Below are positions 1 through 64,000 of a DNA stretch of 64,000 nucleotides, one piece after another. Position 1 is the stretch's first letter, and each line of letters starts with the position of its first letter. The notes beneath the pieces are model-generated. The model searched no databases. It saw only the letters and a list, made by a program, of their open reading frames with translations, and was not told the DNA's origin. Source of the stretch: an uncultured Candidatus Binatia bacterium (GTDB lineage: Bacteria > Desulfobacterota > Binatia > UBA9968 > JAJDTQ01). The stretch covers positions 1,216,001-1,280,000 of the forward strand of contig OZ243916.1 of assembly GCA_965213675.1 (NCBI GenBank), in the 5' to 3' direction. The position numbers and the translations under genes were made by a program.

Positions 1-500
1 TGTGCAGGATTGTGCCCGGAACGGCGACTGCGGCGCTCGAGGAGTACACGACTGTCTGACGCAGTTATGAAATCTTGCCATAGGCGTCGTCGAAGCCGCT
101 TTTCTTCGCCGTATCCTTCGGCACAAGCTGTCTGCGACGCGATACAAATACGGGGCATTTCCGTGAGCTCGGCACACTCGTGGACATGGCGAATCCATTT
201 TGCCACCGTTTCTTCGTCCGTGGCTTCCACCCACAGAACGAGCGCCCCAGTATCATGCTCTCTGGAGCGCTTCGCCATGGACTGTATGGGAGTCAGTATG
301 CCCGCTTCTGCAGATCTCACGGCAGACCAACGCCCGATACCCTTACGTTTAAGTAGGTCGGCGAGTTCCACCGCGAACAAATCTCTCGCATCATCCGGGA
401 GCCCTGCGAGGACGGCGCTACGGTTGACGAGATCTTCAACCATAGTCCACAGGAAGTCCACTGGGCCCGGCAAGTTGGCCCAACCACGTGGGAGACTCAT
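1..500 (-). CDS. Hypothetical protein coupled to the giant NTPase (partial, runs off the window; absent from ORF track)
   Basis: ATG at 500 overlaps the TGA of 497..6250 (ATGA). The frame stays open to the window edge: MSLPRGWANLPGPVDFLWTMVEDLVNRSAVLAGLPDD... Confidence 0.75.
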   Translation of the reverse strand, partial: MSLPRGWANLPGPVDFLWTMVEDLVNRSAVLAGLPDDARDLFAVELADLLKRKGIGRWSAVRSAEAGILTPIQSMAKRSREHDTGALVLWVEATDEETVAKWIRHVHECAELTEMPRICIASQTACAEGYGEEKRLRRRLWQDFITASDSRVLLERRSRRSGHNPA

Positions 501-3500
501 TCGCTGAAGTAGGCAGTGAGGCCCTTCGCATAAGCCGCATCGAGACGGTAGCCGTCACCATGCCTGCACACGATGCCGAGACGATCGGCCCATCGGACAA
601 TCTTGACCACGTCTGTTACGGAGACCGGCCTGTCCACAGCTCCAGACATTTCCGACAATTCATCGACGCTCATCGTTTCCTGAGCATCGTAAAACTCGGA
701 CAAGACGTGAAGCACAGGTTCTGCCTCCCGAACGTCGAGAACGTCGGATACTATGTTCTCCTCCTGAAGGGCAATATCGGCCGCTTCCGCCACTGAGGAT
801 TGGCATTCCGATTCGGCGGCCAGCTCAACCACGACGGGCCACAAGGAGTCGACCGGGTTTTCCAGGTCGGCAAAAGCCTGCGCCTCCAGGTCTCTCAACC
901 ATGAGTATGCAAAGCCCCTGGCACAAGGTCCGAGCCACACTTCCCAAACAGTCGCCCTTCCCTTGCGCCTTGACCGTCCCCGGTTCATCCACTCCCAGGC
1001 TTCGGCGGGACCACCGAGGAGCACAGGCCGGACGATTCGTTTACTGGAACTAAGTGCTCCAATGAATCCAAGCACCGTATCCAGCAAGTGAGAATTCCAT
1101 CCGCTACGTATATCCACGAGAACGAAATGAACACCGGCCTCGCGCCTTCGTGACGCAACTTGAAGTTGCGACCTGACAGACTCCACGTCCGGTATCTCCT
1201 TCACGACGAGGGGCTCTACCGATCGCCCCTTTCCCTCGGCCGCCTGAATAAGGGAATCCTGCACCCGATCGAGGTTAAGGCCAGCGAGTCGTGTGCCGAA
1301 TAACAGCGCTACCCACGGCTTGGGGGAGAGTAGTTGGTCTTCCTGTTCGGCCGTGAGCACAGACAATCGCGGTCCGTGGACATCAATCGTGCGGCGGAAC
1401 TGGGATGGATCGAAGACCAGGTGCGGCTCCCGATCCTTGGCATCATTGAACCGCCGCTCAATCTCGTCCTCGTTACCGAGTAACATACGCAAGTTGCGTG
1501 TACGAATGGCGAACCCTTCATCACCCACTTTTCGAAGTATACCGAGGCCAACCATCTCTTCGAGAAGAACTTCAAAAGCCAAATGAGTCCGATCGGAATC
1601 GAACGCTTGAGGCCATTCACTCAATGCTGTTTCTCGGATCGCATCGATCGACATGTCACCTAGTCCCATGCGGTCGTCATGGAAACTATTCCATGCAATG
1701 AGATAAGCGAGGAATTCGTACCGGGAATCGAGATGTATCGTCCACGAGAACAAATTCCGGATCCGATCGCGCGTTTCCTTGGAGTGGAATGCGTGGTCAA
1801 TCTGTTCCGGTAAGACTATGAAGGGGGGACCGAGCGCGTCATCGTTCTCACGCAGAACCAGTAACAGATCCTTGCAGAATTGCTGAGCGAGAGCTGGATA
1901 GTAATTCGTCTCCGCGGCGATCCGTATAACCGAATCCCTCGATTGGAAGCGATGACCGAGCGCCTCAAACGGCGCACGTATCAGATTCTCGATCTCGGCA
2001 CCATCGGTCTCGGGCAGCATTGGTCCGATGCGGACCGGAGCGCCCAAATGCGCCAACGGTGTATTAGGATCTCGAGCCGCTCGTTGAACGTTGTGGAGCC
2101 CGGCGAACACGACCTTGAATCGCCTGTCCGTGTCTTCCATCAACTGCTTGATCTGCTCAAGCACATGGTAGGGCGGTTTTTGCAGCCGATCTGCATCTAG
2201 AAAGTCGTCGGCTTCGTCCACCAGAAACAATATCCGACGAACCGGGTCGCCTTTGAGCCACTGCTGCACGCTCGCTTGGAACCTGTCATAGCGAACCGTT
2301 CCGTCCGCGACGACTTCATGCTCTGCGAGTTGCTTGGTGAACAAGCGCCATAGCTCATCGGTCGGTAGCCTCTGTCCGATGCCCGACGCCTTAAGATTGA
2401 GAACAAGTACCAACTGATCTGGTGCCCGAGACTCGTACTCGCGCGCAATGTGTCTGAAGAGAGCAGTCTTGCCGAGTCTCCGCCCGCCATAGACGAAATG
2501 AGTCATGTCTCCGCCGGACACGGCAAGGATCTTGTCGCGCTCCTCCTTGCGCCCGAAGAACATTTCGGGCGGAACCTCGACCGCGTCCGGATCAAACGGT
2601 TGAGTGAATGTAAAAGCCGAAGCGCAATCGAAAAAGGCGCCTTGTCGCCGGCCGGGCAGCGCGGAAAGAAAGGCAACGAGCGCCTCGTCGAGCACTAACG
2701 TCGGTTGGCTGTCGCCGACCCTGAACTCGCGCGCGAGCTCGCGGCGCGTGGCAACATCCAGGACACTCAAAAAAAGAACTATATTGGGCCGGTGTTCGTC
2801 CGCGGTCCATGCCCCCGCTTCCCGAACGATCGCCTCGTGGGAGTCGCGGCCGCGGATCGTGAAAAGCCGGTACCGTCCTCCGGCGCGTGAACCGAAAACC
2901 GGAAGTTGTGCGATGTTGCGGTCCGTAATTGAAGAGCTACGTAGATCAAATACTGCTTCTCCGTCATTCGTCCGGGCATCGGTCAAGTCCACACGTGCTC
3001 TCGCGAAACCGAGCGCATTCACAACTTCGCCCAACTTCTCGTTGGTCGTCGCGCCCGTGTAAAGTGCCTTCCATGCTTCAAGAAGTCGGACGCCATCGCG
3101 GGCCGAATCGGGCGAAAGAGTCGTCGCGTCGATACATTCCACGCGGTTGCGGTCATTGACCGCCTGACGGACATCCCCAAGCGCGTCTGGCCTGTCGGCC
3201 CGGAACGCACCATATGCTTCAACAAATTCCGGGAAAAACCGATCAAGGGGACGATCTGCCTCCACATCGGATCTTGGCAGCGAATCGCCCCCAGCTATCC
3301 GGTTGATGAAATCATCTGCGACTTGAAAACGGTCGGCGTTGATGAGACCTTCGATTCGTACCCTGTTCTCCTGAGACGTATCAAGATCCTCCAGCCGTGT
3401 CTGAATCTTTGTGCGAAAGCGTTCGTGACTGCTGTCGATCTCCCTCTCGATTGCGTCAAGGTCATCAAACAACGTCCTAAACTCGCCAATCTCCGATGAA

Positions 3501-6250
3501 TCTGGAGGGGTCAGCCGGTCGCCGAGCCGGTCATGGTCCTCTGCGGACAGGATACCTAAAGCATAGGATACGTCGAGCCGGTTTCTCGTCTTGTCATGCC
3601 TGCTCTTGAGACGCTCCGAGGTAACCGAGCGCTCTTTCTCGACTCTGGTTTTGACACGGGCGATATCCCTTTCATCGAGAAGATTGCCTCGTTCTACGTA
3701 TTCCAGGACAAACTCGGCTGCCCGAAAGTCGCCATACTGAACCCGTTCGACAATGCCACGCTCGAAGTCAAGACGATCCTGCTCGGCAAAACGTAGCAGG
3801 ACGCTGGTCGAAGGCAGCGTTTCGTGAATAAGCCCGCTTACACCGTCCGATCGAACGCTGGAGTCGGCGAACAGATCGCCATTCAGTAAATCCTGCAATC
3901 GGAGACGCGTGGAGGGTGCCTCGCTTCCCGCGTTTTCGAACATTTCGACGTAGCGCTCCACCAACCTTCTAGCTTGAAGTGCCGCCCGGGTGTTGAGCGA
4001 GGCGATCTCCTGAATCGCACCTTGGCCTTGGTCATGCACCGCCGAACGTAGTTTTTCCGCCACGGCTATGCTGGATTCTTGCCTTCCGTCTGGCCGCGTT
4101 TGAAGCAGATTGTCCCAACGATCAATGAAACCAACGGCCTCACGGATTTTTTCACGCAAGCGCAATCGTGCATTCCCGGTGATTTGTTTTGTCCGCGGAG
4201 TGCCCCGTAGGGAGCGATCTACCCTATCTATTTCGTCTTCGCCGTACCGCCGCCAATGTTCAGCAATAGCCTTGACGCCCGCGATATCGATCTTTTTGGC
4301 TGGCGTCGCCAGCAACTTGAACATGCCGCCGATAGAACAGCGTTTCTTCTCTGTCCATTCATCAAGTATCCGGTGCCAGACCTTGGTCGCAGCCCCGAAC
4401 TGTATCTTCGATTGGCGCTCCGCGTCGATCCAGTGCGTCCCTTCCTTCTGAAGGAACTCGGCCCTTTCGGTCCAATCCGCCTCCGGGGAGGCCTCGCCGC
4501 GAAGTAGTTTTGCAGGAAGATGGACACCAACCTGGGAGACTTCCGCCGCGACCTTCACCAATTCCCGCAGGGCCGGCATCCCATCGAAGCCAGTTTCCAG
4601 CGACAACAGCAACTGGGCGATCGGCCAACCCGGAGCGATTTGCGCAGGTATCAACGCCGCACCGGCGGCAAGAGCCAAATAATCTACCCGATCGGCCTTC
4701 GGCCTTCGAACCGACCCAGAGCAATTCATCAGGTTAGCGACAAGCGAATCCCGCTCATCGGTCACATGGCTACTCGCAATGAAGGTGATTGTTTCTGGTC
4801 CCGGTAGCGCGTCTGGGGCAGAGAGAGCAAGATGGTAGGCTACCCCAAAGCGATCGTGCTCGAGTGCTGTCACTATCGCCGCCTCGATTTCCCCGGGCGA
4901 AACAACTCCGTCGCCGCGGGAGGTCGTCGTTCGATTACTTTCTCCTTTAAGATGTGCCGAGATCGCATCGCCCGAAGACGCAACGTGCGCGCCATCGATC
5001 GTTGCAGCCTCGTCGAGAACGTCCATTTCCTCGTCCGTAGCCGGTTCCAGTTCGGCGTCATCAACTGGCGATACGACATCGGTTTGTAGTTCTGATGCGA
5101 CCTCGTTCGCATCAAGGAAGGCGCCTTCCGATGCCTCCTCGCTCCTCACCTCCGGCCCTACTTCCAAGGTGTGTCTCGGCGCATGGCCCTTACGTTGCAA
5201 TTCGAAAAGGGTCGAGTTGATGACCGCGTGTGCCCTTTCCCGCTCATCATTAAGCGACGCGAGAGCAGTACCAAGGGAACCCACCAAGAGGTAGTCCTCG
5301 TCCTCGCGTGCCTGATCCAGGGCTTCACGTTTCTCATTGAAAGTAACGTCGGTAACGAGCGCGGCCTCGAAGAGATGGAGAATTTCTTCTAAGTGCTGTT
5401 GATCGATGTTACAGGTGTCAGCCCAAGCTTCGAGCCTTCCAAAAGTGGTCGCCAGTTCTTGGGCGTCGGCGAGCACCTCCGAATAGGATTCCCGCCAAGC
5501 CGAAATCCGCGATTTCTGTTGCTGGATGTTACGGCGCTGAGCCTCACGGGACTCAGCGATCTTGATCAATTGGCCGACGTGTTGGCCAAGGGTCTGGAGC
5601 AAATCCGGTTCCAGGCGTCCAGCGCTCAAGGTCGCCGCTCTCGCCTGAATCTTCTCGATAAGTGCCGTGGCTTCAATGCGTTCGTTATCGTCTGTTGGGT
5701 GCTGCTCTTCAGATCGGTCGCTGTCGAAATGAAGGCCCGCACGGACATCTTTCAGAAAGGTCTCTGCGTCCGGGTGTCTTTCGAGTGCGTCGAGAAGGTA
5801 GTCTGCAGAATCGAACAGGACGCTTTGCGCCCAGACGAATTCGGCGAATCGGTCCCATTTACCTGTTTGGGCAAGCGCACTCCCGTAGTCATCGGCATTC
5901 GGCCTCGAGATCAAGTGGTCGACGCCCAACTCGGTGGAATTCTGCGCATTTCCCAGGCAGGCCTTTCTCAGGCGACGAGGAAGATCCGCCCGCCCATGCC
6001 GTTTGCGCTTCCCTCTTTCGAAGACTTCCTTTGCGCTCTCGTAGTTGGTTCGACCTTCCGCCGTACTGAGCAGGACATGCAAGCGTGTGTAGAAATCGCC
6101 AGTCGACACGGTCTTCTTCCAAGTGGAAGATGACACGTGTTCCAACGCCTCTGCAAAGGCTCGCTCCTGAGTCTTGGCAAACTGCAGAACCTCTTTGAGC
6201 CGTCCGGGCGTCAAGGTGGACGGAAGTCCGTCGCCTAGAAGATACGACAT
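497..6250 (-). CDS. Giant (1917 aa) STAND-like P-loop NTPase with long helical/coiled-coil N-terminal region
   Basis: PPEMFFGR pre-motif, Walker A YGGRRLGKT, Walker B ILFLVDEAD, VVFAG sensor strand, YYPALAQ (GxP-like) motif, likely winged helix downstream. Confidence 0.8.
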   Translation of the reverse strand: MSYLLGDGLPSTLTPGRLKEVLQFAKTQERAFAEALEHVSSSTWKKTVSTGDFYTRLHVLLSTAEGRTNYESAKEVFERGKRKRHGRADLPRRLRKACLGNAQNSTELGVDHLISRPNADDYGSALAQTGKWDRFAEFVWAQSVLFDSADYLLDALERHPDAETFLKDVRAGLHFDSDRSEEQHPTDDNERIEATALIEKIQARAATLSAGRLEPDLLQTLGQHVGQLIKIAESREAQRRNIQQQKSRISAWRESYSEVLADAQELATTFGRLEAWADTCNIDQQHLEEILHLFEAALVTDVTFNEKREALDQAREDEDYLLVGSLGTALASLNDERERAHAVINSTLFELQRKGHAPRHTLEVGPEVRSEEASEGAFLDANEVASELQTDVVSPVDDAELEPATDEEMDVLDEAATIDGAHVASSGDAISAHLKGESNRTTTSRGDGVVSPGEIEAAIVTALEHDRFGVAYHLALSAPDALPGPETITFIASSHVTDERDSLVANLMNCSGSVRRPKADRVDYLALAAGAALIPAQIAPGWPIAQLLLSLETGFDGMPALRELVKVAAEVSQVGVHLPAKLLRGEASPEADWTERAEFLQKEGTHWIDAERQSKIQFGAATKVWHRILDEWTEKKRCSIGGMFKLLATPAKKIDIAGVKAIAEHWRRYGEDEIDRVDRSLRGTPRTKQITGNARLRLREKIREAVGFIDRWDNLLQTRPDGRQESSIAVAEKLRSAVHDQGQGAIQEIASLNTRAALQARRLVERYVEMFENAGSEAPSTRLRLQDLLNGDLFADSSVRSDGVSGLIHETLPSTSVLLRFAEQDRLDFERGIVERVQYGDFRAAEFVLEYVERGNLLDERDIARVKTRVEKERSVTSERLKSRHDKTRNRLDVSYALGILSAEDHDRLGDRLTPPDSSEIGEFRTLFDDLDAIEREIDSSHERFRTKIQTRLEDLDTSQENRVRIEGLINADRFQVADDFINRIAGGDSLPRSDVEADRPLDRFFPEFVEAYGAFRADRPDALGDVRQAVNDRNRVECIDATTLSPDSARDGVRLLEAWKALYTGATTNEKLGEVVNALGFARARVDLTDARTNDGEAVFDLRSSSITDRNIAQLPVFGSRAGGRYRLFTIRGRDSHEAIVREAGAWTADEHRPNIVLFLSVLDVATRRELAREFRVGDSQPTLVLDEALVAFLSALPGRRQGAFFDCASAFTFTQPFDPDAVEVPPEMFFGRKEERDKILAVSGGDMTHFVYGGRRLGKTALFRHIAREYESRAPDQLVLVLNLKASGIGQRLPTDELWRLFTKQLAEHEVVADGTVRYDRFQASVQQWLKGDPVRRILFLVDEADDFLDADRLQKPPYHVLEQIKQLMEDTDRRFKVVFAGLHNVQRAARDPNTPLAHLGAPVRIGPMLPETDGAEIENLIRAPFEALGHRFQSRDSVIRIAAETNYYPALAQQFCKDLLLVLRENDDALGPPFIVLPEQIDHAFHSKETRDRIRNLFSWTIHLDSRYEFLAYLIAWNSFHDDRMGLGDMSIDAIRETALSEWPQAFDSDRTHLAFEVLLEEMVGLGILRKVGDEGFAIRTRNLRMLLGNEDEIERRFNDAKDREPHLVFDPSQFRRTIDVHGPRLSVLTAEQEDQLLSPKPWVALLFGTRLAGLNLDRVQDSLIQAAEGKGRSVEPLVVKEIPDVESVRSQLQVASRRREAGVHFVLVDIRSGWNSHLLDTVLGFIGALSSSKRIVRPVLLGGPAEAWEWMNRGRSRRKGRATVWEVWLGPCARGFAYSWLRDLEAQAFADLENPVDSLWPVVVELAAESECQSSVAEAADIALQEENIVSDVLDVREAEPVLHVLSEFYDAQETMSVDELSEMSGAVDRPVSVTDVVKIVRWADRLGIVCRHGDGYRLDAAYAKGLTAYFSE

Positions 6251-6366
6251 TGTAATGACACTAGCGATAATTTCTCTTTTGGGTTGGTCTACATGTAGAT
6301 GTTCCTTTATGTCAAATGGTTGACACTTGGTCTTCCCCGGGTTTGGCGGACATCTGATAAGGGGCG

Positions 6367-6678
6367 ATGATGGCCTTGGAGGTGAGGACCATGACTCGGA
6401 CGAGACGGAGGTATTCGAAGGAGTTGAAGCTCGAAACGGTCAAACTGTTCAAGGAAGGACCGCGCTTGGTCGGAGAGGTCGCCCGTGATCTGGACTTGAC
6501 GGAATCGGCGGTTCGCAATTGGGTGCGGCAGTTCGACGTGGACGCTGGTGTGCGCGAGGGGGTGAGCACGGGCGAGCTCGAGGAGGTACGCCAGTTGCGG
6601 TCGGAGAACCGGCAGCTACGGATGGAGCGCGACATCCTAAAAAAAGCGACGGCCTTCTTCGCCAAGGAATCGATGTGA
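6367..6678 (+). CDS. IS3-family transposase OrfA
   Basis: HTH (VARDLDLTESAVRNW), leucine zipper, ILKKATAFFAKE end with A7G slippery site. Confidence 0.9.
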   Translation: MMALEVRTMTRTRRRYSKELKLETVKLFKEGPRLVGEVARDLDLTESAVRNWVRQFDVDAGVREGVSTGELEEVRQLRSENRQLRMERDILKKATAFFAKESM

Positions 6679-6883
6679 GGTCCGCGTTCATCGAGGCGGA
6701 GAAGGCCAGATTTCCCGTGACCATGATGTGCCGGCTGCTTGAGGTCTCTCGAAGCGGCTTCTACGCCTCGCGTGCTCTCACGACGCCCACGCGAAGCGTA
6801 GAAGCCGCTTCGAGAAACCTCAAGCAGCCGGCACATCATGGTCACGGGAAATCTGGCCTTCTCCGCCTCGATGAACGCGAACC

Positions 6884-7195
6884 TCACATCGATTCCTTGG
6901 CGAAGAAGGCCCTCGCTTTTTTTAGGATGTCGCGCTCCATCCGTAGCTGCCGGTTCTCCGTCCGCAGCCGGCGTAGCTCATCGAGTTCCCTCGTGCTCAC
7001 GCCCTCACGCACACCAGCGTCCACGTCGAACTGGCGCACCCAATTGCGAACCGCCGATTCCGTCAAGTCCAGACCACGCGCGACCTCTCCGATCGAGCGC
7101 GGTCCTTCCTTGACCAGCTTCACCGTTTCCTGCTTGAACTCCTTCGAAAACTTCCGTCTCTTCCCTGTCATGGTCGTCACATCCGAGGCCATCAT
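6884..7195 (-). CDS. IS3-family transposase OrfA (second, diverged copy)
   Basis: Same motifs as 6367..6678 with several substitutions. Confidence 0.9.
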   Translation of the reverse strand: MMASDVTTMTGKRRKFSKEFKQETVKLVKEGPRSIGEVARGLDLTESAVRNWVRQFDVDAGVREGVSTRELDELRRLRTENRQLRMERDILKKARAFFAKESM

Positions 7196-7334
7196 CGCCT
7201 CTTATCAGATGTCCGCCAAACCCCGGTAAGACCACTCTGTAAGGGCACGTTGGACGTCTCTTGCGAAGCTCGGTTGCGCGAGTCGCGAATCTCGCGCGGA
7301 CAACCGTACGGCGTGTGAGATCACCGGAAGCAGA

Positions 7335-7773
7335 TCACGCGGCCTCGCCGACTGTCACGCTCACACGCTTCCCCAACCGGCGCAATGCGCGGTCGATGGT
7401 GGCTGCCTTCGTGACATGATCCGGATTCAGCATGCGCTGCACCTCGCTCTCGGCAACATTGAGGTCGTGGGCGAGACGGCTTTGCGACATGCCAGCCTTA
7501 CGGAACGCCTCGTAGAGGGCCGCCTTCAGCGCAATCGGCACCGGGGGAACAACAATCGGCCGACGCCTAGTCGCGCGCGATGGCTTCGGCAGGTCCCTAC
7601 CCTCACGCATCGTAGCCGCGATCAACTCTCGAAGCAGGTCACGGGCTTCGACCAGCGCCTCGTCGCGAGTCGCGCCGTCCGTTGCGCCCCACCCGAAATC
7701 CGGAAACGCGACGATATAACGGCCGTCCTGGTCGCGCTCGATCTCGGCGGGAAAGTTGTAGGTGTCCGACATC
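7335..7773 (-). CDS. hicB: HicB-family antitoxin with C-terminal HTH
   Basis: YIVAFPDF..ATDGATRDEAL..ARDLL motif, C-terminal HTH, downstream of hicA; start placed at MSDTYN. Confidence 0.85.
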
Positions 7774-7814
7774 GGTTCAGTTCTCCATATTCGGGCAGCT
7801 CCAGTACTCACCCA

Positions 7815-8027
7815 CTAGAATTCGTCCCTGTCGATCCCGAGGTCGGCAAGCATCTTGGCGAGCAGTCCCTTGCCGATGTCCTTCTTTCGATCCTTGACGC
7901 CAGTCTTCCGATCTCCCGCGTAGAGCGTTCCGTGCGATCCCAGCCCTTCCGACACCACGAAGCGAATCTCCAAATTCCGGGCCCTTGCCCATTGGCGGAC
8001 CCTGGTGATGAACTGCCGCCCGTTCAT
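7815..8027 (-). CDS. hicA: HicA-family toxin (mRNA interferase)
   Basis: 70 aa, GxGSH motif, DIGKGLLAKMLADLGI C-terminus. Confidence 0.85.
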   Translation of the reverse strand: MNGRQFITRVRQWARARNLEIRFVVSEGLGSHGTLYAGDRKTGVKDRKKDIGKGLLAKMLADLGIDRDEF

Positions 8028-8035
8028 CTACTCCT

Positions 8036-8063
8036 AGTGTAAGCCGCCGCCCGCGACTGTCAA
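8036..8063 (-). promoter_or_regulatory. Sigma70-type promoter of hicAB
   Basis: TTGACA-N16-TACACT ending 8 nt before the hicA ATG (near-leaderless). Confidence 0.55.
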
Positions 8064-8451
8064 GAATGGCTGATGAGCCCGCCTCAGTGGCCAGGCTCCA
8101 TGCAATACTCCTCCTCGATGTCGCCGAGCCCAATGGACCAAGTCCGACTTCATGCGGATGGCGAACGAGCCGATGGTATGGCTGGCTCCATGGTGTCCAA
8201 CGTTGATGGTCATCCGGCCGCTCGCACGGTAGCCACACCCACGGCCGGAGCCGACAAACGGCGTCGTTGTGCGCGAAGTCCCCAGAATCCATCTCCAGCG
8301 CGCCTTGAGACGAACCATTATGTCGGTCTGCTCTTCGACTTCCTGGTTGTTGATGAGCAGCATGCAGCGTATCTTCCAGTGAAGGATTGGTAAAGCAAGG
8401 CCCGGGACCGGGTAAGACCAGACTACCACGGATGACAAGGAGGAGGACCGC

Positions 8452-8844
8452 ATGTTCATGAGAGCTGTCCATCCCGGCGAGGTCTTGAAAGGCGAGTTGG
8501 AAGAGTTGAGGATCACTCCGACGGAATTCGCGCGGCAGATCGACGTCCCCCCAAACCGGGTTAGCCAGATTGTCGCCGGGAAGCGTTCGGTCGCGGGCGA
8601 CACCGCGCTACGCTTCGGTCACTGGTTCGGCAGCGATCCCCAGTTCTGGCTCAACCTTCAGACCCAGTACGACTTGCTTCAGGCCGACAGGGAGACCGGC
8701 GCCGAGATACGTCATCTGCCGACCAAGGCGAGCGTTCCAGGAAAGGGTGTCGGTCCAGGGATCGCATGCCCAGAGAAGGAGCGCGAGCGCGGATTGGCGG
8801 AAGCTGAGGGGCGGTGTTTCGGACAGACACGTCCAGGCGGCTGA
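8452..8844 (+). CDS. higA: HigA-family antitoxin (orphan)
   Basis: VHPGEVL...VPPNRVSQIVAGKRSV..DTALRF..WFG.DPQFWLNLQ..YDL; AGGAGG SD. Confidence 0.9.
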   Translation: MFMRAVHPGEVLKGELEELRITPTEFARQIDVPPNRVSQIVAGKRSVAGDTALRFGHWFGSDPQFWLNLQTQYDLLQADRETGAEIRHLPTKASVPGKGVGPGIACPEKERERGLAEAEGRCFGQTRPGG

Positions 8845-9296
8845 ACGGCGAGCAAAGAAAAGCCGTCTCAGGCAAGCCTCTTGCCGAGGATTTTCTTCGT
8901 TGTTCCATCATCGGTTTGGCCGACTGGCGGGATATCGACTACGTGACGCTTCCTGGCGTCGAGCCTGCGCAGCCCCCGAAACAAAGAAAACAACCGAGGA
9001 GAACCGCGACGGGAACACGCCGGCCAAGTGTCCGAGGCCATCTCCTGGACCAGGGCGGAATTCAGGGCTTCAAGCTGGGCATTTTGGGCATCGGGTCTCT
9101 CACGCACTGCGCCAAGTCACTAGAGCAATCGACCCCAATACCGTCATCCCGTCCGACGACGAGCCCCGTACCACGCGGATAACTCGGTAGGACGCAAAGC
9201 AACTCCGCGGCGCTGTCTCGTAGTTGACTCCCAGTAGGACAGGTGGGTATGAATCCAGACTTGATCGAAACGAAGTCAACTTGAGGTACTCTTCGA

Positions 9297-9325
9297 TTGA
9301 CATGCGGTGGCGGCAAAGGTAAAGT
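9297..9325 (+). promoter_or_regulatory. Sigma70 promoter upstream of the NYN module
   Basis: TTGACA (9297-9302)-N17-TAAAGT (9320-9325). Confidence 0.7.
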
Positions 9326-9331
9326 CCGCCC

Positions 9332-9390
9332 GACTAGCTTGCTAACCCCCCCCGGGATCGAGCCGGAAACGGCCCCCGGGGGTTTTTTTT
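9332..9390 (+). ncRNA. Putative ~60-nt structured RNA or attenuator ending in an intrinsic terminator
   Basis: CCCCCGGG/CCCGGGGG stem enclosing a GCCG-GAAA-CGGC GNRA hairpin, then T8, 9 nt before the NYN ATG. Confidence 0.5.
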
Positions 9391-9399
9391 GAGTTCCTT

Positions 9400-10026
9400 A
9401 TGGCGCCAGAACGCGCGGTCCTCTTCATCGACGGAAGCAACTTTTACCATGCCGCCAAGAACATCGGAATCGCCACGGGAGAACTCGACTATCAGAAATT
9501 GGCCGAAAAACTCGTTATGAATCGGCAACTGGCCGGTATCCGATACTATGTCGGACAGGTTTCCGGCAATCTCTCCCGACGCTCGTCTCAAGAAAAGTTT
9601 CTGAGCAGGATCCAGCGCCAAGGCGTAGAGGTTTTCAAGGGCCGAATCGAGCGCAGGATAGTCCCCCCGAACGACAATCCATTGATTGGGAGGCTAAAGG
9701 ACGTAGTCGCGACCCATAAGTCCGATCTCCGTGGGCCAATTCTCGTCGAACTTGAAGCCTTGTGCAAAATGTCCGTCCCTCAGTACACCGAGAAGCGGGT
9801 CGATGTTTCAATCGCCGTGGACATGGTTACAATGGCGCACGGCGGACAATACGATATAGCGTATCTTCTCTCGGCAGATGGGGATTTCGTACCGGCAGTC
9901 GAAACCGTCAAGAAATCGGACAAAAGGGTATTCGCGGCTTCTCCGGCCTCCGGGTACGAGCTTGGAAGAGCCGTCGATAACTTCATTCCACTCAGACGGG
10001 ACTGGTTTTTTGGCTTGTCCGTATAA
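9400..10026 (+). CDS. NYN-domain (LabA/DUF88, PIN-like) ribonuclease
   Basis: FIDGSNFY, EKRVDVSIAVDM and LSADGDFVP acidic catalytic motifs. Confidence 0.9.
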   Translation: MAPERAVLFIDGSNFYHAAKNIGIATGELDYQKLAEKLVMNRQLAGIRYYVGQVSGNLSRRSSQEKFLSRIQRQGVEVFKGRIERRIVPPNDNPLIGRLKDVVATHKSDLRGPILVELEALCKMSVPQYTEKRVDVSIAVDMVTMAHGGQYDIAYLLSADGDFVPAVETVKKSDKRVFAASPASGYELGRAVDNFIPLRRDWFFGLSV

Positions 10027-10318
10027 GCGCCCGCAACCACCGCACCACCGGCCGTTGCGATCAACTGTGGATTGTCCGGGGAACTGAAACAGGCGCCCTG
10101 GGGTACGCATAGCCCAGCAAAGGGTGCCTAGAGGTCGCGCATACAAGCTTCCCGTTGCCTCTACTTGCCGTGCGTTTGACCGGCGTGCCGATCTACTGGC
10201 TCAACGGGCGTCGCGCTCGTAGGCGCCGGCCGCAGAGATGCCGGCGCCGTTCCCTCGCCCTGCCCGCGTGTAGATCACACCGCCACAGCCTTCGCAGACG
10301 ACGCGGCAGAGGTTCCGT

Positions 10319-11239
10319 TCAATCGACGCCCCAGTCAAGCATCTTCTCGTGGCGCCAGGATGACGTTCTGCCATCCGGATACATCGTTGGAATTTCGGCC
10401 TGGTATCTTGATTTTCGGCCTGTCGGATCTTCTTCGGCAAAGACCGCGACCACGCGGGCTTCGACAGAACGCCGCCTTGGCGCATCCTCCCGTGTCGTTG
10501 GATCGTTGAAGGCGGTGTGAAAGGTGACCCGGGAGGCCAGATCCTTGATGCGGGAATCGTATTGCCTGAAGATCATCGCCTCGTTCGGCTCCATTCGTGG
10601 AAAGTAATGCCAGCTCTGGGCCATGTCATGAACAAGGCGGTACAATACCACGCGGGTGCCCGGCTCGGTCAGACGCCATCCCTCGGAACTGACCATGTCA
10701 TCGGCCGAGATGGTCGTATGGTCGCACAAGGCAAGGGGTTTTGACTCGATTGCCTGCAGGGGGTCTATGCTGCGCCAGACAGTGTAGACGCCGAAGTGGT
10801 GGCCATCAGGTATGTCGAGCACATCCTCGACATAGGGAGTCAGATCCGCGTGGGGCGTCTCCGCATAGGTTCCGGCGCCGTTGGGCGAAATTGGCACACC
10901 GGTGCGAAACTCGTGCTGCATGGTCCGTGCACAAAGGCATCCGGTTGCCGCCATGACCAGTTCCGCGCACTGGTCGTAGAATCGGGAAACGACATCGTCA
11001 TGATTGCCGTAATCCATATCAATCGGCGCATGTACCAGCTCGAACCCCATGCGCCCGATGGTGGCGGCCGGTTCGAGGGCACGCGCATCGTGAACGCGGA
11101 TCGGCTTGACAACGAGCATTTCCGAATGATCGGCCCCATCACCGTGGCATGGCAGCCGGAACCCCCGGTATCTCGGATTCACGAAGGCACTTTCCGAAAC
11201 AACAAACGGCGTATCGGGAAACAATGGCAGAGTTCTCAT
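10319..11239 (-). CDS. CmcJ/NvfI-family Fe/2OG-type oxidoreductase
   Basis: IHDAR-like motif, GFELV, HAD (HxD), VWRSI..PLALCD, WHYFPRM, FHTAF, RRSVEAR; paralog of 37286..38119. Confidence 0.8.
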   Translation of the reverse strand: MRTLPLFPDTPFVVSESAFVNPRYRGFRLPCHGDGADHSEMLVVKPIRVHDARALEPAATIGRMGFELVHAPIDMDYGNHDDVVSRFYDQCAELVMAATGCLCARTMQHEFRTGVPISPNGAGTYAETPHADLTPYVEDVLDIPDGHHFGVYTVWRSIDPLQAIESKPLALCDHTTISADDMVSSEGWRLTEPGTRVVLYRLVHDMAQSWHYFPRMEPNEAMIFRQYDSRIKDLASRVTFHTAFNDPTTREDAPRRRSVEARVVAVFAEEDPTGRKSRYQAEIPTMYPDGRTSSWRHEKMLDWGVD

Positions 11240-11252
11240 GGCGCTGACCCTG

Positions 11253-11330
11253 TCAAACTGTCTGGCGCAAGGCCAAGTCACGAAACTGGCCTTCTGCCGC
11301 CAGCAATTCGTCGTAGCTTCCGGTCTGCAC
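11253..11330 (-). pseudogene. C-terminal remnant of an ABC exporter ATPase
   Basis: VQTGSYDELLAAEGQFRDLALRQTV* matches the usual end of ABC exporter NBDs; the rest of the gene is absent. Confidence 0.6.
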
Positions 11331-11391
11331 AGATGTCAGATCCGGGCCAATGATGCCACGGTGCAATCCGGCGGCAAATCCCGCTGCCACA

Positions 11392-12906
11392 TCATGACGT
11401 CGGCAGGTCCTGGAATTCGGGCGGTTGTGCCTTGCAGTAATCGTCAATGAATTGCTGGTGGTCCGGAAACTCGTTCACCTGCTTGTCGACATTTTCGTGG
11501 ATGTCGGCCAGGTATTGCCCCAGTTCCTCGTCGCTCATCGCATTGGCAATCGGGTGATACTGTTCCGGAATCAGACCCTGACCCAGCATGACCTGTGCCC
11601 ATGACGTGGTGCCGAATAGTTCCGCCTGGTTCCACGCTATCCGGCCCGTTTGACGAAACAACTTGATCCGGTGTTCGAGGGAGTCGGGAATGTTCATGGT
11701 CCGGCACTGCCGCCAGAACAGCGTATCCGAGCGGTTGGTCACATGGTAGTGCAGGATGATGAAATCCCGGATATTGTCGATTTCAAGCTGCATGTGGGAA
11801 TTGAACTCTGCGATCCCGGCTTCGCGAATTCCGTTATCGGGGAACATCTGGACCAAGCGGGTGATGCCACGCTGAATGAGGTGGATGCTGGTCGATTCGA
11901 GCGGTTCGATGAAACCGGATGCCAGTCCCACGGCAACGCAGTTCTTGTGCCAGTACCTGTGCCTCTGGCCGGCTCTGAAACGGATCAGCCGCGGCTCTCC
12001 AAGCACCCGACCCTGCACATTGTCGAGCAGCCGCGCCCTTGCCTCGTCGTCGGACCAGTGCCGGGAGGAGAACACCATGCCGTTCCCGACCCGGTGCTGC
12101 AGCGGAATGCGCCATTGCCACCCCGCTTCATGGGCTATCGAGCGGGTATATGGTTGCGCGGCTCCCGACGATTCGGTTGGCACCGCGATTGCGCGGTCAC
12201 AGGGCAACCAGTCGCCATAATCATCGAAGCCGACGTCGAGGGTTTGCCCGATCAGGAGCCCGCGAAAGCCAGTGCAGTCGATGAACAGGTCCCCGGTGAC
12301 GAGTTGCCCGGATTGCAGGCGCAGACCGGTTATGAATCCACTGGCCGGATCCTGTTCCACCTGCTCAATGCGTCCTTCATGCCGGACAACGCCAAGCTCC
12401 TCGGCAATACCTCGCAGGAATTGTCCGTACAGTCCGGCATCAATATGATAGGCGTAGTTCAGAACGTTGTGCAGGCTGATTGCAAACCGGTTGCGCAGCG
12501 ACGCCGTTGTTTCCGGACAATAGTCGCCATAATCCCGGGCCAAGCCCAGCAAATGGCCCCTCAGCCAGTAATGCTGAAAGCCGGCGGTCCAGCGCTCCCT
12601 GCCGACCCACCCGAAGGAATGGAAATAGTCTTCGCCCAGGTCCCGCCAGTTCTCGAACGAAATTCCAAGCTTGAAGGTGCCCTGTACAGCCCGCAGGAAA
12701 TCAGTCTCCCTGACATCCATGTATTCGTGAAAAAGTCGCAGCGGTGGAATCGTTGCTTCACCCACGCCGACAGTACCGATCTCGTCGGATTCGACCAGGG
12801 CAATGTCCAGGGTTTCGCGGAGCTGCCGGGCAAACATTGCCGCAGCCATCCATCCGGCAGTCCCACCGCCGGCGATCACGAGTTTCCTGATTTTCCTATT
12901 GTGCAT
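11392..12906 (-). CDS. Flavin-dependent tryptophan halogenase family protein (possibly peptidyl-Trp halogenase)
   Basis: GGGTAG, VGVGEATIP, catalytic Lys in TFKLGI, WQWRIP (WxWxIP), FIEPLESTSI. Confidence 0.92.
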   Translation of the reverse strand: MHNRKIRKLVIAGGGTAGWMAAAMFARQLRETLDIALVESDEIGTVGVGEATIPPLRLFHEYMDVRETDFLRAVQGTFKLGISFENWRDLGEDYFHSFGWVGRERWTAGFQHYWLRGHLLGLARDYGDYCPETTASLRNRFAISLHNVLNYAYHIDAGLYGQFLRGIAEELGVVRHEGRIEQVEQDPASGFITGLRLQSGQLVTGDLFIDCTGFRGLLIGQTLDVGFDDYGDWLPCDRAIAVPTESSGAAQPYTRSIAHEAGWQWRIPLQHRVGNGMVFSSRHWSDDEARARLLDNVQGRVLGEPRLIRFRAGQRHRYWHKNCVAVGLASGFIEPLESTSIHLIQRGITRLVQMFPDNGIREAGIAEFNSHMQLEIDNIRDFIILHYHVTNRSDTLFWRQCRTMNIPDSLEHRIKLFRQTGRIAWNQAELFGTTSWAQVMLGQGLIPEQYHPIANAMSDEELGQYLADIHENVDKQVNEFPDHQQFIDDYCKAQPPEFQDLPTS

Positions 12907-13325
12907 AACCTGCCTCTGGACGGTCGAGTTGGCGCATTCGCGCCATTGCCGGACCTGGTACAGGGCGGTTCAGTGTGGACAAAATCTGCAGTCTGACATA
13001 CGAGGCATCGACCAGACCCGGAAGTCTGGGACCGGGCAGCATGGGAATGCCGACACATGTGATGCTCAAAATGTCGATTCCGATCTCGAGTTCGGCATCC
13101 GGAGCATGTCAATGCCGATTTCGGCTCTGACGACAAATCAGGGATGACCGGCGGCCCAACGGATCGCCGCAGCCTGACACAAAATTGGCGCGCACCCATG
13201 ACCGGCAGCGCTGGCGGATGGAAGTCCCGCTGGAAGAGACGGCAACTCACCCGAAAGGAATGGTGCAGACTCCAGGCCGGTCTGACCCGGTCGGCATGGA
13301 CAGAGTATCGCGTGCAATGCCCGGT

Positions 13326-13516
13326 TCAACTCAGTCGCGACAATTCGGGAATGGCACCGCTGTCTTCAAGGACATGGATGGCGATGCCGTCCCGAACCGA
13401 AAGCCCGGTTGCGTCCTTGATGGCTGCCTTCGGGTCATTCAGAGCCGGGTGCGGAATTCTCCGTCCTCGTCGGCCCTGGCAAGCGCCTGTGCCTAGATCT
13501 GTGACGGTGAGTTCAT
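13326..13516 (-). pseudogene. Degenerate second NHLP precursor
   Basis: MNSPSQI*AQALARADEDGEFRTRL, then a 1-bp deletion, then NDPKAAIKDATGLSV.DGI.IHVLED; near-copy of 13621..13881 including the 5' UTR. Confidence 0.85.
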
Positions 13517-13620
13517 GTCCGTTCGCCCTGTTCTCTGAACATTGGCACGACGGCATTGCTTGGCAGGAAGAATGCCTCCGGCAGAAAATCAGCAGATCAC
13601 TGCCGGAGACCCGACAATAC

Positions 13621-13881
13621 TCACCAAGTGTTGATGTCACCAATCCCGCCGGCAACGCCCCTGATTTCCTCATCCGACAGGTTGCGGCCCGCCGGTGGCA
13701 GGACGAGGTGATAGTCGGTGGCGTTGTCTTCAACGACATGAATATTGATGCCGTCCGGAACCGAAAGCCCGGTTGCCTCCTTGATGGCTGCCTTCGGGTC
13801 ATTCAGGAGCCGGGTGCGGAATTCTCCGTCCTCGTCAGCCCTGGCAAGTACCTGCGCCTCGACTTGTGATTGTGTGCTCAT
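13621..13881 (-). CDS. NHLP-leader (proteusin-type) RiPP precursor, predicted core IGDINTW
   Basis: ARADEDGEFRTRLLNDPKAAI...IHVVED...HLVLP...LSDEEIRGVAGG double-Gly cleavage motif, then a 7-aa core. Confidence 0.92.
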   Translation of the reverse strand: MSTQSQVEAQVLARADEDGEFRTRLLNDPKAAIKEATGLSVPDGINIHVVEDNATDYHLVLPPAGRNLSDEEIRGVAGGIGDINTW

Positions 13882-13954
13882 GTCTGTTCCCCCTATTCTC
13901 TGAACATCGCCATAGCGACGTTACGTCCTGCCGTTTTCCACGCCCATTGAACTT

Positions 13955-13983
13955 AATTTACTTTAAGTCATTGTTCGAGTCAA
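13955..13983 (-). promoter_or_regulatory. Sigma70 promoter for the NHLP locus
   Basis: TTGACT-N17-TAAATT; overlapped by the inverted repeat ACTTAA-N6-TTAAGT (13951-13968). Confidence 0.55.
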
Positions 13984-14113
13984 AGTCTTTCCAAAGACAA
14001 ATGAGTCTGAAGGAGGAGGTGGACTCCAAGGAGCGGTGAGCCTGAAGACTGGGGATGGGGCAAGATGGGAGTGCGCAAATACTTGGGCTACGGGGGAACT
14101 CCTCACGGGCCTT

Positions 14114-15430
14114 CTAATCCGCCGGCCCTTCCGGCCTCAACTCCCGCACCCCCTGGTTGGCGACCGCGGTGATCCCCACCACCGCGAGCATCGAGACTCC
14201 GCTCAGGATCACGGCGGACGGGGCGCCGGCGAGGCCGCCGAGGAACGCGCCCAGGTGGTCCCGGGACAGGCCGGCCACGGCGCCCATCTGCAGTTGCCCC
14301 AGCGGGAGGACGACGCTGTAGTTCATGCCCCAGATGGCCATGACCCGGCCGCGGTACTGGTCGGGCACGCGGGTCTGAACCGAGGTCTGGGTGCTCACCA
14401 TGAAGAAGGAGAGGCCGACGCCGGCCATCAACAGCATGCCCAATGCCAGCGGAAAGGCGCCGGAAAAACCGAACAGCGTGAGGAAGAAGGCATGGATTCC
14501 GGCGCCCAGAAGAATCAGCCATCCGCGCTTCGGGAAGTAACCGAGGTTGGCGGCCACCAGGGCGCCGAGCAGGGCGCCGATGCCGCTGACCACGTACAGG
14601 GTACCCAGGGTGGAGCCGTCGCCGCGGAACACGACGTCGGCGAAGACCGGCAGGAGCGCAGTGTGGGACGCCAGAAAGAAGATGTCCAGGTAGTTCAGTC
14701 CGATGAGGGAGCGGAAGAGCTTGCGGGTCCAGACGAACGAGAGCCCCCCCAGGAGAGTGCGGATGAAATTGCCGCCGCGGGTGCGTTCGATGAACGGCAC
14801 CCGTACAGGAAGGAGCAACAGGCCGAACGCCAGGTAGGTCGCCGCGGCTACGTAGTAGGCGGCGCCGGCGCCGGACAGGGGGGCGCCGGTGTAGTCCGCC
14901 ACGTAGTCGATGGTGAACCCCGCCAGCGCGGGTCCGAAGATGCGCGTCCCCGGCCAGATCATGGAATTGAGGCTCACCGCGTTCATCAGGTGGGAGCGAT
15001 CCAGGAGGTGCGGGAAGAGCGCCTGGCGGGCGGGATGGTCGAAGGCCTGTATGCCGCCGTGGATGGCGGCAACGGCGAACACGTGCCAGACCTGCACCAG
15101 TCCGGTGGTTACCAGCGTGGCCAGCACCAGCAGCAGGAGCGCGGTGACGTACTGGAGCAGCATGAGGAAGCGCCGGAGCTCCAGCTTGTCGGCGGCGGCG
15201 CCGCCGAAGAGCGTCAGGGCTATCGCCGGGGCGGCGGCCACCAGACCCAGGGCGCCCAGCACATACTCGGACCCCGTCAACTCCCAGGCCAGCCACCCGT
15301 GCGCGAGGATCAGCATCTGGTGGCCGGCCACCGCGGTGAGGTGCCCGAACCAGTAGAGCCGGAAGCTGCGGTACCGGAGGACGCGGAAGACGTGCAGCTT
15401 GTCGCCGATGCGTGTGAGGAGGTGGTTCAT
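14114..15430 (-). CDS. MFS transporter (DHA3/MFS_3-like)
   Basis: FRLYWFG, GGAAADKLELRRFL, FDHPARQAL, VPDQYRGRVM; about 12 hydrophobic segments. Confidence 0.9.
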   Translation of the reverse strand: MNHLLTRIGDKLHVFRVLRYRSFRLYWFGHLTAVAGHQMLILAHGWLAWELTGSEYVLGALGLVAAAPAIALTLFGGAAADKLELRRFLMLLQYVTALLLLVLATLVTTGLVQVWHVFAVAAIHGGIQAFDHPARQALFPHLLDRSHLMNAVSLNSMIWPGTRIFGPALAGFTIDYVADYTGAPLSGAGAAYYVAAATYLAFGLLLLPVRVPFIERTRGGNFIRTLLGGLSFVWTRKLFRSLIGLNYLDIFFLASHTALLPVFADVVFRGDGSTLGTLYVVSGIGALLGALVAANLGYFPKRGWLILLGAGIHAFFLTLFGFSGAFPLALGMLLMAGVGLSFFMVSTQTSVQTRVPDQYRGRVMAIWGMNYSVVLPLGQLQMGAVAGLSRDHLGAFLGGLAGAPSAVILSGVSMLAVVGITAVANQGVRELRPEGPAD

Positions 15431-15470
15431 GGGGACCAGTGAGCGGGTGCCGGGGACCCCTCTCCGGCCC

Positions 15471-15498
15471 CTGGATTCCCGCTTTCGCGGGAATGACG
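15471..15498. repeat. REP-like palindrome (single unit)
   Basis: CTGGATTCCCGCTTTCGCGGGAATGACG. Confidence 0.8.
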
Positions 15499-15559
15499 AA
15501 TTCAGGGCTGCGGCACGTAACTCACGGCATGGCGATGACGGCTACGCGGCGCTCACCTC

Positions 15560-15594
15560 AAAAAGAAGGCCCCTCATCTACATGAGGAGCCTTC
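15560..15594 (-). terminator. Intrinsic terminator after the substrate-binding protein gene
   Basis: GAAGGCTCCTCAT-GTAG-ATGAGGGGCCTTC then TTTTT on the minus strand. Confidence 0.65.
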
Positions 15595-15618
15595 CCGGAT
15601 TTCGGCCTTTGATGACAG

Positions 15619-16485
15619 CTACAGCTTGACCAGATCCGAGTAGCTGGCCTGGGAGTCGGGCTTGAGGCCGTACCCGGCCATCCAGTTACGGGCCCGGTCG
15701 AACTCCTCCTCGGTGTAGTCTTCCGGATAGACGTAGTCGAGCCGGTTGAGGTTCAGGTCCTCGAACTTGAAATCGCCGATCAGGTCCTCGGGGATGTCGC
15801 GCAACAGGAGCGCGGCGTGTTTCTTGAGGTCCGAGTTGATCTCGTCCACGGAACGGCGGAGTGCGCGGAAGATCGCCTCCCGGGTGTCCTCGGCGTCGTC
15901 GCTGTTGACGAACAGCAGCCCCCAGTACTTGGACTCGGCCAGCACGCGGCAACCGCGTTTCTCGGCCAGACTGATGAAGGGCTCCATGAGGGTCGCAGCC
16001 TCGACTTCGCCGTTGAGCAGCATGCGGGTGCGGATGGCGGGTCCGCCGTCGTGCCGAAGCCGCACCCGGTCCTTGTCGCAGTGGCCTTCGAGCATCTTGT
16101 AGGTCATGTAGTGGGAGCCGGTCTGATCCTGAATCGATAGGGGCACGTCGGCGAGGTCGTCGAGCCGGTGATAGTTGGAATCGCCCCTGACGACGATGGC
16201 CATGGTGGCCACGCTCTCGCGGCGTCCGAGGATCCAGCCGTCGCGCTCGCCGTCGGCGGCGCGCTTGATGACGCCCCATTCGCACTTGTTGTAGCCTTCG
16301 AGGTCGCCGCACTCGTAGTCCGAGGCGATGGGACGCTCGAACACGCCGGCGGGCTGGAGCTGCGAGTCGGGTGTCATCACCTCGGCGTCGATGCCTTCGG
16401 CGGCCATGAATCCCTTTTCCACGCCCACGTCCCAAGGCAGGGTCCACACGGTTCCTTCACTGGTAACTCTGATCTTGCGAGACAT
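15619..16485 (-). CDS. NMT1/SsuA-like ABC substrate-binding protein (no obvious signal peptide)
   Basis: VGVEKGFMAAEGIDAE, LDDLAD, MLLNGEVEAATLMEP; GGAGG SD before MSRKI. Confidence 0.75.
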   Translation of the reverse strand: MSRKIRVTSEGTVWTLPWDVGVEKGFMAAEGIDAEVMTPDSQLQPAGVFERPIASDYECGDLEGYNKCEWGVIKRAADGERDGWILGRRESVATMAIVVRGDSNYHRLDDLADVPLSIQDQTGSHYMTYKMLEGHCDKDRVRLRHDGGPAIRTRMLLNGEVEAATLMEPFISLAEKRGCRVLAESKYWGLLFVNSDDAEDTREAIFRALRRSVDEINSDLKKHAALLLRDIPEDLIGDFKFEDLNLNRLDYVYPEDYTEEEFDRARNWMAGYGLKPDSQASYSDLVKL

Positions 16486-16594
16486 AATGACCTGACCTCC
16501 GAGTGTACTTGATGATGTCAGGAGACTAGCATACCGGCTCCGATGATGGAACAATTCCAGGTCGAACCCACATCCCAGTCAAGGAGACTTCTGC

Positions 16595-17593
16595 ATGCAT
16601 ACCTGTGCCATCGACATTCACCACCACTACATGCCTCCGGGCCTGATCGAGGAGTTGAAGGCCCACGGCGACGCCGTGGGCACGGAAGTGGGTCGGACGC
16701 CGCAGGGGCTCCACACCGTCACCATCGGCGGCGGGCCGAGCTTCGTGGTGCCGCCGCCGCTCATGGACGTGGAAAAGCGGCTGGAGAATATGGACAAGGG
16801 CAGGATCGCCCTGGCGACGCTGGAGCCGCACACCGCATGTCTCGGCTACCGGCTGAACCCGGAGCAGGGAGAAACCTGGTGCAATCTCTACAACGAGGGC
16901 CTGATGGAGCTGAGGACGCGCCACCCGGACCGCTTCACCGCGCTGGCGGCGGTGCCGTTGCAGGACCCCGAGCGGGCCGCCCGGGTGCTGGAGCGCGGCA
17001 TCCTCGAGCATAAGCTGGCGGGGGCCTACATCGGCACCAACGTCAACGGCGAGTACTACCGGAGCCGCGAATTCGATGCCTTCTGGGGCAAGGCGCAGGA
17101 ACTGGACGCCCTCATCGTCATGCACCCTGAGGACATCGCCGGGCTCGAGCGCATGGGCGCCTACGGCCTGTTCCTGATCTGCGGCAACCCCGCTGATACC
17201 GCCCTGTCGTTGGGGTTCATGACCTACAGCGGCGTGTTCGACCGGTTTCCCGACCTGAAGCTCTGCACGCTGCACGGCGGCGGGTTCTTCCCGTACCACC
17301 TGGGACGTTTCGACCAGGGCTTTGGGGTGCGGCCCGGGGCGGCGGACGCCGAGGCCCTGGAAAAGCCCAGCGCGTACCTGAAGAATCTCTACTCCGACGC
17401 GCTGGTGTACCGGGTCGACACCCTGGAGTACCTCAAAAGCCTGCTTGGGTGGGAGCACCTGATGGTCGGCACCGACTACCCCTATCCGCTGGGGGACTGG
17501 AGCGCGGTGGAGAAGGTCGAGGCGCTGGACTGCCCGGAGGAGGAGAAGCTGGCGATCCTGGAGGGGAATGCGCGGAGGCTGCTGAAGCTGTAG
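16595..17593 (+). CDS. Amidohydrolase_2 family protein (ACMSD-like)
   Basis: IDIHHH, IVMHP, LHGGG, GTDYPY. Confidence 0.9.
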   Translation: MHTCAIDIHHHYMPPGLIEELKAHGDAVGTEVGRTPQGLHTVTIGGGPSFVVPPPLMDVEKRLENMDKGRIALATLEPHTACLGYRLNPEQGETWCNLYNEGLMELRTRHPDRFTALAAVPLQDPERAARVLERGILEHKLAGAYIGTNVNGEYYRSREFDAFWGKAQELDALIVMHPEDIAGLERMGAYGLFLICGNPADTALSLGFMTYSGVFDRFPDLKLCTLHGGGFFPYHLGRFDQGFGVRPGAADAEALEKPSAYLKNLYSDALVYRVDTLEYLKSLLGWEHLMVGTDYPYPLGDWSAVEKVEALDCPEEEKLAILEGNARRLLKL

Positions 17594-17646
17594 GAGTTCG
17601 GCGCCTTCGAAGCGGTGGCGCCTCGAATCCCGTCATTCCTGCGCTG

Positions 17647-17803
17647 CCTCCGTCATTGCCGCGAAAGCTTGCCCTCGACCCCGATCGGGGGCGGGAATCC
17701 AGGAGTGGCGAGGTGGGGAAACGCCGCTGGGCGCCGCTCCACCGCCCCTGGATTCCCGCCCCCGATCGGGGTCGAGGGCAAGCTTTCGCGGGAATGACGG
17801 AGG
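17647..17803. repeat. Composite REP-like inverted repeat between convergent genes
   Basis: About 56-bp arms CCTCCGTCATTGCCGCGAAAGCTTGCCCTCGACCCCGATCGGGGGCGGGAATCCAGG and its near-perfect reverse complement. Confidence 0.9.
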
Positions 17804-17847
17804 GTGGACCGAATGACGGTGACTAGGCGGGTTTGTCCAGGTCGTTC

Positions 17848-20064
17848 CTACCCCGTCGGCCAGAGGCCGAAGGGCGACTCGGGCCAGACGATGTGGAGGG
17901 CGAAGTCGTAGAAGCCGACGATCAGCGCCAGGAATGCGAGGGCGATCCCTGCGGAAACCAGCCAGCCGGCCTTGCCATAGTACATCAGGTAGAGGAAGAG
18001 CATTCCCGGCAGGGCCACGTGCACGCCGATGAGCCAGATGGCCACGTACATGAGCGCAGTGAAGCCGAAGATGCGCGCGAACCGCCAGCCTTCGGTCTTG
18101 GGGTCTTCCCCGAGAATGAAGCCCGTGTCCATGATGTCGCCTTCCTCGATGCGCCTCTCCGGGGTGCCCCTCAACAGGGTCCACACCCGGATCAGCCAGA
18201 ACGGCGTCCCCACCAGCACCGCGAGCCTCGGCATCAGGTCGGCGCCTTCCGGATAACTGAACGAATCGATGAACATGTAGAGGAAGAACGCGCCCACCGC
18301 GAGCAGGAGGACGGCCTCTCCGGCGGCCTCGAGGGTAAAGCGGCGCCTGGGCGGAGTGTCCCCATCCCTGTCGCCGGCTGCCGGTGATTCCGCCGCGGCA
18401 TCCCGGGCTGCCGCATCGTCCAGACCCTCCCGGGCGCCGGCGGCGGCATCTCCCGCAACCGCCGCGCTTCCCTGCCCCGGTGCGCCGCCCTCCGCCGTCA
18501 CGTCTCCCTGCCCCCGCCTGCCACCTGCCGCCGCCACCCGCACGGACTCCTCCCCATCGGTCATGGACATCATGGCCCGCCGCGCTCCGCGCTGGGCGCG
18601 CAGGCTGAACACCGTCACCGCGACCATGAATGCGAGGATGACCAGGAACTGCGGCCGCAGGAGCATTCCCCAGCCGTAGTTGCTCACCGAGATCCACAGG
18701 AACCGCTCCAGGATGTCCGCCAGGGCCACGGCGATGAGAATGGGCGGCCTGGGCCAGCCGTAGCGCTTCATGAAGACGCCCAGCAGGCCGAAGGCCAGCA
18801 CGGCCCCCAGGTCGCCCAGGGAGCTACTGGCCGCCAGCGCCGCCAGGGAGACGATGCCCACCACCACGGGCGCAAGGATGTTGGGCGGGATCACCGCGAT
18901 GCGGCACAGGGTCGGCGCGAAGGCCAACATGATGGGCACGACGATGAGGTTGGCGAAGGCGATGGTGTAGACCATGCTCACGGTGAGGTCGAGGTGCCGC
19001 GTGAGCATGAGCGGTCCCGGGGTGATACCGGTGAGGATGAGGATGGCAAGGACAATGGCCATGCCGCCGCTGCCCGGTATGCCGAACACCACCGTGGGGA
19101 TGAGCACGCCCCCGTCCACCGAGTTGTTGGCGGCGTCGGAGGCGATGACGCCCCGTACGTCGCCCTTGCCGAAGGTCTCGGTGCCGCCGGGCTCGGTCTG
19201 GCGCGCCTGGGCGTAGGCAATCCAATGGGCGGCGCTGCCGCCCACCCCGGGCATGATGCCCACGAACACGCCGATGAGCGACGAGCGCGCCATCAGCCAC
19301 TTGTGGTTCCAGGCCTCCCGCATGCCGCGCCACACGTCCGACTTGGCCTCCCGCAAAAGCGTGTCCAGCCGGGCCCGGGCGATGGTGGTGTCCCCCACCA
19401 CCAGGGCGATGGCCTCGGGCAACGCGAACAGGCCGACTACCACCGGCACCAGCCCGAACCCGTCCCACAGGTAGAAGTCGAACCCCATGGCGGCGCGCAC
19501 GTTGCCGCCCAGGTCCGCGTAGCCCACCATGGCGATGGCGATGCCGAAAGCCGCGGTGAGGATGCCCTTGACGAAGGCGCCGGCGCTCACCACGGCCACC
19601 GCCAGCACGCCCATGAGGGTCAGCAGGAAGAACTCCGCCGAGCCGAACCACTCCAGCAACTGCCGGCTCACCGGCAGCGCCAGCAGCAGCGCCACGGCGC
19701 CGATGACGCCGCCCACGATGGTGGTGGTGTAGCTCGCGCCCAAGGCCACTCCGGCCAGGCCTTGCTGGGCCATGGGATAGCCGTCCAGCACCGTGGCCTG
19801 GGCCGAGCGGGCGCCGGGAACGCCGAACAGGATGGCGGGGATGGGCTCGGTGATGTCGCTGGCCGCCATGTGGAACACCACGATGGTGATGGCGACCCAG
19901 GGGTCGAGGTGGACCGCTAGACTCAGGACCACCACGGACACCGGCAGTCCGCCTCCGGGCATGAGCCCGGAGAACAGCGCTACCGGCAGCACCAGGAGCA
20001 TCGCCAGAAGCGGTCCCGGCGAGAACAGATGAAAGAAGGCGTCAACCGAAGCTTCGAGCATCAA
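17848..20064 (-). CDS. tctA: Tripartite tricarboxylate transporter TctA fused to a TctB-like domain
   Basis: GLMPG, PG...AT.LDGYPMA, FGKGDVRGV.A.DAANN; Ala/Gly-rich linker then a 4-TM TctB-like tail ending LHIVWP. Confidence 0.85.
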   Translation of the reverse strand: MMLEASVDAFFHLFSPGPLLAMLLVLPVALFSGLMPGGGLPVSVVVLSLAVHLDPWVAITIVVFHMAASDITEPIPAILFGVPGARSAQATVLDGYPMAQQGLAGVALGASYTTTIVGGVIGAVALLLALPVSRQLLEWFGSAEFFLLTLMGVLAVAVVSAGAFVKGILTAAFGIAIAMVGYADLGGNVRAAMGFDFYLWDGFGLVPVVVGLFALPEAIALVVGDTTIARARLDTLLREAKSDVWRGMREAWNHKWLMARSSLIGVFVGIMPGVGGSAAHWIAYAQARQTEPGGTETFGKGDVRGVIASDAANNSVDGGVLIPTVVFGIPGSGGMAIVLAILILTGITPGPLMLTRHLDLTVSMVYTIAFANLIVVPIMLAFAPTLCRIAVIPPNILAPVVVGIVSLAALAASSSLGDLGAVLAFGLLGVFMKRYGWPRPPILIAVALADILERFLWISVSNYGWGMLLRPQFLVILAFMVAVTVFSLRAQRGARRAMMSMTDGEESVRVAAAGGRRGQGDVTAEGGAPGQGSAAVAGDAAAGAREGLDDAAARDAAAESPAAGDRDGDTPPRRRFTLEAAGEAVLLLAVGAFFLYMFIDSFSYPEGADLMPRLAVLVGTPFWLIRVWTLLRGTPERRIEEGDIMDTGFILGEDPKTEGWRFARIFGFTALMYVAIWLIGVHVALPGMLFLYLMYYGKAGWLVSAGIALAFLALIVGFYDFALHIVWPESPFGLWPTG

Positions 20065-20196
20065 GCCTCCCGGCGACGGACCCGTGTTCCGGAATTCGGT
20101 TCAGGAACGCCGGCCGCCTGCGCTACGGTGGACCCCTGCGGGGGCGACCGGCCGATCGCCCCCGCGTCGCTACAACCAAGTCACCCGGACGGGCTC

Positions 20197-21252
20197 CTAG
20201 CGCTTCTCGCCCATCAGCTTCTGGAAGAACAGCGCGCCGTCAGGAGGCAGATCCTTGATGGTGGCGAGCTGTTTCTCGTAATGCTCCGGAGATCCGTAGC
20301 CCACGTCGTAGCCGGCGACCGTGGCGATCTTCACGAACTCCGGGTCCTCGATGGTGGCCTTGAACGCCTTGCGCCAGACATCCACGATGGGCTGGGGCGT
20401 ATTCGGCGGAAGCATGAAGGCCCTCAGGGACTGATGAATGTTCACGGCCGTGTTGAAGGCCAGCTTCTGGGACTCGCTGATCTTGAGACCCGGCAGCTCG
20501 AGGATGTTGCGCGGCGCCTCGGCTTCCAGCCGCTTCAGCCATCCCTCGCTCGGCGGCGCATTCCACCAGAAGATCGGCACCAGCCGCTTCTTCTCCACCA
20601 GCTCGGGGTACATGCGCGGCAAGCGCCGCTCGAGGCATGTCGTCACCTCGGTCTCGCCCCGGGCGAAAGCCGCCAGTTCCTCGGCGGTGGACTTGTAGCC
20701 GTAGATGAGCTTCATGGGGCCGCCCACGAGTTGCACGAACTCGCCGCCCATGGGAACACGACCGATTCCGGGCCGCTGGGACGCCATCCGCAGGGGCCGC
20801 CCCATCTTGAGCATGTCCTCCCACGACTTGGCGACGTTGCGGTCGACGCAGATGGTGTAGTTGTCGTCCACCAGCGTGGGCGCGCCCAGGATGATGAGCT
20901 CCTTGACGTCGAAGCCCGGCACGTCCACCCCTGCCAACTCCTTCATGACCAGGCTGGTGAAGTGCGGACCCACCGTGAGGCCGTTGGGCTTTTGGCGGTT
21001 GATGTACTGAGTTCCCTTGAGGCCGGCGCCGCCGGGAACATTGCGTACAATGAACCGGGGACTGCCCGGCAAGTGCTTGGGGGCCACCTTGGCGAACAGC
21101 CGGGCGACAATGTCGTAACCGCCGCCGGCGCCAGTGCCGACGACGAGATTGACGGTTTTGCCCTTGAAGTTCACGTCCTGCGCGACCCCCTGGCCGGCAA
21201 GCAGAACGACGAACAGAACGGCGATGGCGATGGCGAAGCGTACCTGTCTCAT
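20197..21252 (-). CDS. tctC: Bug/TctC-family substrate-binding protein
   Basis: Signal peptide, FKGKTVNLVVG..AGGGYD..ARL, HLPGSP..IVRNVPGGAG. Confidence 0.85.
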   Translation of the reverse strand: MRQVRFAIAIAVLFVVLLAGQGVAQDVNFKGKTVNLVVGTGAGGGYDIVARLFAKVAPKHLPGSPRFIVRNVPGGAGLKGTQYINRQKPNGLTVGPHFTSLVMKELAGVDVPGFDVKELIILGAPTLVDDNYTICVDRNVAKSWEDMLKMGRPLRMASQRPGIGRVPMGGEFVQLVGGPMKLIYGYKSTAEELAAFARGETEVTTCLERRLPRMYPELVEKKRLVPIFWWNAPPSEGWLKRLEAEAPRNILELPGLKISESQKLAFNTAVNIHQSLRAFMLPPNTPQPIVDVWRKAFKATIEDPEFVKIATVAGYDVGYGSPEHYEKQLATIKDLPPDGALFFQKLMGEKR

Positions 21253-21370
21253 GGCGGATTCCTTTCTCCGTGCGTCTGACGGATTGACCCGATACCGATG
21301 AACCCGGTATTCACCTGCTTCTTCCCGCTGCTCAACCCGGGCGGGTCCGAAGCCCGCCCCTCGAAACTCC

Positions 21371-22492
21371 TTACGCGTTTGGATAGAGGGCGTCGACCAT
21401 CCGGCGCTTGTGATAGTCCGGCGTGCCCAGATACTGGTACAGCGTGTGCGCCAGAACGCTGTGCACCATGAGCGGGTGCAGGTAGTCCGTCCCCGGGCCG
21501 GCGTGGACCATGTGGGAGTAGCTGCACGCCTGGTGGTAGCCCTCGCTGGCCGCGGCCTTGGATTCGTGGATGCCGGCCTCGGCGGGCAGGCCCTCGTCGA
21601 GCAGCCACAGGGTCTCATAAGTAGCCATGCGCGCCCGGTCCATGTGGATGGACAGCTCCACGCAGTGGTCCTGCACTCGCTGGAAACGGCCGATGATCTG
21701 GCCAAAGGCGCGGCGCTCGTTGGTATAGGCGACGGTGAACTCGTAGATCTCCTGGCACGCCCCCACCTTGTAGGCGCACAGGATGGGAATGGCCTTCTCC
21801 GCGGCCTTGTCCAGAAGATCCCAGCCCGCGCCGGGCGCCCCGATGAGGTTGGCAGCCGGCACCTGGACGCCATCGAAGGCGACCTCGCTAACCGACACCA
21901 TGAAACCGTTGTGGGGCGTCACCGTCACGCCTGGCGCGTTGCGGTCCACCAGCACCACCGACACACCGCCGCCGGCGCCACGGACCGCGCACAGGAAGGC
22001 CGTGGCGCCCTCGGCGTCGTAGACGTGGCGCTTGGTGCCGTTGAGGGTCAGGGTGTCGCCGGACTGCGAGCACGTGGTGGCCACCGTCTCCGGCCCCCAG
22101 TGGGCGCCGTGGTCGCCGATGGCCGGCACGATGATGGCGTCGCCGCCGCAGATGGCCGGCAGCAACTCCTGCTTCTGCGCGTCGGAGCCGCCGTCGAGCA
22201 CGATCTGCGCCGCCAGCACGCCGGACGCGAACACCGGACCCGGCACCGGCGCGCGCCCGAGTTCCTCGAACACCACGCCGCAGTCCAGGTACGACAGTCC
22301 GGCGCCGCCGTACGGCTCGGGCACCAGCATGCCCAGCCACCCCAGCTCGGCGATCTTGGCGTAGAGGTCGGGCAGAAAGGTGTCCTTCTTCAGGAACTGT
22401 TGGGTCAGCATCGTGGTGGGGGCCTCCGCCTGAACGAAGTCCGCGGCCACCTTCTTGAACATCTCCTGGTCTTCGCTGAGTCTCAAATCCAT
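21371..22492 (-). CDS. Acyl-CoA dehydrogenase family protein (probable non-catalytic subunit of a pair)
   Basis: LGWLGMLVPE.YGG, EELGR, R.AFGQ.IG.FQ.VQ. Confidence 0.9.
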   Translation of the reverse strand: MDLRLSEDQEMFKKVAADFVQAEAPTTMLTQQFLKKDTFLPDLYAKIAELGWLGMLVPEPYGGAGLSYLDCGVVFEELGRAPVPGPVFASGVLAAQIVLDGGSDAQKQELLPAICGGDAIIVPAIGDHGAHWGPETVATTCSQSGDTLTLNGTKRHVYDAEGATAFLCAVRGAGGGVSVVLVDRNAPGVTVTPHNGFMVSVSEVAFDGVQVPAANLIGAPGAGWDLLDKAAEKAIPILCAYKVGACQEIYEFTVAYTNERRAFGQIIGRFQRVQDHCVELSIHMDRARMATYETLWLLDEGLPAEAGIHESKAAASEGYHQACSYSHMVHAGPGTDYLHPLMVHSVLAHTLYQYLGTPDYHKRRMVDALYPNA

Positions 22493-22612
22493 GATGGCTC
22501 CATATCGATTCTACTTTTAATTCGCGCAGTTCATGTGGAAAATTAATGACGATTCTAGTGTAGTGTCCCGCAAGAACGACCCGCCGGTCGCCCCTGCCCT
22601 GGGCTTACGGGC

Positions 22613-23827
22613 TTACACCGTATCCGGCGCTTGCTCCTTGGTTGCCCGGCCGATGCCGGCGCGGCGGGCGAAGATGAGCCGGTCGGTGTCCAGGGTGCCG
22701 CCACCGTGAAGCTGTCCGGGGCCGCTGCGGATGACGTACTCGAAATCCACCACCTCGTGGACGCCGTGGTCCGGGATCAGTGCGTCGGCGCCCATGATCT
22801 TCTGCAACCGCTCGCCGTTCCTGAGCCGGGCCATGCGCTGATAATACCGAAACTGGGCGCCGCCGTAGGCATGCGGCTCCTTGACGAAGCGGTGCCAGAA
22901 GATGCGCCGGTTCATGCGGTTGACCGTATTGATCTCCAGGATCATGTCCGCGATGGTGTCGCGCACATGCGGGTCTTCGATGAGCGGCTTGCCGCCCACC
23001 TCGTGGTTCCGGCAGTACTCCACCACCCGGTCCACGACGGGGTCGGTGCCCACCCGGCCGTCGCCGCCGTGCTCCAGCTCCAGGTGCGTGTGGGCCACCT
23101 TCCAGCCGTTGTTCTCACCGCCGACGAGGTACTTGGCGGGCACCCGCACACCGTCGAAGAACACGGCATTCTTGATGCCCATCATCAGGTGCATGTGCTG
23201 GATGGTGACTCCCGGCAGGTTGGCCGGGATGTGCAGCCAGCTCAGGTTCTCGTGGCGCTTGCCGTCGGGATCTGTGCATACCAGCGTCCACAACGCGTCC
23301 GGCGGCAGGTGGTGACCCACCATGACCTTCTGGCCGGTGACGATGTAGTCGTCGCCGTCGCGGATGGCGCGGGTCTGGCAATTGGCCACGTCGCTGCCGC
23401 TCTGGGGCTCGGTGAGTACCTGCCACACCACGATCTCACCGCGGGTGATGGGCGGCAGGAACTCGCGCTTCTGCTCCTCGCTGCCCCAGTGAAGCAGCAC
23501 CGGCGCCACGATTCGCGCCAGGGTGTAGAAGATGTGGGTGAGGTTCAGGCTGTAACGGGCCAGCTCGGTCTCCAGCACGAACTGGTGATCCACGGTGAGG
23601 CCGGCGCCGCCGTACTCCTCCGGGAACATGGGGAACAGCCAACCCTTCTTGCCCAGCTTCTCCCCCAGCCCGCGGCGGAAGCCGTATTCCTCTTCATCCT
23701 CCCGCGTGGACCACGAGGCCGACCAGCGCAGATGCTCCGACCCCTTCATGTTCTCTTCCATCCAGGCCCGGACTTCCTTGCGGAACTCGCTCATCTCCGG
23801 TGAATCTTGTTGCAGGTTGAAATCCAT
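22613..23827 (-). CDS. Acyl-CoA dehydrogenase family protein
   Basis: PEEYGGAG, LTEPQSGSDVA, GQKV, VGGENNGW; AGGAG SD before MDFNL. Confidence 0.9.
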   Translation of the reverse strand: MDFNLQQDSPEMSEFRKEVRAWMEENMKGSEHLRWSASWSTREDEEEYGFRRGLGEKLGKKGWLFPMFPEEYGGAGLTVDHQFVLETELARYSLNLTHIFYTLARIVAPVLLHWGSEEQKREFLPPITRGEIVVWQVLTEPQSGSDVANCQTRAIRDGDDYIVTGQKVMVGHHLPPDALWTLVCTDPDGKRHENLSWLHIPANLPGVTIQHMHLMMGIKNAVFFDGVRVPAKYLVGGENNGWKVAHTHLELEHGGDGRVGTDPVVDRVVEYCRNHEVGGKPLIEDPHVRDTIADMILEINTVNRMNRRIFWHRFVKEPHAYGGAQFRYYQRMARLRNGERLQKIMGADALIPDHGVHEVVDFEYVIRSGPGQLHGGGTLDTDRLIFARRAGIGRATKEQAPDTV

Positions 23828-23856
23828 AAATGCTCCTTGCTCGCTAAACGCCCCCT

Positions 23857-23973
23857 CCGTCATTCCCGCAAGAGCATGCCCTCGACCCTGATCGGGGGCG
23901 GGAATCCAGGGGTGGCAACCCGGCGCTTCGTGGCCCCACCCCGCCTGGATTCCCGCTTCCGCGGGAATGACGG
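23857..23973. repeat. REP-like doublet
   Basis: CCGTCATTCCCGC...GCGGGAATCCAG ... CTGGATTCCCGCTTCCGCGGGAATGACGG. Confidence 0.85.
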
Positions 23974-24157
23974 CAATGGGTGTAGGTGCCTTTGCGTATC
24001 CAACCGGAGTCTTTCACGAACGACCGGCGTCTTTCGCAAACGGCGTCTTTCACAAACGCTTTCGCGAAAATGACGGAGGGGGAATCATACTCTCATGCCG
24101 TCCGAATCGCGGTCGGCGCCATCCGATTCGCATGATTCCGATTGATGCATCACGCTC

Positions 24158-25249
24158 TCATGCCGTCCGAATCGGCTTGGTCACGGCCAGGGTGTTCCGG
24201 CCGGTCCACATGGGCAGCAGCACGCAGTGGCGGTGCTTGCCGCCGGTGACGATGACCATGATGTCGTCGGGCCGCGTCGCCAGGTGCACGATGCCGTCGG
24301 CCGTGACGTTGGGCGACTCCCGCAGCAGTTCCTCATCGCTCTTGGTCCCCTTGCGCCGGTCCGGGATGCTGGCAAAGGTGATGGTGGAATGCTCCCAGAG
24401 ATACCCGCGCACGTCCGCCCGGGTGATGCCGTCCCGCGCCATGATCTCGGCGTCCTCGCTGCACAGGGCCACCAGCGGCGTGCCGCCGCCGAAGCTGCCC
24501 ACGTCCAGGTGACTGCCGCCGTGGTGCATGGCGATGACCTCGGCCAGCGACGACAGCGCCTCGGCTCCGGTGCTGCCCGCGGTGTGCATGGGAATGAAGC
24601 CGTTGATGCCGCACACGGTGACGGTGCTCTGATCGGGCTTGTAGCCCCGGCTCACATGGTAGGGCTCCCAAGGGCTGTTTTCCTCGTTCTCGCCGAAGCA
24701 GAAGCTGTACTTCCCCGGCCAGCCGAAGGTGGCGCGGTCGGTGTCGCCGGGATAGCCGCCGCCGATGGTGATGAGGATCAGGCGGATGGCGCGGCCGATG
24801 GTGGCGTTGGCGCGGTGCCCGGGGCCGAACGCGCCCGCGTCGCAATTGATGCCCAGATCGTTCCGCACCGGGCCGTTCACCAGCAGCGCCGGACCCGCGT
24901 ATCCGGTGGTGGCCTGAACGCCGTAGAGGTTGAAGCGGGGCTCCATGATGCCCTCCACCGCGGCCAGGACCACCGGCAGGTACTCCGGCAGGCACCCCGC
25001 CATCACGCTGCTGACGGCGATCTTCTCGACCGTGGCGGGCGCCCACTTGGGCGGCACCTGCCCGATGATCTCCTGGGGGTCGCGGTGGGTGCCCGCAAGC
25101 ATGCGCTCCACGCGCTCCCGGGTGGGCGGCACGATGGGCAGGCCGTCGCTGAGTTGGCGGTTCAGGAACCAGTCGTTGGCCGCCTCCAGCGAGTCCTCCA
25201 CCTCGATAACTTCAGAGACGAGCTTCACCTGTGGGGTATCGGTAGCCAT
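24158..25249 (-). CDS. Conserved hypothetical protein partnered with the UGSC selenoprotein
   Basis: SDGLPIVPPTRERVERML, ATVEKIAV..VMAGC.PEYLPVVLAAV, RANATIGRAIRL, FGENEENSPW. Confidence 0.75.
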   Translation of the reverse strand: MATDTPQVKLVSEVIEVEDSLEAANDWFLNRQLSDGLPIVPPTRERVERMLAGTHRDPQEIIGQVPPKWAPATVEKIAVSSVMAGCLPEYLPVVLAAVEGIMEPRFNLYGVQATTGYAGPALLVNGPVRNDLGINCDAGAFGPGHRANATIGRAIRLILITIGGGYPGDTDRATFGWPGKYSFCFGENEENSPWEPYHVSRGYKPDQSTVTVCGINGFIPMHTAGSTGAEALSSLAEVIAMHHGGSHLDVGSFGGGTPLVALCSEDAEIMARDGITRADVRGYLWEHSTITFASIPDRRKGTKSDEELLRESPNVTADGIVHLATRPDDIMVIVTGGKHRHCVLLPMWTGRNTLAVTKPIRTA

Positions 25250-25289
25250 GCGTGAAGGGTGCGCGTGGTGTCGGATGTCCGCCGATGCA

Positions 25290-25880
25290 CTATTTGGCCG
25301 CCTGGGCTTCAACTCCCGCGGCGCCGGCCGGCTCAGACTCGGCCGCATCGGCGTCCGTCAGGGTCTCGCGCACCGGACCGATGGCGATTCTCGCATCCTC
25401 GGCGTGTTCACCCGGCCGGGCGCCGCCGCTCGGATGGTGCGGGATCTGCACCAGCGGCAGTTGCGGCATGCCGAAGAACACCGCTTCCTTCCGGCCCAGC
25501 TCCATGAAAATGGTCTGGCACAGGGTCACCGTAGGGGTGCCGCGCTTCTGAATCTCGATGGCGTCGTGGACACTCCACGACGTGCAGGACCCTCAAGCAC
25601 CGAGGCCGGTGACGACCGCGTCGCACCGGCTCAGCATCTCCTCGATCAGTTCCCCCGGCGCCGCATTCATGTGGCTCGGTTTCTTCCGCAGCAGCACTTC
25701 CGCCGCGCCGGTCTGCTCCTCGATCAACCGTGCCAGTTCCTCGAACATCGGGCTCGAGTTGGCCTGGCCGTTGTCGATGATCCCAACTACCTTCCCGGCC
25801 AGATCGTCCAACCCCGGCACAGGCGGATGGTTCTCCAGCAGGACATCGGCCCGCGGATCGAGCATCTGTAGCTTTCCCAT
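25290..25880 (-). CDS. UGSC-family selenoprotein (in-frame UGA at 25593-25595)
   Basis: ORFs 25593..25892 and 25290..25529 are in one frame: VVTGLGA-U-GSCTSWSVHDA; hairpin right after the UGA; GGAGG SD. Confidence 0.85.
25561..25583 (-). promoter_or_regulatory. Putative bacterial SECIS element
   Basis: CGTCGTGGA-GTG-TCCACGACG perfect 9-bp stem about 10 nt downstream of the UGA. Confidence 0.7.
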
Positions 25881-25959
25881 GAGGCCCTCCATCGTACGCG
25901 TGAGCTATCTGCCAGACACTACCGAAGGGGCGTTCGTGTTGTCAACGGCGTTGCCAACG

Positions 25960-27168
25960 TTACAGGAGCTGAGACAGGAAGGTCTTGGCCGGCACGACCA
26001 GCGGCGGCCCGGGCCTTGCGAAGCAGTCGGCGTCGACATGGTCGGCATAGACCATGACCTGGAACGCAAACGGTGCTCCGAGGTGGTCCTGGTAGTACTT
26101 GAGCGTCCGGCTCATGGACTCGTCGCGGTGCTTGACCTCGACGAGGAACCAAGGCTTCCCCTCTCGGGTAACCAGAAAATCCACTTCCCGCTTTTCCCGG
26201 TCCCGCAGATAGCCGAGCTCGAACCGGCCGAGGCCCATGTCGTTCCAGCCGTCCACCGCCTTGAGGAGGTGGCACGCGACGAAAGTCTCCGCCTTCTGCC
26301 CCGCATCCGCGATGTCCGCCCAGTCTCTCAGGTACCACTTGGGCTCCTTGCGCAACGATCGCGAGACGTTCCGGAACCACGGCCTGACCAGGAAGCCCAG
26401 GTGGAAATCACACAACGCGGCCACCCATCGGCGGATGGTATCCGCCGACACGCGTACCTCCCTGGCGAGGTTGCCGTACACGAGCTGACGCCCGGACTGC
26501 CGGCTCAATCGTTGGACCAGCACCTCCAACTGGTCGATCTGCTGAACCTGGGTGAGGTCGCGGATGTCTTCCCGGACCAGTTGCGCGAGGCGCAGCGAAC
26601 GCCACCTGCGGCTGAAACGCATGTCGCGCCTGAGGAACGGCTCCGGATATCCTCCGTGACGCCACAGCGCTTCGAAATCGGCCGCGTCGATCCGGCCCGG
26701 AGCCCGGACGATCCGCTCCGCGTCGGGAAGCTCCCTGCTTACCATCTCGGCCACGGAGAACGGATGCATCCGATAGGCGAAGTACCGCCCCATCAGGCTG
26801 TCGCCGCCCCGGCGGTAGACGTCCAGTCGGCTGCTGCCGGTGACGATGACGCGAAGCCGGTCTCCGTAGGTGTCGAACAACCCTTTCAGGAACGGCTTCC
26901 AGGAAGGGAACTTGTGAAGCTCATCGAAGAGCGCCACCGGCGTTGTGCTGGAGAGCCGGTTCGCTCCCATGGCGGCGGTGAGATCGGCCGGACCCGCCAG
27001 CACCAGCTCCCGGTCATCGAGATTGTCCCAGTTGCAGTAGCTGTCGGCGTGACGCCGGCACGTCGTGGTCTTGCCTACCTGCCGTGGACCGCTGACGAAC
27101 GCCATCTGCCGGTTGCCGGACAAGTGCTCGGCGAGCAGGGCGTCGTAGACGCGCGATTCCGTATCCAT
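25960..27168 (-). CDS. AAA_14 ATPase with DUF4143 domain
   Basis: SGPRQVGKTT, LFDELHK, VTGSS, SLMGR, GGYPEP, KWYLRDW, REVDF. Confidence 0.9.
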   Translation of the reverse strand: MDTESRVYDALLAEHLSGNRQMAFVSGPRQVGKTTTCRRHADSYCNWDNLDDRELVLAGPADLTAAMGANRLSSTTPVALFDELHKFPSWKPFLKGLFDTYGDRLRVIVTGSSRLDVYRRGGDSLMGRYFAYRMHPFSVAEMVSRELPDAERIVRAPGRIDAADFEALWRHGGYPEPFLRRDMRFSRRWRSLRLAQLVREDIRDLTQVQQIDQLEVLVQRLSRQSGRQLVYGNLAREVRVSADTIRRWVAALCDFHLGFLVRPWFRNVSRSLRKEPKWYLRDWADIADAGQKAETFVACHLLKAVDGWNDMGLGRFELGYLRDREKREVDFLVTREGKPWFLVEVKHRDESMSRTLKYYQDHLGAPFAFQVMVYADHVDADCFARPGPPLVVPAKTFLSQLL

Positions 27169-27334
27169 GTCCGATCATTATCCCTAGCATCGTGTTTTAG
27201 TCAAGATAAATCTACGATATATCGTATTTTGGTCAGGTATTGGCGCGCCCTTCCCGTCTCTTCACAGAAGCACCTCCCAACCACGCTTCGTGTAGCCAGC
27301 GTCCATCCAGGGGAGGAACGACGCGTGGCAAAGC

Positions 27335-28507
27335 TCAACGGCCCCACAGCCGCTCGCTCGCCAGTCGCGCTCCCTCGGACATGGCCTGGAACTTGGCCCA
27401 GACGATGGCAGGATGGATTTCCGGGACCTCCAGGGCCTGGGTGCCGAAGCCGCAGTCGCTGCCGGCGATGACGTTTTCGCGGCCGACGACGCTGGCGAAG
27501 CGTTCGAGGCGCTGGGCGATGATCTCCGGGTGCTCCACCACTACCGACGACTGGGTGATGACGCCGGGGATGACGAGCTTGCCGTCGGGCAGCCTCACAT
27601 CCCGCCAGATGGTCCACTCGTGCTCGTGACGAGGGTTGGATGCCTCGAAGGAGAGGGCGCCGGCGCGGATCTTCAGCACGATGTCGATGTAGTCCTTCAT
27701 CTCCATGTCGTGCACCCGCGGCCCCATGTTGATGCCGTAGCAGGTGTGGTAGCGCACCCGGTCCTCGGGGATGCCGCGCAGGGCGTGGTTGATGCCTTCC
27801 ACTTGGCCTTCCGCCCAGACGCGGCACTGCGCGAGGCTCAGGTCCGGGCTTTTGACGTAGTAGTTGATGAGACGCGGGTCGTCGATCTGCAGCAGGAATC
27901 CGGCGTCGACGATGGCCTGGTATTCCACGCGCAGGGCGTCGGCAATGGCGAACAGGAACTCCTCGTCGGACTTGTAGTACTCGTTCTCCACGTTGCCGGC
28001 CACGTCGCACGGTGAGATGGCGGGCACGAAGGCTTCCACCACGCCGGCCTCGGCCACCGCGGCCTTGAGGTTGGCCAGGTCCGTCGCCAGCCGTTCCTGG
28101 GCCTTGTAGGCCAGAGGGCCGGTACACGCCATCTGCATGTTGCTCGGGTTGGGAGTGCTTCCCGGAATCGTGTTGGAGCCTGCATAGAACTCCGGAAAAG
28201 CCTGCGACTCGCGCGAGTTGTCCCAAGGCGACACTCGTACCCGGCCGGTGGGCGAAAGGCCGTCGAGCCGCGTATGCGCGTACACCGCAAAGCCACGCTT
28301 ACTGAGTTCGCCGTCGTCGACGATGTCCACGCCGAGTTCCTGCTGGCGGCGCACGATGGCGTGGACCGCGCCCCGGAGCTTTTCCTCGTAGTCGGCCGGG
28401 TCCACCGCCCTGCCCTCGTTCTCTGCCAGGATCGCCTCGATGAGTTCCTGCGGGCGCGGCAGACTACCGGTATGGGTGACTAGAATGCGTTCGGTGCTGT
28501 GCAGCAT
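27335..28507 (-). CDS. Cobalamin-independent methionine synthase II family protein
   Basis: THTGSLPRP, LQIDDP, YHTCYG, PGVI, GSDCGF. Confidence 0.9.
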   Translation of the reverse strand: MLHSTERILVTHTGSLPRPQELIEAILAENEGRAVDPADYEEKLRGAVHAIVRRQQELGVDIVDDGELSKRGFAVYAHTRLDGLSPTGRVRVSPWDNSRESQAFPEFYAGSNTIPGSTPNPSNMQMACTGPLAYKAQERLATDLANLKAAVAEAGVVEAFVPAISPCDVAGNVENEYYKSDEEFLFAIADALRVEYQAIVDAGFLLQIDDPRLINYYVKSPDLSLAQCRVWAEGQVEGINHALRGIPEDRVRYHTCYGINMGPRVHDMEMKDYIDIVLKIRAGALSFEASNPRHEHEWTIWRDVRLPDGKLVIPGVITQSSVVVEHPEIIAQRLERFASVVGRENVIAGSDCGFGTQALEVPEIHPAIVWAKFQAMSEGARLASERLWGR

Positions 28508-28545
28508 GGCGACCTCCGTCCAGGGGAACTCCGATCCATCGGCAG

Positions 28546-28645
28546 CTTTCGACTTCGCTCCGCCACGCCTGTCCTGAGCGCGTCCAAGGGCTCGGGATGA
28601 ACAGTGGCGGAATATCGGCCGTTCGTCCCGAGCGGAGCGCAGTGG
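28546..28645. repeat. Palindromic repeat of a further REP-like family
   Basis: TTCGACTTCGCTCCG...CCTGAGC...GCTCGGGATGAAC ... GTTCGTCCCGAGCGGAGCG inverted arms. Confidence 0.6.
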
Positions 28646-28667
28646 CAGGACTGCCGGCCGTGCGCGA

Positions 28668-29087
28668 TCAGAATGCGTTGTTCACCGGTTTGAACTTGTA
28701 CAGCGTCCGGTCCTCGGTGACGTCGTCGAACACCACCTCCACCGGCATGTCGCAACTCAGGGCGTCGGGCTGGCACCCCACCACGTTGGTGGTGAGGCGC
28801 GGGCCCTCGTCCAGTTCCACCACCACCAGGGCGTAGGGCAGGTCCTCGGCGAAGCCCTTGTGGTAGGCCCGGTGGTACACGCCGAAGGAGTAGATCTTCC
28901 CCTTGCCGCTCACCCGGGTCCAGGTCCAGTCGGTGCTCCAGCACGCGGGGCAGGTGGCGGCGGGGGGGAACCAGTGGTGCGCGCACCGTTCGCAGCGCGG
29001 CACCCGCAGTTCGTGGCGCTTGCAGCCCTCCCAGAAGGGCTCGGACTCCACCGACGGCGGCGGCAGCGGCTTGTTGTAGTCGCTCAT
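28668..29087 (-). CDS. Zn-ribbon/OB-fold protein (DUF35)
   Basis: PFWEG, CERC..FPP...CPAC, SGKGKIYSF, VELDEGPR; ATGA-coupled to the thiolase-like gene. Confidence 0.9.
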   Translation of the reverse strand: MSDYNKPLPPPSVESEPFWEGCKRHELRVPRCERCAHHWFPPAATCPACWSTDWTWTRVSGKGKIYSFGVYHRAYHKGFAEDLPYALVVVELDEGPRLTTNVVGCQPDALSCDMPVEVVFDDVTEDRTLYKFKPVNNAF

Positions 29088-30256
29088 CCCGCTTCCCTCC
29101 CCAGGATCAGCGCCGACTGGCACACGGTGTTGCCGCCGTGGCCGCTGACCAGGGCGATGTCGCAGTCCTTCACCTGCCGATCGGGTGTGTGCTCGCGGCG
29201 GACTTGGCGCGCGCCCTCCAGCACCTGGAGCATGCCTTCGATATGCCCTTCCGAAAGCTGCCCGCCCGACGTGTTGGTGGGCAGCACGCCGTCGGCTTCC
29301 AGTGCCCCGGAGCCGACGAACGGGCCGCCCTCGCCCTTGGCGCAGAAGCCGTAGTCCTCAAGCTGGAGCAATACCATGTGGGTGAAGCAGTCGTAGATCT
29401 GAGCGGTGTCCACATCCCTGGGGCCGATGCCCGCCATCTGGTACGCGGCCTCCCCCGCCTCCTTGGCGCCGGTGGTGATCATGTTGTCGTCAAGGTGCCA
29501 GCCGCTCAGACGGTTGCCGAAGCCGAAACCCAGGACATAGGCCGGCGGCTGCCGGAGGTCCCGGGCGCGCTCCGCGCTGGTTACCACCACCGCGCCGGCG
29601 CCATCGATGAACACGCTGCAGTCGTACAGGCACAGCGGGTCCACGATGAGCCGGGCGCTCAGGTACTCGTCCAGCGTCAGCGGCTTCTGCATGAAGGCAA
29701 GCGGATTCTTGCGGGCGTGGTTGCGGAACGCCACGGCGATGGCGCCGAGCTGCGCCTTGGTGGTGCCGAAACGCTCCATGTGGCGGCGCGCCGCGAGCGC
29801 GTAGTTCACCGGCGCGCCGAACTGGCCGAACTCGGAGCCGAACTCCGAATAGGTCCGGGGCCGGGAGGCCACGGCCTGCTTTGCCTCGGCGGTGCGGTGC
29901 GTGCGCGACCAGGTGTCGCGGCCGTAGCCCACCACCACGGTATTGCAGACGCCGGCCTCGATGGCCATGCACGCCATGGCCACGGCCATGGTCTGGCTGG
30001 CGCCACCGTTGGCCGTGGACGTGCTGAAGGTCACGTTGAGGCCGAGTGCCTCGCCCACCTTCTGGTGATGGCAATAAACGTCGTCCGGGCCGCGGGTAAT
30101 GAGGCCGTCCACGTCCTCCTTCTTCAAGCCCGCGTCCTCGATGGCGTTCCTGGCCGCCACCGCGAAAAGCCCGATGGGGCCCATCTCCGGCACCTTGCCG
30201 AGGGGGCTCTGCCCCACCCCGGCGATGGCGTACTTGCCGCTCAGATTCGTGCTCAT
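29084..30256 (-). CDS. Thiolase-like protein (SCP-x/Ltp2 type)
   Basis: AIAGVG, DCS..IDGAGAVVV, AQIYDCFT, NTSGGQLSEG. Confidence 0.9.
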   Translation of the reverse strand: MSTNLSGKYAIAGVGQSPLGKVPEMGPIGLFAVAARNAIEDAGLKKEDVDGLITRGPDDVYCHHQKVGEALGLNVTFSTSTANGGASQTMAVAMACMAIEAGVCNTVVVGYGRDTWSRTHRTAEAKQAVASRPRTYSEFGSEFGQFGAPVNYALAARRHMERFGTTKAQLGAIAVAFRNHARKNPLAFMQKPLTLDEYLSARLIVDPLCLYDCSVFIDGAGAVVVTSAERARDLRQPPAYVLGFGFGNRLSGWHLDDNMITTGAKEAGEAAYQMAGIGPRDVDTAQIYDCFTHMVLLQLEDYGFCAKGEGGPFVGSGALEADGVLPTNTSGGQLSEGHIEGMLQVLEGARQVRREHTPDRQVKDCDIALVSGHGGNTVCQSALILGREAG

Positions 30257-30463
30257 GGTTCCTCCCGTGTGCCCCTTCGGGTCATCGAATTCAGGAGCCT
30301 GACCGGTTTGTCAAGCATCCACCGCGAGGCAGGGAAAGGGTCCACTGGGGTCCAGTTCCGGTTGGAGCTTCGTCCAGGTTCCCCAATGTTTCCCTCCAAA
30401 TCCATCCGAACCCGGCCTCCATCTCCCTGCCTCTCGCCACGAATCGATAAACCCCACAGGCTC

Positions 30464-31264
30464 CTATCGGGCCTTCCACACCGCCGGGCGCTTCTCGGCA
30501 AAGGCGCGGGACCCCTCTTTCTGGTCCTCGGTGGTGGAAAGCGCCAGGCCCAGCTCGCTCTCGAGCCGGAGGCCCTGCTCCAGCGGAAGCTGCATGCCCT
30601 TGGTGATGGCTTCCTTGATGGCGATGACCGACAGCGGCGCGCCCAGGCAGATCTTGCGGGCGATCTCCCGGGCCGCGTCCATGTAGCTGTCCACCGGCGC
30701 CACCTGGTTCACCAGCCCGATGCGCAGCGCTTCGTGTGCGTCCACCGCCTCTCCGGTGAGGGACAGCTCCAGCGCCTTGGCCATGCCGATGAGGCGCGGC
30801 AAACGCTGGGTGCCGCCGCCGCCCCCGAGCCGGCCGCGGCGCACTTCGAACATGCCCAGCTTGGCGTCCTCCGCGGCCACGCGGATGTCGCAGGCCAGCG
30901 CCAGTTCCAGCCCGCCGCCCACGGCGTAACCGCGGATCGCGGCGATGGTGGGCTTCTCCATGGCGGCCACCCACAGGTTCTGCCCTTGTTGGCCCGCCCG
31001 CTGGCGCGCCCGGCGCTTGTCGAAGAACGTGGAGTCGTCCACCTCCCGCGCCCGCTCTTTGAGGTCAAGCCCCGTCGAGAACGCGCGCTCCCCCGCGCCC
31101 GTGATGATGCACGCCCGCACGTCCGGATCCGCGGACACCCGCGCGCACGCGTCGTGCAACTCATCCCGCGCCTTGTAGCTGATGGCGTTCATGGATTCGG
31201 GGCGGTTGAGGGTGATGGTGGCCACATGGCCGGTCACGTCGTAGAGAATGTTGTCGTAGGTCAT
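30464..31264 (-). CDS. Enoyl-CoA hydratase/isomerase
   Basis: ITLNRPE, AFSTGLDL, GYAVGGGLELALACD, GGTQRLPRLIG. Confidence 0.93.
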   Translation of the reverse strand: MTYDNILYDVTGHVATITLNRPESMNAISYKARDELHDACARVSADPDVRACIITGAGERAFSTGLDLKERAREVDDSTFFDKRRARQRAGQQGQNLWVAAMEKPTIAAIRGYAVGGGLELALACDIRVAAEDAKLGMFEVRRGRLGGGGGTQRLPRLIGMAKALELSLTGEAVDAHEALRIGLVNQVAPVDSYMDAAREIARKICLGAPLSVIAIKEAITKGMQLPLEQGLRLESELGLALSTTEDQKEGSRAFAEKRPAVWKAR

Positions 31265-31569
31265 GGATAGGCTGTTCCCTGGGCGCCCGCCGCTCGCCCC
31301 TGTCCGGATTTGCCAGAGATACGCGAAAGCGCCCTGGATGGCCCCTCGCGCGTGGGCGACCGCCGGTCGCCCCTACATGGAACTGTCAAGGTGAAAGCCT
31401 GTCGCGCCTGCCTGATGTTGCGTCTCACCGAAACGTTGACGAGCATGCGCAGCAATTCTGGTTGCCGGCAGGGCGCCCGTGAAGGGGCGACCGGCAGTCG
31501 CCCGCCGGTACGGGGGCCGATATCCCCCTCAACTCCGCCCAAAACCAGCCTCCATTCCCATTCCTCTCG

Positions 31570-33726
31570 CTACGATTGGATAAAGCCCACAGGCTCCTGA
31601 TCCGTTTTGTCGGACACGGTGATCAGGGCGTCCGCCACGGCCACGCCGTTCCCCTGCGGGCGCACCATCACGGGGTTCATTTCCACGGCGGTGAAGCGCC
31701 CGGCATTTTGGGAAACGAAGTCGCCGAAGCGAACCACGCAGTCCACCAGCGCGTCCACGTCCCGCGGCTTGCCGCCGCGTACGCCGCGAAACAGCGCCGC
31801 GCCGCGCAGCTCCTGGAGCATCTCGCGCACGTCCACGTCGTCCACCGGCGCCAGGCGGAAGGCGGCGTCCTTGAACACCTCGACGTAGACGCCGCCAAGG
31901 CCCAGCATGACCAGCGGACCGAATTGCGCGTCGTGCACCATGCCGACGATGACCTCCAGGCCATCGGCCACCATTTCCTGCACCAACACTCCGTCGATGC
32001 GCGACTCCGGGTGTTTCGCCTGGACGTTCCGGACCACGCGGTGCCAGGCCGCTTCCACCTCCTCCGGGCTGGCGGCTCCGAGATGGACCCCGCCCGCGTC
32101 CGACTTGTGGGGCACGTCTGGCGACTGAACCTTCAGCGCCACCGGAACACCGAGGCGCCCGGCGATGTCCAGCGCATCCTCAGGCGTTTCGGCGAGTTCC
32201 TCCCGCGTCATGACGATGCCGGTGCGCGCCAGTATCTGTTTGCTCTCGTATTCGGTCAGCGCGCCGCCACGCTCCGGCGCCTGGAAGTCCACCGATGCCG
32301 CGGGCGTACGCGGACCCTTCAGCCGGCGGCGGAACGCCGCGTAGTCCACGAGCCGCCGCACCGCCTTCATGCCGCCGGCCACGTCCTCCACCATGGGCAC
32401 GCCGGTGTCCGCGGAAAAGGTCCGGTAGTCGCCAGTAAGGCTGTTGGAGGCCAGCGACAACACGAACAGCGGCTTCGCCGACTTCCCCGCGCATGCCACC
32501 GCCTGATCCAGGAGCTTCTGCTGGCCTGGGCCGGCGGCGCGCCTGGCGCTCAGCGCCATTCCGACCAGATCGATGCCATCGTCGTCCAGGAGCGCGTGGA
32601 GCACCGTGGTGAGGTTGTCTCCGCGCTCGATGCGCGGCATCCCCACGGTGTCGATGGGATTGCCGAAGGGGCGGTCGTGGACCCCCAGGATTTCCTGAAG
32701 CCGTTGGTTGACGGCCACCGGCAAGGGCGGACACTCGAGTCCGGCGGTGGCGTTGACGTCGCTGATGAGCGCCGTGGCGCCGCCGGAAATGGTGAGGAAC
32801 ACAACCTTGCCCCCCGCCGGCAAGGGGGCGTGGAGGAACAGGCCAGCGGTCTCCACCAACTCGTCGATGGTCTCCACGGCGGCCACTCCGGTCTCGCGGA
32901 ACAGGGCCGTATAGGCCTCCTGGCGCCCGGCCAGGGTGCCGGTGTGGGCGACGGTGGCGCGCCGGCCCGGCTCGGTGCGCCCGAGCTTCAACACGACCAC
33001 GGGCTTCTTGCGGGTGGCGGCGGCAAGCACACGGCGAAGCCTGGGGCCGTCCTTGGCCCCTTCCATGAGACAGGCGATCACCTGCGTCTCCGGGTCGCCG
33101 GCGAGGTATTCGATGTAGTCCGCCATCTCCACCACGGCCTCGTTGCCGCTGGAGATGATGTAGTTGAGGCCGATGTTCCGGCTCGCTGCCAATTCGGTGA
33201 CGGCGTTGGTCAGGCCGCCGCTCTGGGAAATGAGCGACACGCCGCCGGGAACGGCATCTGCCGGGATGGAGAAGTAGGAGTTGGCGAAGCCGTACTTGAG
33301 GCTCGCCAACCCCATGCAGCAAGGGCCGGTCACCGCCATCCCGCCGGCGGCGGCCAAACGCTGCAGCTCTTCCTGACGCTGCCGGCCGGCCGGCGTGTTG
33401 CCGTCCGCGAAACCCTCGGCCACAACGATGCCCGAAGGCACACCCGCGCTCACCGCTTCCTCGATGACTTCCAGCACCCGCGTGACCGGCAACGCCACCA
33501 CCACACAGTCCGGCGTCTCCGGCAAGGCGCGCACCGACGCGTAACAGGGCTTGCCGCGGACCTCGTCGTAGTTGGGATTCACCGGATAGACCGCGCCATG
33601 AAAGCCCGACGCGAGCACGTTCCCCAGGATCCGTCCACCGGTGCCTGCCTTGGGAGATGCGCCCACCACCGCTACGGAACGTGGCCGGAGCAGCGCCCTC
33701 AGATTGTCGGTTCCGCTCAAGTCCAT
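31570..33726 (-). CDS. Acetate/acyl-CoA ligase (ADP-forming) family, fused subunits
   Basis: PRSVAVVGAS, SQSGG, SSGNEA, AHTGTLAG, HKSDAGGV, EMNPV. Confidence 0.9.
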   Translation of the reverse strand: MDLSGTDNLRALLRPRSVAVVGASPKAGTGGRILGNVLASGFHGAVYPVNPNYDEVRGKPCYASVRALPETPDCVVVALPVTRVLEVIEEAVSAGVPSGIVVAEGFADGNTPAGRQRQEELQRLAAAGGMAVTGPCCMGLASLKYGFANSYFSIPADAVPGGVSLISQSGGLTNAVTELAASRNIGLNYIISSGNEAVVEMADYIEYLAGDPETQVIACLMEGAKDGPRLRRVLAAATRKKPVVVLKLGRTEPGRRATVAHTGTLAGRQEAYTALFRETGVAAVETIDELVETAGLFLHAPLPAGGKVVFLTISGGATALISDVNATAGLECPPLPVAVNQRLQEILGVHDRPFGNPIDTVGMPRIERGDNLTTVLHALLDDDGIDLVGMALSARRAAGPGQQKLLDQAVACAGKSAKPLFVLSLASNSLTGDYRTFSADTGVPMVEDVAGGMKAVRRLVDYAAFRRRLKGPRTPAASVDFQAPERGGALTEYESKQILARTGIVMTREELAETPEDALDIAGRLGVPVALKVQSPDVPHKSDAGGVHLGAASPEEVEAAWHRVVRNVQAKHPESRIDGVLVQEMVADGLEVIVGMVHDAQFGPLVMLGLGGVYVEVFKDAAFRLAPVDDVDVREMLQELRGAALFRGVRGGKPRDVDALVDCVVRFGDFVSQNAGRFTAVEMNPVMVRPQGNGVAVADALITVSDKTDQEPVGFIQS

Positions 33727-33909
33727 TGCAAAATCGGTAACTTGCAGGGATCCGGTTCGCGCCGCGCGCGGCGGTTTGCGCCCATCCTGGCAGCCGGTGG
33801 ATGCCCTTTATCTCCCAACTCCCTGAATTTCCGAAAAAAACCACTGCCCGCATATTGTGCAATTCGTTGAATTGCGGATGGAAAGGGCGGTTTATCGTGC
33901 GTGAAAGCG

Positions 33910-33931
33910 TTATTCACAGACCTTATCCACA
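33910..33931 (+). promoter_or_regulatory. Two tandem DnaA-box consensus matches
   Basis: TTATTCACA (33910-33918) and TTATCCACA (33923-33931). Confidence 0.5.
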
Positions 33932-34000
33932 GAAGCTGTTACTGAATTGACAGGCTGACCTGACATTGACGCTTCCTCCACCGACTCCTCCTGCCCCACG

Positions 34001-35056
34001 TTACCGGGCCGTGGGCACCCCGGGATCAGCGGGTTCGTGCCTGTCACGATCGCGCACGTGGTCGTACTGGCGGGCGAACCAGCGCATGTAATCGCCGTAG
34101 GTCGTGGGCTCATAGCGGGGCGGGTTGTCCGGCCCCTGACACGTGGGCAGACATGCCATGGGGAAATCATGAGTCGCGTCGAAGAAGAACGGGATGGCGT
34201 AGCGGTCACGTCCGGCGTTGCGGTTCACCACCCGGTGCGGCGTCGACAGGAACCGGTGGTTGGTCCAGCGGCGCAGCATGTCCCCGGAGTTGACCAGGAA
34301 GGCGTCGGGCACCACGGGCGCGTCCACCCATGCGCCGGAGGGCATGCCGATGGCCAGACCGGGAAGTTCCGACTGCGGCAGCATGGTGAGGAAACTCGAA
34401 TCCGTGTGGGGCGCCAAGCCGTACTGATCGGTATCGCCCTGCTCCGCGGGCGGGTAGTGAGACAGGCGCAGGGTGTACTGGGGCTCGCGGAACGCCTCGG
34501 CGAAATAGTCCGGCGGCAGGCCCAACGCCGCCGCGTAGACCGGCAGCATGCGCTTGCACAGCCCCTCCATGGCGTCGAGATACCGCACCACGGTCTCCCG
34601 GAAACCCGGTAGAACGCGCGCGTCGGGCCACGGATTGGCGCAGCGGTAGCGAACTCCCGCCACCACATCCGGGTGATCCAGCGGCAGATCGCGCTTGAGG
34701 AAGAACGCCTCCACGAAGTTGGGGTGCGTGGCCGTTTCCACCCGGGAACTGCGGGACACGTAGCCGTTGAGCGGCATGTAGCCCACGTTGTGCTCGTTCC
34801 CACGAACCGCCGTCTTCAAGGCCGCCGGTTGCGCGTGGAAGCGCGCGCATTCGGCGAACACCGCGTCGACGAGGGCCTGCGGCACCCCGTGTCCGTGGAT
34901 GTAGTAGAAGCCCACACGCTCCAGGGCGTGGCGCAATTCCGCGGCCAGGGGTGGCAGCGCGCCAGGGACGCCGGCCAGGTAATCGGTCAGATCCAGCACC
35001 GGAATGCCGCTGGCGGCCGCGGCTTTGTGCGCGGGCCCGCGCAGCCCTTTCGCCAT
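34001..35056 (-). CDS. Isopenicillin N synthase-like 2OG-Fe(II) oxygenase
   Basis: IPVLDL, GFYYI.GHGV, LRLSHYP, PHTD, STPHRV, RYAIPFF. Confidence 0.9.
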   Translation of the reverse strand: MAKGLRGPAHKAAAASGIPVLDLTDYLAGVPGALPPLAAELRHALERVGFYYIHGHGVPQALVDAVFAECARFHAQPAALKTAVRGNEHNVGYMPLNGYVSRSSRVETATHPNFVEAFFLKRDLPLDHPDVVAGVRYRCANPWPDARVLPGFRETVVRYLDAMEGLCKRMLPVYAAALGLPPDYFAEAFREPQYTLRLSHYPPAEQGDTDQYGLAPHTDSSFLTMLPQSELPGLAIGMPSGAWVDAPVVPDAFLVNSGDMLRRWTNHRFLSTPHRVVNRNAGRDRYAIPFFFDATHDFPMACLPTCQGPDNPPRYEPTTYGDYMRWFARQYDHVRDRDRHEPADPGVPTAR

Positions 35057-35061
35057 CCCGG

Positions 35062-35616
35062 TCACTCCGTGGGCAGAACCGGCATGCCCTCGGGCGCGCC
35101 GATGGCGAAGGCGTTGAGCGAACACGCAAGGCCGACGTAGCCGCCGATGATGCCCGTCAGCTCCGCCAGCCGGTGGTCGCCCAAGCGCTCGCGCAACGCC
35201 TGAAACGTGGCTTCGGTGACGCGGTGCGGCGGCCGGAGCAGCTCCTGTACGTATTTCACGAACGGCGCCTCGTTCTCGTCGAGCCCTTTGGGGGCGGTGC
35301 GGTCGCGAATGGCCGCCACCGTCGCCTCGGGCACCCCGGCGTCGAGGGCGTGCCCGGAGTGGGCGGCCCATTCGTACACGCAGTCCATCTCCCGGGCCAC
35401 CGTGCAGATGACCAGTTCCTTCTCCCTTGGGGGAAGTTCCGAGGTGAACAGTGAATATCCTACGAGGTGCGCGGTCCGGGCGGCCAGATCCGGGCAATGG
35501 AGCAGGTTGCCGTAGGGCGCGCTGATGCGTTTCCGGCTGGCCATGATGGCGTCGTAGTGGCGCCGCTGGTCCGCCGGAATGGCCTCTCGTTCCGTGATCT
35601 GCGGAAGTCGTGACAT
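35062..35616 (-). CDS. Carboxymuconolactone decarboxylase/AhpD-like protein
   Basis: LLHCPDLA, ELVICTVARE..C.YEWAAH. Confidence 0.8.
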   Translation of the reverse strand: MSRLPQITEREAIPADQRRHYDAIMASRKRISAPYGNLLHCPDLAARTAHLVGYSLFTSELPPREKELVICTVAREMDCVYEWAAHSGHALDAGVPEATVAAIRDRTAPKGLDENEAPFVKYVQELLRPPHRVTEATFQALRERLGDHRLAELTGIIGGYVGLACSLNAFAIGAPEGMPVLPTE

Positions 35617-35638
35617 GCGCGGGTAGGTGGCGGTCCCG

Positions 35639-37114
35639 TCACAGCGCCGGCGTGGTGGCCGGGGCCTTGCGGTGGTGCGTGGCCTGCTCGTAGGCGTAGG
35701 CGAACCCGATCATGCGGCCGTCGTCATAGGGCCGTCCAAGAAAGGTGATCCCGGCCGGAAGACCGTCCCGGGTGAAGCCGCCGGGCACCACCACCGACGA
35801 AACGAAGATCAGGAACGTGTTGATGTGAGGCACCCCTCTCATGTTGACCCATGGCGGCTTGATGCCCTCGGTAATCAACGTCGGCTGGTGCTCCACCGAC
35901 TTGTGCACGATGGCGTCCAGCTTGTGGTCGGCCATGACCTTCAACAGGTTGCCCATGAGCTTCTCGCGGGCCACCAGGTACTGGTAGTGCTTGTCCGCGT
36001 CCAGGGGCGCTTTCCAGCGGTTCTGGGCGTTGTAGTGGACCTTGGCGAACTCCGCCGACGCCATGGCCTCCTGGCGAGACTCGAACGGCCGCCTGGCGCT
36101 GCGGCCGTAGTACCGCTTGAAGGCTTCGTCGGCGCTGTCGGGGTTCCACGACCGCTTGGCCAGCAGCTCGTTGAGCTGTGGTATCTCCACCGGGTCCACC
36201 ACTTCCGCCCCCGCGGCCTTGAGGTCCGCCACCGCCTTGTCGAACACCTCGGTGACCTGCCGGAAGTCGTCGGTGTCCGGCTCCGCCATGTAACCCATGG
36301 GCTCGCGCAGGATCCCGAGACGGGCGCCCTTGAGGCCGTTGGCGTCCAGGAAGTCGGTGTAGCTCGGGGGTACGTGCCCCACGCCGCGGGCGGTCACCGG
36401 GTCCTCTGGATCGTAGCCCACCATCGCGTCCAGCAGCCGCGCCATGTCGCCCACCGTGCGGCACATGGGGCCCAGCGAGCCGGTCATGTCGGGCCAGCCG
36501 TCGTACACGCCGCCCCGGCTCACCAGCCCGGGCGTAGGGCGCATGCCGGCGACGCAGTTCCAGGTGGAGGGGCGGCGGATGGACGCGTAACCCTCCTGCC
36601 CCACCGCCACGGTGGCGAAGTTGGCGGACACGGCCCCGCCGGAGCCCCCGGAGGAACCCCCCACCGTGCGCTCGATATCGTAGGGGTTGCGGCTCGACCC
36701 GAACAACGAGCCGTGGGTATCGCCTCCGCCCAGCTCCCCCAGGGTGGCTTTGGCCAGGATGATGGCGCCGGCCTTCTTGAGTTGCTCCACCACGAAGCAA
36801 TCTCGGTCGGGATAGTAGTCCTTGAACAGGACGCTCCCCAGGGTGGTGGGCATCCCCTTGGCGTCCCCTTGGTCCTTGAAGACGATGGGAATGCCGTGAA
36901 GCGGCCCGGTCAGGGGCGAGGCGCCGAGCCGGTCGGCTTCCTCCAGCGCATTGGGATTGACCGTAATGATGCAGTTGAGGGCCGGACCCTTCTTGTCGTA
37001 GGCATTGATTCGTTCGATGTACGCCTGCACCAGCTCGCGAGGGGTAAGCTGCCCCGATTCATAGGCCTTGTGGATGGCGTCTATCGTGGTGTCGACTATG
37101 TCGAACGTGCTCAT
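35639..37114 (-). CDS. Amidase signature family protein
   Basis: GPLHGIPIVFKD, GGSSGGSG, SIRRPS. Confidence 0.92.
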   Translation of the reverse strand: MSTFDIVDTTIDAIHKAYESGQLTPRELVQAYIERINAYDKKGPALNCIITVNPNALEEADRLGASPLTGPLHGIPIVFKDQGDAKGMPTTLGSVLFKDYYPDRDCFVVEQLKKAGAIILAKATLGELGGGDTHGSLFGSSRNPYDIERTVGGSSGGSGGAVSANFATVAVGQEGYASIRRPSTWNCVAGMRPTPGLVSRGGVYDGWPDMTGSLGPMCRTVGDMARLLDAMVGYDPEDPVTARGVGHVPPSYTDFLDANGLKGARLGILREPMGYMAEPDTDDFRQVTEVFDKAVADLKAAGAEVVDPVEIPQLNELLAKRSWNPDSADEAFKRYYGRSARRPFESRQEAMASAEFAKVHYNAQNRWKAPLDADKHYQYLVAREKLMGNLLKVMADHKLDAIVHKSVEHQPTLITEGIKPPWVNMRGVPHINTFLIFVSSVVVPGGFTRDGLPAGITFLGRPYDDGRMIGFAYAYEQATHHRKAPATTPAL

Positions 37115-37189
37115 GTGAATCTCCTGCCGAATACGGCTGTCCGGCAACCTGCCGAACTCCACTTCCCCGCGATTCGGCGCTTGACCCTG

Positions 37190-37281
37190 GTCACCCCGGA
37201 CTTGATCCGGGGTCCAGGAGCGGTGGGGCGGGGTGGACCCCCCGCCACCTCCCCTGGATTCCGGGTCAAGCCCGGAATGAC
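37190..37281. repeat. REP-like doublet (related family)
   Basis: GTCACCCCGGACTTGATCCGGGGTCCAG ... CTGGATTCCGGGTCAAGCCCGGAATGAC. Confidence 0.8.
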
Positions 37282-37285
37282 GGAT

Positions 37286-38119
37286 TTAGAAAAACGCCAG
37301 AGTGCGCATCTCGATGCTTTCACGGGGCGGAGCGTCGGCCGGCGTGTCCGGGTCGTCGAAGGCCGAATGCAGGGTCCAGCGCGCGCGCCCGTCCTTCTCG
37401 GACTCGAAGGTCTTGAACACCACGGCCTCGTGCCGCTCCATGTGCGGGAAGTAGTACCAGTAATGCTCGGGATTGAAGGTGTAGTGCAACGTCTCGCCGC
37501 GGCGGTCCGGGTAGATGCGCGCGGTGGGGATGGCGCCCTCCATGCCAGTGCTGCGCGCGTCGCAGATGGCCAGCGGGTCCCGTGTCACCGGCCGGTTGAT
37601 GGGCCGCCACGTCTGAATCACGCCGAACCGCCCCTTGAGCAGCTCCTCGGCCTCGTCCGGCAGGATGTCGCGCACCCGCTGCGGCCCGGACCAGTCGGTG
37701 TAGTCGTTGTGGGCGCTGCGCACCGGGCCGCTCACCTGCTTCGCCTCCCGCGTGACCTCGTCGCCCGACCGCAGCGTGTGGTCGAACACCACCACGCGTT
37801 TCGCCCCGGAGGTCTTCTTCACAAGCTCTTCGGTCTCCTTGTAGTAGACCGTCCGCACCTCCTCCTGGTCGTAGAAGTCCCTCATCTGCGTATCGTGGCG
37901 CACCAGCACAAAGCCTTCGCGTTCCAGCGAGAGCCCGCCGGGCAGGAGCCGCGCGTTGTGAATCGAGACCGTGTGGCTCTCGTACTTGCCCCTGCGCTTC
38001 TGGTCGGCCTCCTTCTGGGTCATGCCGCCGAAGCTCGCCGGGGCTTCGGTGTCCTTGCTCAGGTAGTTGACCACGCCATGGATGGATTCCGGCTGTGCCG
38101 CCAACTGGGGTTTCGCCAT
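37286..38119 (-). CDS. CmcJ/NvfI-family oxidoreductase
   Basis: IHNAR, EGFVL, FDHTLR, AHNDYT, WRPI..PLAICDA, LHSAF, RESIEMR. Confidence 0.85.
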   Translation of the reverse strand: MAKPQLAAQPESIHGVVNYLSKDTEAPASFGGMTQKEADQKRRGKYESHTVSIHNARLLPGGLSLEREGFVLVRHDTQMRDFYDQEEVRTVYYKETEELVKKTSGAKRVVVFDHTLRSGDEVTREAKQVSGPVRSAHNDYTDWSGPQRVRDILPDEAEELLKGRFGVIQTWRPINRPVTRDPLAICDARSTGMEGAIPTARIYPDRRGETLHYTFNPEHYWYYFPHMERHEAVVFKTFESEKDGRARWTLHSAFDDPDTPADAPPRESIEMRTLAFF

Positions 38120-38162
38120 CGCGCCCTCCTTCGAATCGGGGAATCCCGCCGGCCGAACCGGA

Positions 38163-39281
38163 TCAGTCGAAACCATAGAACCGCGCGCAGTTGTCCCACA
38201 GGATCTTGCGCTTGGCCTCATCGGACAGATCGAGTTCCAGAAATTCCTTCACGGCGTAGGGATACCTGGAGTCGCCGTGGGGATAGTCGGTGGAGAAGAC
38301 GAGCTGGTCGCAGCCGAACTCCTCGATGGTGAACCGCGCCGGGGTCTCATCCGGCTCGATGGAAATCCAGCACTGGTCCTTGAAGTAATCGCTGGGTTTC
38401 CGGTCCAGGTCCTCCATATAGATGTCGCCCTCCCGCTCGTAACCTTCGTCGAAGCGCCAGAGGAGCCACGGCAGCCACGAGCAGTTGGCTTCCAGGAATG
38501 CCGCGCGGAGCTTGGGATGACGCGCGAGCACGCCGCCGCCCACAAAGCTCCCGAGCCCCATCATCTGCTCCAGGGGCTGGGAATAGACGCGCCTCAGGCC
38601 GAAGTTGGGCTCGAACTGCTCGCCGGCCTGGACCGTGCGGGACGTGGAGGCTTCGTGGAACCCGATGGGAAGGGACAACTCCTCCAGGGTATTCCAGAGG
38701 GGCTCGTAATACGCGTCGTGCAGGGGTTTGCCGTTGACCAGGTTGGACCTCAGAAAGACCGAGCGGAAGCCGTAATCACCCACCACCCGGCGCGCCTCCT
38801 CCACTGCGTCGTTGATGTCGTAGACCGAGATCATGCCGGCGCCGAACAGCCGGTTCGGGTCGGCGCTACAGAAGTCATGGAGCCAGTCGTTGTAGGCCCG
38901 CGCCAGAGCCCTGGCAAATTCCCGCGAGTGTCCCGGATAGGTGAGCACATGGAGGCCCCGGGTGGGAAACAGCACCGCCGCGTCGATGCCCTCCACATCC
39001 ATGGCCTCGAGTTGCACCTCGCCGGTCCAGCCTCTTTCGGAGTGCTCACGGTAGGTGTTCTGGTTTTTTTCGTAATTGCGGCCCTTGTGCAATTCCGCGC
39101 CGGTGCGGCGCGCGTCGATCGCCTTGTCGGGGAATCGCAGTGACAAATCCCGAACGTTCTCGGACGTGCGCCCCAGCGGAGCCTGTTCCTTGAACTCGGG
39201 CGGCAAGTACCGCGGCCACAAATCCGGGGGTTCCATGATGTGCATGTCGCTGTCGAACACCTTGAATCCGTCCCTTGCCAT
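38163..39281 (-). CDS. Amidohydrolase family protein
   Basis: DSDMHIMEP, GFHE, FLEANCSW, FSTDYPH. Confidence 0.9.
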   Translation of the reverse strand: MARDGFKVFDSDMHIMEPPDLWPRYLPPEFKEQAPLGRTSENVRDLSLRFPDKAIDARRTGAELHKGRNYEKNQNTYREHSERGWTGEVQLEAMDVEGIDAAVLFPTRGLHVLTYPGHSREFARALARAYNDWLHDFCSADPNRLFGAGMISVYDINDAVEEARRVVGDYGFRSVFLRSNLVNGKPLHDAYYEPLWNTLEELSLPIGFHEASTSRTVQAGEQFEPNFGLRRVYSQPLEQMMGLGSFVGGGVLARHPKLRAAFLEANCSWLPWLLWRFDEGYEREGDIYMEDLDRKPSDYFKDQCWISIEPDETPARFTIEEFGCDQLVFSTDYPHGDSRYPYAVKEFLELDLSDEAKRKILWDNCARFYGFD

Positions 39282-39356
39282 GAGCATGTCCCTCCAAATT
39301 GCGGGTAGCGCACACGCGCGGCCTGCCGGCCGTGGCGCGTTCCGCTTCCCCATGGG

Positions 39357-39386
39357 AAAGAAAAGCCGCCCTCGTGGAGGGCGGCT
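39357..39386 (-). terminator. Intrinsic terminator
   Basis: AGCCGCCCTC-CAC-GAGGGCGGCT followed by TTTCTTT on the minus strand. Confidence 0.7.
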
Positions 39387-39392
39387 ATCGCG

Positions 39393-40454
39393 TTACTGTA
39401 CAGGATGCGGAATGTCGAGCTGGTAGAGGTTCCTGACGTTGGAATAAACGAGCTTCCGGCGGATGTCCGCCGGCAGGTGGCCCAGGTCCCGGTCGATGTA
39501 GCGCTTCGACTCCGGCCACGTGGAGTTGGCGTGGGGATAATCGTTGGACCACATGCAGTTGTCCTGGCCCCACCATTCGAAGTTGTGCCCGGCGACGGTG
39601 TCGCGGAAGAACGTCCCATAGAACTGGCCGACAAAATACTCGCTGGGGTTCTTGGTGATGGAGATCGGGTTCTCCCCCTTGAACCGGTTCCAGTAGTAGT
39701 CCCACTGCTGCAACATGAACGGCATCCAGCCGATCTCGTTTTCGACGCACACGAACTTGAGGCTGGGATGGCGCTCCATGATGCCGTAGAAGATGAAGTC
39801 GAAGACCGCGTTGATAATCTCCTGGAGCTTCAGGTTGACGCTGCCGCGGTAGGGCTCCACGCCGATGCGCCTGTTCCCGAACACCGTCTGCTTGTGGTAG
39901 CCGTGCCCGGTGAGGATGTGCAGGTGCACCGGCATCTGGAGATCCGCGGAAGCCGCCCAGAACTTCTCGTAGTGTTCCGAACGGAACGGCAGGTCCGCGT
40001 GGGGCGCCTGCCAGATGAGCGAGCCCTTGAGCCCCGCCTTGGCGCAACGCTCCAGCTCCTCCACCGCGTGGTCGATGTCGTACATGGAGATGGCGCCCAC
40101 GCCCACGAGCCGGTTGGGCGCCACCGAGCAGTAGTCCATCACCCAGTCGTTGTAGGCGCGGAACGAAACCTCCTGCAGCTTGGCGTCGTCCATGGCGAAG
40201 TGCGGCAGCAGATAGGTCGGAAAGAGCACTTCCGCGCTCACCCCATCGGTCTCCATCTCGGTGATGCGCTTGCCGGGGTCCGATCCACCGGGCTGCGTCT
40301 GGAAGCTCTCCCCCACCTTCAGCTTGGGAAAGCGCGGCACCTGCTCCTTGTACGAGGCGGGCGCCCGTTCCACCAGAGCGTCCGACGGCTCCATGACGTG
40401 GGAATCCGAGGAGATAATGACCTCGCAGCCCTCCAGTGTTCCGTTGTCTGCCAT
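39393..40454 (-). CDS. Amidohydrolase family protein
   Basis: SSDSHVMEP, VHLHI, VENEIGW, WSNDYPH. Confidence 0.9.
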   Translation of the reverse strand: MADNGTLEGCEVIISSDSHVMEPSDALVERAPASYKEQVPRFPKLKVGESFQTQPGGSDPGKRITEMETDGVSAEVLFPTYLLPHFAMDDAKLQEVSFRAYNDWVMDYCSVAPNRLVGVGAISMYDIDHAVEELERCAKAGLKGSLIWQAPHADLPFRSEHYEKFWAASADLQMPVHLHILTGHGYHKQTVFGNRRIGVEPYRGSVNLKLQEIINAVFDFIFYGIMERHPSLKFVCVENEIGWMPFMLQQWDYYWNRFKGENPISITKNPSEYFVGQFYGTFFRDTVAGHNFEWWGQDNCMWSNDYPHANSTWPESKRYIDRDLGHLPADIRRKLVYSNVRNLYQLDIPHPVQ

Positions 40455-40544
40455 TTTATTCTACCCCCTTGTCTACGTTTCATGCACGGATAGGCTTTTG
40501 ACACAGGCTCTACACCACCACCGTTCCGCCGTCAAGAATGGCGC

Positions 40545-41726
40545 CTACGAGGTCACCCCGCCTGCGCGCAAGTCCGCCAAGGCGGCGGCGTCGTATCCGA
40601 GTTCCCGGAGGATTTCCTCGGTGTTCTCGCCCAGGAGCGGCGCCGGCCGGTGAAACCGCATGGGCGTGTCGGAGAGACGGATGGCGTTGCCGATGAGGTT
40701 GCTCGAGCCCATCTTCGGATGGTGGATCTCCTGGGGCAGGCCCATCTCCTTCACCTGCGGGTCGTCCAGCACTTCCTCGATCCTGTAGATGGGGGCGTTG
40801 GGAACGCTCACCGCATCCAGCGCCGCCAGCCAGTGGTCCCGTGGCTGTTTCTCGAACTCCGCCTGCAGGATCGGAACGATGTCGTAGTGGTGGCGCCAGC
40901 GGTCGTTGCGGGTGGCGAAGCGCGGATCGCTCAGGAGGTCCGGGCGTCCCACCGCGCGCACCAGTCCCTCCCACGCCTTCTGGTGCCCGGACAGGTGGAT
41001 CACCAGCGGCTTCCGGTCGCCGGGAACGAAGCAGTAGATGCGTCCGCGCGGGAAGTTCTCCCGGGTGATGGCCTCGCCGCCGTTCAGGTAATCGGCCATG
41101 TGGGATTCGATGAACGCAAGGCTGATGCGCAGCAGCGACGCGTCCACGAACTGGCCGCGGCCGGTGTGGTGGCGCGCCAGCAACGCCGCCAGGATGCCGT
41201 AGCAGGCGAACACCCCGGTGGAGTGGTCGGTGACCGACACCCCCACCACCTTGGGCTGGTCGAAGTCGGACATGAGGCTCAACATGCCGCTCAGCGCCTG
41301 ACCGATGGTATCGAAGCCCGGCTTGTCGCGGTACGGCCCCTCCTGACCGTAGCCGGTAATGGAGCAATGGATCAGCCTCGGATTGAGCTTCGCGAGCCGC
41401 TCGTAGTCGAGTCCCAGCTTCGAGCGTGTCGCCGGCCGGAAGTTCTCCAGCAGAATGTCCGCCCGCTCAAGCAGCTTGAGCAGAATCTCCTTCCCTTGGG
41501 GCGTGCGCAGGTCCAGGGTGAGGCTCCGCTTGTTGCGGTTGAGCGCCCGGAAGCTGGGCCCATAACCCTCGTACAGCGGATTCCGCCCGCGGTGCGTGTC
41601 GCCACCGTCGGGCAGCTCCACCTTGATGACGTCGCAGCCCAGGTCCCCGAGCAGACTGCCGCAAAACGGCCCGGCCACGTGCCCGCTGAGATCCAGCGCC
41701 ATGGTCCCCTGCAATGCCGCGTTCAT
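40545..41726 (-). CDS. Class III CoA-transferase (CaiB/BaiF)
   Basis: AGPFCG.LLGDLG.DVIKVE, NRNKRS..LDL, ENFRP, PGFD. Confidence 0.93.
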   Translation of the reverse strand: MNAALQGTMALDLSGHVAGPFCGSLLGDLGCDVIKVELPDGGDTHRGRNPLYEGYGPSFRALNRNKRSLTLDLRTPQGKEILLKLLERADILLENFRPATRSKLGLDYERLAKLNPRLIHCSITGYGQEGPYRDKPGFDTIGQALSGMLSLMSDFDQPKVVGVSVTDHSTGVFACYGILAALLARHHTGRGQFVDASLLRISLAFIESHMADYLNGGEAITRENFPRGRIYCFVPGDRKPLVIHLSGHQKAWEGLVRAVGRPDLLSDPRFATRNDRWRHHYDIVPILQAEFEKQPRDHWLAALDAVSVPNAPIYRIEEVLDDPQVKEMGLPQEIHHPKMGSSNLIGNAIRLSDTPMRFHRPAPLLGENTEEILRELGYDAAALADLRAGGVTS

Positions 41727-42017
41727 GATTCAGGATGTCCCCTTTTCTTTTTGCGTTCCACAAACGGACGAATCGCGCCGATCGTGCGATGGTCCCGGCA
41801 CCGGGATCCTCGGGCATGACGAGGCCCGGCAGGATCTGCAACCGCTGGTCGCCGGTGAGTTGCAGCAGGCGTATTCGGCGTCTTCCTCCTAGGCGAGGGA
41901 GGCAATTTTGCGAACGACCTTTTCCATGACTTTGCATGGCAACCTGCGGCCGTTTTCCATTATAACCGATAGGGATCATGGTGGGGAACCGAACCCCGGC
42001 GCATCAAGGGAGGGACC

Positions 42018-42398
42018 GTGAAGGACGGGATCGTGGAAGGGATCGAAGGCGAGTGGGTGGTCGTGACCACCCGCGAAATGGCGGCGGCGCACATCGCCGG
42101 CGAAGGCATCCTGGTGTATTCGACGCCGGCGATGGTCGGACACATGGAGCGCGCCTGCGTGGAAGCGGTACGCCCCTACCTCGAAGACGACGAGGTGTCC
42201 CTGGGCGTGCGGGTGGACATCGTCCACATCGCCGGCACCGGCATGGGCGAGACCGTCCGCACCAGCGCAAAGCTCACCCGCGTGGAAGGACGCCGCCTGA
42301 GCTTCACCGTGGAGGCCCACAACCAGCGCGAAAAGATCGGCGAGGGCCGGCACCAACGCGCGGTGGTGAAGCGGGACCGGCTGCCCGCGAAGGAGTGA
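42018..42398 (+). CDS. FlK-like hotdog-fold thioesterase
   Basis: VYSTPAMVGHMERAC, SLGVRVDIVH, IGEGRHQRAVV. Confidence 0.85.
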   Translation: MKDGIVEGIEGEWVVVTTREMAAAHIAGEGILVYSTPAMVGHMERACVEAVRPYLEDDEVSLGVRVDIVHIAGTGMGETVRTSAKLTRVEGRRLSFTVEAHNQREKIGEGRHQRAVVKRDRLPAKE

Positions 42399-42586
42399 GG
42401 AGCGCCCCACGGTTTTCGATTCGAGAACGACGAGGTATTCCGTGGATGCGGACTGGGTGAATTGCCATTGAGTCGAGGAGAACAAGCAAGCCGACTGATC
42501 CATCTCCGCCCGCTTGGTTCGTGCCGGCTTGGGGAGGATGGACCTCGCCGTGCTTCGAAGACCCCGAGACAGCCTGGAGACACGTC

Positions 42587-43633
42587 ATGACCGCAACGCA
42601 GGATCTGACCGGACTGAACGATTTTCTCGCCGAGCGCTGGCTTTCGGGCTTGTGGAAGCTTGATCGCAAGGAACGCACGGCCGACCCGCGGACCCAGGTG
42701 GTGCCGCACCTGTGGAAGTGGGACGACGTCCACCAGAGCCTGCTCCAGGCCCGGGACCGCATCGGCATCGAGAAGGGGCGCACGGAGCGCCGCACCATCC
42801 GGCTGGTCAACCCGGGCATGCGGCACACGGAGATGACCAGCCACACCATGCTGCTGGCCTGCCAGATGATCCAGCCGGGTGAGGTGGCGCCCGCCCACCG
42901 CCACAGCATGGCGGCCCTCCGCTTCATCGTCCAGGGCGAGGGCGCCTACACCGTGGTCAACGGCGAGAAGCTCATGATGGCCGCGGGAGACCTCATCCTC
43001 ACGCCCCAGGGCACTTGGCACGACCACGGCCACGAAGGCAGCGCGCCCATGGTGTGGCTGGACGGCCTCGACGTGCCGCTCATCCAGTCGCTCCAGGTGA
43101 TCTCCTACGAACCCTATGCCGAGGAGAAGCAGGCCACCCACGCCAGCGCGCAGGATGCGTCGCATTTCGGCATGACCCGTCCGGTGCGTTCCGGCGACCC
43201 ATCGGCGCCCGCGCCGCTCCACTACCGCTGGGACGACACCTGGCGCTCGCTGCAGGCGCTGGCCCGGACCGCCTGCGACCCGTACGACGGCGTGGCGCTC
43301 GACTACGTGAATCCCCTCACCGGCGGCGCCACCCTGCCCACACTGGCGTGCCGCGCGCAGATGCTGCGCCCGGGAGAGCGCACCCGCGCGCATCGCCACA
43401 ACAGCACCGCCATCTACCACGCGTTCCGCGGCAGCGGCGCCACCGTCATCAACGGCGAGACCATGGAATGGGATCAGGGCGACAGCTTCATCGTACCGTT
43501 GTGGAGCTGGCACGAGCACCGGAACCGCTCCGCCGAAGCGGAGACGATCCTGTTCTGCATGCACGACGCCCCGGTGCTGGAGGCGTTCGGGTTGCACCGG
43601 CAGGAGCGTATGGAGGATGCCCGATCATATTGA
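42587..43633 (+). CDS. Bicupin gentisate 1,2-dioxygenase family
   Basis: ERRTIRLVNPG, AHRHSMAALRF, WHDHGH, WLDGLD, AHRH, WSWHEH. Confidence 0.88.
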   Translation: MTATQDLTGLNDFLAERWLSGLWKLDRKERTADPRTQVVPHLWKWDDVHQSLLQARDRIGIEKGRTERRTIRLVNPGMRHTEMTSHTMLLACQMIQPGEVAPAHRHSMAALRFIVQGEGAYTVVNGEKLMMAAGDLILTPQGTWHDHGHEGSAPMVWLDGLDVPLIQSLQVISYEPYAEEKQATHASAQDASHFGMTRPVRSGDPSAPAPLHYRWDDTWRSLQALARTACDPYDGVALDYVNPLTGGATLPTLACRAQMLRPGERTRAHRHNSTAIYHAFRGSGATVINGETMEWDQGDSFIVPLWSWHEHRNRSAEAETILFCMHDAPVLEAFGLHRQERMEDARSY

Positions 43634-43704
43634 CACGATTCCGGGAACCGAATAGTTTACGCGCTTTCCTTACCTGCAACCGTTGGACCAAGGAGGACTC
43701 GACC

Positions 43705-44754
43705 ATGAAACGCACTCGCGCCACAGGCATCGTCACGGTGCTCGCCGCCATCGCTTTGCTGGCAACCGCCGCGCCGGCGGCGGATTACTATGCAGGAAAG
43801 ACCATCACGGTGCTGGTGTCGTCCAGCCCCGGCGGCGGCACGGACACCACGGCCCGGCTGGTCTCCCGTTACCTGCCCAGGTTCATACCCGGCAATCCCG
43901 ATACCATCGTCCGCAACATGCCCGGCGGCGGCGGCACCGTGGCCAACAACTACTTCACGCGCCGGGCCAAGGCGGACGGCCTGACCATGTCCCAGGACTC
44001 CTCGTCGGCGCTGAGCACCTACGTGCGCGGCGGCAAGCGGGTCAAGTACAACCCGCGGGAGTACAACTACATCGGCTCCATCATGCGCGGCGGCAGCATC
44101 CTCATGGTGCGCAAGGACGCGCGCGCCCGTCTCACCGACCCCAAGGCGAAACCCGTGGTGGTGGGCGATTCCGACGGCATCCGCACCTGGGTGGCCATGA
44201 CCGTGTGGGGCGCCAAGTACCTGGATTGGAACAGCCGCTGGATCTTCGGCTACGCGGGCACCGGCGAGATGGTGCTGGCGCTGCGTCAGGGCGAAATCGA
44301 AATGTGGGGCACCGGCAACGCCAAGCTCATCCGGGACCTTGAGAAGGACGGCGTCGTCGACCCGCTGGTGCTGCTCACGGACAAACGCCGCCCGGATTTT
44401 CCCAACGTTCCGACCTTTGGCGAACTCCTCGGCGACAAGAAGCCATCCGGCGTCGCCTGGAAGGCCTACAAGGTGTGGACCCGGCCCTCCGACGTGGACA
44501 AGTTCCTGTCCCTGCCCAAGGGCACACCGGCGAACGTCGTGAAGATTCTGCGCGACGCCTGGGGCAAGATGGTGCAGGACGCCAGTTTCCAGTCCGAAGC
44601 CACGAAGTTCTTTGGCGAGGCATGGAGAGCGCGCGACGGCGCGGCCACCGCGGAACTCGTGCTGGAAGCCACCGACGCCACCCAGGAGGTCCAGGACTTC
44701 CTGTTCAACATCCGCAAGGAGTTCGGCCTGCCCACGGGCAAGAAGAAGAAATAG
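43705..44754 (+). CDS. tctC: Bug/TctC-family substrate-binding protein
   Basis: Signal peptide, YAGKTITVLV..PGGGTD..ARL, PGNP..IVRNMPGGGG; AGGAGG SD. Confidence 0.87.
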   Translation: MKRTRATGIVTVLAAIALLATAAPAADYYAGKTITVLVSSSPGGGTDTTARLVSRYLPRFIPGNPDTIVRNMPGGGGTVANNYFTRRAKADGLTMSQDSSSALSTYVRGGKRVKYNPREYNYIGSIMRGGSILMVRKDARARLTDPKAKPVVVGDSDGIRTWVAMTVWGAKYLDWNSRWIFGYAGTGEMVLALRQGEIEMWGTGNAKLIRDLEKDGVVDPLVLLTDKRRPDFPNVPTFGELLGDKKPSGVAWKAYKVWTRPSDVDKFLSLPKGTPANVVKILRDAWGKMVQDASFQSEATKFFGEAWRARDGAATAELVLEATDATQEVQDFLFNIRKEFGLPTGKKKK

Positions 44755-44761
44755 CCAACGG

Positions 44762-46261
44762 ATGCTCGAAGCCGCGTTCGACGGCCTGCTTGGCGTCCTG
44801 ACTCCGCAGTCCCTGGGCATGATGGCCCTGGGAGTGCTGATCGGCAGCGCGGTGGGGTTCCTGCCCGGCATTGGCGGCCCCACCACGCTGGCGATCATGC
44901 TGCCCTTCGTGATGACCATGGATGACCCCTATCCGGTCATCGCCCTGCTGGTGGGTCTGGACGCCGTGGGCAACACCGCCAGCGCGTTTCCCTCCATCCT
45001 CATCTCCATCCCGGGAAGCTCCGGCTCCCAGGCCACCATTCTGGACGGTTATCCTCTGGCCAGGCAGGGCCAGGCCGCGCGGGCGCTGAGCGCGTCCTTC
45101 GCGGCCTCGCTGCTGGGCGGGTTCGTCGGCGCCCTGGTGCTGGTGGCGTCGCTGCCGATCCTGCGCCCGCTGGTGTTGACCTTCGGCTCGCCGGAGTTTT
45201 TCGTGTTGACACTGTGGGGCCTCACCATGGTGGCGGTGCTGAGCGGCGACGCCCCGATGAAGGGCATCATCGCCGGCATCATCGGCGTGCTCGTGGCCAC
45301 CGTGGGAATGGACACCAAGTCCGGGATTCCCCGCTTCGATTTCGACTACGACTACCTCTGGGACGGCGTCAGCCTCATCATCGTCGCCCTGGGCCTGTTC
45401 GGCATCCCCGAGATCATCGACCTGGCGAGCCGCAAGACCAGCATCGCCGAGAGTGAAGAGTTGGGCAGCGGCTTCGGGCAGGGCATCAAGGACGTGTTCC
45501 AGCACTGGTGGCTGATGGTGCGCTCTTCGGCCCTCGGCGCCTGGGTGGGCTTTCTGCCCGGCCTGGGCAGTTCCGTGGCCGACTGGTTCGCCTATGCCCA
45601 CGCGGTGCAGACCGAGAAGGACACCGGGAACTTCGGCAAGGGCGACATCCGCGGCGTCATCGCGCCCGAGGCGTCCAATAACGCCAAGGAAGGGGGCGGC
45701 TACATCCCCACCCTGGCATTCGGCATCCCGGGCAGCACGTCCACGGCCCTGATCCTCACCGCCTTCGTGGCCGTGGGCATCAAACCCGGCCCGGACATGC
45801 TGACCACGCAGCTCGACCTCACCTTCGCGGTCATCTGGACGCTGGTCATCGGCAACGTCCTCGCCGTGGCCATATGCGGCGCCCTGGCCAAGCCCATGGC
45901 GCGGGCCTGCTTCATGCCGTTCCACAGCATCGTCCCGCTGGTGGCCGTTTTCGTCTTCATCGGCGCCTTCTCGGCCAACTTCAGCCTCCACGACCTGCAC
46001 GCCCTGCTGGCGTTCTCCCTCCTGGGCTTCATGATGCGCCGGCACGGCTGGCCGCGCCCGCCGCTGCTCCTGGGGGTGGTGCTGGGCACCAAGATGGAAA
46101 CCTACCTGTGGCTGTCCTATACGCGGTACGGGCTGGAGTGGCTGCTGCGGCCCGCGGTGGTCATCCTGCTGATCCTGGTGGCGGCGTCGCTCTGCTATCC
46201 GATCCTGAAGGAACGGCGCGAGCGCCGCGGCGAGGCGGCGGAGGGAGCGCCGAAACCATGA
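44762..46261 (+). CDS. tctA: Tripartite tricarboxylate transporter TctA
   Basis: GFLPGIGG, ATILDGYPLA, FGKGDIRGVIAPEASNNA. Confidence 0.9.
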   Translation: MLEAAFDGLLGVLTPQSLGMMALGVLIGSAVGFLPGIGGPTTLAIMLPFVMTMDDPYPVIALLVGLDAVGNTASAFPSILISIPGSSGSQATILDGYPLARQGQAARALSASFAASLLGGFVGALVLVASLPILRPLVLTFGSPEFFVLTLWGLTMVAVLSGDAPMKGIIAGIIGVLVATVGMDTKSGIPRFDFDYDYLWDGVSLIIVALGLFGIPEIIDLASRKTSIAESEELGSGFGQGIKDVFQHWWLMVRSSALGAWVGFLPGLGSSVADWFAYAHAVQTEKDTGNFGKGDIRGVIAPEASNNAKEGGGYIPTLAFGIPGSTSTALILTAFVAVGIKPGPDMLTTQLDLTFAVIWTLVIGNVLAVAICGALAKPMARACFMPFHSIVPLVAVFVFIGAFSANFSLHDLHALLAFSLLGFMMRRHGWPRPPLLLGVVLGTKMETYLWLSYTRYGLEWLLRPAVVILLILVAASLCYPILKERRERRGEAAEGAPKP

Positions 46262-46755
46262 ATGGGGACAGGCGGCTGCGCTACGAGGGCGTGCTCTTCA
46301 CCGTGATCATCGGGCTGGTGCTGCTCTGGGCGCTGCGCGTGGCCGACGATTGGGACGAGCTGCGCGCGTCCATCATCGTGTTCGTCCTCGGCGGGGCCGG
46401 AGTCCTCCTGACCGTGCTCCAGGTCGTGAAGGACCTGTGGCCGCGCCGCGGCCAAGGTCAGGCCAAAGGCATCCACTTCGACGCACCGGCCCTCAAATCG
46501 GGCGGCCGCTGGGGGAATTTCGAAATCTGGGGCTGGATTCTGGGTTTCTATGCCGCCATCCGGCTCATCGGCTTCCTCACCGCGGTGCCGCTCTTCGTCT
46601 TCGGCTACGCCAGGACCTACGGCGCGGGCTGGCTCCTGGCGAGCCTCCTGGCGGCGGCGGCCTGGGGGTTCGTCTACGGCGTCTTCGAGCACATCCTGCA
46701 CGTGCCCTGGCCGGAGCCGCTGCTGGCGAGTTTCCTGCGTGGAAGCGAGGCTTGA
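46258..46755 (+). CDS. tctB: Tripartite tricarboxylate transporter TctB
   Basis: ATGA overlap with tctA, about 4 TM segments, FEHILHVPWP end. Confidence 0.82.
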   Translation: MNGDRRLRYEGVLFTVIIGLVLLWALRVADDWDELRASIIVFVLGGAGVLLTVLQVVKDLWPRRGQGQAKGIHFDAPALKSGGRWGNFEIWGWILGFYAAIRLIGFLTAVPLFVFGYARTYGAGWLLASLLAAAAWGFVYGVFEHILHVPWPEPLLASFLRGSEA

Positions 46756-46835
46756 GCGCGCCATGCCACGGTCGCGCCGGCGGGTCCCGGAACGACCGCG
46801 CTCACGGCGCATCCGCCAGGATTGGCGCGCTCGCC

Positions 46836-47630
46836 CTACCGCGTCAACACCGAGGTGACGCCGCGACCGGCGTCGGTGTGGATGACCTCGCCGGTCATGA
46901 TCCGGGACTGGGACGAGGCCAGCATCACATAGGCGGCGGCGTGGTCCTCCGGCATCACCGAGACCTCCAGCAGGTTCTTGCTGAGCCCCGCGGGGGGCCG
47001 CGGCGCTCCGAAAACGTCGTCGCCGCCGGCGCCGGCGGCGAGGGACGGGGCCGCGCGCAACCCGGTGGCGGTGCCCGAGGGCGCCACGCCGTTGACCCGG
47101 ACCGTGGGCGCCAGTTCGTTGGCCAACTGCCGCACCATGCCCAGCGCCGCGTGCTTGGAGGCCACGTACAAGGCCCCCCCACTGACGTAGAAGGACGACG
47201 TCGAAAGCGTGAACACCATGTTGCCGCGGGTCTTCGTCAGCTCGGGGATGGCGGCCTTGGCGCCCAGAAAGTAACCCTTCACGTTGACCCCCAGGACCTC
47301 GTCGTAGCCCCGCTCCAGTTCCTCGTCCGAGAGTTCCGCCAGAGGCCGGCGCGCGTCGTGAATGCCCGCGTTGCCCACGAACACCGTGAGCTTGCCGAAT
47401 TCCGAGACCGCGGTCGCCACCGCGCGCCGGTTGTCCTCCAGGCTGCGCACGTCGCCGGAGACCACGGCTACCTCGGCGCCCATCTCCTCCTTGAGGTCGG
47501 CCAGCCGCTGTGCCGAACGGTCGAAGGCCACGACCTTCGCGCCTTCCTCCACGAACCGCGTCACCACCGCCTTGCCGATCCCTGATCCGGCGCCGGTCAC
47601 GACGGCCACTTCGTTCTCAAGCCATTGCAT
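46836..47630 (-). CDS. SDR oxidoreductase, cis-dihydrodiol dehydrogenase (HcaB/BphB)-like
   Basis: TGAGSGIG, GNAGIHD, VNVKGY, YVASKHA, VNGVAPSG. Confidence 0.85.
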   Translation of the reverse strand: MQWLENEVAVVTGAGSGIGKAVVTRFVEEGAKVVAFDRSAQRLADLKEEMGAEVAVVSGDVRSLEDNRRAVATAVSEFGKLTVFVGNAGIHDARRPLAELSDEELERGYDEVLGVNVKGYFLGAKAAIPELTKTRGNMVFTLSTSSFYVSGGALYVASKHAALGMVRQLANELAPTVRVNGVAPSGTATGLRAAPSLAAGAGGDDVFGAPRPPAGLSKNLLEVSVMPEDHAAAYVMLASSQSRIMTGEVIHTDAGRGVTSVLTR

Positions 47631-47820
47631 GGACGTTACCTCCTCAAGGCGATGGATACCCATTTGTAGGGGACAGGCCGGCAGAAAGCGAACCGCGGAC
47701 GGACCTTGACACTTCCGCGCGACGGGGCATAGATTCGCCCACAGAGTTGCTCTGTGTGCCCAACGCGTTCGGCGCCGACCACCACGCGCCGTCAGGGCGT
47801 CCGCCCCCGGACGCCGGGAG

Positions 47821-48684
47821 ATGGATCCCATGAACCTCACCGTCAAGCCCGTTTCCTCCGCCATCGGCGCCGAGATCGAGGGTCTGGACCTGCGGAAGAC
47901 GCTGGACCCCGAGGCCCGCGCGGCCGTCCTGGACGCGTTTCACGAGCACGTGCTGCTGCTGTTCCGAGGGCAGGACCTCACCGAGGATCAGCAGACGGCG
48001 TTCGCCACGACCTTCGGCGAGTTGGGCAAGCGCACCGTGGGGGCGCGTTTCGCCAAGTCCCCGCGGGATGCCTACGCCAGCCCGGTGATGATGGTCACCA
48101 ACCGTGCGCAGGAGGGTCCCACGGGGGGCACGGCGTCGTTCGGCGACGGCGAGATGTGGTTCCACCACGACACCTGCTTCTACCCGGTGCCCAACATCGT
48201 CACCATGTTGTACGGCATCGAGGTCACCACCGAGGGCGGACTCACGCGCGTCGCCAACATGTACCGCGCCTACGACAACATCCCGCGCGACCTGCGCCAC
48301 CGGCTGGAGGGGCGCACCGTGCTGCAGGTGTACGACTACAACCGCTACCGCATTGATCCCAACGTGGACATGACCGGCGCCCGCAGCCACGCGCAGCCCA
48401 TCTTCGTGCGCCACCCGGTCACCGGCCGGAAGGCGCTGTACGTGAACCGCACCATGACCGCACGGATCGAAGGCATGGACCCGGCCGAGAGCGACGCCAT
48501 CCTCGACGAACTGTTCGACATCGCGGAGGACGACCGTATCGTCTACGACCACTCGTGGCGGGTGGGCGACCTGCTCATGTGGGACAACCGCTGCTCCATT
48601 CACGCGCGCACCGACTTCCCCGCCGCGGAGGCGCGCATTCTACGGCGCTGCACCGTGGCCGGGAAGGAGCCGGTCCGGGCCTGA
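47821..48684 (+). CDS. TauD/TfdA-family dioxygenase
   Basis: IGAEIEGLDL, WFHHD, HPVTGRKALY, WDNRCSIHAR. Confidence 0.92.
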   Translation: MDPMNLTVKPVSSAIGAEIEGLDLRKTLDPEARAAVLDAFHEHVLLLFRGQDLTEDQQTAFATTFGELGKRTVGARFAKSPRDAYASPVMMVTNRAQEGPTGGTASFGDGEMWFHHDTCFYPVPNIVTMLYGIEVTTEGGLTRVANMYRAYDNIPRDLRHRLEGRTVLQVYDYNRYRIDPNVDMTGARSHAQPIFVRHPVTGRKALYVNRTMTARIEGMDPAESDAILDELFDIAEDDRIVYDHSWRVGDLLMWDNRCSIHARTDFPAAEARILRRCTVAGKEPVRA

Positions 48685-48736
48685 GCCGCGGCGCGCCGGC
48701 GCGATACAGGACGGATTCGATCTGGAGGACCAAGAC

Positions 48737-49594
48737 ATGAGCCTGCAAACGAGACCGCTGTCACCGGCCCTGGGCGTGGAAGTCCTGGGACTGGACGTGA
48801 GCGAGCCGTTGGACGACAAGGTCCGCGGCGACATCCTCGACGCGTTCTACGCAAACGTCGCCCTGCTCTTCCGAGGCCAGAGTCTCACCGTGGAACAGCA
48901 GAACCGCTTCACCACCACTTTCGGAGACATCGGCAAGCGCACCATCGGGCCACGCCTGCGGCAGTCCGCCGACGACATCTACACCACGCCGGTGATGGTG
49001 GTGAGCAACATCCGTGAGAACGGGAAGCCCCTGGCAGGGGCCTCGGCCAACGGCGACCGGGAAATGGGGTTCCACCAGGACACCGCGTTCCACGAAATCC
49101 CGGACCACGTCACCATCCTCTACGGCATCGAGGTGTCCAGCCAGGGCGGCCACACCATGTTGACCAACCAGTACGCGGCCCACGACCGGGTCCCCGCGGA
49201 CCTCAAAACGAAGCTGGAGGGACGCCAGGTGCTGCAGGTCTACGACTACCAGCGGCACACCGTGGACGCCGACATCGACCTCGACGGCGCCCGCTACTAC
49301 GTGCAACCCATCTTCATCACCCACCCCGTAACCGGACGCCGGGCGCTCTACGTCAACCGCATGATGTCGGTGCGCATCGAAGGCATGGATCGGACCGAGA
49401 GCGACGCCATCCTGAGCGACCTGTTCGATATCGCCGAGGACCCGAGCGTCCGGTACGAGCACGTCTGGGAGGTCGGCGACCTGCTGATGTGGGACAACTT
49501 CTGCTCCATCCACGCGCGCACCTTCTACCCCGACCACGAGCGCCGGCTGCTGCGGCGCACCACGGTGGCGGGCAAGGAACGGCTGCACGCGTAA
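48737..49594 (+). CDS. TauD/TfdA-family dioxygenase (tandem paralog)
   Basis: FHQD, HPVTGRRALY, WDNFCSIHAR. Confidence 0.92.
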   Translation: MSLQTRPLSPALGVEVLGLDVSEPLDDKVRGDILDAFYANVALLFRGQSLTVEQQNRFTTTFGDIGKRTIGPRLRQSADDIYTTPVMVVSNIRENGKPLAGASANGDREMGFHQDTAFHEIPDHVTILYGIEVSSQGGHTMLTNQYAAHDRVPADLKTKLEGRQVLQVYDYQRHTVDADIDLDGARYYVQPIFITHPVTGRRALYVNRMMSVRIEGMDRTESDAILSDLFDIAEDPSVRYEHVWEVGDLLMWDNFCSIHARTFYPDHERRLLRRTTVAGKERLHA

Positions 49595-49733
49595 GGCTGG
49601 GTGCGAGCACCCCCCGGCATCTGCCCTGGTTCAGGGCAAGCCCGGACCCACGCCCCGCGTCTTGGCACGTCCTGGGTTACGGGAAGGCCGGACGGCCTGA
49701 TGCATGCCGTGGACGCGGCGCTCTAGTGTGGTG

Positions 49734-50132
49734 TCATGTGAGTCCGGTCTTGACCTCGACCTGGTTGCCGTCAGGGTCGAGGATGTACTGCGAGTCGCTG
49801 CGTCCGGTGGCGCCGGTTCGCGGCACCACGCCGCCTTCAAGCCGCACGCCCGTGGCCTGGATGCGTTCCAGGATGTCCCGGAATTCGGAGTCGGTGAAGG
49901 TCAGGCAGAAATGGTCCACCCCGCCGTGCTCCTCGTGGCTGCGGGCCTGGAACGAAGGCTCGTGCAGCAGAAAGAGGATGCTTCCGCCCACCTGCATGGC
50001 CGCCGCCTCGACGTTGCTGCTGCCGAGCATGCGACGATCCACCATCTCGAAGCCGAAGAGATCGCTGTAGAACCGGATGGAGCGGTCGAGGTCGGTGACC
50101 TTGACCCCCACGTGGTCGAGTAACGGCATCAC
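49734..50132 (-). CDS. VOC/glyoxalase family protein
   Basis: LDHVGVKV.DLDRSIRFY, DHFC, YILDPDGNQVE. Confidence 0.88.
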   Translation of the reverse strand: MMPLLDHVGVKVTDLDRSIRFYSDLFGFEMVDRRMLGSSNVEAAAMQVGGSILFLLHEPSFQARSHEEHGGVDHFCLTFTDSEFRDILERIQATGVRLEGGVVPRTGATGRSDSQYILDPDGNQVEVKTGLT

Positions 50133-50264
50133 GCACCTCCTTGTCAGACGAGAAGTCTATACCCCGGAGAAGCCCTGTTGGGTATCGGAACTCACCGCAA
50201 GCTTCATGAGCGACGCGGGATCGGGTAGACTGGCAGGCAAACCTGGAAGGCCCCACTCCTACCC

Positions 50265-52607
50265 ATGAGCAAGACCCCAAAGAACGACACCGCCGGTCGG
50301 CGCGAGCCCCCGCTGGACTTCATCCGCACCATCGTCCGGGACGACCTGGCCCACGGCAAGCACCCCGGCGTCGTCACGCGCTTTCCGCCCGAGCCCAACG
50401 GCTTTCTCCACATCGGCCACGCCAAGTCCATCTGCCTGAACTTCGGCGTCGCCCGGGAGTTCGGCGGGCGCTGCAACCTGCGCTTCGACGACACCGACCC
50501 GGCCAAGGAGGACACGCTTTTCGTCGAAGCCATCCAGGACAACATTCGCTGGCTGGGATTCGACTGGGGCGCGGGCCTGTACAACGCCTCCGACTACTTC
50601 GAGGACTTGTACCGCTTCGCCGTGCAGCTCATCGAGCGCGGCGGCGCCTACGTATGCAGCCTGAGCGAGGCGGACATCCGCGAAACCCGCGGCACGGTCA
50701 CGGAGCCGGGCCGCGGGAGCCCCTACCGCCACCGTTCGGTGTCCGAAAACCTGGAGCTTTTCGCCCGCATGCGCCACGGCGAGTTCCCCGACGGCGCCCA
50801 CGTGCTGCGGGCGAAGATCGACATGGCGTCCCCCAACATGAAGATGCGCGACCCCGTGATCTATCGCATTCGTCATGTCACCCACCACCACACCGGCGAC
50901 GCCTGGCCCATCTATCCCATGTACGACTTCGCCCATCCGCTGTCGGACGCGCTGGAAGGGGTCACCCACTCGCTCTGCACCCTGGAGTTCGAGAACAACC
51001 GTGAATTCTACGACTGGATTCTCGCGCAGGTGGACGCCCCCTCCACCCCGCGCCAGATCGAGTTCGCCCGGTTGAACCTCGACTACACGGTGATGAGCAA
51101 ACGCCGCCTTCTGGAACTGGTGGAGGAAAAGCGCGTCTCGGGCTGGGACGATCCGCGCATGCCCACGCTGGCGGGGCTGCGGCGGCGCGGCTACACCCCC
51201 GAGGCCATCCGCGCCTTCTGCCACAGCGTAGGCATCGCCAAGAGCGACAACACAGTGGAGATGGGCCAGCTCGAGCACTTCATCCGCGACGACTTGAACC
51301 ACAAGGCGCCGCGGGTGCTGGCCGTGGAGCGCCCCCTCAAGGTGGTGTTGACCAATTACCCGGAAGATCGCGTGGAGGAACTGGACGCCCCGTGCTACCC
51401 GCATGACGTGCCCCTGGAAGGTTCGCGCGCGGTACCCTTCTCCCGGGAACTCTACATCGAGCGGGACGACTTTCTCGAAGAGCCGCCCAGGGGCTACCAC
51501 CGGCTCGCGCCGGGACGCGAGGTGCGGCTGCGCTACGCCTACATCATCCGGTGCGACGAGGTGGTCACGGACCCGGCCACGGGTGAGGTGACGGAGCTGC
51601 GCTGCTCCTACGATCCGGAAACCCGGAGCGGTTCGGACACCAGCGGCAAGAAGGTGCAGGGCACCATCCACTGGGTGTCCGCCGTCCACGCCATCGAAGC
51701 CGAACTGCGTCTCTACGACCGGTTGTTCTCCGTACCGGACCCCCAGGGCGACCCCGAGCGGGACTACCGGGAACGGCTGAACCCCAAGTCTCTCGAATCC
51801 GTCAAGGGACTCGTGGAACCGAGCCTCGGCGCCGCCCGCCCCGGCGAACGGTTCCAGTTCGAGCGCCTGGGATACTTCTGCGTGGATCCGGAGTCCACCG
51901 CCGGCGCGCTGGTGTTCAACCGCATCGTCACGCTGCGGGACTCGTGGCTCAAGATCGTGCAACGGGGTGACGGCAACGCGCCCAGGCGGCCCCGGCGACC
52001 CCGGGCCGCTCCAGGAAACCAAGCCCAGGCTCCAGTGGAGCGCAAGTCCCCGGAGCACGCCGAACTGACGCCGGGCCAACGCGCCAGGATGGAGCATTAC
52101 CGCGACCGGCTCGGACTCGCAGGCAACGACGCGCGCCTGTTGGCCTCGGACGACGGCCTGGCAGGGTTCTTCGAGGAGGCGGTGCGCGCCTGCGACAACG
52201 CCAGATCGGCAGCCAACTGGGTCATCCACGAGTTGCGCGCGCACCTCAAGGAAACGCCTGTGGAATCGCTGCCGCTGACCCCGGCGGCTCTGGCGGAACT
52301 GGTATCCCTCATCGACGCCCGCACCATCTCCGGCAACGCCGCCAAGCGGGTCTTCGCCGAAATGGTAGTGGAAGGAGGACGCCCTGCCGACATCGTTGAT
52401 CGGCTGGGCCTCCGGCAGGTGGCGGACGCCGGCCAACTGGAACCCGTGGTGGACGCCGTCATCACCGCCCACCCGGACAACGTCGCCCTCTACCGCCAGG
52501 GCAAGTCCAATCTATTGGGATTCTTCGTCGGCCAAGTGATGAAGTCCACCCAAGGCAAGGCCGACCCCCGCCTGGTGAACGAGTTGCTGCGCGCGAAGCT
52601 GGACTGA
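50265..52607 (+). CDS. glnS: Glutamine--tRNA ligase with C-terminal GatB/YqeY domain
   Basis: [27 protein letters not shown]; C-terminal [11 protein letters not shown]...GKADP. Confidence 0.96.
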
Positions 52608-52648
52608 CCCCCGAACCCGCTGGAGACGCTGGCGCGCCCCCCCTCAAC

Positions 52649-52723
52649 CCGTCATTACCCGCCCCACCCCACCTGGATTCCCGCCCCCGATCGGGGTCGA
52701 GGGCAAGCTTTCGCGGGAATGAC
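52649..52723. repeat. REP-like element between convergent genes
   Basis: CCTGGATTCCCGCCCCCGATCGGGGTCGAGGGCAAGCTTTCGCGGGAATGAC, matching the right arm at about 17747-17798. Confidence 0.88.
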
Positions 52724-52815
52724 ACATGGGTGGGGCCGATTTTCATCCCCTCGCGTGTCGACCGCAAGCCAACATGCGAGATTCCCGGACAACTGCAAAG
52801 CGTGATCTGGCTGTA

Positions 52816-53358
52816 TCACTTCTTCGTGCGGAAGGCTCGATGGCAGTCCGAACAGGTCCGTTGCAGGCGCTCGAAGACGGCGTCCGGGGCCATGGCGGTG
52901 AAATCCTGGGGTCCGGAGCCTGGTTGGGTCCCTGCGCCCGCTGCAGATCCTCTCGACGCCCGGCCGCTCCCGGCGTACGCCCGTTCATGGGATGCCGTCG
53001 CCGCCAGCGCATCCGCGGCTTCGCCGAGTTGATGCGCCAACTCGGCGAAGCCGTTCCAGTCGGCCCATATGGCGGGCTTGGCCCGCGTCGGGTGCTTCAG
53101 GCTGCCCTCGGGAAACAACGCCATCATCTTGTCGCCCGCACGCCCCGCGATGGCCCCGGCGTACGCCGTGACGCGCTCCGCCTCGTAGGCTTGGGTTCCA
53201 CGCATCATCGCCCGCAGCGACTTCATGGCATCCCCCATGGCAGTCATGGCGTCCATGCGCTGCTTGACGATGCCAGTGGCGTCACGGTGCGCAAGCGCCA
53301 CGCCGGCAATCAGGATGAGTGCCGCGGCGGTGACCGCCAGCCGCAAGAGTCGTGTCAT
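52816..53358 (-). CDS. Class II cytochrome c (c'/c556)
   Basis: Signal peptide, LFPEGS, AKPAIWADW..F, C-terminal CSDCH. Confidence 0.88.
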   Translation of the reverse strand: MTRLLRLAVTAAALILIAGVALAHRDATGIVKQRMDAMTAMGDAMKSLRAMMRGTQAYEAERVTAYAGAIAGRAGDKMMALFPEGSLKHPTRAKPAIWADWNGFAELAHQLGEAADALAATASHERAYAGSGRASRGSAAGAGTQPGSGPQDFTAMAPDAVFERLQRTCSDCHRAFRTKK

Positions 53359-53376
53359 GGTAAACCCCGCCGGGCC

Positions 53377-53790
53377 TCAGAAGATCCCGTTGGCCCGTTG
53401 CAAAGCGCGCACGTAGTCAACGACGGCCCTCACGTCCGCGTCCGAGAGACCTGGAACCGGCGGCATGTTGCCGAAACTCCAGTGGTGCGCTCGAACACCC
53501 CTTCTCACCGCCAGCACGAACGCCATGTCGGAGTGATGGCCCGGTTCGTAGTACACGTGAACCAGTGGCGGTCCCTGGGGTGAGCCGACCGCTTGCGCCC
53601 CGTGACACAGCGCGCACTTCTGATTGAAGATTGCCTCGCCGGGCATGGCCGCGGTGGACGCCGCCGGGACTTCGGACGCCGCCCGGTTGGCACCGGCTCG
53701 CCGGTGCGTGCCCGGATGGTCCGGCCACAGCGCCCATGCCGCCAGGACAACGGCCGCCATCGCGGTTGCCGCGACGGCGACCCGCCTCAC
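53377..53790 (-). CDS. Monoheme cytochrome c
   Basis: CALCHG, GPPLVH.YYEPGHH, HHWSFGNMP. Confidence 0.85.
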   Translation of the reverse strand: MRRVAVAATAMAAVVLAAWALWPDHPGTHRRAGANRAASEVPAASTAAMPGEAIFNQKCALCHGAQAVGSPQGPPLVHVYYEPGHHSDMAFVLAVRRGVRAHHWSFGNMPPVPGLSDADVRAVVDYVRALQRANGIF

Positions 53791-54329
53791 TCGTTCTTCC
53801 CCAGCGTCACCAGCAGGCTCGCCAGGTCGTCGGCATGCTCCTCCTCCATTTTGAGGATGTCCTCGATGATCCGGCGCGTGGTGGGGTCGTCGTTGGCGAG
53901 CCAGCGGATGATCTCGGAGTAGGTCTCGATGGCCACGCGCTCGGCCACCAGGTCTTCCTTGATCATCTCCTCCAGGGTCTCCCCTTCCTGGTATTCGGCG
54001 TGGGAGCGTGTGGCCAGCCCTTCCGGGCTGAAGTTGGGCGAGCCGCCAAGTTGCGTGATGCGCTGGGCCACCCAGTCCGCGTGCATCTGCTCCTCGTTGG
54101 CGTGCTGCAGGAACTCCGCCGACACCGGCCCGGCGTTGATGCCGCTGGCCATGAAGTAATGGTTCTTGTAGCGCAGGATGCAGACGATCTCGGTGGCCAG
54201 CACCTCGTTCAGGACCGCCAACACCTGTTCCCGGTCGGCCAGATAAGCCCCGGTGATGGCCCCCTGCTCCATCTTCTCCCGCGCCCGCCTCTGGATCGCC
54301 TCAAGATCCGTCTTGAAAGGTTCTTTCAT
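53787..54329 (-). CDS. Ferritin-like/bacterioferritin-like protein
   Basis: LATE, EEQMHAD..AQRI.QLGG, EDLVAER, EEEHADD diiron motifs. Confidence 0.88.
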   Translation of the reverse strand: MKEPFKTDLEAIQRRAREKMEQGAITGAYLADREQVLAVLNEVLATEIVCILRYKNHYFMASGINAGPVSAEFLQHANEEQMHADWVAQRITQLGGSPNFSPEGLATRSHAEYQEGETLEEMIKEDLVAERVAIETYSEIIRWLANDDPTTRRIIEDILKMEEEHADDLASLLVTLGKNE

Positions 54330-54598
54330 GGGTCTGTCCTCATGTAACGCGCACATTGGTGTCGATTACCGGCATCACCGATATGACTCGGAACGTCTCA
54401 GGTACACGAGCATACACGGCGGAACTCCCGCTTCCCACCCTCTCCAAGCGCATTGTGGACCGCCTCACCGGGCTGCGGCAGGTGTGAGAACCAAAGTCTA
54501 CACAGTCGGACAGGAACGGCAAACCCAAGGGTACAAGCGAAGCGGAATCGGCGCCGACGTTGCGCAATTCTCCCGTTGCCGGATCTGGACAGCCACGG

Positions 54599-54844
54599 CT
54601 ATCGCAGGTCGAGCTCCCGCACGAGTTCCTCGACTCCGATGCCGTGATGCCGGGCGATGCTCTTCAGAATGCTTGACAGGGTCTTCGCCTTGATGGGATC
54701 GTGCAGCGGGATGACCTCATGGTGTTCGCCTTCCGTCTGTGTCGTGACCCGCACGTGGGAGCCCCGTTGCCGCACCTTCTCGTAGCCCATCCGACGAAGC
54801 GCGGCCAGGAGGGCGGCGCCGCTTACGTCGCGGGGGAGCTTCAC
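54599..54844 (-). CDS. hicA: HicA-family toxin
   Basis: LRRMGY..VRQRGSHVR, IPLH, TLSSIL. Confidence 0.88.
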   Translation of the reverse strand: MKLPRDVSGAALLAALRRMGYEKVRQRGSHVRVTTQTEGEHHEVIPLHDPIKAKTLSSILKSIARHHGIGVEELVRELDLR

Positions 54845-55059
54845 GCCACCAGCACCTCGTCCCTCACGTAGTGTAACCGAATCAGGCGCGGCCGAGCCGT
54901 GTCGTCGTCGAAGTAGCAGTCCACCGCTTCCCTGACGTTACGGCGGAGTTCATCCAAAGTGTCGCCCTGCGTGTGGATGCCGACACCCAAGGCACTGGCC
55001 GAGTATCCTCCGTCCAGTTCGTCCTCGCTTACTTCGAAAATGATCTCTGTCCCCGACAT
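54841..55059 (-). CDS. hicB: Short HicB-like antitoxin (upstream of the toxin)
   Basis: GGYSA..LG..IHTQGDTLDEL..NVREAVDCYF; GTGA coupling to hicA. Confidence 0.8.
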   Translation of the reverse strand: MSGTEIIFEVSEDELDGGYSASALGVGIHTQGDTLDELRRNVREAVDCYFDDDTARPRLIRLHYVRDEVLVA

Positions 55060-55258
55060 CGCTCACTCCGGTTCTTTCTGCCCTCTTACCTGCAGGACTC
55101 GACGGGAATCCCCTGACAGCGGGCCAAGGTTCATCGTGTGCATGAACATCCGTGGACATACTGTCAATCCCGGTATTTCCTGTCAAACGTGGCGTTGAGG
55201 TGGTCCTGGTTTGTAGGACAGGAAGGCGGCGGAGATAAGGTGTATTCCAGACGATCGA

Positions 55259-56182
55259 TCATGCCGCCAAGGTCCCGTTTATCAGGTCTTCGTGTTCCGA
55301 AGGAACTGTCAGAGGGGCGGGCGGGGTGTGAGGTCCGGCCTGCCTCTGGAGTCCTCGTTCGTAGGCCTCCGCCGGGGTGGAGCCGGCGAGGGCGGAATGA
55401 GGTCTTTGGGTGTTGTAGAAGTGGAGCCAGTTGGCGATGGTCCTTTGGGCGGCGAAGCCGTCGGTCAGCTCGTGCAGGTAGACGGCCTCGTACTTGAGGG
55501 AGCGCCACAGGCGCTCGATGAAGATGTTGTCCATGCACCGGCCCCTGCCGTCCATGGAGATGGCGACGCCGGCGTCCTTGAGCACGGAGGTGAACTCCAG
55601 GCTGGTGAACTGGCTGCCCTGGTCGGTGTTGAAGATCTCGGGAGGACCGTAGCGTTCCAGAGCCTCTGAGAGGGCCTCGACACAGAAGCGGGCATCGAGG
55701 GTGTTGGACAGCCTCCAGGAGAGCACCCGGCGGGTGGCCCAGTCCATCACCGCCACCAGGTACAGGAAGCCACTCTGGACAGGGATATAGGTGATGTCGG
55801 AGGTCCACACGTGATTGGGCCGTTCGATGGCGACCCCCTTGAGCCGATAGGGATAGACCCGGTGCTCGGGGTGCGGTCGGGTGGTCCGCGGCACCTGGTA
55901 GATGGCCTGGAGCCCCATCAGGCGCATCAGACGCCGCACCCGGTGACGACCCACTCGGACTCGCTCCCGCCACAGATGGCGGACCATCTGGCGGCTGCCG
56001 TAGAAGGGGTACTCCAGGAACAGCTTGTCGATCCGGCGCATCAGCGCCAGATTCTCCGCGCTCTCGCCCTTGGGCCGGTGGTACACAGAGGATCGACTCA
56101 CTCGAAGCAGATGGCATTGACGGCTCAAGCTGAGCTTGGGATGGCCGGGCTCGATCATCGCCCGGCGCTTCTCCCGGCTCAC
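55259..56182 (-). CDS. IS3 transposase OrfB (DDE)
   Basis: WTSDITY, NTDQGSQFTS, DNIFIERLWRSLKYE; GTGA overlap with orfA. Confidence 0.92.
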   Translation of the reverse strand: MSREKRRAMIEPGHPKLSLSRQCHLLRVSRSSVYHRPKGESAENLALMRRIDKLFLEYPFYGSRQMVRHLWRERVRVGRHRVRRLMRLMGLQAIYQVPRTTRPHPEHRVYPYRLKGVAIERPNHVWTSDITYIPVQSGFLYLVAVMDWATRRVLSWRLSNTLDARFCVEALSEALERYGPPEIFNTDQGSQFTSLEFTSVLKDAGVAISMDGRGRCMDNIFIERLWRSLKYEAVYLHELTDGFAAQRTIANWLHFYNTQRPHSALAGSTPAEAYERGLQRQAGPHTPPAPLTVPSEHEDLINGTLAA

Positions 56183-56460
56183 CACTTGAGCCCTTTGGCC
56201 AAAAAATCCCGCTCCACCGTCAACTCTCCGATCTTCGCGTGCAGGTCCCGGACCTCCCCCTCGTGGTCTCCTCGTGCCCGCTCGGCTCCCTTCGAGAACA
56301 CCTCCTTCATCCCCTCCACCGCACGCTGCTTCCACGTGCTCACTTGGTTCGGATGGACCTTGTGCCGCGACGCGAGCTCCTGGATCGTCTTGTCCCCGCG
56401 CAGTGCCTCCAGCGCTACCTTGGCCTTGAACTCTCCGGTAAATCGTCGCCGTGCTGTCAT
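56179..56460 (-). CDS. IS3 transposase OrfA
   Basis: FKAKVALEAL, ELASRHKVHPNQVSTWK, LHAKIGELTVERDFL. Confidence 0.92.
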   Translation of the reverse strand: MTARRRFTGEFKAKVALEALRGDKTIQELASRHKVHPNQVSTWKQRAVEGMKEVFSKGAERARGDHEGEVRDLHAKIGELTVERDFLAKGLKW

Positions 56461-56492
56461 CGGTATCCCTCCTTCGGTCCGTGGAATACACA

Positions 56493-59400
56493 TTAGCGAC
56501 CTGTCCGATTTTCCGGGACCACCTCAGACAGGGCGGTCTTCACGTCAAGAAGGTGGGACTCAACGAAAGTTACGGTACAGGACGTTCCGTCCATTTCTAT
56601 TGAAACGACTTTCTCCTTCACCTCCTCTATCGCCCAGATAAACTCCTTCAGATAATCTCCGTCCCCCTTCACCAATACCTTGTACTTCGCGGCGCACAGC
56701 GGGCACAACGCCAAGTACATACAGTGTTCCTCTATAGGGAACTTGTCCGCTATCTGGACGGCTTCAAAGTAATACTCGCCCGTTCGGGGAAGTTTGAAGG
56801 GCATAGCCTCACAGCACATCTGGCAAACCGTGGTGCCCTCTGAATTCGTGTACATCTCGCGAAGCCATGCGTCCGCCGGGACTTCCGGTTTGGAAGTACG
56901 AACAGAGCGCTTTCGTTTGTCGTAAGTCTTGGGGTCTGCCTTTTTCACGCGTTCACTGACCCGACCAACTCGGCGCCCTCTATGAGGAACCGGCCGCTCG
57001 GGAAAAGGGGGCTGACTTGTGGATCCCGTACCGCAACTGCCCAACAATGTCTTGATGAGTTCTGGCGTCAGGACCTCCTTGTTGTTGACGAGGAGGACGG
57101 CGACCTCAGGAGAGAATCCTGCCTTGGCAAGAAGGTTCTGTTCACTCTCGAGCGTCTCCTCGGCTACTTTCACGGGATCGGGACGGACGCCAAGAACTTC
57201 CGCAAGGTCTTCATTCCGTCTCAATTCCCCGGCCAGATCGGCAAGTGTACACTCGGAAGGCTTCTTGAACCCGCCACTCCGTACAGGAATCCAGGCATGA
57301 CGCTTCAGCATCTTGCCGACGACGGAATCGCCTTCACAGGTGGTTGCGTTATCGTAGTTTCGGTGTGTTGCCTTCTGGTAACGGCCGTGGAGGGATCGTA
57401 TGAGGGGAGGCAACAGCTCGTTCCAAATGTATGCGGCCCGTGGAGACGTGATGTTGGTAAGAGCATGGTCGAGGCCAGCCACAGTTGTTTCCGGGTCAAA
57501 GCCGTCGTAACCGCGCTCGTGACAACCGTGCCAGGAACGCAGGGTCACCCAACGATCGCGCTCCCCAACGGACCCCCGAAAGCGAATGACTGGCTTGCTG
57601 CCTACACAGAGTTTCTTCCAGTTGACTCCCTCTTCTTGTTCAGCCAGGAATGCCACTTCCTCGTTACCTTCAAAGAAAACCCGTAACTCAGAAGATGGGA
57701 AAAACAGTTTAGTAGGTGCTTCGTAGAATTCTTTCCCAGTTTTTGCGTTGGTGGCCAGAGCCCAGGTAGTCGCCTTCAGCGCCGACAACATCGCGGCATA
57801 GCGCGGCGAATCTTCTGCGCGCATGGCATCGGCGATCACTCCAACATGTTCCTTATGGGCTGCGTCCTCGACATCTTTCCGGTAAAGCGGCATGATTTCA
57901 TCGAGAACACGGGTGCAGATGTCGGGTTCGACCAACCCGAGTCGACACATAAATTTCGCTGCCTCTTCCACGGCATAGATAGACCTGTGCACGACATCAC
58001 AGTTGGTCTTTGACTCTATCGGGAGAAAGACACGAGGATTCCCGGCGCTATCAAACGGCGAACGCTGTCGTCCGTCCTGGCACCGAATAATCGCCTTCTT
58101 GCGGAGCGATCCTTCGGGCGCGTCCCTCCTCCAAAGGGCCTCTTGCCCGTTCAGAAACGCATAGAAGCGGGCCATCCATTTCTCATCCTGCTCTCCCAGG
58201 AAGCCGCCCGTGATCTGCCGTGCAAACGCGTCACCGTCGAGGAAAGGAACATGGCATTCGTCCCGCAAGTATTGCCAGACTTCGCGGAGAGAGTTCTCCG
58301 TGACGTCGGCGTCAACCCAATACCTGGTCTCAGCGGAATTACCGAGAACCTCCGTCAGAAGGACCGGAGACAGCAGATTCCGTAGTTTTGACGAACGGCT
58401 CAAAACCGCCTGGTCCGCTCTCATGTGCCCACCACCCTCACGCGGTATTACGCTTTGAGTCTGGAAAGCTTCGAGAACAGCCTCGTAGATTGGTCGAAAT
58501 GGCGACCCTTCCGGGAAGCTCTCGGGGTCGGTCGGTAGCACGGTTAGGAATTGCGGCGTCAAAAAGCCACGCTGTTTGCAGACGTCCAGACTATCAGAAA
58601 CCAGAGTTGCAAGTTCACGTAAGAGCCGGGTGTTCCAAGCCGAGTCAGTTTCGATGTTGTCACGGGCAGGTGTGGAGGCGAAGGGCCCGTGTATCAGAAA
58701 ACCGAGGCCCGTCTCCTTCGCGGTTGAAAAGAATGCAGTCAGTAGCGAAGGGCGAAGATTGACGATGGATCCACCAACTTCGTCCCGCTCTATACGGTAC
58801 GCCACTTTGACCGGGAGATGTTCGCCAAGATCAGGGTGATTCACATCTCGATGCGCAACTAGCCACTCCTCCTCAGTGTCGTCCTGGTTGGTACCCTCTC
58901 CCATGATCTGGACGAGGGTACCGCCGTCCTCCCTCGTCTGGTGGTCCTGCATGTAGAATCCGCGTCCACCTCCTTCAACAATCCAGCGAAGTCCATCAAC
59001 GTGATTTAGGAAGAGAAGCGCCCTCGGACCGAGAGACTTGAGTTTGCTCTGGATAAGATTAAAAGCAGCGGATGCATCAAATTCAGGGTGGTCGAAAGGG
59101 AAATAAAACAAGGTTTGTGAGGCATCTTCAAGGAGACGGGGTTTCACGGTGTGAGCGCGGATGAAATGCGTGATGGCGAAATGCTCGTCGCCAGAATGAA
59201 TCTCAGGCGACCGCGTGAAAGCATAGACGGATTTGAAACCAATGCCGAACGTCCCGATTTGGTCCAGACGTTCATTCTTCGTACCGCGAAGAACATCGCA
59301 AACACCTTTCACGTCGTCTTTATCGAAAGGCTTCCCGTAATGGCTCACTTCTAGGTGGTCGATGCATAGGCGGAAAAGAACCTCGCCGCAGAAGTCTACG

Positions 59401-59576
59401 TCTGGCTCCCTCTGGCGACGCAAAGCAAGGGCGTCCTCCGCGTTCTGTAGCAGCTCATAGATAAAGTGTGCGCGGTCCCCGTAGAGTTTTTCGGCGAAAA
59501 GATTGCCGATGTCGTCGAACTCTTCCCCGCGCCGACGGATATTCTCACGAGTAATCGCTTCGTAGTCGCTTGACAT
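56493..59576 (-). CDS. Sacsin-like GHKL ATPase with C-terminal Zn-binding HNH-like region (last codons IS-derived)
   Basis: FIYELLQNAEDA, IGTFGIGFKSVY, FLIHGPF..TPARDNI; C-terminal Y...CQMC ... LALCPLCAAK. Confidence 0.8.
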   Translation of the reverse strand: MSSDYEAITRENIRRRGEEFDDIGNLFAEKLYGDRAHFIYELLQNAEDALALRRQREPDVDFCGEVLFRLCIDHLEVSHYGKPFDKDDVKGVCDVLRGTKNERLDQIGTFGIGFKSVYAFTRSPEIHSGDEHFAITHFIRAHTVKPRLLEDASQTLFYFPFDHPEFDASAAFNLIQSKLKSLGPRALLFLNHVDGLRWIVEGGGRGFYMQDHQTREDGGTLVQIMGEGTNQDDTEEEWLVAHRDVNHPDLGEHLPVKVAYRIERDEVGGSIVNLRPSLLTAFFSTAKETGLGFLIHGPFASTPARDNIETDSAWNTRLLRELATLVSDSLDVCKQRGFLTPQFLTVLPTDPESFPEGSPFRPIYEAVLEAFQTQSVIPREGGGHMRADQAVLSRSSKLRNLLSPVLLTEVLGNSAETRYWVDADVTENSLREVWQYLRDECHVPFLDGDAFARQITGGFLGEQDEKWMARFYAFLNGQEALWRRDAPEGSLRKKAIIRCQDGRQRSPFDSAGNPRVFLPIESKTNCDVVHRSIYAVEEAAKFMCRLGLVEPDICTRVLDEIMPLYRKDVEDAAHKEHVGVIADAMRAEDSPRYAAMLSALKATTWALATNAKTGKEFYEAPTKLFFPSSELRVFFEGNEEVAFLAEQEEGVNWKKLCVGSKPVIRFRGSVGERDRWVTLRSWHGCHERGYDGFDPETTVAGLDHALTNITSPRAAYIWNELLPPLIRSLHGRYQKATHRNYDNATTCEGDSVVGKMLKRHAWIPVRSGGFKKPSECTLADLAGELRRNEDLAEVLGVRPDPVKVAEETLESEQNLLAKAGFSPEVAVLLVNNKEVLTPELIKTLLGSCGTGSTSQPPFPERPVPHRGRRVGRVSERVKKADPKTYDKRKRSVRTSKPEVPADAWLREMYTNSEGTTVCQMCCEAMPFKLPRTGEYYFEAVQIADKFPIEEHCMYLALCPLCAAKYKVLVKGDGDYLKEFIWAIEEVKEKVVSIEMDGTSCTVTFVESHLLDVKTALSEVVPENRTGR

Positions 59577-59579
59577 GGT

Positions 59580-62500
59580 TTACGTGTTCACGCGGATGAT
59601 TCCCCAAGCTACCGGCTTAGCCGTGATGTCGGCCTTGCTGGTAGCATCGTCTATTTCCTTGGATCGCCGTTGGTAGTCGGCTCGGGCGTTCGTCTGTTGA
59701 GCCGCCTTCATGATTCGGATGCGGTCGTTCGCCCCTTGGGCAAGCTGCGATTCGAGGATGGCCATGCGGGCTTTGTGGCTTGTCTCAAGGCTCCCGCGCC
59801 GGAAATCGGCTAGTCGATTGGTGTCTTCAACATGCTCGGCGCGGGCATCGGACCACAACCGGTAGTGCTCCTCCTCGATCCTGTTCCGGTCATTTGCAGA
59901 TAGACCCCCAACAGGTAGCGTGCATTCCTTGGCACCCGGCAAGAGCTGCGTAAACTGGGCCGTCAATTCGGTCTGCGTAGTCACCGGTTGAAAGTCGACA
60001 TCGTTGCGAATGCCGTGAAACTGCCACTGGTAAACAGCAAATGGATAATCACCCGGAACAACCTTGGGGGCTGAAACCTCGATGGCGGTCAATGGGCGTC
60101 CCCGGCCCACGGCTCCCAACGCGTGAGCGGCCTGACGCGCTAGTGGATGGACCGGAGTAATCAGGGTCACGCTTCTATCACCCTTCGCGCAAGCCGAATC
60201 GTAAGTCACCGAGAGATTGGGCTCCGTTCCCTTCAGCCACATTTCCCAATCCCTCGCGACGGTGGCGGTGCGGCTTGTTAGCTTGCCGAAGTCAGCCAGC
60301 AGCGAATCCCGCCCCGATCTGGAAACGCGCAGGGTCTTCTTCGGCCCTTTGCCGAGGACCGGGGTCCCTTCTTTTCCCGTGACGGATTTCAGATAGTGCG
60401 TGACGAGCCGGTCGATAGAGTCTGGGGTCAACCAGTAACTTGTAGCGTCATCCACATCTTGCTGGAACTGATCCACGGGTGGCCGTAAACCGAACAGCTC
60501 CGTCTGACGGTTCTCTAGTTCCCGCTGTTCGTTGACTAGGCGGATGCTGTTGTCCGTTAGCTGGTCGAGCTTGGCTTGCCGTTCTTCCTCGGTAAGCGTT
60601 AGGTTCTCACCGACGCTCGTGAGTTCCCGCGTGACTTCACCGAGGATTACCTCGTTTGCTCCCAAGGCACGTTCAAAGACGCCGATTCGGAGAAGACACC
60701 GCTCGTAGATTTCAGCGTCAATTGTGCCAGGCGTTATCAAGTTGTAGACAGCAACGGCTGCACTCGCCTGACCCCACCGGTCGATGCGCCCGATGCGTTG
60801 GTCGATGCGCATAGGGTTCCAGGGAAGATCGTAGTTCACAATGCAGTCGCAGAACTGGTAGTCAAGACCCTCACATCCCACTTCGGAGAAAAGAAGGACA
60901 TCGAGAGCATCGGGGGCCATTTGATCCTTTTCGAAGCGCGCGCGGAATGCAATACGTCCATCATCCTCGACGCCTCCATGAATGAGCCCTACCCGGCATC
61001 CAGCTTCTCGGAGGGCCTCATAGAGATAGGCTAGGGTGTGGCGGAAGGTGCTGAACAACATGACCTTGTTGTTGGTGAGTGCTTTCTTCTGTTCTAACAC
61101 TCTTCGTAGAGCCTGGAACTTAGGGTCCCCGACCGTATCGGGCGGTAGTTTCTCAGCCAAGGCGAGCGCATCGTTCACTAGGTCTTTAATCTTCGAGACG
61201 GCATCGTCAGCACCTACTGGTGCCCCCTCAGCGTCCGCCAACTCGTCCCATTCCAGCCCTCCGATTCTCCGGGTAAGGATGTCACGGAGAAGCGGAGCCA
61301 GACCGTGGATACAGCTGGCGGCCTGTCGGCGTATCGTGGTCAACAGGAAGTTCACCGACCGGTCACCGTGGATGGCCGCATAGATCGCGGCCTGAGCGGC
61401 CAGCACCGCGTCATGTAGTTCGCGTTGGGCTGGTGTGAAGTCTATGGTCACCGTTTCGGGCTTGCGCTGGGTGAACTCGCCGATATCGCGGCGCAGCGTC
61501 CGGTTCATTAGCCCGGACAACGTGTGCAGCTGTTCGATCTCGCGTATAGCCTGAACTCGTCCAGACCGCTCGTCGCCGAAGTCACCTAGCGCGTCGCACA
61601 GGTTCTGAAAACGCGGGTTCTCTCGTAGGACGGTCTTCCCCCACGGAGTCTCGGCGGCACGGCCTAATGCATCTTGTGACTTGCCAACCCAACCCGGCTC
61701 TCCGGCTCGGGCAACGAGTGCAGCTTCATTGATGTGCGCATTAGGTTCCACCATTGCCGTGTAACCGGCATGATCGATGACAACATCAGGGCGAAGGGCG
61801 TTAAGAAGCACATACAGGTCATGTTCACCCAGTTGTATGGGGGTAGCCGTAAGGAAAAGAACGGCTTCGGCGTTATCGCAAAAAAAGCGGACCGCTTGAT
61901 GGCGCTGAGTCTCTGCGTTACGGATGTGGTGTGCCTCATCGACGATGACCAAATCGAACTGCGGCGGCGGGTCCAAGTCGAGAAGCCCCTTCGCCGTACC
62001 TCGCCCATGCAGGAACTCCTCCGTGAGAAGTGAAAACGGCAAAATTGCCTTCTCGTACTGCTGGGGCCATTCGCCGTCGAGATCCGTTTCCGAAATGCAG
62101 TATCGCAACTTCGGGCCGTCGAGATGCACGAAGCTCTCGTCGAACCGCTTCATCTCAAGGCGCCACTTCTGCTCCGTCATGAGCGGGCGAGGACAGATTA
62201 TTAGGACACGGCGCATGTCACGACGCGCTTGCAACTCCCGCAGAATCAGACCGGCTTCAATCGTCTTCCCTACACCAACGCTGTCGGCAATCAGCAACCG
62301 GGGCCGGTCGGTTTGGATAAACTTCAGAACGGGACGGAACTGGTAAGGAATGCAGTCAATTCGCGCTGCGTGGAGTGAATAGAGTGTCGACACACTCGGA
62401 TGGAGGAGCTGTAACGCGGTCAGACACGCATGGAATTCCGCAAGCGGGACGACCGAATCCGTCTCCGACGTTGCTCTTGCAAGCTCAAGCTGGCTTTCGT

Positions 62501-62708
62501 AGAAGGAGGCAACATTTCCGTCGGTGAAGACCTGATAGCGCGTTTCCTGCCCCACGGGATGGACGTGTGTAACGACACCGGACTGCTCGGGATCTGCACG
62601 GAGTCTCACTACATCTCCAGGAGAGAACCGTGCCGATGTACTCTGCGATAGTTCAGGCTCTCGCGGGTCCACCCGTGCAGTGAAGATCTGCCTCTTTTCG
62701 CCAGCCAT
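59580..62708 (-). CDS. SNF2/RapA/DrmD-like helicase-ATPase
   Basis: PYQFRPV, LLIADSVGVGKTIEAG, VDEAHH, LTATP, NYDLPWNPMRIDQRIGRIDR. Confidence 0.9.
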   Translation of the reverse strand: MAGEKRQIFTARVDPREPELSQSTSARFSPGDVVRLRADPEQSGVVTHVHPVGQETRYQVFTDGNVASFYESQLELARATSETDSVVPLAEFHACLTALQLLHPSVSTLYSLHAARIDCIPYQFRPVLKFIQTDRPRLLIADSVGVGKTIEAGLILRELQARRDMRRVLIICPRPLMTEQKWRLEMKRFDESFVHLDGPKLRYCISETDLDGEWPQQYEKAILPFSLLTEEFLHGRGTAKGLLDLDPPPQFDLVIVDEAHHIRNAETQRHQAVRFFCDNAEAVLFLTATPIQLGEHDLYVLLNALRPDVVIDHAGYTAMVEPNAHINEAALVARAGEPGWVGKSQDALGRAAETPWGKTVLRENPRFQNLCDALGDFGDERSGRVQAIREIEQLHTLSGLMNRTLRRDIGEFTQRKPETVTIDFTPAQRELHDAVLAAQAAIYAAIHGDRSVNFLLTTIRRQAASCIHGLAPLLRDILTRRIGGLEWDELADAEGAPVGADDAVSKIKDLVNDALALAEKLPPDTVGDPKFQALRRVLEQKKALTNNKVMLFSTFRHTLAYLYEALREAGCRVGLIHGGVEDDGRIAFRARFEKDQMAPDALDVLLFSEVGCEGLDYQFCDCIVNYDLPWNPMRIDQRIGRIDRWGQASAAVAVYNLITPGTIDAEIYERCLLRIGVFERALGANEVILGEVTRELTSVGENLTLTEEERQAKLDQLTDNSIRLVNEQRELENRQTELFGLRPPVDQFQQDVDDATSYWLTPDSIDRLVTHYLKSVTGKEGTPVLGKGPKKTLRVSRSGRDSLLADFGKLTSRTATVARDWEMWLKGTEPNLSVTYDSACAKGDRSVTLITPVHPLARQAAHALGAVGRGRPLTAIEVSAPKVVPGDYPFAVYQWQFHGIRNDVDFQPVTTQTELTAQFTQLLPGAKECTLPVGGLSANDRNRIEEEHYRLWSDARAEHVEDTNRLADFRRGSLETSHKARMAILESQLAQGANDRIRIMKAAQQTNARADYQRRSKEIDDATSKADITAKPVAWGIIRVNT

Positions 62709-63216
62709 ATGTTCCGTCAGCTCTTTTTCCGGACAAACAAGGGACAAAATAAGCGATGGAGTGTCTCCAAGTCCCAGTAGATACCCAAGGTGGTCCTCGA
62801 TTGATGTACAGGAAAGTGGCCGAGCTAAGGCGTATTCCGTTGACAGGATCTCGCCGCCAGTGTCCTGTTTAACACGTCCTTCTGGTCCGGTCGAGTTGCG
62901 AGTGAGACGTGTTGGACGGGCACACGGCGGCTTCTCGCAGGGAGTCAGCCGTTGGTGGCCCTGCGCGAGATCTTCGTACTCCCACTCAGATCACTTCACG
63001 CGCTACCGCTCCACCGCCTGGACCACACCGTCATCGAAATCGCACGCGCGAAGACCACGGGACCGCCGACAGCGAGGCCGAGTTTTCGAGTTGTTCCCTT
63101 TCGCCAAGCTCTCGCGTGACAAAGTCGAGGTGACCGCCGACGAGTCCGTCCCCGCATCCACTGCGGCGTGTAAATGGTCTTACCCGGGTTTCGTGGACAT
63201 CTGACAAGAGGCGAAG

Positions 63217-63525
63217 ATGGCCTCGGAGGTGACGATCATGAGTCGGACGAGACGGAAGTTTTCGAAGGAGTTCAAGCTCGAAACGGTCAAACTGGTCAAG
63301 GAAGGACCGCGCTCGGTGGGAGAGGTCGCGCGTGATCTGGACTTGACCGAATCGGCGGTACGCAACTGGGTGCGGCAGTTCGACGTGGACGCTGGTGTGC
63401 GCGAGGGGGTGAGCACGGGCGAGCTCGAGGAGGTACGCCAGTTGCGGTCGGAGAACCGGCAGCTACGGATGGAGCGCGACATCCTAAAAAAAGCGACGGC
63501 CTTCTTCGCCAAGGAATCGATGTGA
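63217..63525 (+). CDS. IS3 transposase OrfA
   Basis: Close match to 6367..6678. Confidence 0.9.
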   Translation: MASEVTIMSRTRRKFSKEFKLETVKLVKEGPRSVGEVARDLDLTESAVRNWVRQFDVDAGVREGVSTGELEEVRQLRSENRQLRMERDILKKATAFFAKESM

Positions 63526-64000
63526 GGTTCGCGTTCATCGAGGCGGAGAAGGCCAGATTTCCCGTGACCATGATGTGCCGGCTGCTTGAGGTTTCTCGAA
63601 GCGGCTTCTACGCTTCGCGTGGGCGTCGTGAGAGCACGCGAGCAGGCGAGGACCGCCGCTTGCTGGTCCACATCAAGGCGAGCCACACGGCGTCGCGTGG
63701 GACCTACGGCAGCCCGCGGGTGCACCGGGACCTGGTCGAGGGCGGCGTGGCAGTCGGACGGCACCGCGTAGCGCGTCTGATGCGCCAGGAGGGCCTTCGC
63801 TCCAAGCGCCGGCGCCGCTACCGGGTGACCACCCACTCGGACCATCACCACCCGGTGGCAGCCAACGTGCTGGAGCGCAACTTCACCGCCGATGCCGAGA
63901 ACTGCAAGTGGGCAGCGGACATCACCTACGTGTGGACGCGCTGTGGCTGGTTGTACCTGGCGGTGGTGCTTGACCTGTACTCCCGCCGGGTGGTCGGATG
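63522..64000 (+). CDS. IS3 transposase OrfB (partial)
   Basis: VRFAFIEAEKARFPV...TYGSPRVH...RVARLMR...KWAADITY...WLYLAVVLDLYSRRVVG. Confidence 0.88.
   Translation, partial: MRFAFIEAEKARFPVTMMCRLLEVSRSGFYASRGRRESTRAGEDRRLLVHIKASHTASRGTYGSPRVHRDLVEGGVAVGRHRVARLMRQEGLRSKRRRRYRVTTHSDHHHPVAANVLERNFTADAENCKWAADITYVWTRCGWLYLAVVLDLYSRRVVG

Follow-up and report, generated by a model that had tools for sequence, protein, structure and literature searches.

We consider the locus at positions 10319 to 13983 of the window (the whole stretch of 64,000 nucleotides that was analysed) to be probably, at roughly 0.62 with the mechanism proposed below included, a copy, reduced by deletion, of a RiPP cassette that moves horizontally and occurs in sponge-type MAGs of several phyla. 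On our reading of the sequences and structural models, its CmcJ/NvfI-type oxygenase would be the defining tailoring enzyme and would act on the C-terminal Trp of a short peptide core, bromination being an optional extra. Three intact, co-oriented genes on the minus strand encode an NHLP precursor, a flavin halogenase and the Fe/2OG oxygenase; profile matches and motifs confirm this arrangement, with the core IGDINTW, as the earlier note had described it. The features of the locus are as follows.

10319..11239 (from an ATG, 306 aa) or 10319..11281 (from a GTG, 320 aa), minus strand: CmcJ/NvfI-type Fe(II)/2-oxoglutarate oxygenase (NF041278)
11259..11366, minus strand: scar of a deletion, joined at 11330/11331, from a homology jump, tblastn and base-level alignment
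11392..12906, minus strand: flavin-dependent halogenase of 504 aa, Xcc4156/BrvH clade, from PF04820, motifs and a tree
~13326..13516, minus strand: broken second precursor copy, two tblastn pieces matching the intact precursor at 76% and 79% identity
13590..13605, minus strand: terminator-like hairpin, 16 nt past the precursor stop codon, entered for its position alone
13621..13881, minus strand: NHLP (proteusin-type) precursor of 86 aa with the core IGDINTW, from a TIGR03793 match
13955..13983, minus strand: promoter-like site TTGACT-17-TAAATT upstream of the precursor, 9/12 consensus matches, a weak site from pattern match only

Precursor family and local context

The precursor matches TIGR03793 (leader_NHLP) with 75.7 bits (cut-off 50.9) and covers profile positions 1-77 of 77. 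Its leader ends in LVLPPAGRNLSDEEIRGVAGG, and the junction with the core reads VAGG followed directly by IGDINTW, a double-glycine-type site whose C39-peptidase partner, PCAT, is present in full cassettes and deleted from the window. Every one of the 47 close precursor homologues (65-90% identity) ends in Trp. The cores seen were IGDINTW, IGDIHTW, SISDIDTW, TTNDYNPWGW, SWSALW, YAPSNGNW, YLPANGNY, FAPGGDSW, YYSDSW, GSDMGGW and FGQGW, and a C-terminal aromatic residue is the sole feature common to all of them. The broken second precursor copy, which does not appear in the earlier note, is interrupted in frame by TAG at codon 8, has lost 1 nt after approximately codon 29, and lacks both the PPAG...GG region and the core.

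The earlier suggestion that one promoter serves all three genes is at most tentative: the site is weak, five such sites were observed in the region vs 1.6 expected from shuffles, and a single match of this kind lies upstream of the precursor. Terminator-like hairpins occur at chance level (four observed vs 3.6 expected). Searches within the window coordinates gave no YcaO, LanC-like or radical-SAM match, in agreement with the earlier statement that the window holds no intact YcaO, radical SAM or lanthionine synthetase. GC content is 0.56-0.59 in window bases 1-14000 vs 0.62-0.70 in bases 14001-56000, and toxin-antitoxin-like genes and two inverted orfA fragments of IS3-type transposases are further features of the low-GC island around the locus.

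The complete cassette and its partial deletion in the window

Loci 88-94% identical at the oxygenase were found in five MAGs, named as Rhodospirillales, Ca. Poriferihabitaceae, Ca. Binatia and Alphaproteobacteria (two). Of these, three (L014, L016 and L017) share the gene order NHLP-halogenase-PCAT-ABC-CmcJ, and the related full cassettes contain one to three NHLP precursors with cores of 5-10 residues, the C39-peptidase ABC exporter PCAT and a second ABC protein. The precursor, halogenase and oxygenase of the window have kept their full length, at 88-97% identity to the copies in complete cassettes, and ~5.9 kb comprising the PCAT and ABC genes is missing at 11330/11331. Aligned with L014, L016 and L017, the homologous stretch breaks off at locus position ~4054-4593 and resumes at 9952; ~60 nt that normally lie 3' of the halogenase run straight into the final ~78 nt of the otherwise deleted ABC gene, of which tblastn detects a C-terminal remnant of 36 residues at 75% identity. 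The locus, previously read as minimal, is therefore minimal by deletion of the exporter genes and not by design. One precursor copy has been lost besides both exporter genes, and to judge from this gene content the window copy may therefore be decaying. The scar between halogenase and oxygenase is absent from the earlier note, as is the alternative ATG start of the oxygenase; the ATG at 11239 (residue 15) is likely the true start, and the GTG at 11281 falls within what is left of the deleted ABC gene.

Within the window's genus, the oxygenase was found in 1 of 26 other genomes searched. Across one order, 12 of 243 genomes carry a gene of the oxygenase clade, in 14 copies, 13 of which were examined (the other lies on a 2.4-kb contig). 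Twelve of these 13 adjoin PCAT and ABC genes and have an NHLP gene in the same stretch, and the remaining one is solitary, with an in-frame stop. The co-occurrence of CmcJ and NHLP genes elsewhere, which had been set beforehand as a test, was thus found, in the form of an NHLP-PCAT-ABC-CmcJ cassette. A halogenase is present in the fetched stretch of 3/13 copies. By gene content, the oxygenase is the constant enzyme of the cassette family and the halogenase is optional. Pairwise identity of CmcJ tracks that of ABC (r = 0.98), PCAT (0.98) and NHLP (0.90) over 91 non-independent pairs from 14 cassettes. The MAG names and the srp cluster in the same genome suggest a sponge link for the cassette.

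Putative tailoring enzymes and the proposed mechanism

The oxygenase scores 153.9 bits against NF041278 (CmcJ_NvfI_EfuI; cut-off 80), with the profile stopping at residue 281. Residues H144, D146, H255 and R276 are invariant; the triad H144/D146/H255 is kept in 16/16 clade members and aligns in the profile alignment with NvfI residues 135, 137 and 250. The C-terminal tail of ~39 residues is real and conserved across the clade, and the earlier description of an enzyme keeping HxD...H and bearing an extra tail therefore stands; a clade-specific N-terminal segment is also present. Another CmcJ/NvfI-family paralogue inside the window lacks the tail. The structural model, of moderate confidence (mean pLDDT 65; <50 in the tail, residues 285-320), has NvfI (7emz) as its best Foldseek match (E 2.5e-18, TM 0.62/0.70) and a fold shared with NvfI and CTB9. 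The family had been noted earlier as not known in RiPP tailoring, and our full-text literature search likewise gave no link between the CmcJ/NvfI family and RiPPs.

Complex prediction for the oxygenase and the precursor gave an ipSAE of 0.62 (runs 0.62, 0.40 and 0.64), compared with 0.01 for the best control. The ipSAE mark is reached by 58/80 solved complexes vs 2/110 mismatched pairs, a calibration that is only rough because the prediction ran on our own alignments. The runs share at least 40% of contacts, with a partner pLDDT of at least 77. Confident contacts lie at residues 60, 62-63, 65-68, 72-73 and 85-86 of the precursor and at residues 16-26, 56-60, 218-220, 124, 140 and the iron ligand D146 of the oxygenase, and the conserved tail is outside the predicted interface. 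The leader and the C-terminal Thr-Trp (85-86) are predicted to sit on the oxygenase, their contacts with enzyme residues being unpaired in the output. Cassette co-occurrence, co-varying divergence and a complex prediction that passed its controls together support the pairing of oxygenase and precursor made in the earlier note.

The halogenase matches PF04820 with 626.7 bits over 457/458 profile positions and keeps its catalytic motifs intact (GxGxxG as GGGTAG at 13-18, Lys79, and WxWxIP as WQWRIP at 263-268). Four of the five extracted cassette orthologues are likewise 504 aa long, the fifth (L016) being 496 aa. The top three solved relatives are 6y1w (Xcc4156; E 1.1e-188, 631.6 bits, residues 3-497 aligned), 9luq and 6frl (BrvH; E 4.3e-143), and MibH (5uao) matches at E 2.9e-55. 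The phylogeny against SrpI and BrvH that had been proposed earlier, here a quick tree, places the enzyme in the Xcc4156/BrvH clade, where the six cassette halogenases form one clade (SH-aLRT 100) nested within that of free-living homologues. The SrpI-type identity to which the enzyme had been compared was rejected, since alignment with the SrpI orthologue encoded in this genome shows only 26% identity and contains 85 gaps; the longest branch of the tree separates the two.

In the mechanism that we propose, the oxygenase would bind the leader segment VLPPAGRNLSDEEI, the region that SrpI reads in srp precursors, and would then oxidise the C-terminal Trp of the core. Candidate oxidations are beta- or alpha-C-H hydroxylation, desaturation and oxidative decarboxylation. 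The Xcc4156-type halogenase would halogenate the indole of the same Trp, probably with bromine, and a PCAT encoded elsewhere in the genome would cut after GG and export the heptapeptide.

Three other explanations need to be weighed against this mechanism, and one of them concerns the residue oxidised. Trp and Asp/Asn had both been offered as example targets; Trp stands as the better one, because no other core residue is invariant and Asp and Asn are both missing from some cores. Hydroxylation of a core Asp or Asn in place of the C-terminal Trp would agree with the presence of Asp3 in 43/47 cores of the window's own precursor subfamily (counted by eye) and with the many cores of other subfamilies that hold Asp or Asn, and Fe/2OG enzymes are responsible for Asp beta-hydroxylation in other RiPPs. 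However, SWSALW, FGQGW, FGHGGFAW and AAWVTTW lack both residues, SWSALW and FGQGW belong to oxygenase-bearing cassettes, and the confident core contacts in the predicted complex are 85-86, not 82; we regard this alternative as quite improbable. The halogenase, for its part, might act on a free indole-type small molecule rather than a peptide, with its place in the cassette incidental or serving another product. PMC7336383 and PMC7754283 describe BrvH and Xcc4156 as orphan brominases that accept indole but not free Trp. Moreover, 0/20 loci of free-living homologues (51-60% identical) have an NHLP, PCAT or CmcJ gene within ~7 kb, the two annotated ones are both TonB-type (a TonB-dependent receptor, SapC, Cupin_8 and a LacI regulator in the first; TonB, an ECF sigma factor and GH94 in the second), and 10/13 examined cassettes have no halogenase. 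Against this, the gene holds a constant slot between precursor and PCAT in L014, L016, L017 and L045, the six cassette copies form a single clade in the tree, and all 47 close precursor homologues keep the Trp end. In addition, a paralogous cassette in the window's own genome, with an oxygenase 55-57% identical, has recruited a different, SrpI-like halogenase near the proven peptidyl-Trp brominase SrpI. We therefore think a small-molecule substrate unlikely.

The window copy could also be a dead remnant, its three genes left unused and without product after loss of the exporters and breakage of a precursor. The ~5.9 kb deletion with its ABC remnant, the broken precursor copy and the low-GC island with its inverted orfA fragments and toxin-antitoxin-like genes would all suit such an account. 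A look for RNA runs containing the locus listed none, which weighs neither for nor against it. Yet the three genes are full length and closely similar to those of complete cassettes, and deletion has taken three forms in the window's genus (those of the window, L021 and L015), in each of which the halogenase has come nearer to the oxygenase with both frames whole; the L015 halogenase runs on so far that its stop codon shares bases with the ATG of the oxygenase. The L015 three-gene module also lies directly behind a paralogous cassette with exporters, and two further PCAT/ABC pairs encoded by the window's genome could work in trans. We accordingly give the dead-remnant account a low probability, and prefer a deletion-reduced cassette whose oxygenase would act on the C-terminal Trp.

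A broader proposal, which we put forward tentatively and hold to be possible rather than probable, is that the tail-bearing CmcJ/NvfI oxygenases constitute a RiPP class of their own, widespread in sponge symbionts and oxidising the C-terminal Trp of proteusin cores of 5-10 residues. The oxidation may be an oxidative decarboxylation leading to a dehydrotryptamine-type enamide end, such as is carried by the 6-bromo-didehydrotryptamine peptides of marine invertebrates. Bromination would then have been added twice independently, from two unrelated halogenase clades, and one of these additions would represent the first native peptidyl substrate for Xcc4156/BrvH-type brominases.

If the preferred reading is true, RiPP chemistry would gain an enzyme family so far known from small-molecule pathways only, here the sole tailoring enzyme that stays constant in a compact mobile cassette, one that is easily expressed and tested. 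The question of the native substrates of BrvH and Xcc4156 dates from 2018-2020, and the published peptide suggestion lacked support from genomes; in the present case, a sub-branch of their clade is placed in a peptide cassette, a context that the free-living majority of the clade does not show. For peptide engineering, leader-guided bromination or oxidation of the C-terminal Trp on a core of 5-10 residues would provide useful handles, and SrpI has already been used in this way. One genome holds three related short-Trp-peptide systems, which suggests that such peptides matter in symbiosis.

Comparison with known systems

The closest parallel is the srp system (SrpE precursor, SrpI brominase, SrpC YcaO), of which the window's genome has a canonical cluster at C1:60-81 kb. 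Its precursor ends in ITEEQLEAISAG followed by LCCCW, and it includes the sole YcaO of the genome (C1:66085-67095) and a 423-aa halogenase with Lys84 and Pro105-Gln-Gln-Val-Ser109; Lys84 and the Pro105-Ser109 loop are the residues named for SrpI in PMC10858898, which also gives LCCCW as the SrpE core. Both systems have an NHLP precursor with a very short Trp-ending core, a proline-rich region and an L-x4-L/I motif ahead of the cleavage site, PCAT and ABC exporter genes, and a distribution over bacterial phyla in sponge-type MAGs. In contrast to srp, the window locus has no YcaO, its core IGDINTW contains no Cys, its halogenase is of another clade, and it has a CmcJ/NvfI oxygenase that is absent from the srp cluster of the genome.

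MibH and MppI (PMC12615548) are likewise flavin halogenases, and their substrate is a Trp within a ribosomally made peptide; MibH needs the leader removed and the peptide cyclised. Those are lanthipeptide systems, whereas the window locus is without a lanthionine synthetase and MibH is a distant relative of its halogenase. Xcc4156 and BrvH are among the closest solved relatives; their sampled relatives are found in TonB-type loci, whereas the window halogenase and five cassette orthologues adjoin an NHLP precursor. The oxygenase, a member of NF041278 with the NvfI/CTB9 fold and an aligned metal triad, resembles CmcJ, NvfI and CTB9, which are enzymes of small-molecule pathways. The substrate of CmcJ is a cephalosporin, and those of NvfI and CTB9 are a fungal meroterpenoid and pre-cercosporin; the window clade, unlike these enzymes, sits in RiPP cassettes and adds its own N-terminal segment and C-terminal tail to the shared fold.

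The window locus and its deletion scar

The earlier note described three co-oriented genes, encoding an NHLP precursor, an intact flavin halogenase and a CmcJ/NvfI-type Fe(II)/2-oxoglutarate oxygenase, in a window without intact YcaO, lanthionine synthetase or radical SAM genes. Profile scores and motifs bear out the three genes, all intact and on the minus strand, and no YcaO, LanC-like or radical-SAM match was found within the 64-kb window; what that description of the locus overlooked is a broken precursor copy and a deletion scar between the halogenase and oxygenase genes.

Features of the window discussed in the text
13621-13881, minus: NHLP precursor, 86 residues (TIGR03793, 75.7 bits, cut-off 50.9)
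about 13326-13516, minus: second precursor copy, broken (in-frame TAG at codon 8, one-base deletion, core absent)
11392-12906, minus: flavin halogenase, 504 residues (PF04820, 626.7 bits; GxGxxG, Lys79 and WxWxIP present)
11259-11366, minus: C-terminal remnant of an ABC gene, 36 residues, still readable (homology to the cassette ABC protein)
10319-11281, minus: CmcJ/NvfI-type oxygenase (NF041278, 153.9 bits, cut-off 80)
6367-6678, plus, and 6884-7195, minus: two facing 103-aa copies of an IS3-type transposase orfA (HTH_Tnp_1), without orfB
497-6250, minus: ORF of 1917 aa within the low-GC island; Pfam gives a single, weak match (AAA_22, 26.7 bits, slightly below cut-off)
37286-38221, minus: CmcJ/NvfI-family paralogue, 30% identical to the oxygenase, within the window's high-GC core

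The precursor core, IGDINTW, directly follows VAGG. With the oxygenase as a single-protein query and one genome per species, a search that reaches close relatives only, five loci with 88-94% identity were found, in MAGs titled Rhodospirillales, Candidatus Poriferihabitaceae, Candidatus Binatia and Alphaproteobacteria (two); a metagenome scan with an oxygenase alignment yielded two loci only, one located where a contig begins and the other of 1.7 kb. In the related loci L014, L016 and L017, the gene order is NHLP precursor (1-3 copies), halogenase, a 739-residue PCAT (C39-peptidase ABC exporter), a 995-residue ABC protein and the oxygenase. The window DNA aligns with these three loci until about 60 nt beyond the halogenase stop; about 5.9 kb of their sequence is then missing, and the match resumes at the final ~78 nt of the ABC gene, so that the two parts meet at 11330/11331. 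Judged from this alignment, the stretch separating the halogenase and oxygenase genes is a deletion scar; the evidence for its junction, as for the broken precursor copy, is the assembly and its comparison with other genomes. Because GTG 11281 falls within the ABC remnant, ATG 11239 is the most likely start codon of the oxygenase, in agreement with its 306-residue homologues.

Within the window's genus, the oxygenase gene was found in 1 of the 26 other genomes searched, and that genome presents two more deletion states: at locus L021 the scar is shorter than in the window, and at locus L015 the stop codon of the halogenase (TGA) overlaps with the ATG of the oxygenase. We consider it unlikely that the window copy, with its scar and broken precursor, is a dead remnant whose genes are no longer in use; both reading frames are whole in all three deletion states. 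No RNA run was listed as containing the locus. For a copy still in use, cleavage and export of the peptide would be carried out by a PCAT encoded elsewhere in the genome, a step to which we give even odds.

The locus lies in a stretch of lower GC content (0.56-0.59 over bases 1-14000 vs 0.62-0.70 over 14001-56000), which also contains transposase fragments and toxin-antitoxin-like genes. Beyond the orfA copies, up to 10026, there are HicB-like, HicA-like (by eye), HTH_3 and NYN-domain genes, and related loci carry integrase and transposase pieces in a by-eye reading of translations. A second lower-GC stretch at 56001-64000 (0.56-0.60 vs 0.62-0.70 over 14001-56000) may be another island. In the full cassette of one Alphaproteobacteria MAG, a second precursor (L017:2035-2304) has a different core, TTNDYNPWGW, and a third copy (L017, ~2400-2700) is frameshifted; extra precursor copies therefore repeatedly arise and decay.

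The oxygenase and the precursor cores across cassettes

The oxygenase clade is represented by 14 copies in 12 of 243 genomes of the order to which the Poriferihabitaceae MAG belongs. Thirteen copies were examined, the one left out being on a 2.4-kb contig; 12 of these lie beside PCAT and ABC genes with an NHLP gene in the same stretch, and the remaining one is solitary and has an in-frame stop. The neighbourhood check proposed earlier, for CmcJ-clade genes next to NHLP precursors elsewhere, thus came out positive in 12 of 13 copies in one order. A halogenase accompanies only 3 of the 13, with roughly 10 kb covered on each side. Across 91 pairs drawn from 14 cassettes, pairwise identities of the oxygenase correlate with those of the ABC protein (r = 0.98), the PCAT (r = 0.98) and the precursor (r = 0.90); as the pairs are not independent, this shows co-inheritance of the sequences and nothing beyond.

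The window's own genome (coordinates C1) carries a paralogous cassette at C1:1153378-1161475 (L009:7378-15475), ~60 kb from the window locus, with a precursor (core SWSALW), a 56-aa ORF, PCAT, ABC and an oxygenase 55-57% identical to that of the window. Its 986-aa protein was considered as a LanM and ruled out, being an ABC transporter. At L015, in the same genus, a window-type three-gene module lies directly behind a paralogous-type cassette. A 51-aa ORF at C1:1171633-1171788 is similar to the tail that ends the oxygenases of this clade (...RFQAEVPTVHLDGTPAASRHELMLDWNAG) and looks like the leftover of a third oxygenase copy.

Core length varies from 5 to 10 residues across cassettes. The cores include IGDINTW, IGDIHTW, SISDIDTW, TTNDYNPWGW, SWSALW, YAPSNGNW and YLPANGNY, together with FAPGGDSW (four times), YYSDSW, GSDMGGW and FGQGW. 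Asp is frequent and absent from several; the sole feature common to all is a C-terminal aromatic residue. Among 47 database homologues of the window precursor (65-90% identical), all 47 end in Trp, and the commonest core is IGDIDTW. Sequence thus shows how the cassette is organised, that part of it was deleted, that the enzymes are intact and keep their catalytic residues, and that the terminal Trp is invariant. Because one enzyme and one residue are constant, the most economical reading makes the C-terminal Trp the target of the oxygenase.

We put the probability that the oxygenase is a tailoring enzyme of the window precursor at roughly 0.7; that its target is the terminal residue seems to us an evenly balanced proposition. 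The enzyme would bind the leader and then oxidise the terminal Trp. CmcJ hydroxylates a carbon adjacent to an acylamino nitrogen, and Fe/2OG enzymes are also capable of desaturation or decarboxylation, so alpha- or beta-hydroxylation, a dehydro-Trp and an enamide end are all possible outcomes.

Oxygenase fold and predicted complex with the precursor

The oxygenase was modelled with moderate confidence (mean pLDDT 65, pTM 0.71), and among solved structures the model matches NvfI (7emz, E 2.5e-18) and CTB9 best. All 16 of 16 clade members keep H144, D146 and H255, which align with NvfI positions 135, 137 and 250, which the NvfI paper gives as iron-site positions, naming the triad His135-His137-Asp250. 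By our own count from the alignment, the deposited NvfI chain reads His, Asp, His at those positions.

Prediction of a complex between oxygenase and precursor gave a score of 0.62 (runs 0.62, 0.40 and 0.64), and the best control scored 0.01. Of 80 solved complexes, 58 reached this mark, as did 2 of 110 mismatched pairs; each partner was entered as an alignment, and the calibration is only rough because these alignments were our own. The runs share at least 40% of contacts, with a partner pLDDT of at least 77. Confident contacts link leader residues 60-73 (VLPPAGRNLSDEEI) with enzyme residues 56-60 and 218-220 and the N-terminal segment 16-26; the confident set also includes precursor Thr85-Trp86 and enzyme Glu124, Ala140 and the iron ligand Asp146, with the pairing among these unspecified. 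In SrpE, SrpI recognises the same leader region, proline-rich and then L-x4-L (PMC10858898). The tail of the oxygenase, its C-terminal ~39 residues beyond the family profile, was considered as the leader-binding part and rejected, since the predicted interface does not include it; the paralogue at 37286-38221 stops where the profile stops and has no such tail. A search of solved structures with the oxygenase returned NvfI and CTB9 chains only, so we know of none in which an enzyme of this family is bound to an NHLP peptide.

The halogenase and comparison with srp clusters

The halogenase of the window probably brominates the terminal Trp, as its place beside the precursor suggests. Its proposed likeness to SrpI did not hold. 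The own genome contains a canonical srp cluster (C1:60167-80595; L010, L011), whose precursor ends ITEEQLEAISAG followed by the core LCCCW, and which encodes a YcaO (786 aa), an FA_desaturase/GlnE-like protein (811 aa), an NHLP-fused 433-aa protein, MMPL, ABC and PCAT, and no CmcJ gene. The halogenase of this cluster (423 residues) has Lys84 and Pro105-Gln-Gln-Val-Ser109, exactly the SrpI residues named in the SrpI paper, and the window halogenase is 26% identical to it. The best solved relatives of the window enzyme are Xcc4156 (6y1w, E 1.1e-188), 9luq and BrvH; MibH follows at E 2.9e-55.

In a quick tree, the six cassette halogenases form one clade (SH-aLRT 100) nested in a clade of free-living homologues, and the two SrpI-like proteins lie far off. 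Free-living homologues are common: of 401 genomes sampled in the phylum, 33 have one, and at 20 of 20 such loci no NHLP, PCAT or oxygenase gene was found within ~7 kb, with positive controls recovered. The nesting and these NHLP-free loci suggest that the cassette drew its halogenase from one branch of an orphan clade. Two annotated free-living homologues (L085:8596-13436 and L080:5099-13538) lie beside TonB-type genes. One is accompanied by a TonB-dependent receptor, SapC, Cupin_8 and LacI; around the other are TonB, an ECF sigma factor, CBM9, GH94 and a sugar MFS transporter. Free-living loci often carry a second halogenase, 30-35% identical, ~2 kb off.

A 424-residue SrpI-like halogenase adjoins the paralogous cassette, divergent and upstream, and is 74% identical to the srp-cluster enzyme; therefore, two unrelated halogenases adjoin short Trp-ending cores. 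Full-text search found no paper linking CmcJ or NvfI to RiPP precursors, although a published srp cluster map that includes this oxygenase may exist, and srp is absent from the marine RiPP review PMC9505594. We file the locus as a proteusin/srp-like cassette with a new predicted tailoring enzyme family and a halogenase of a second clade.
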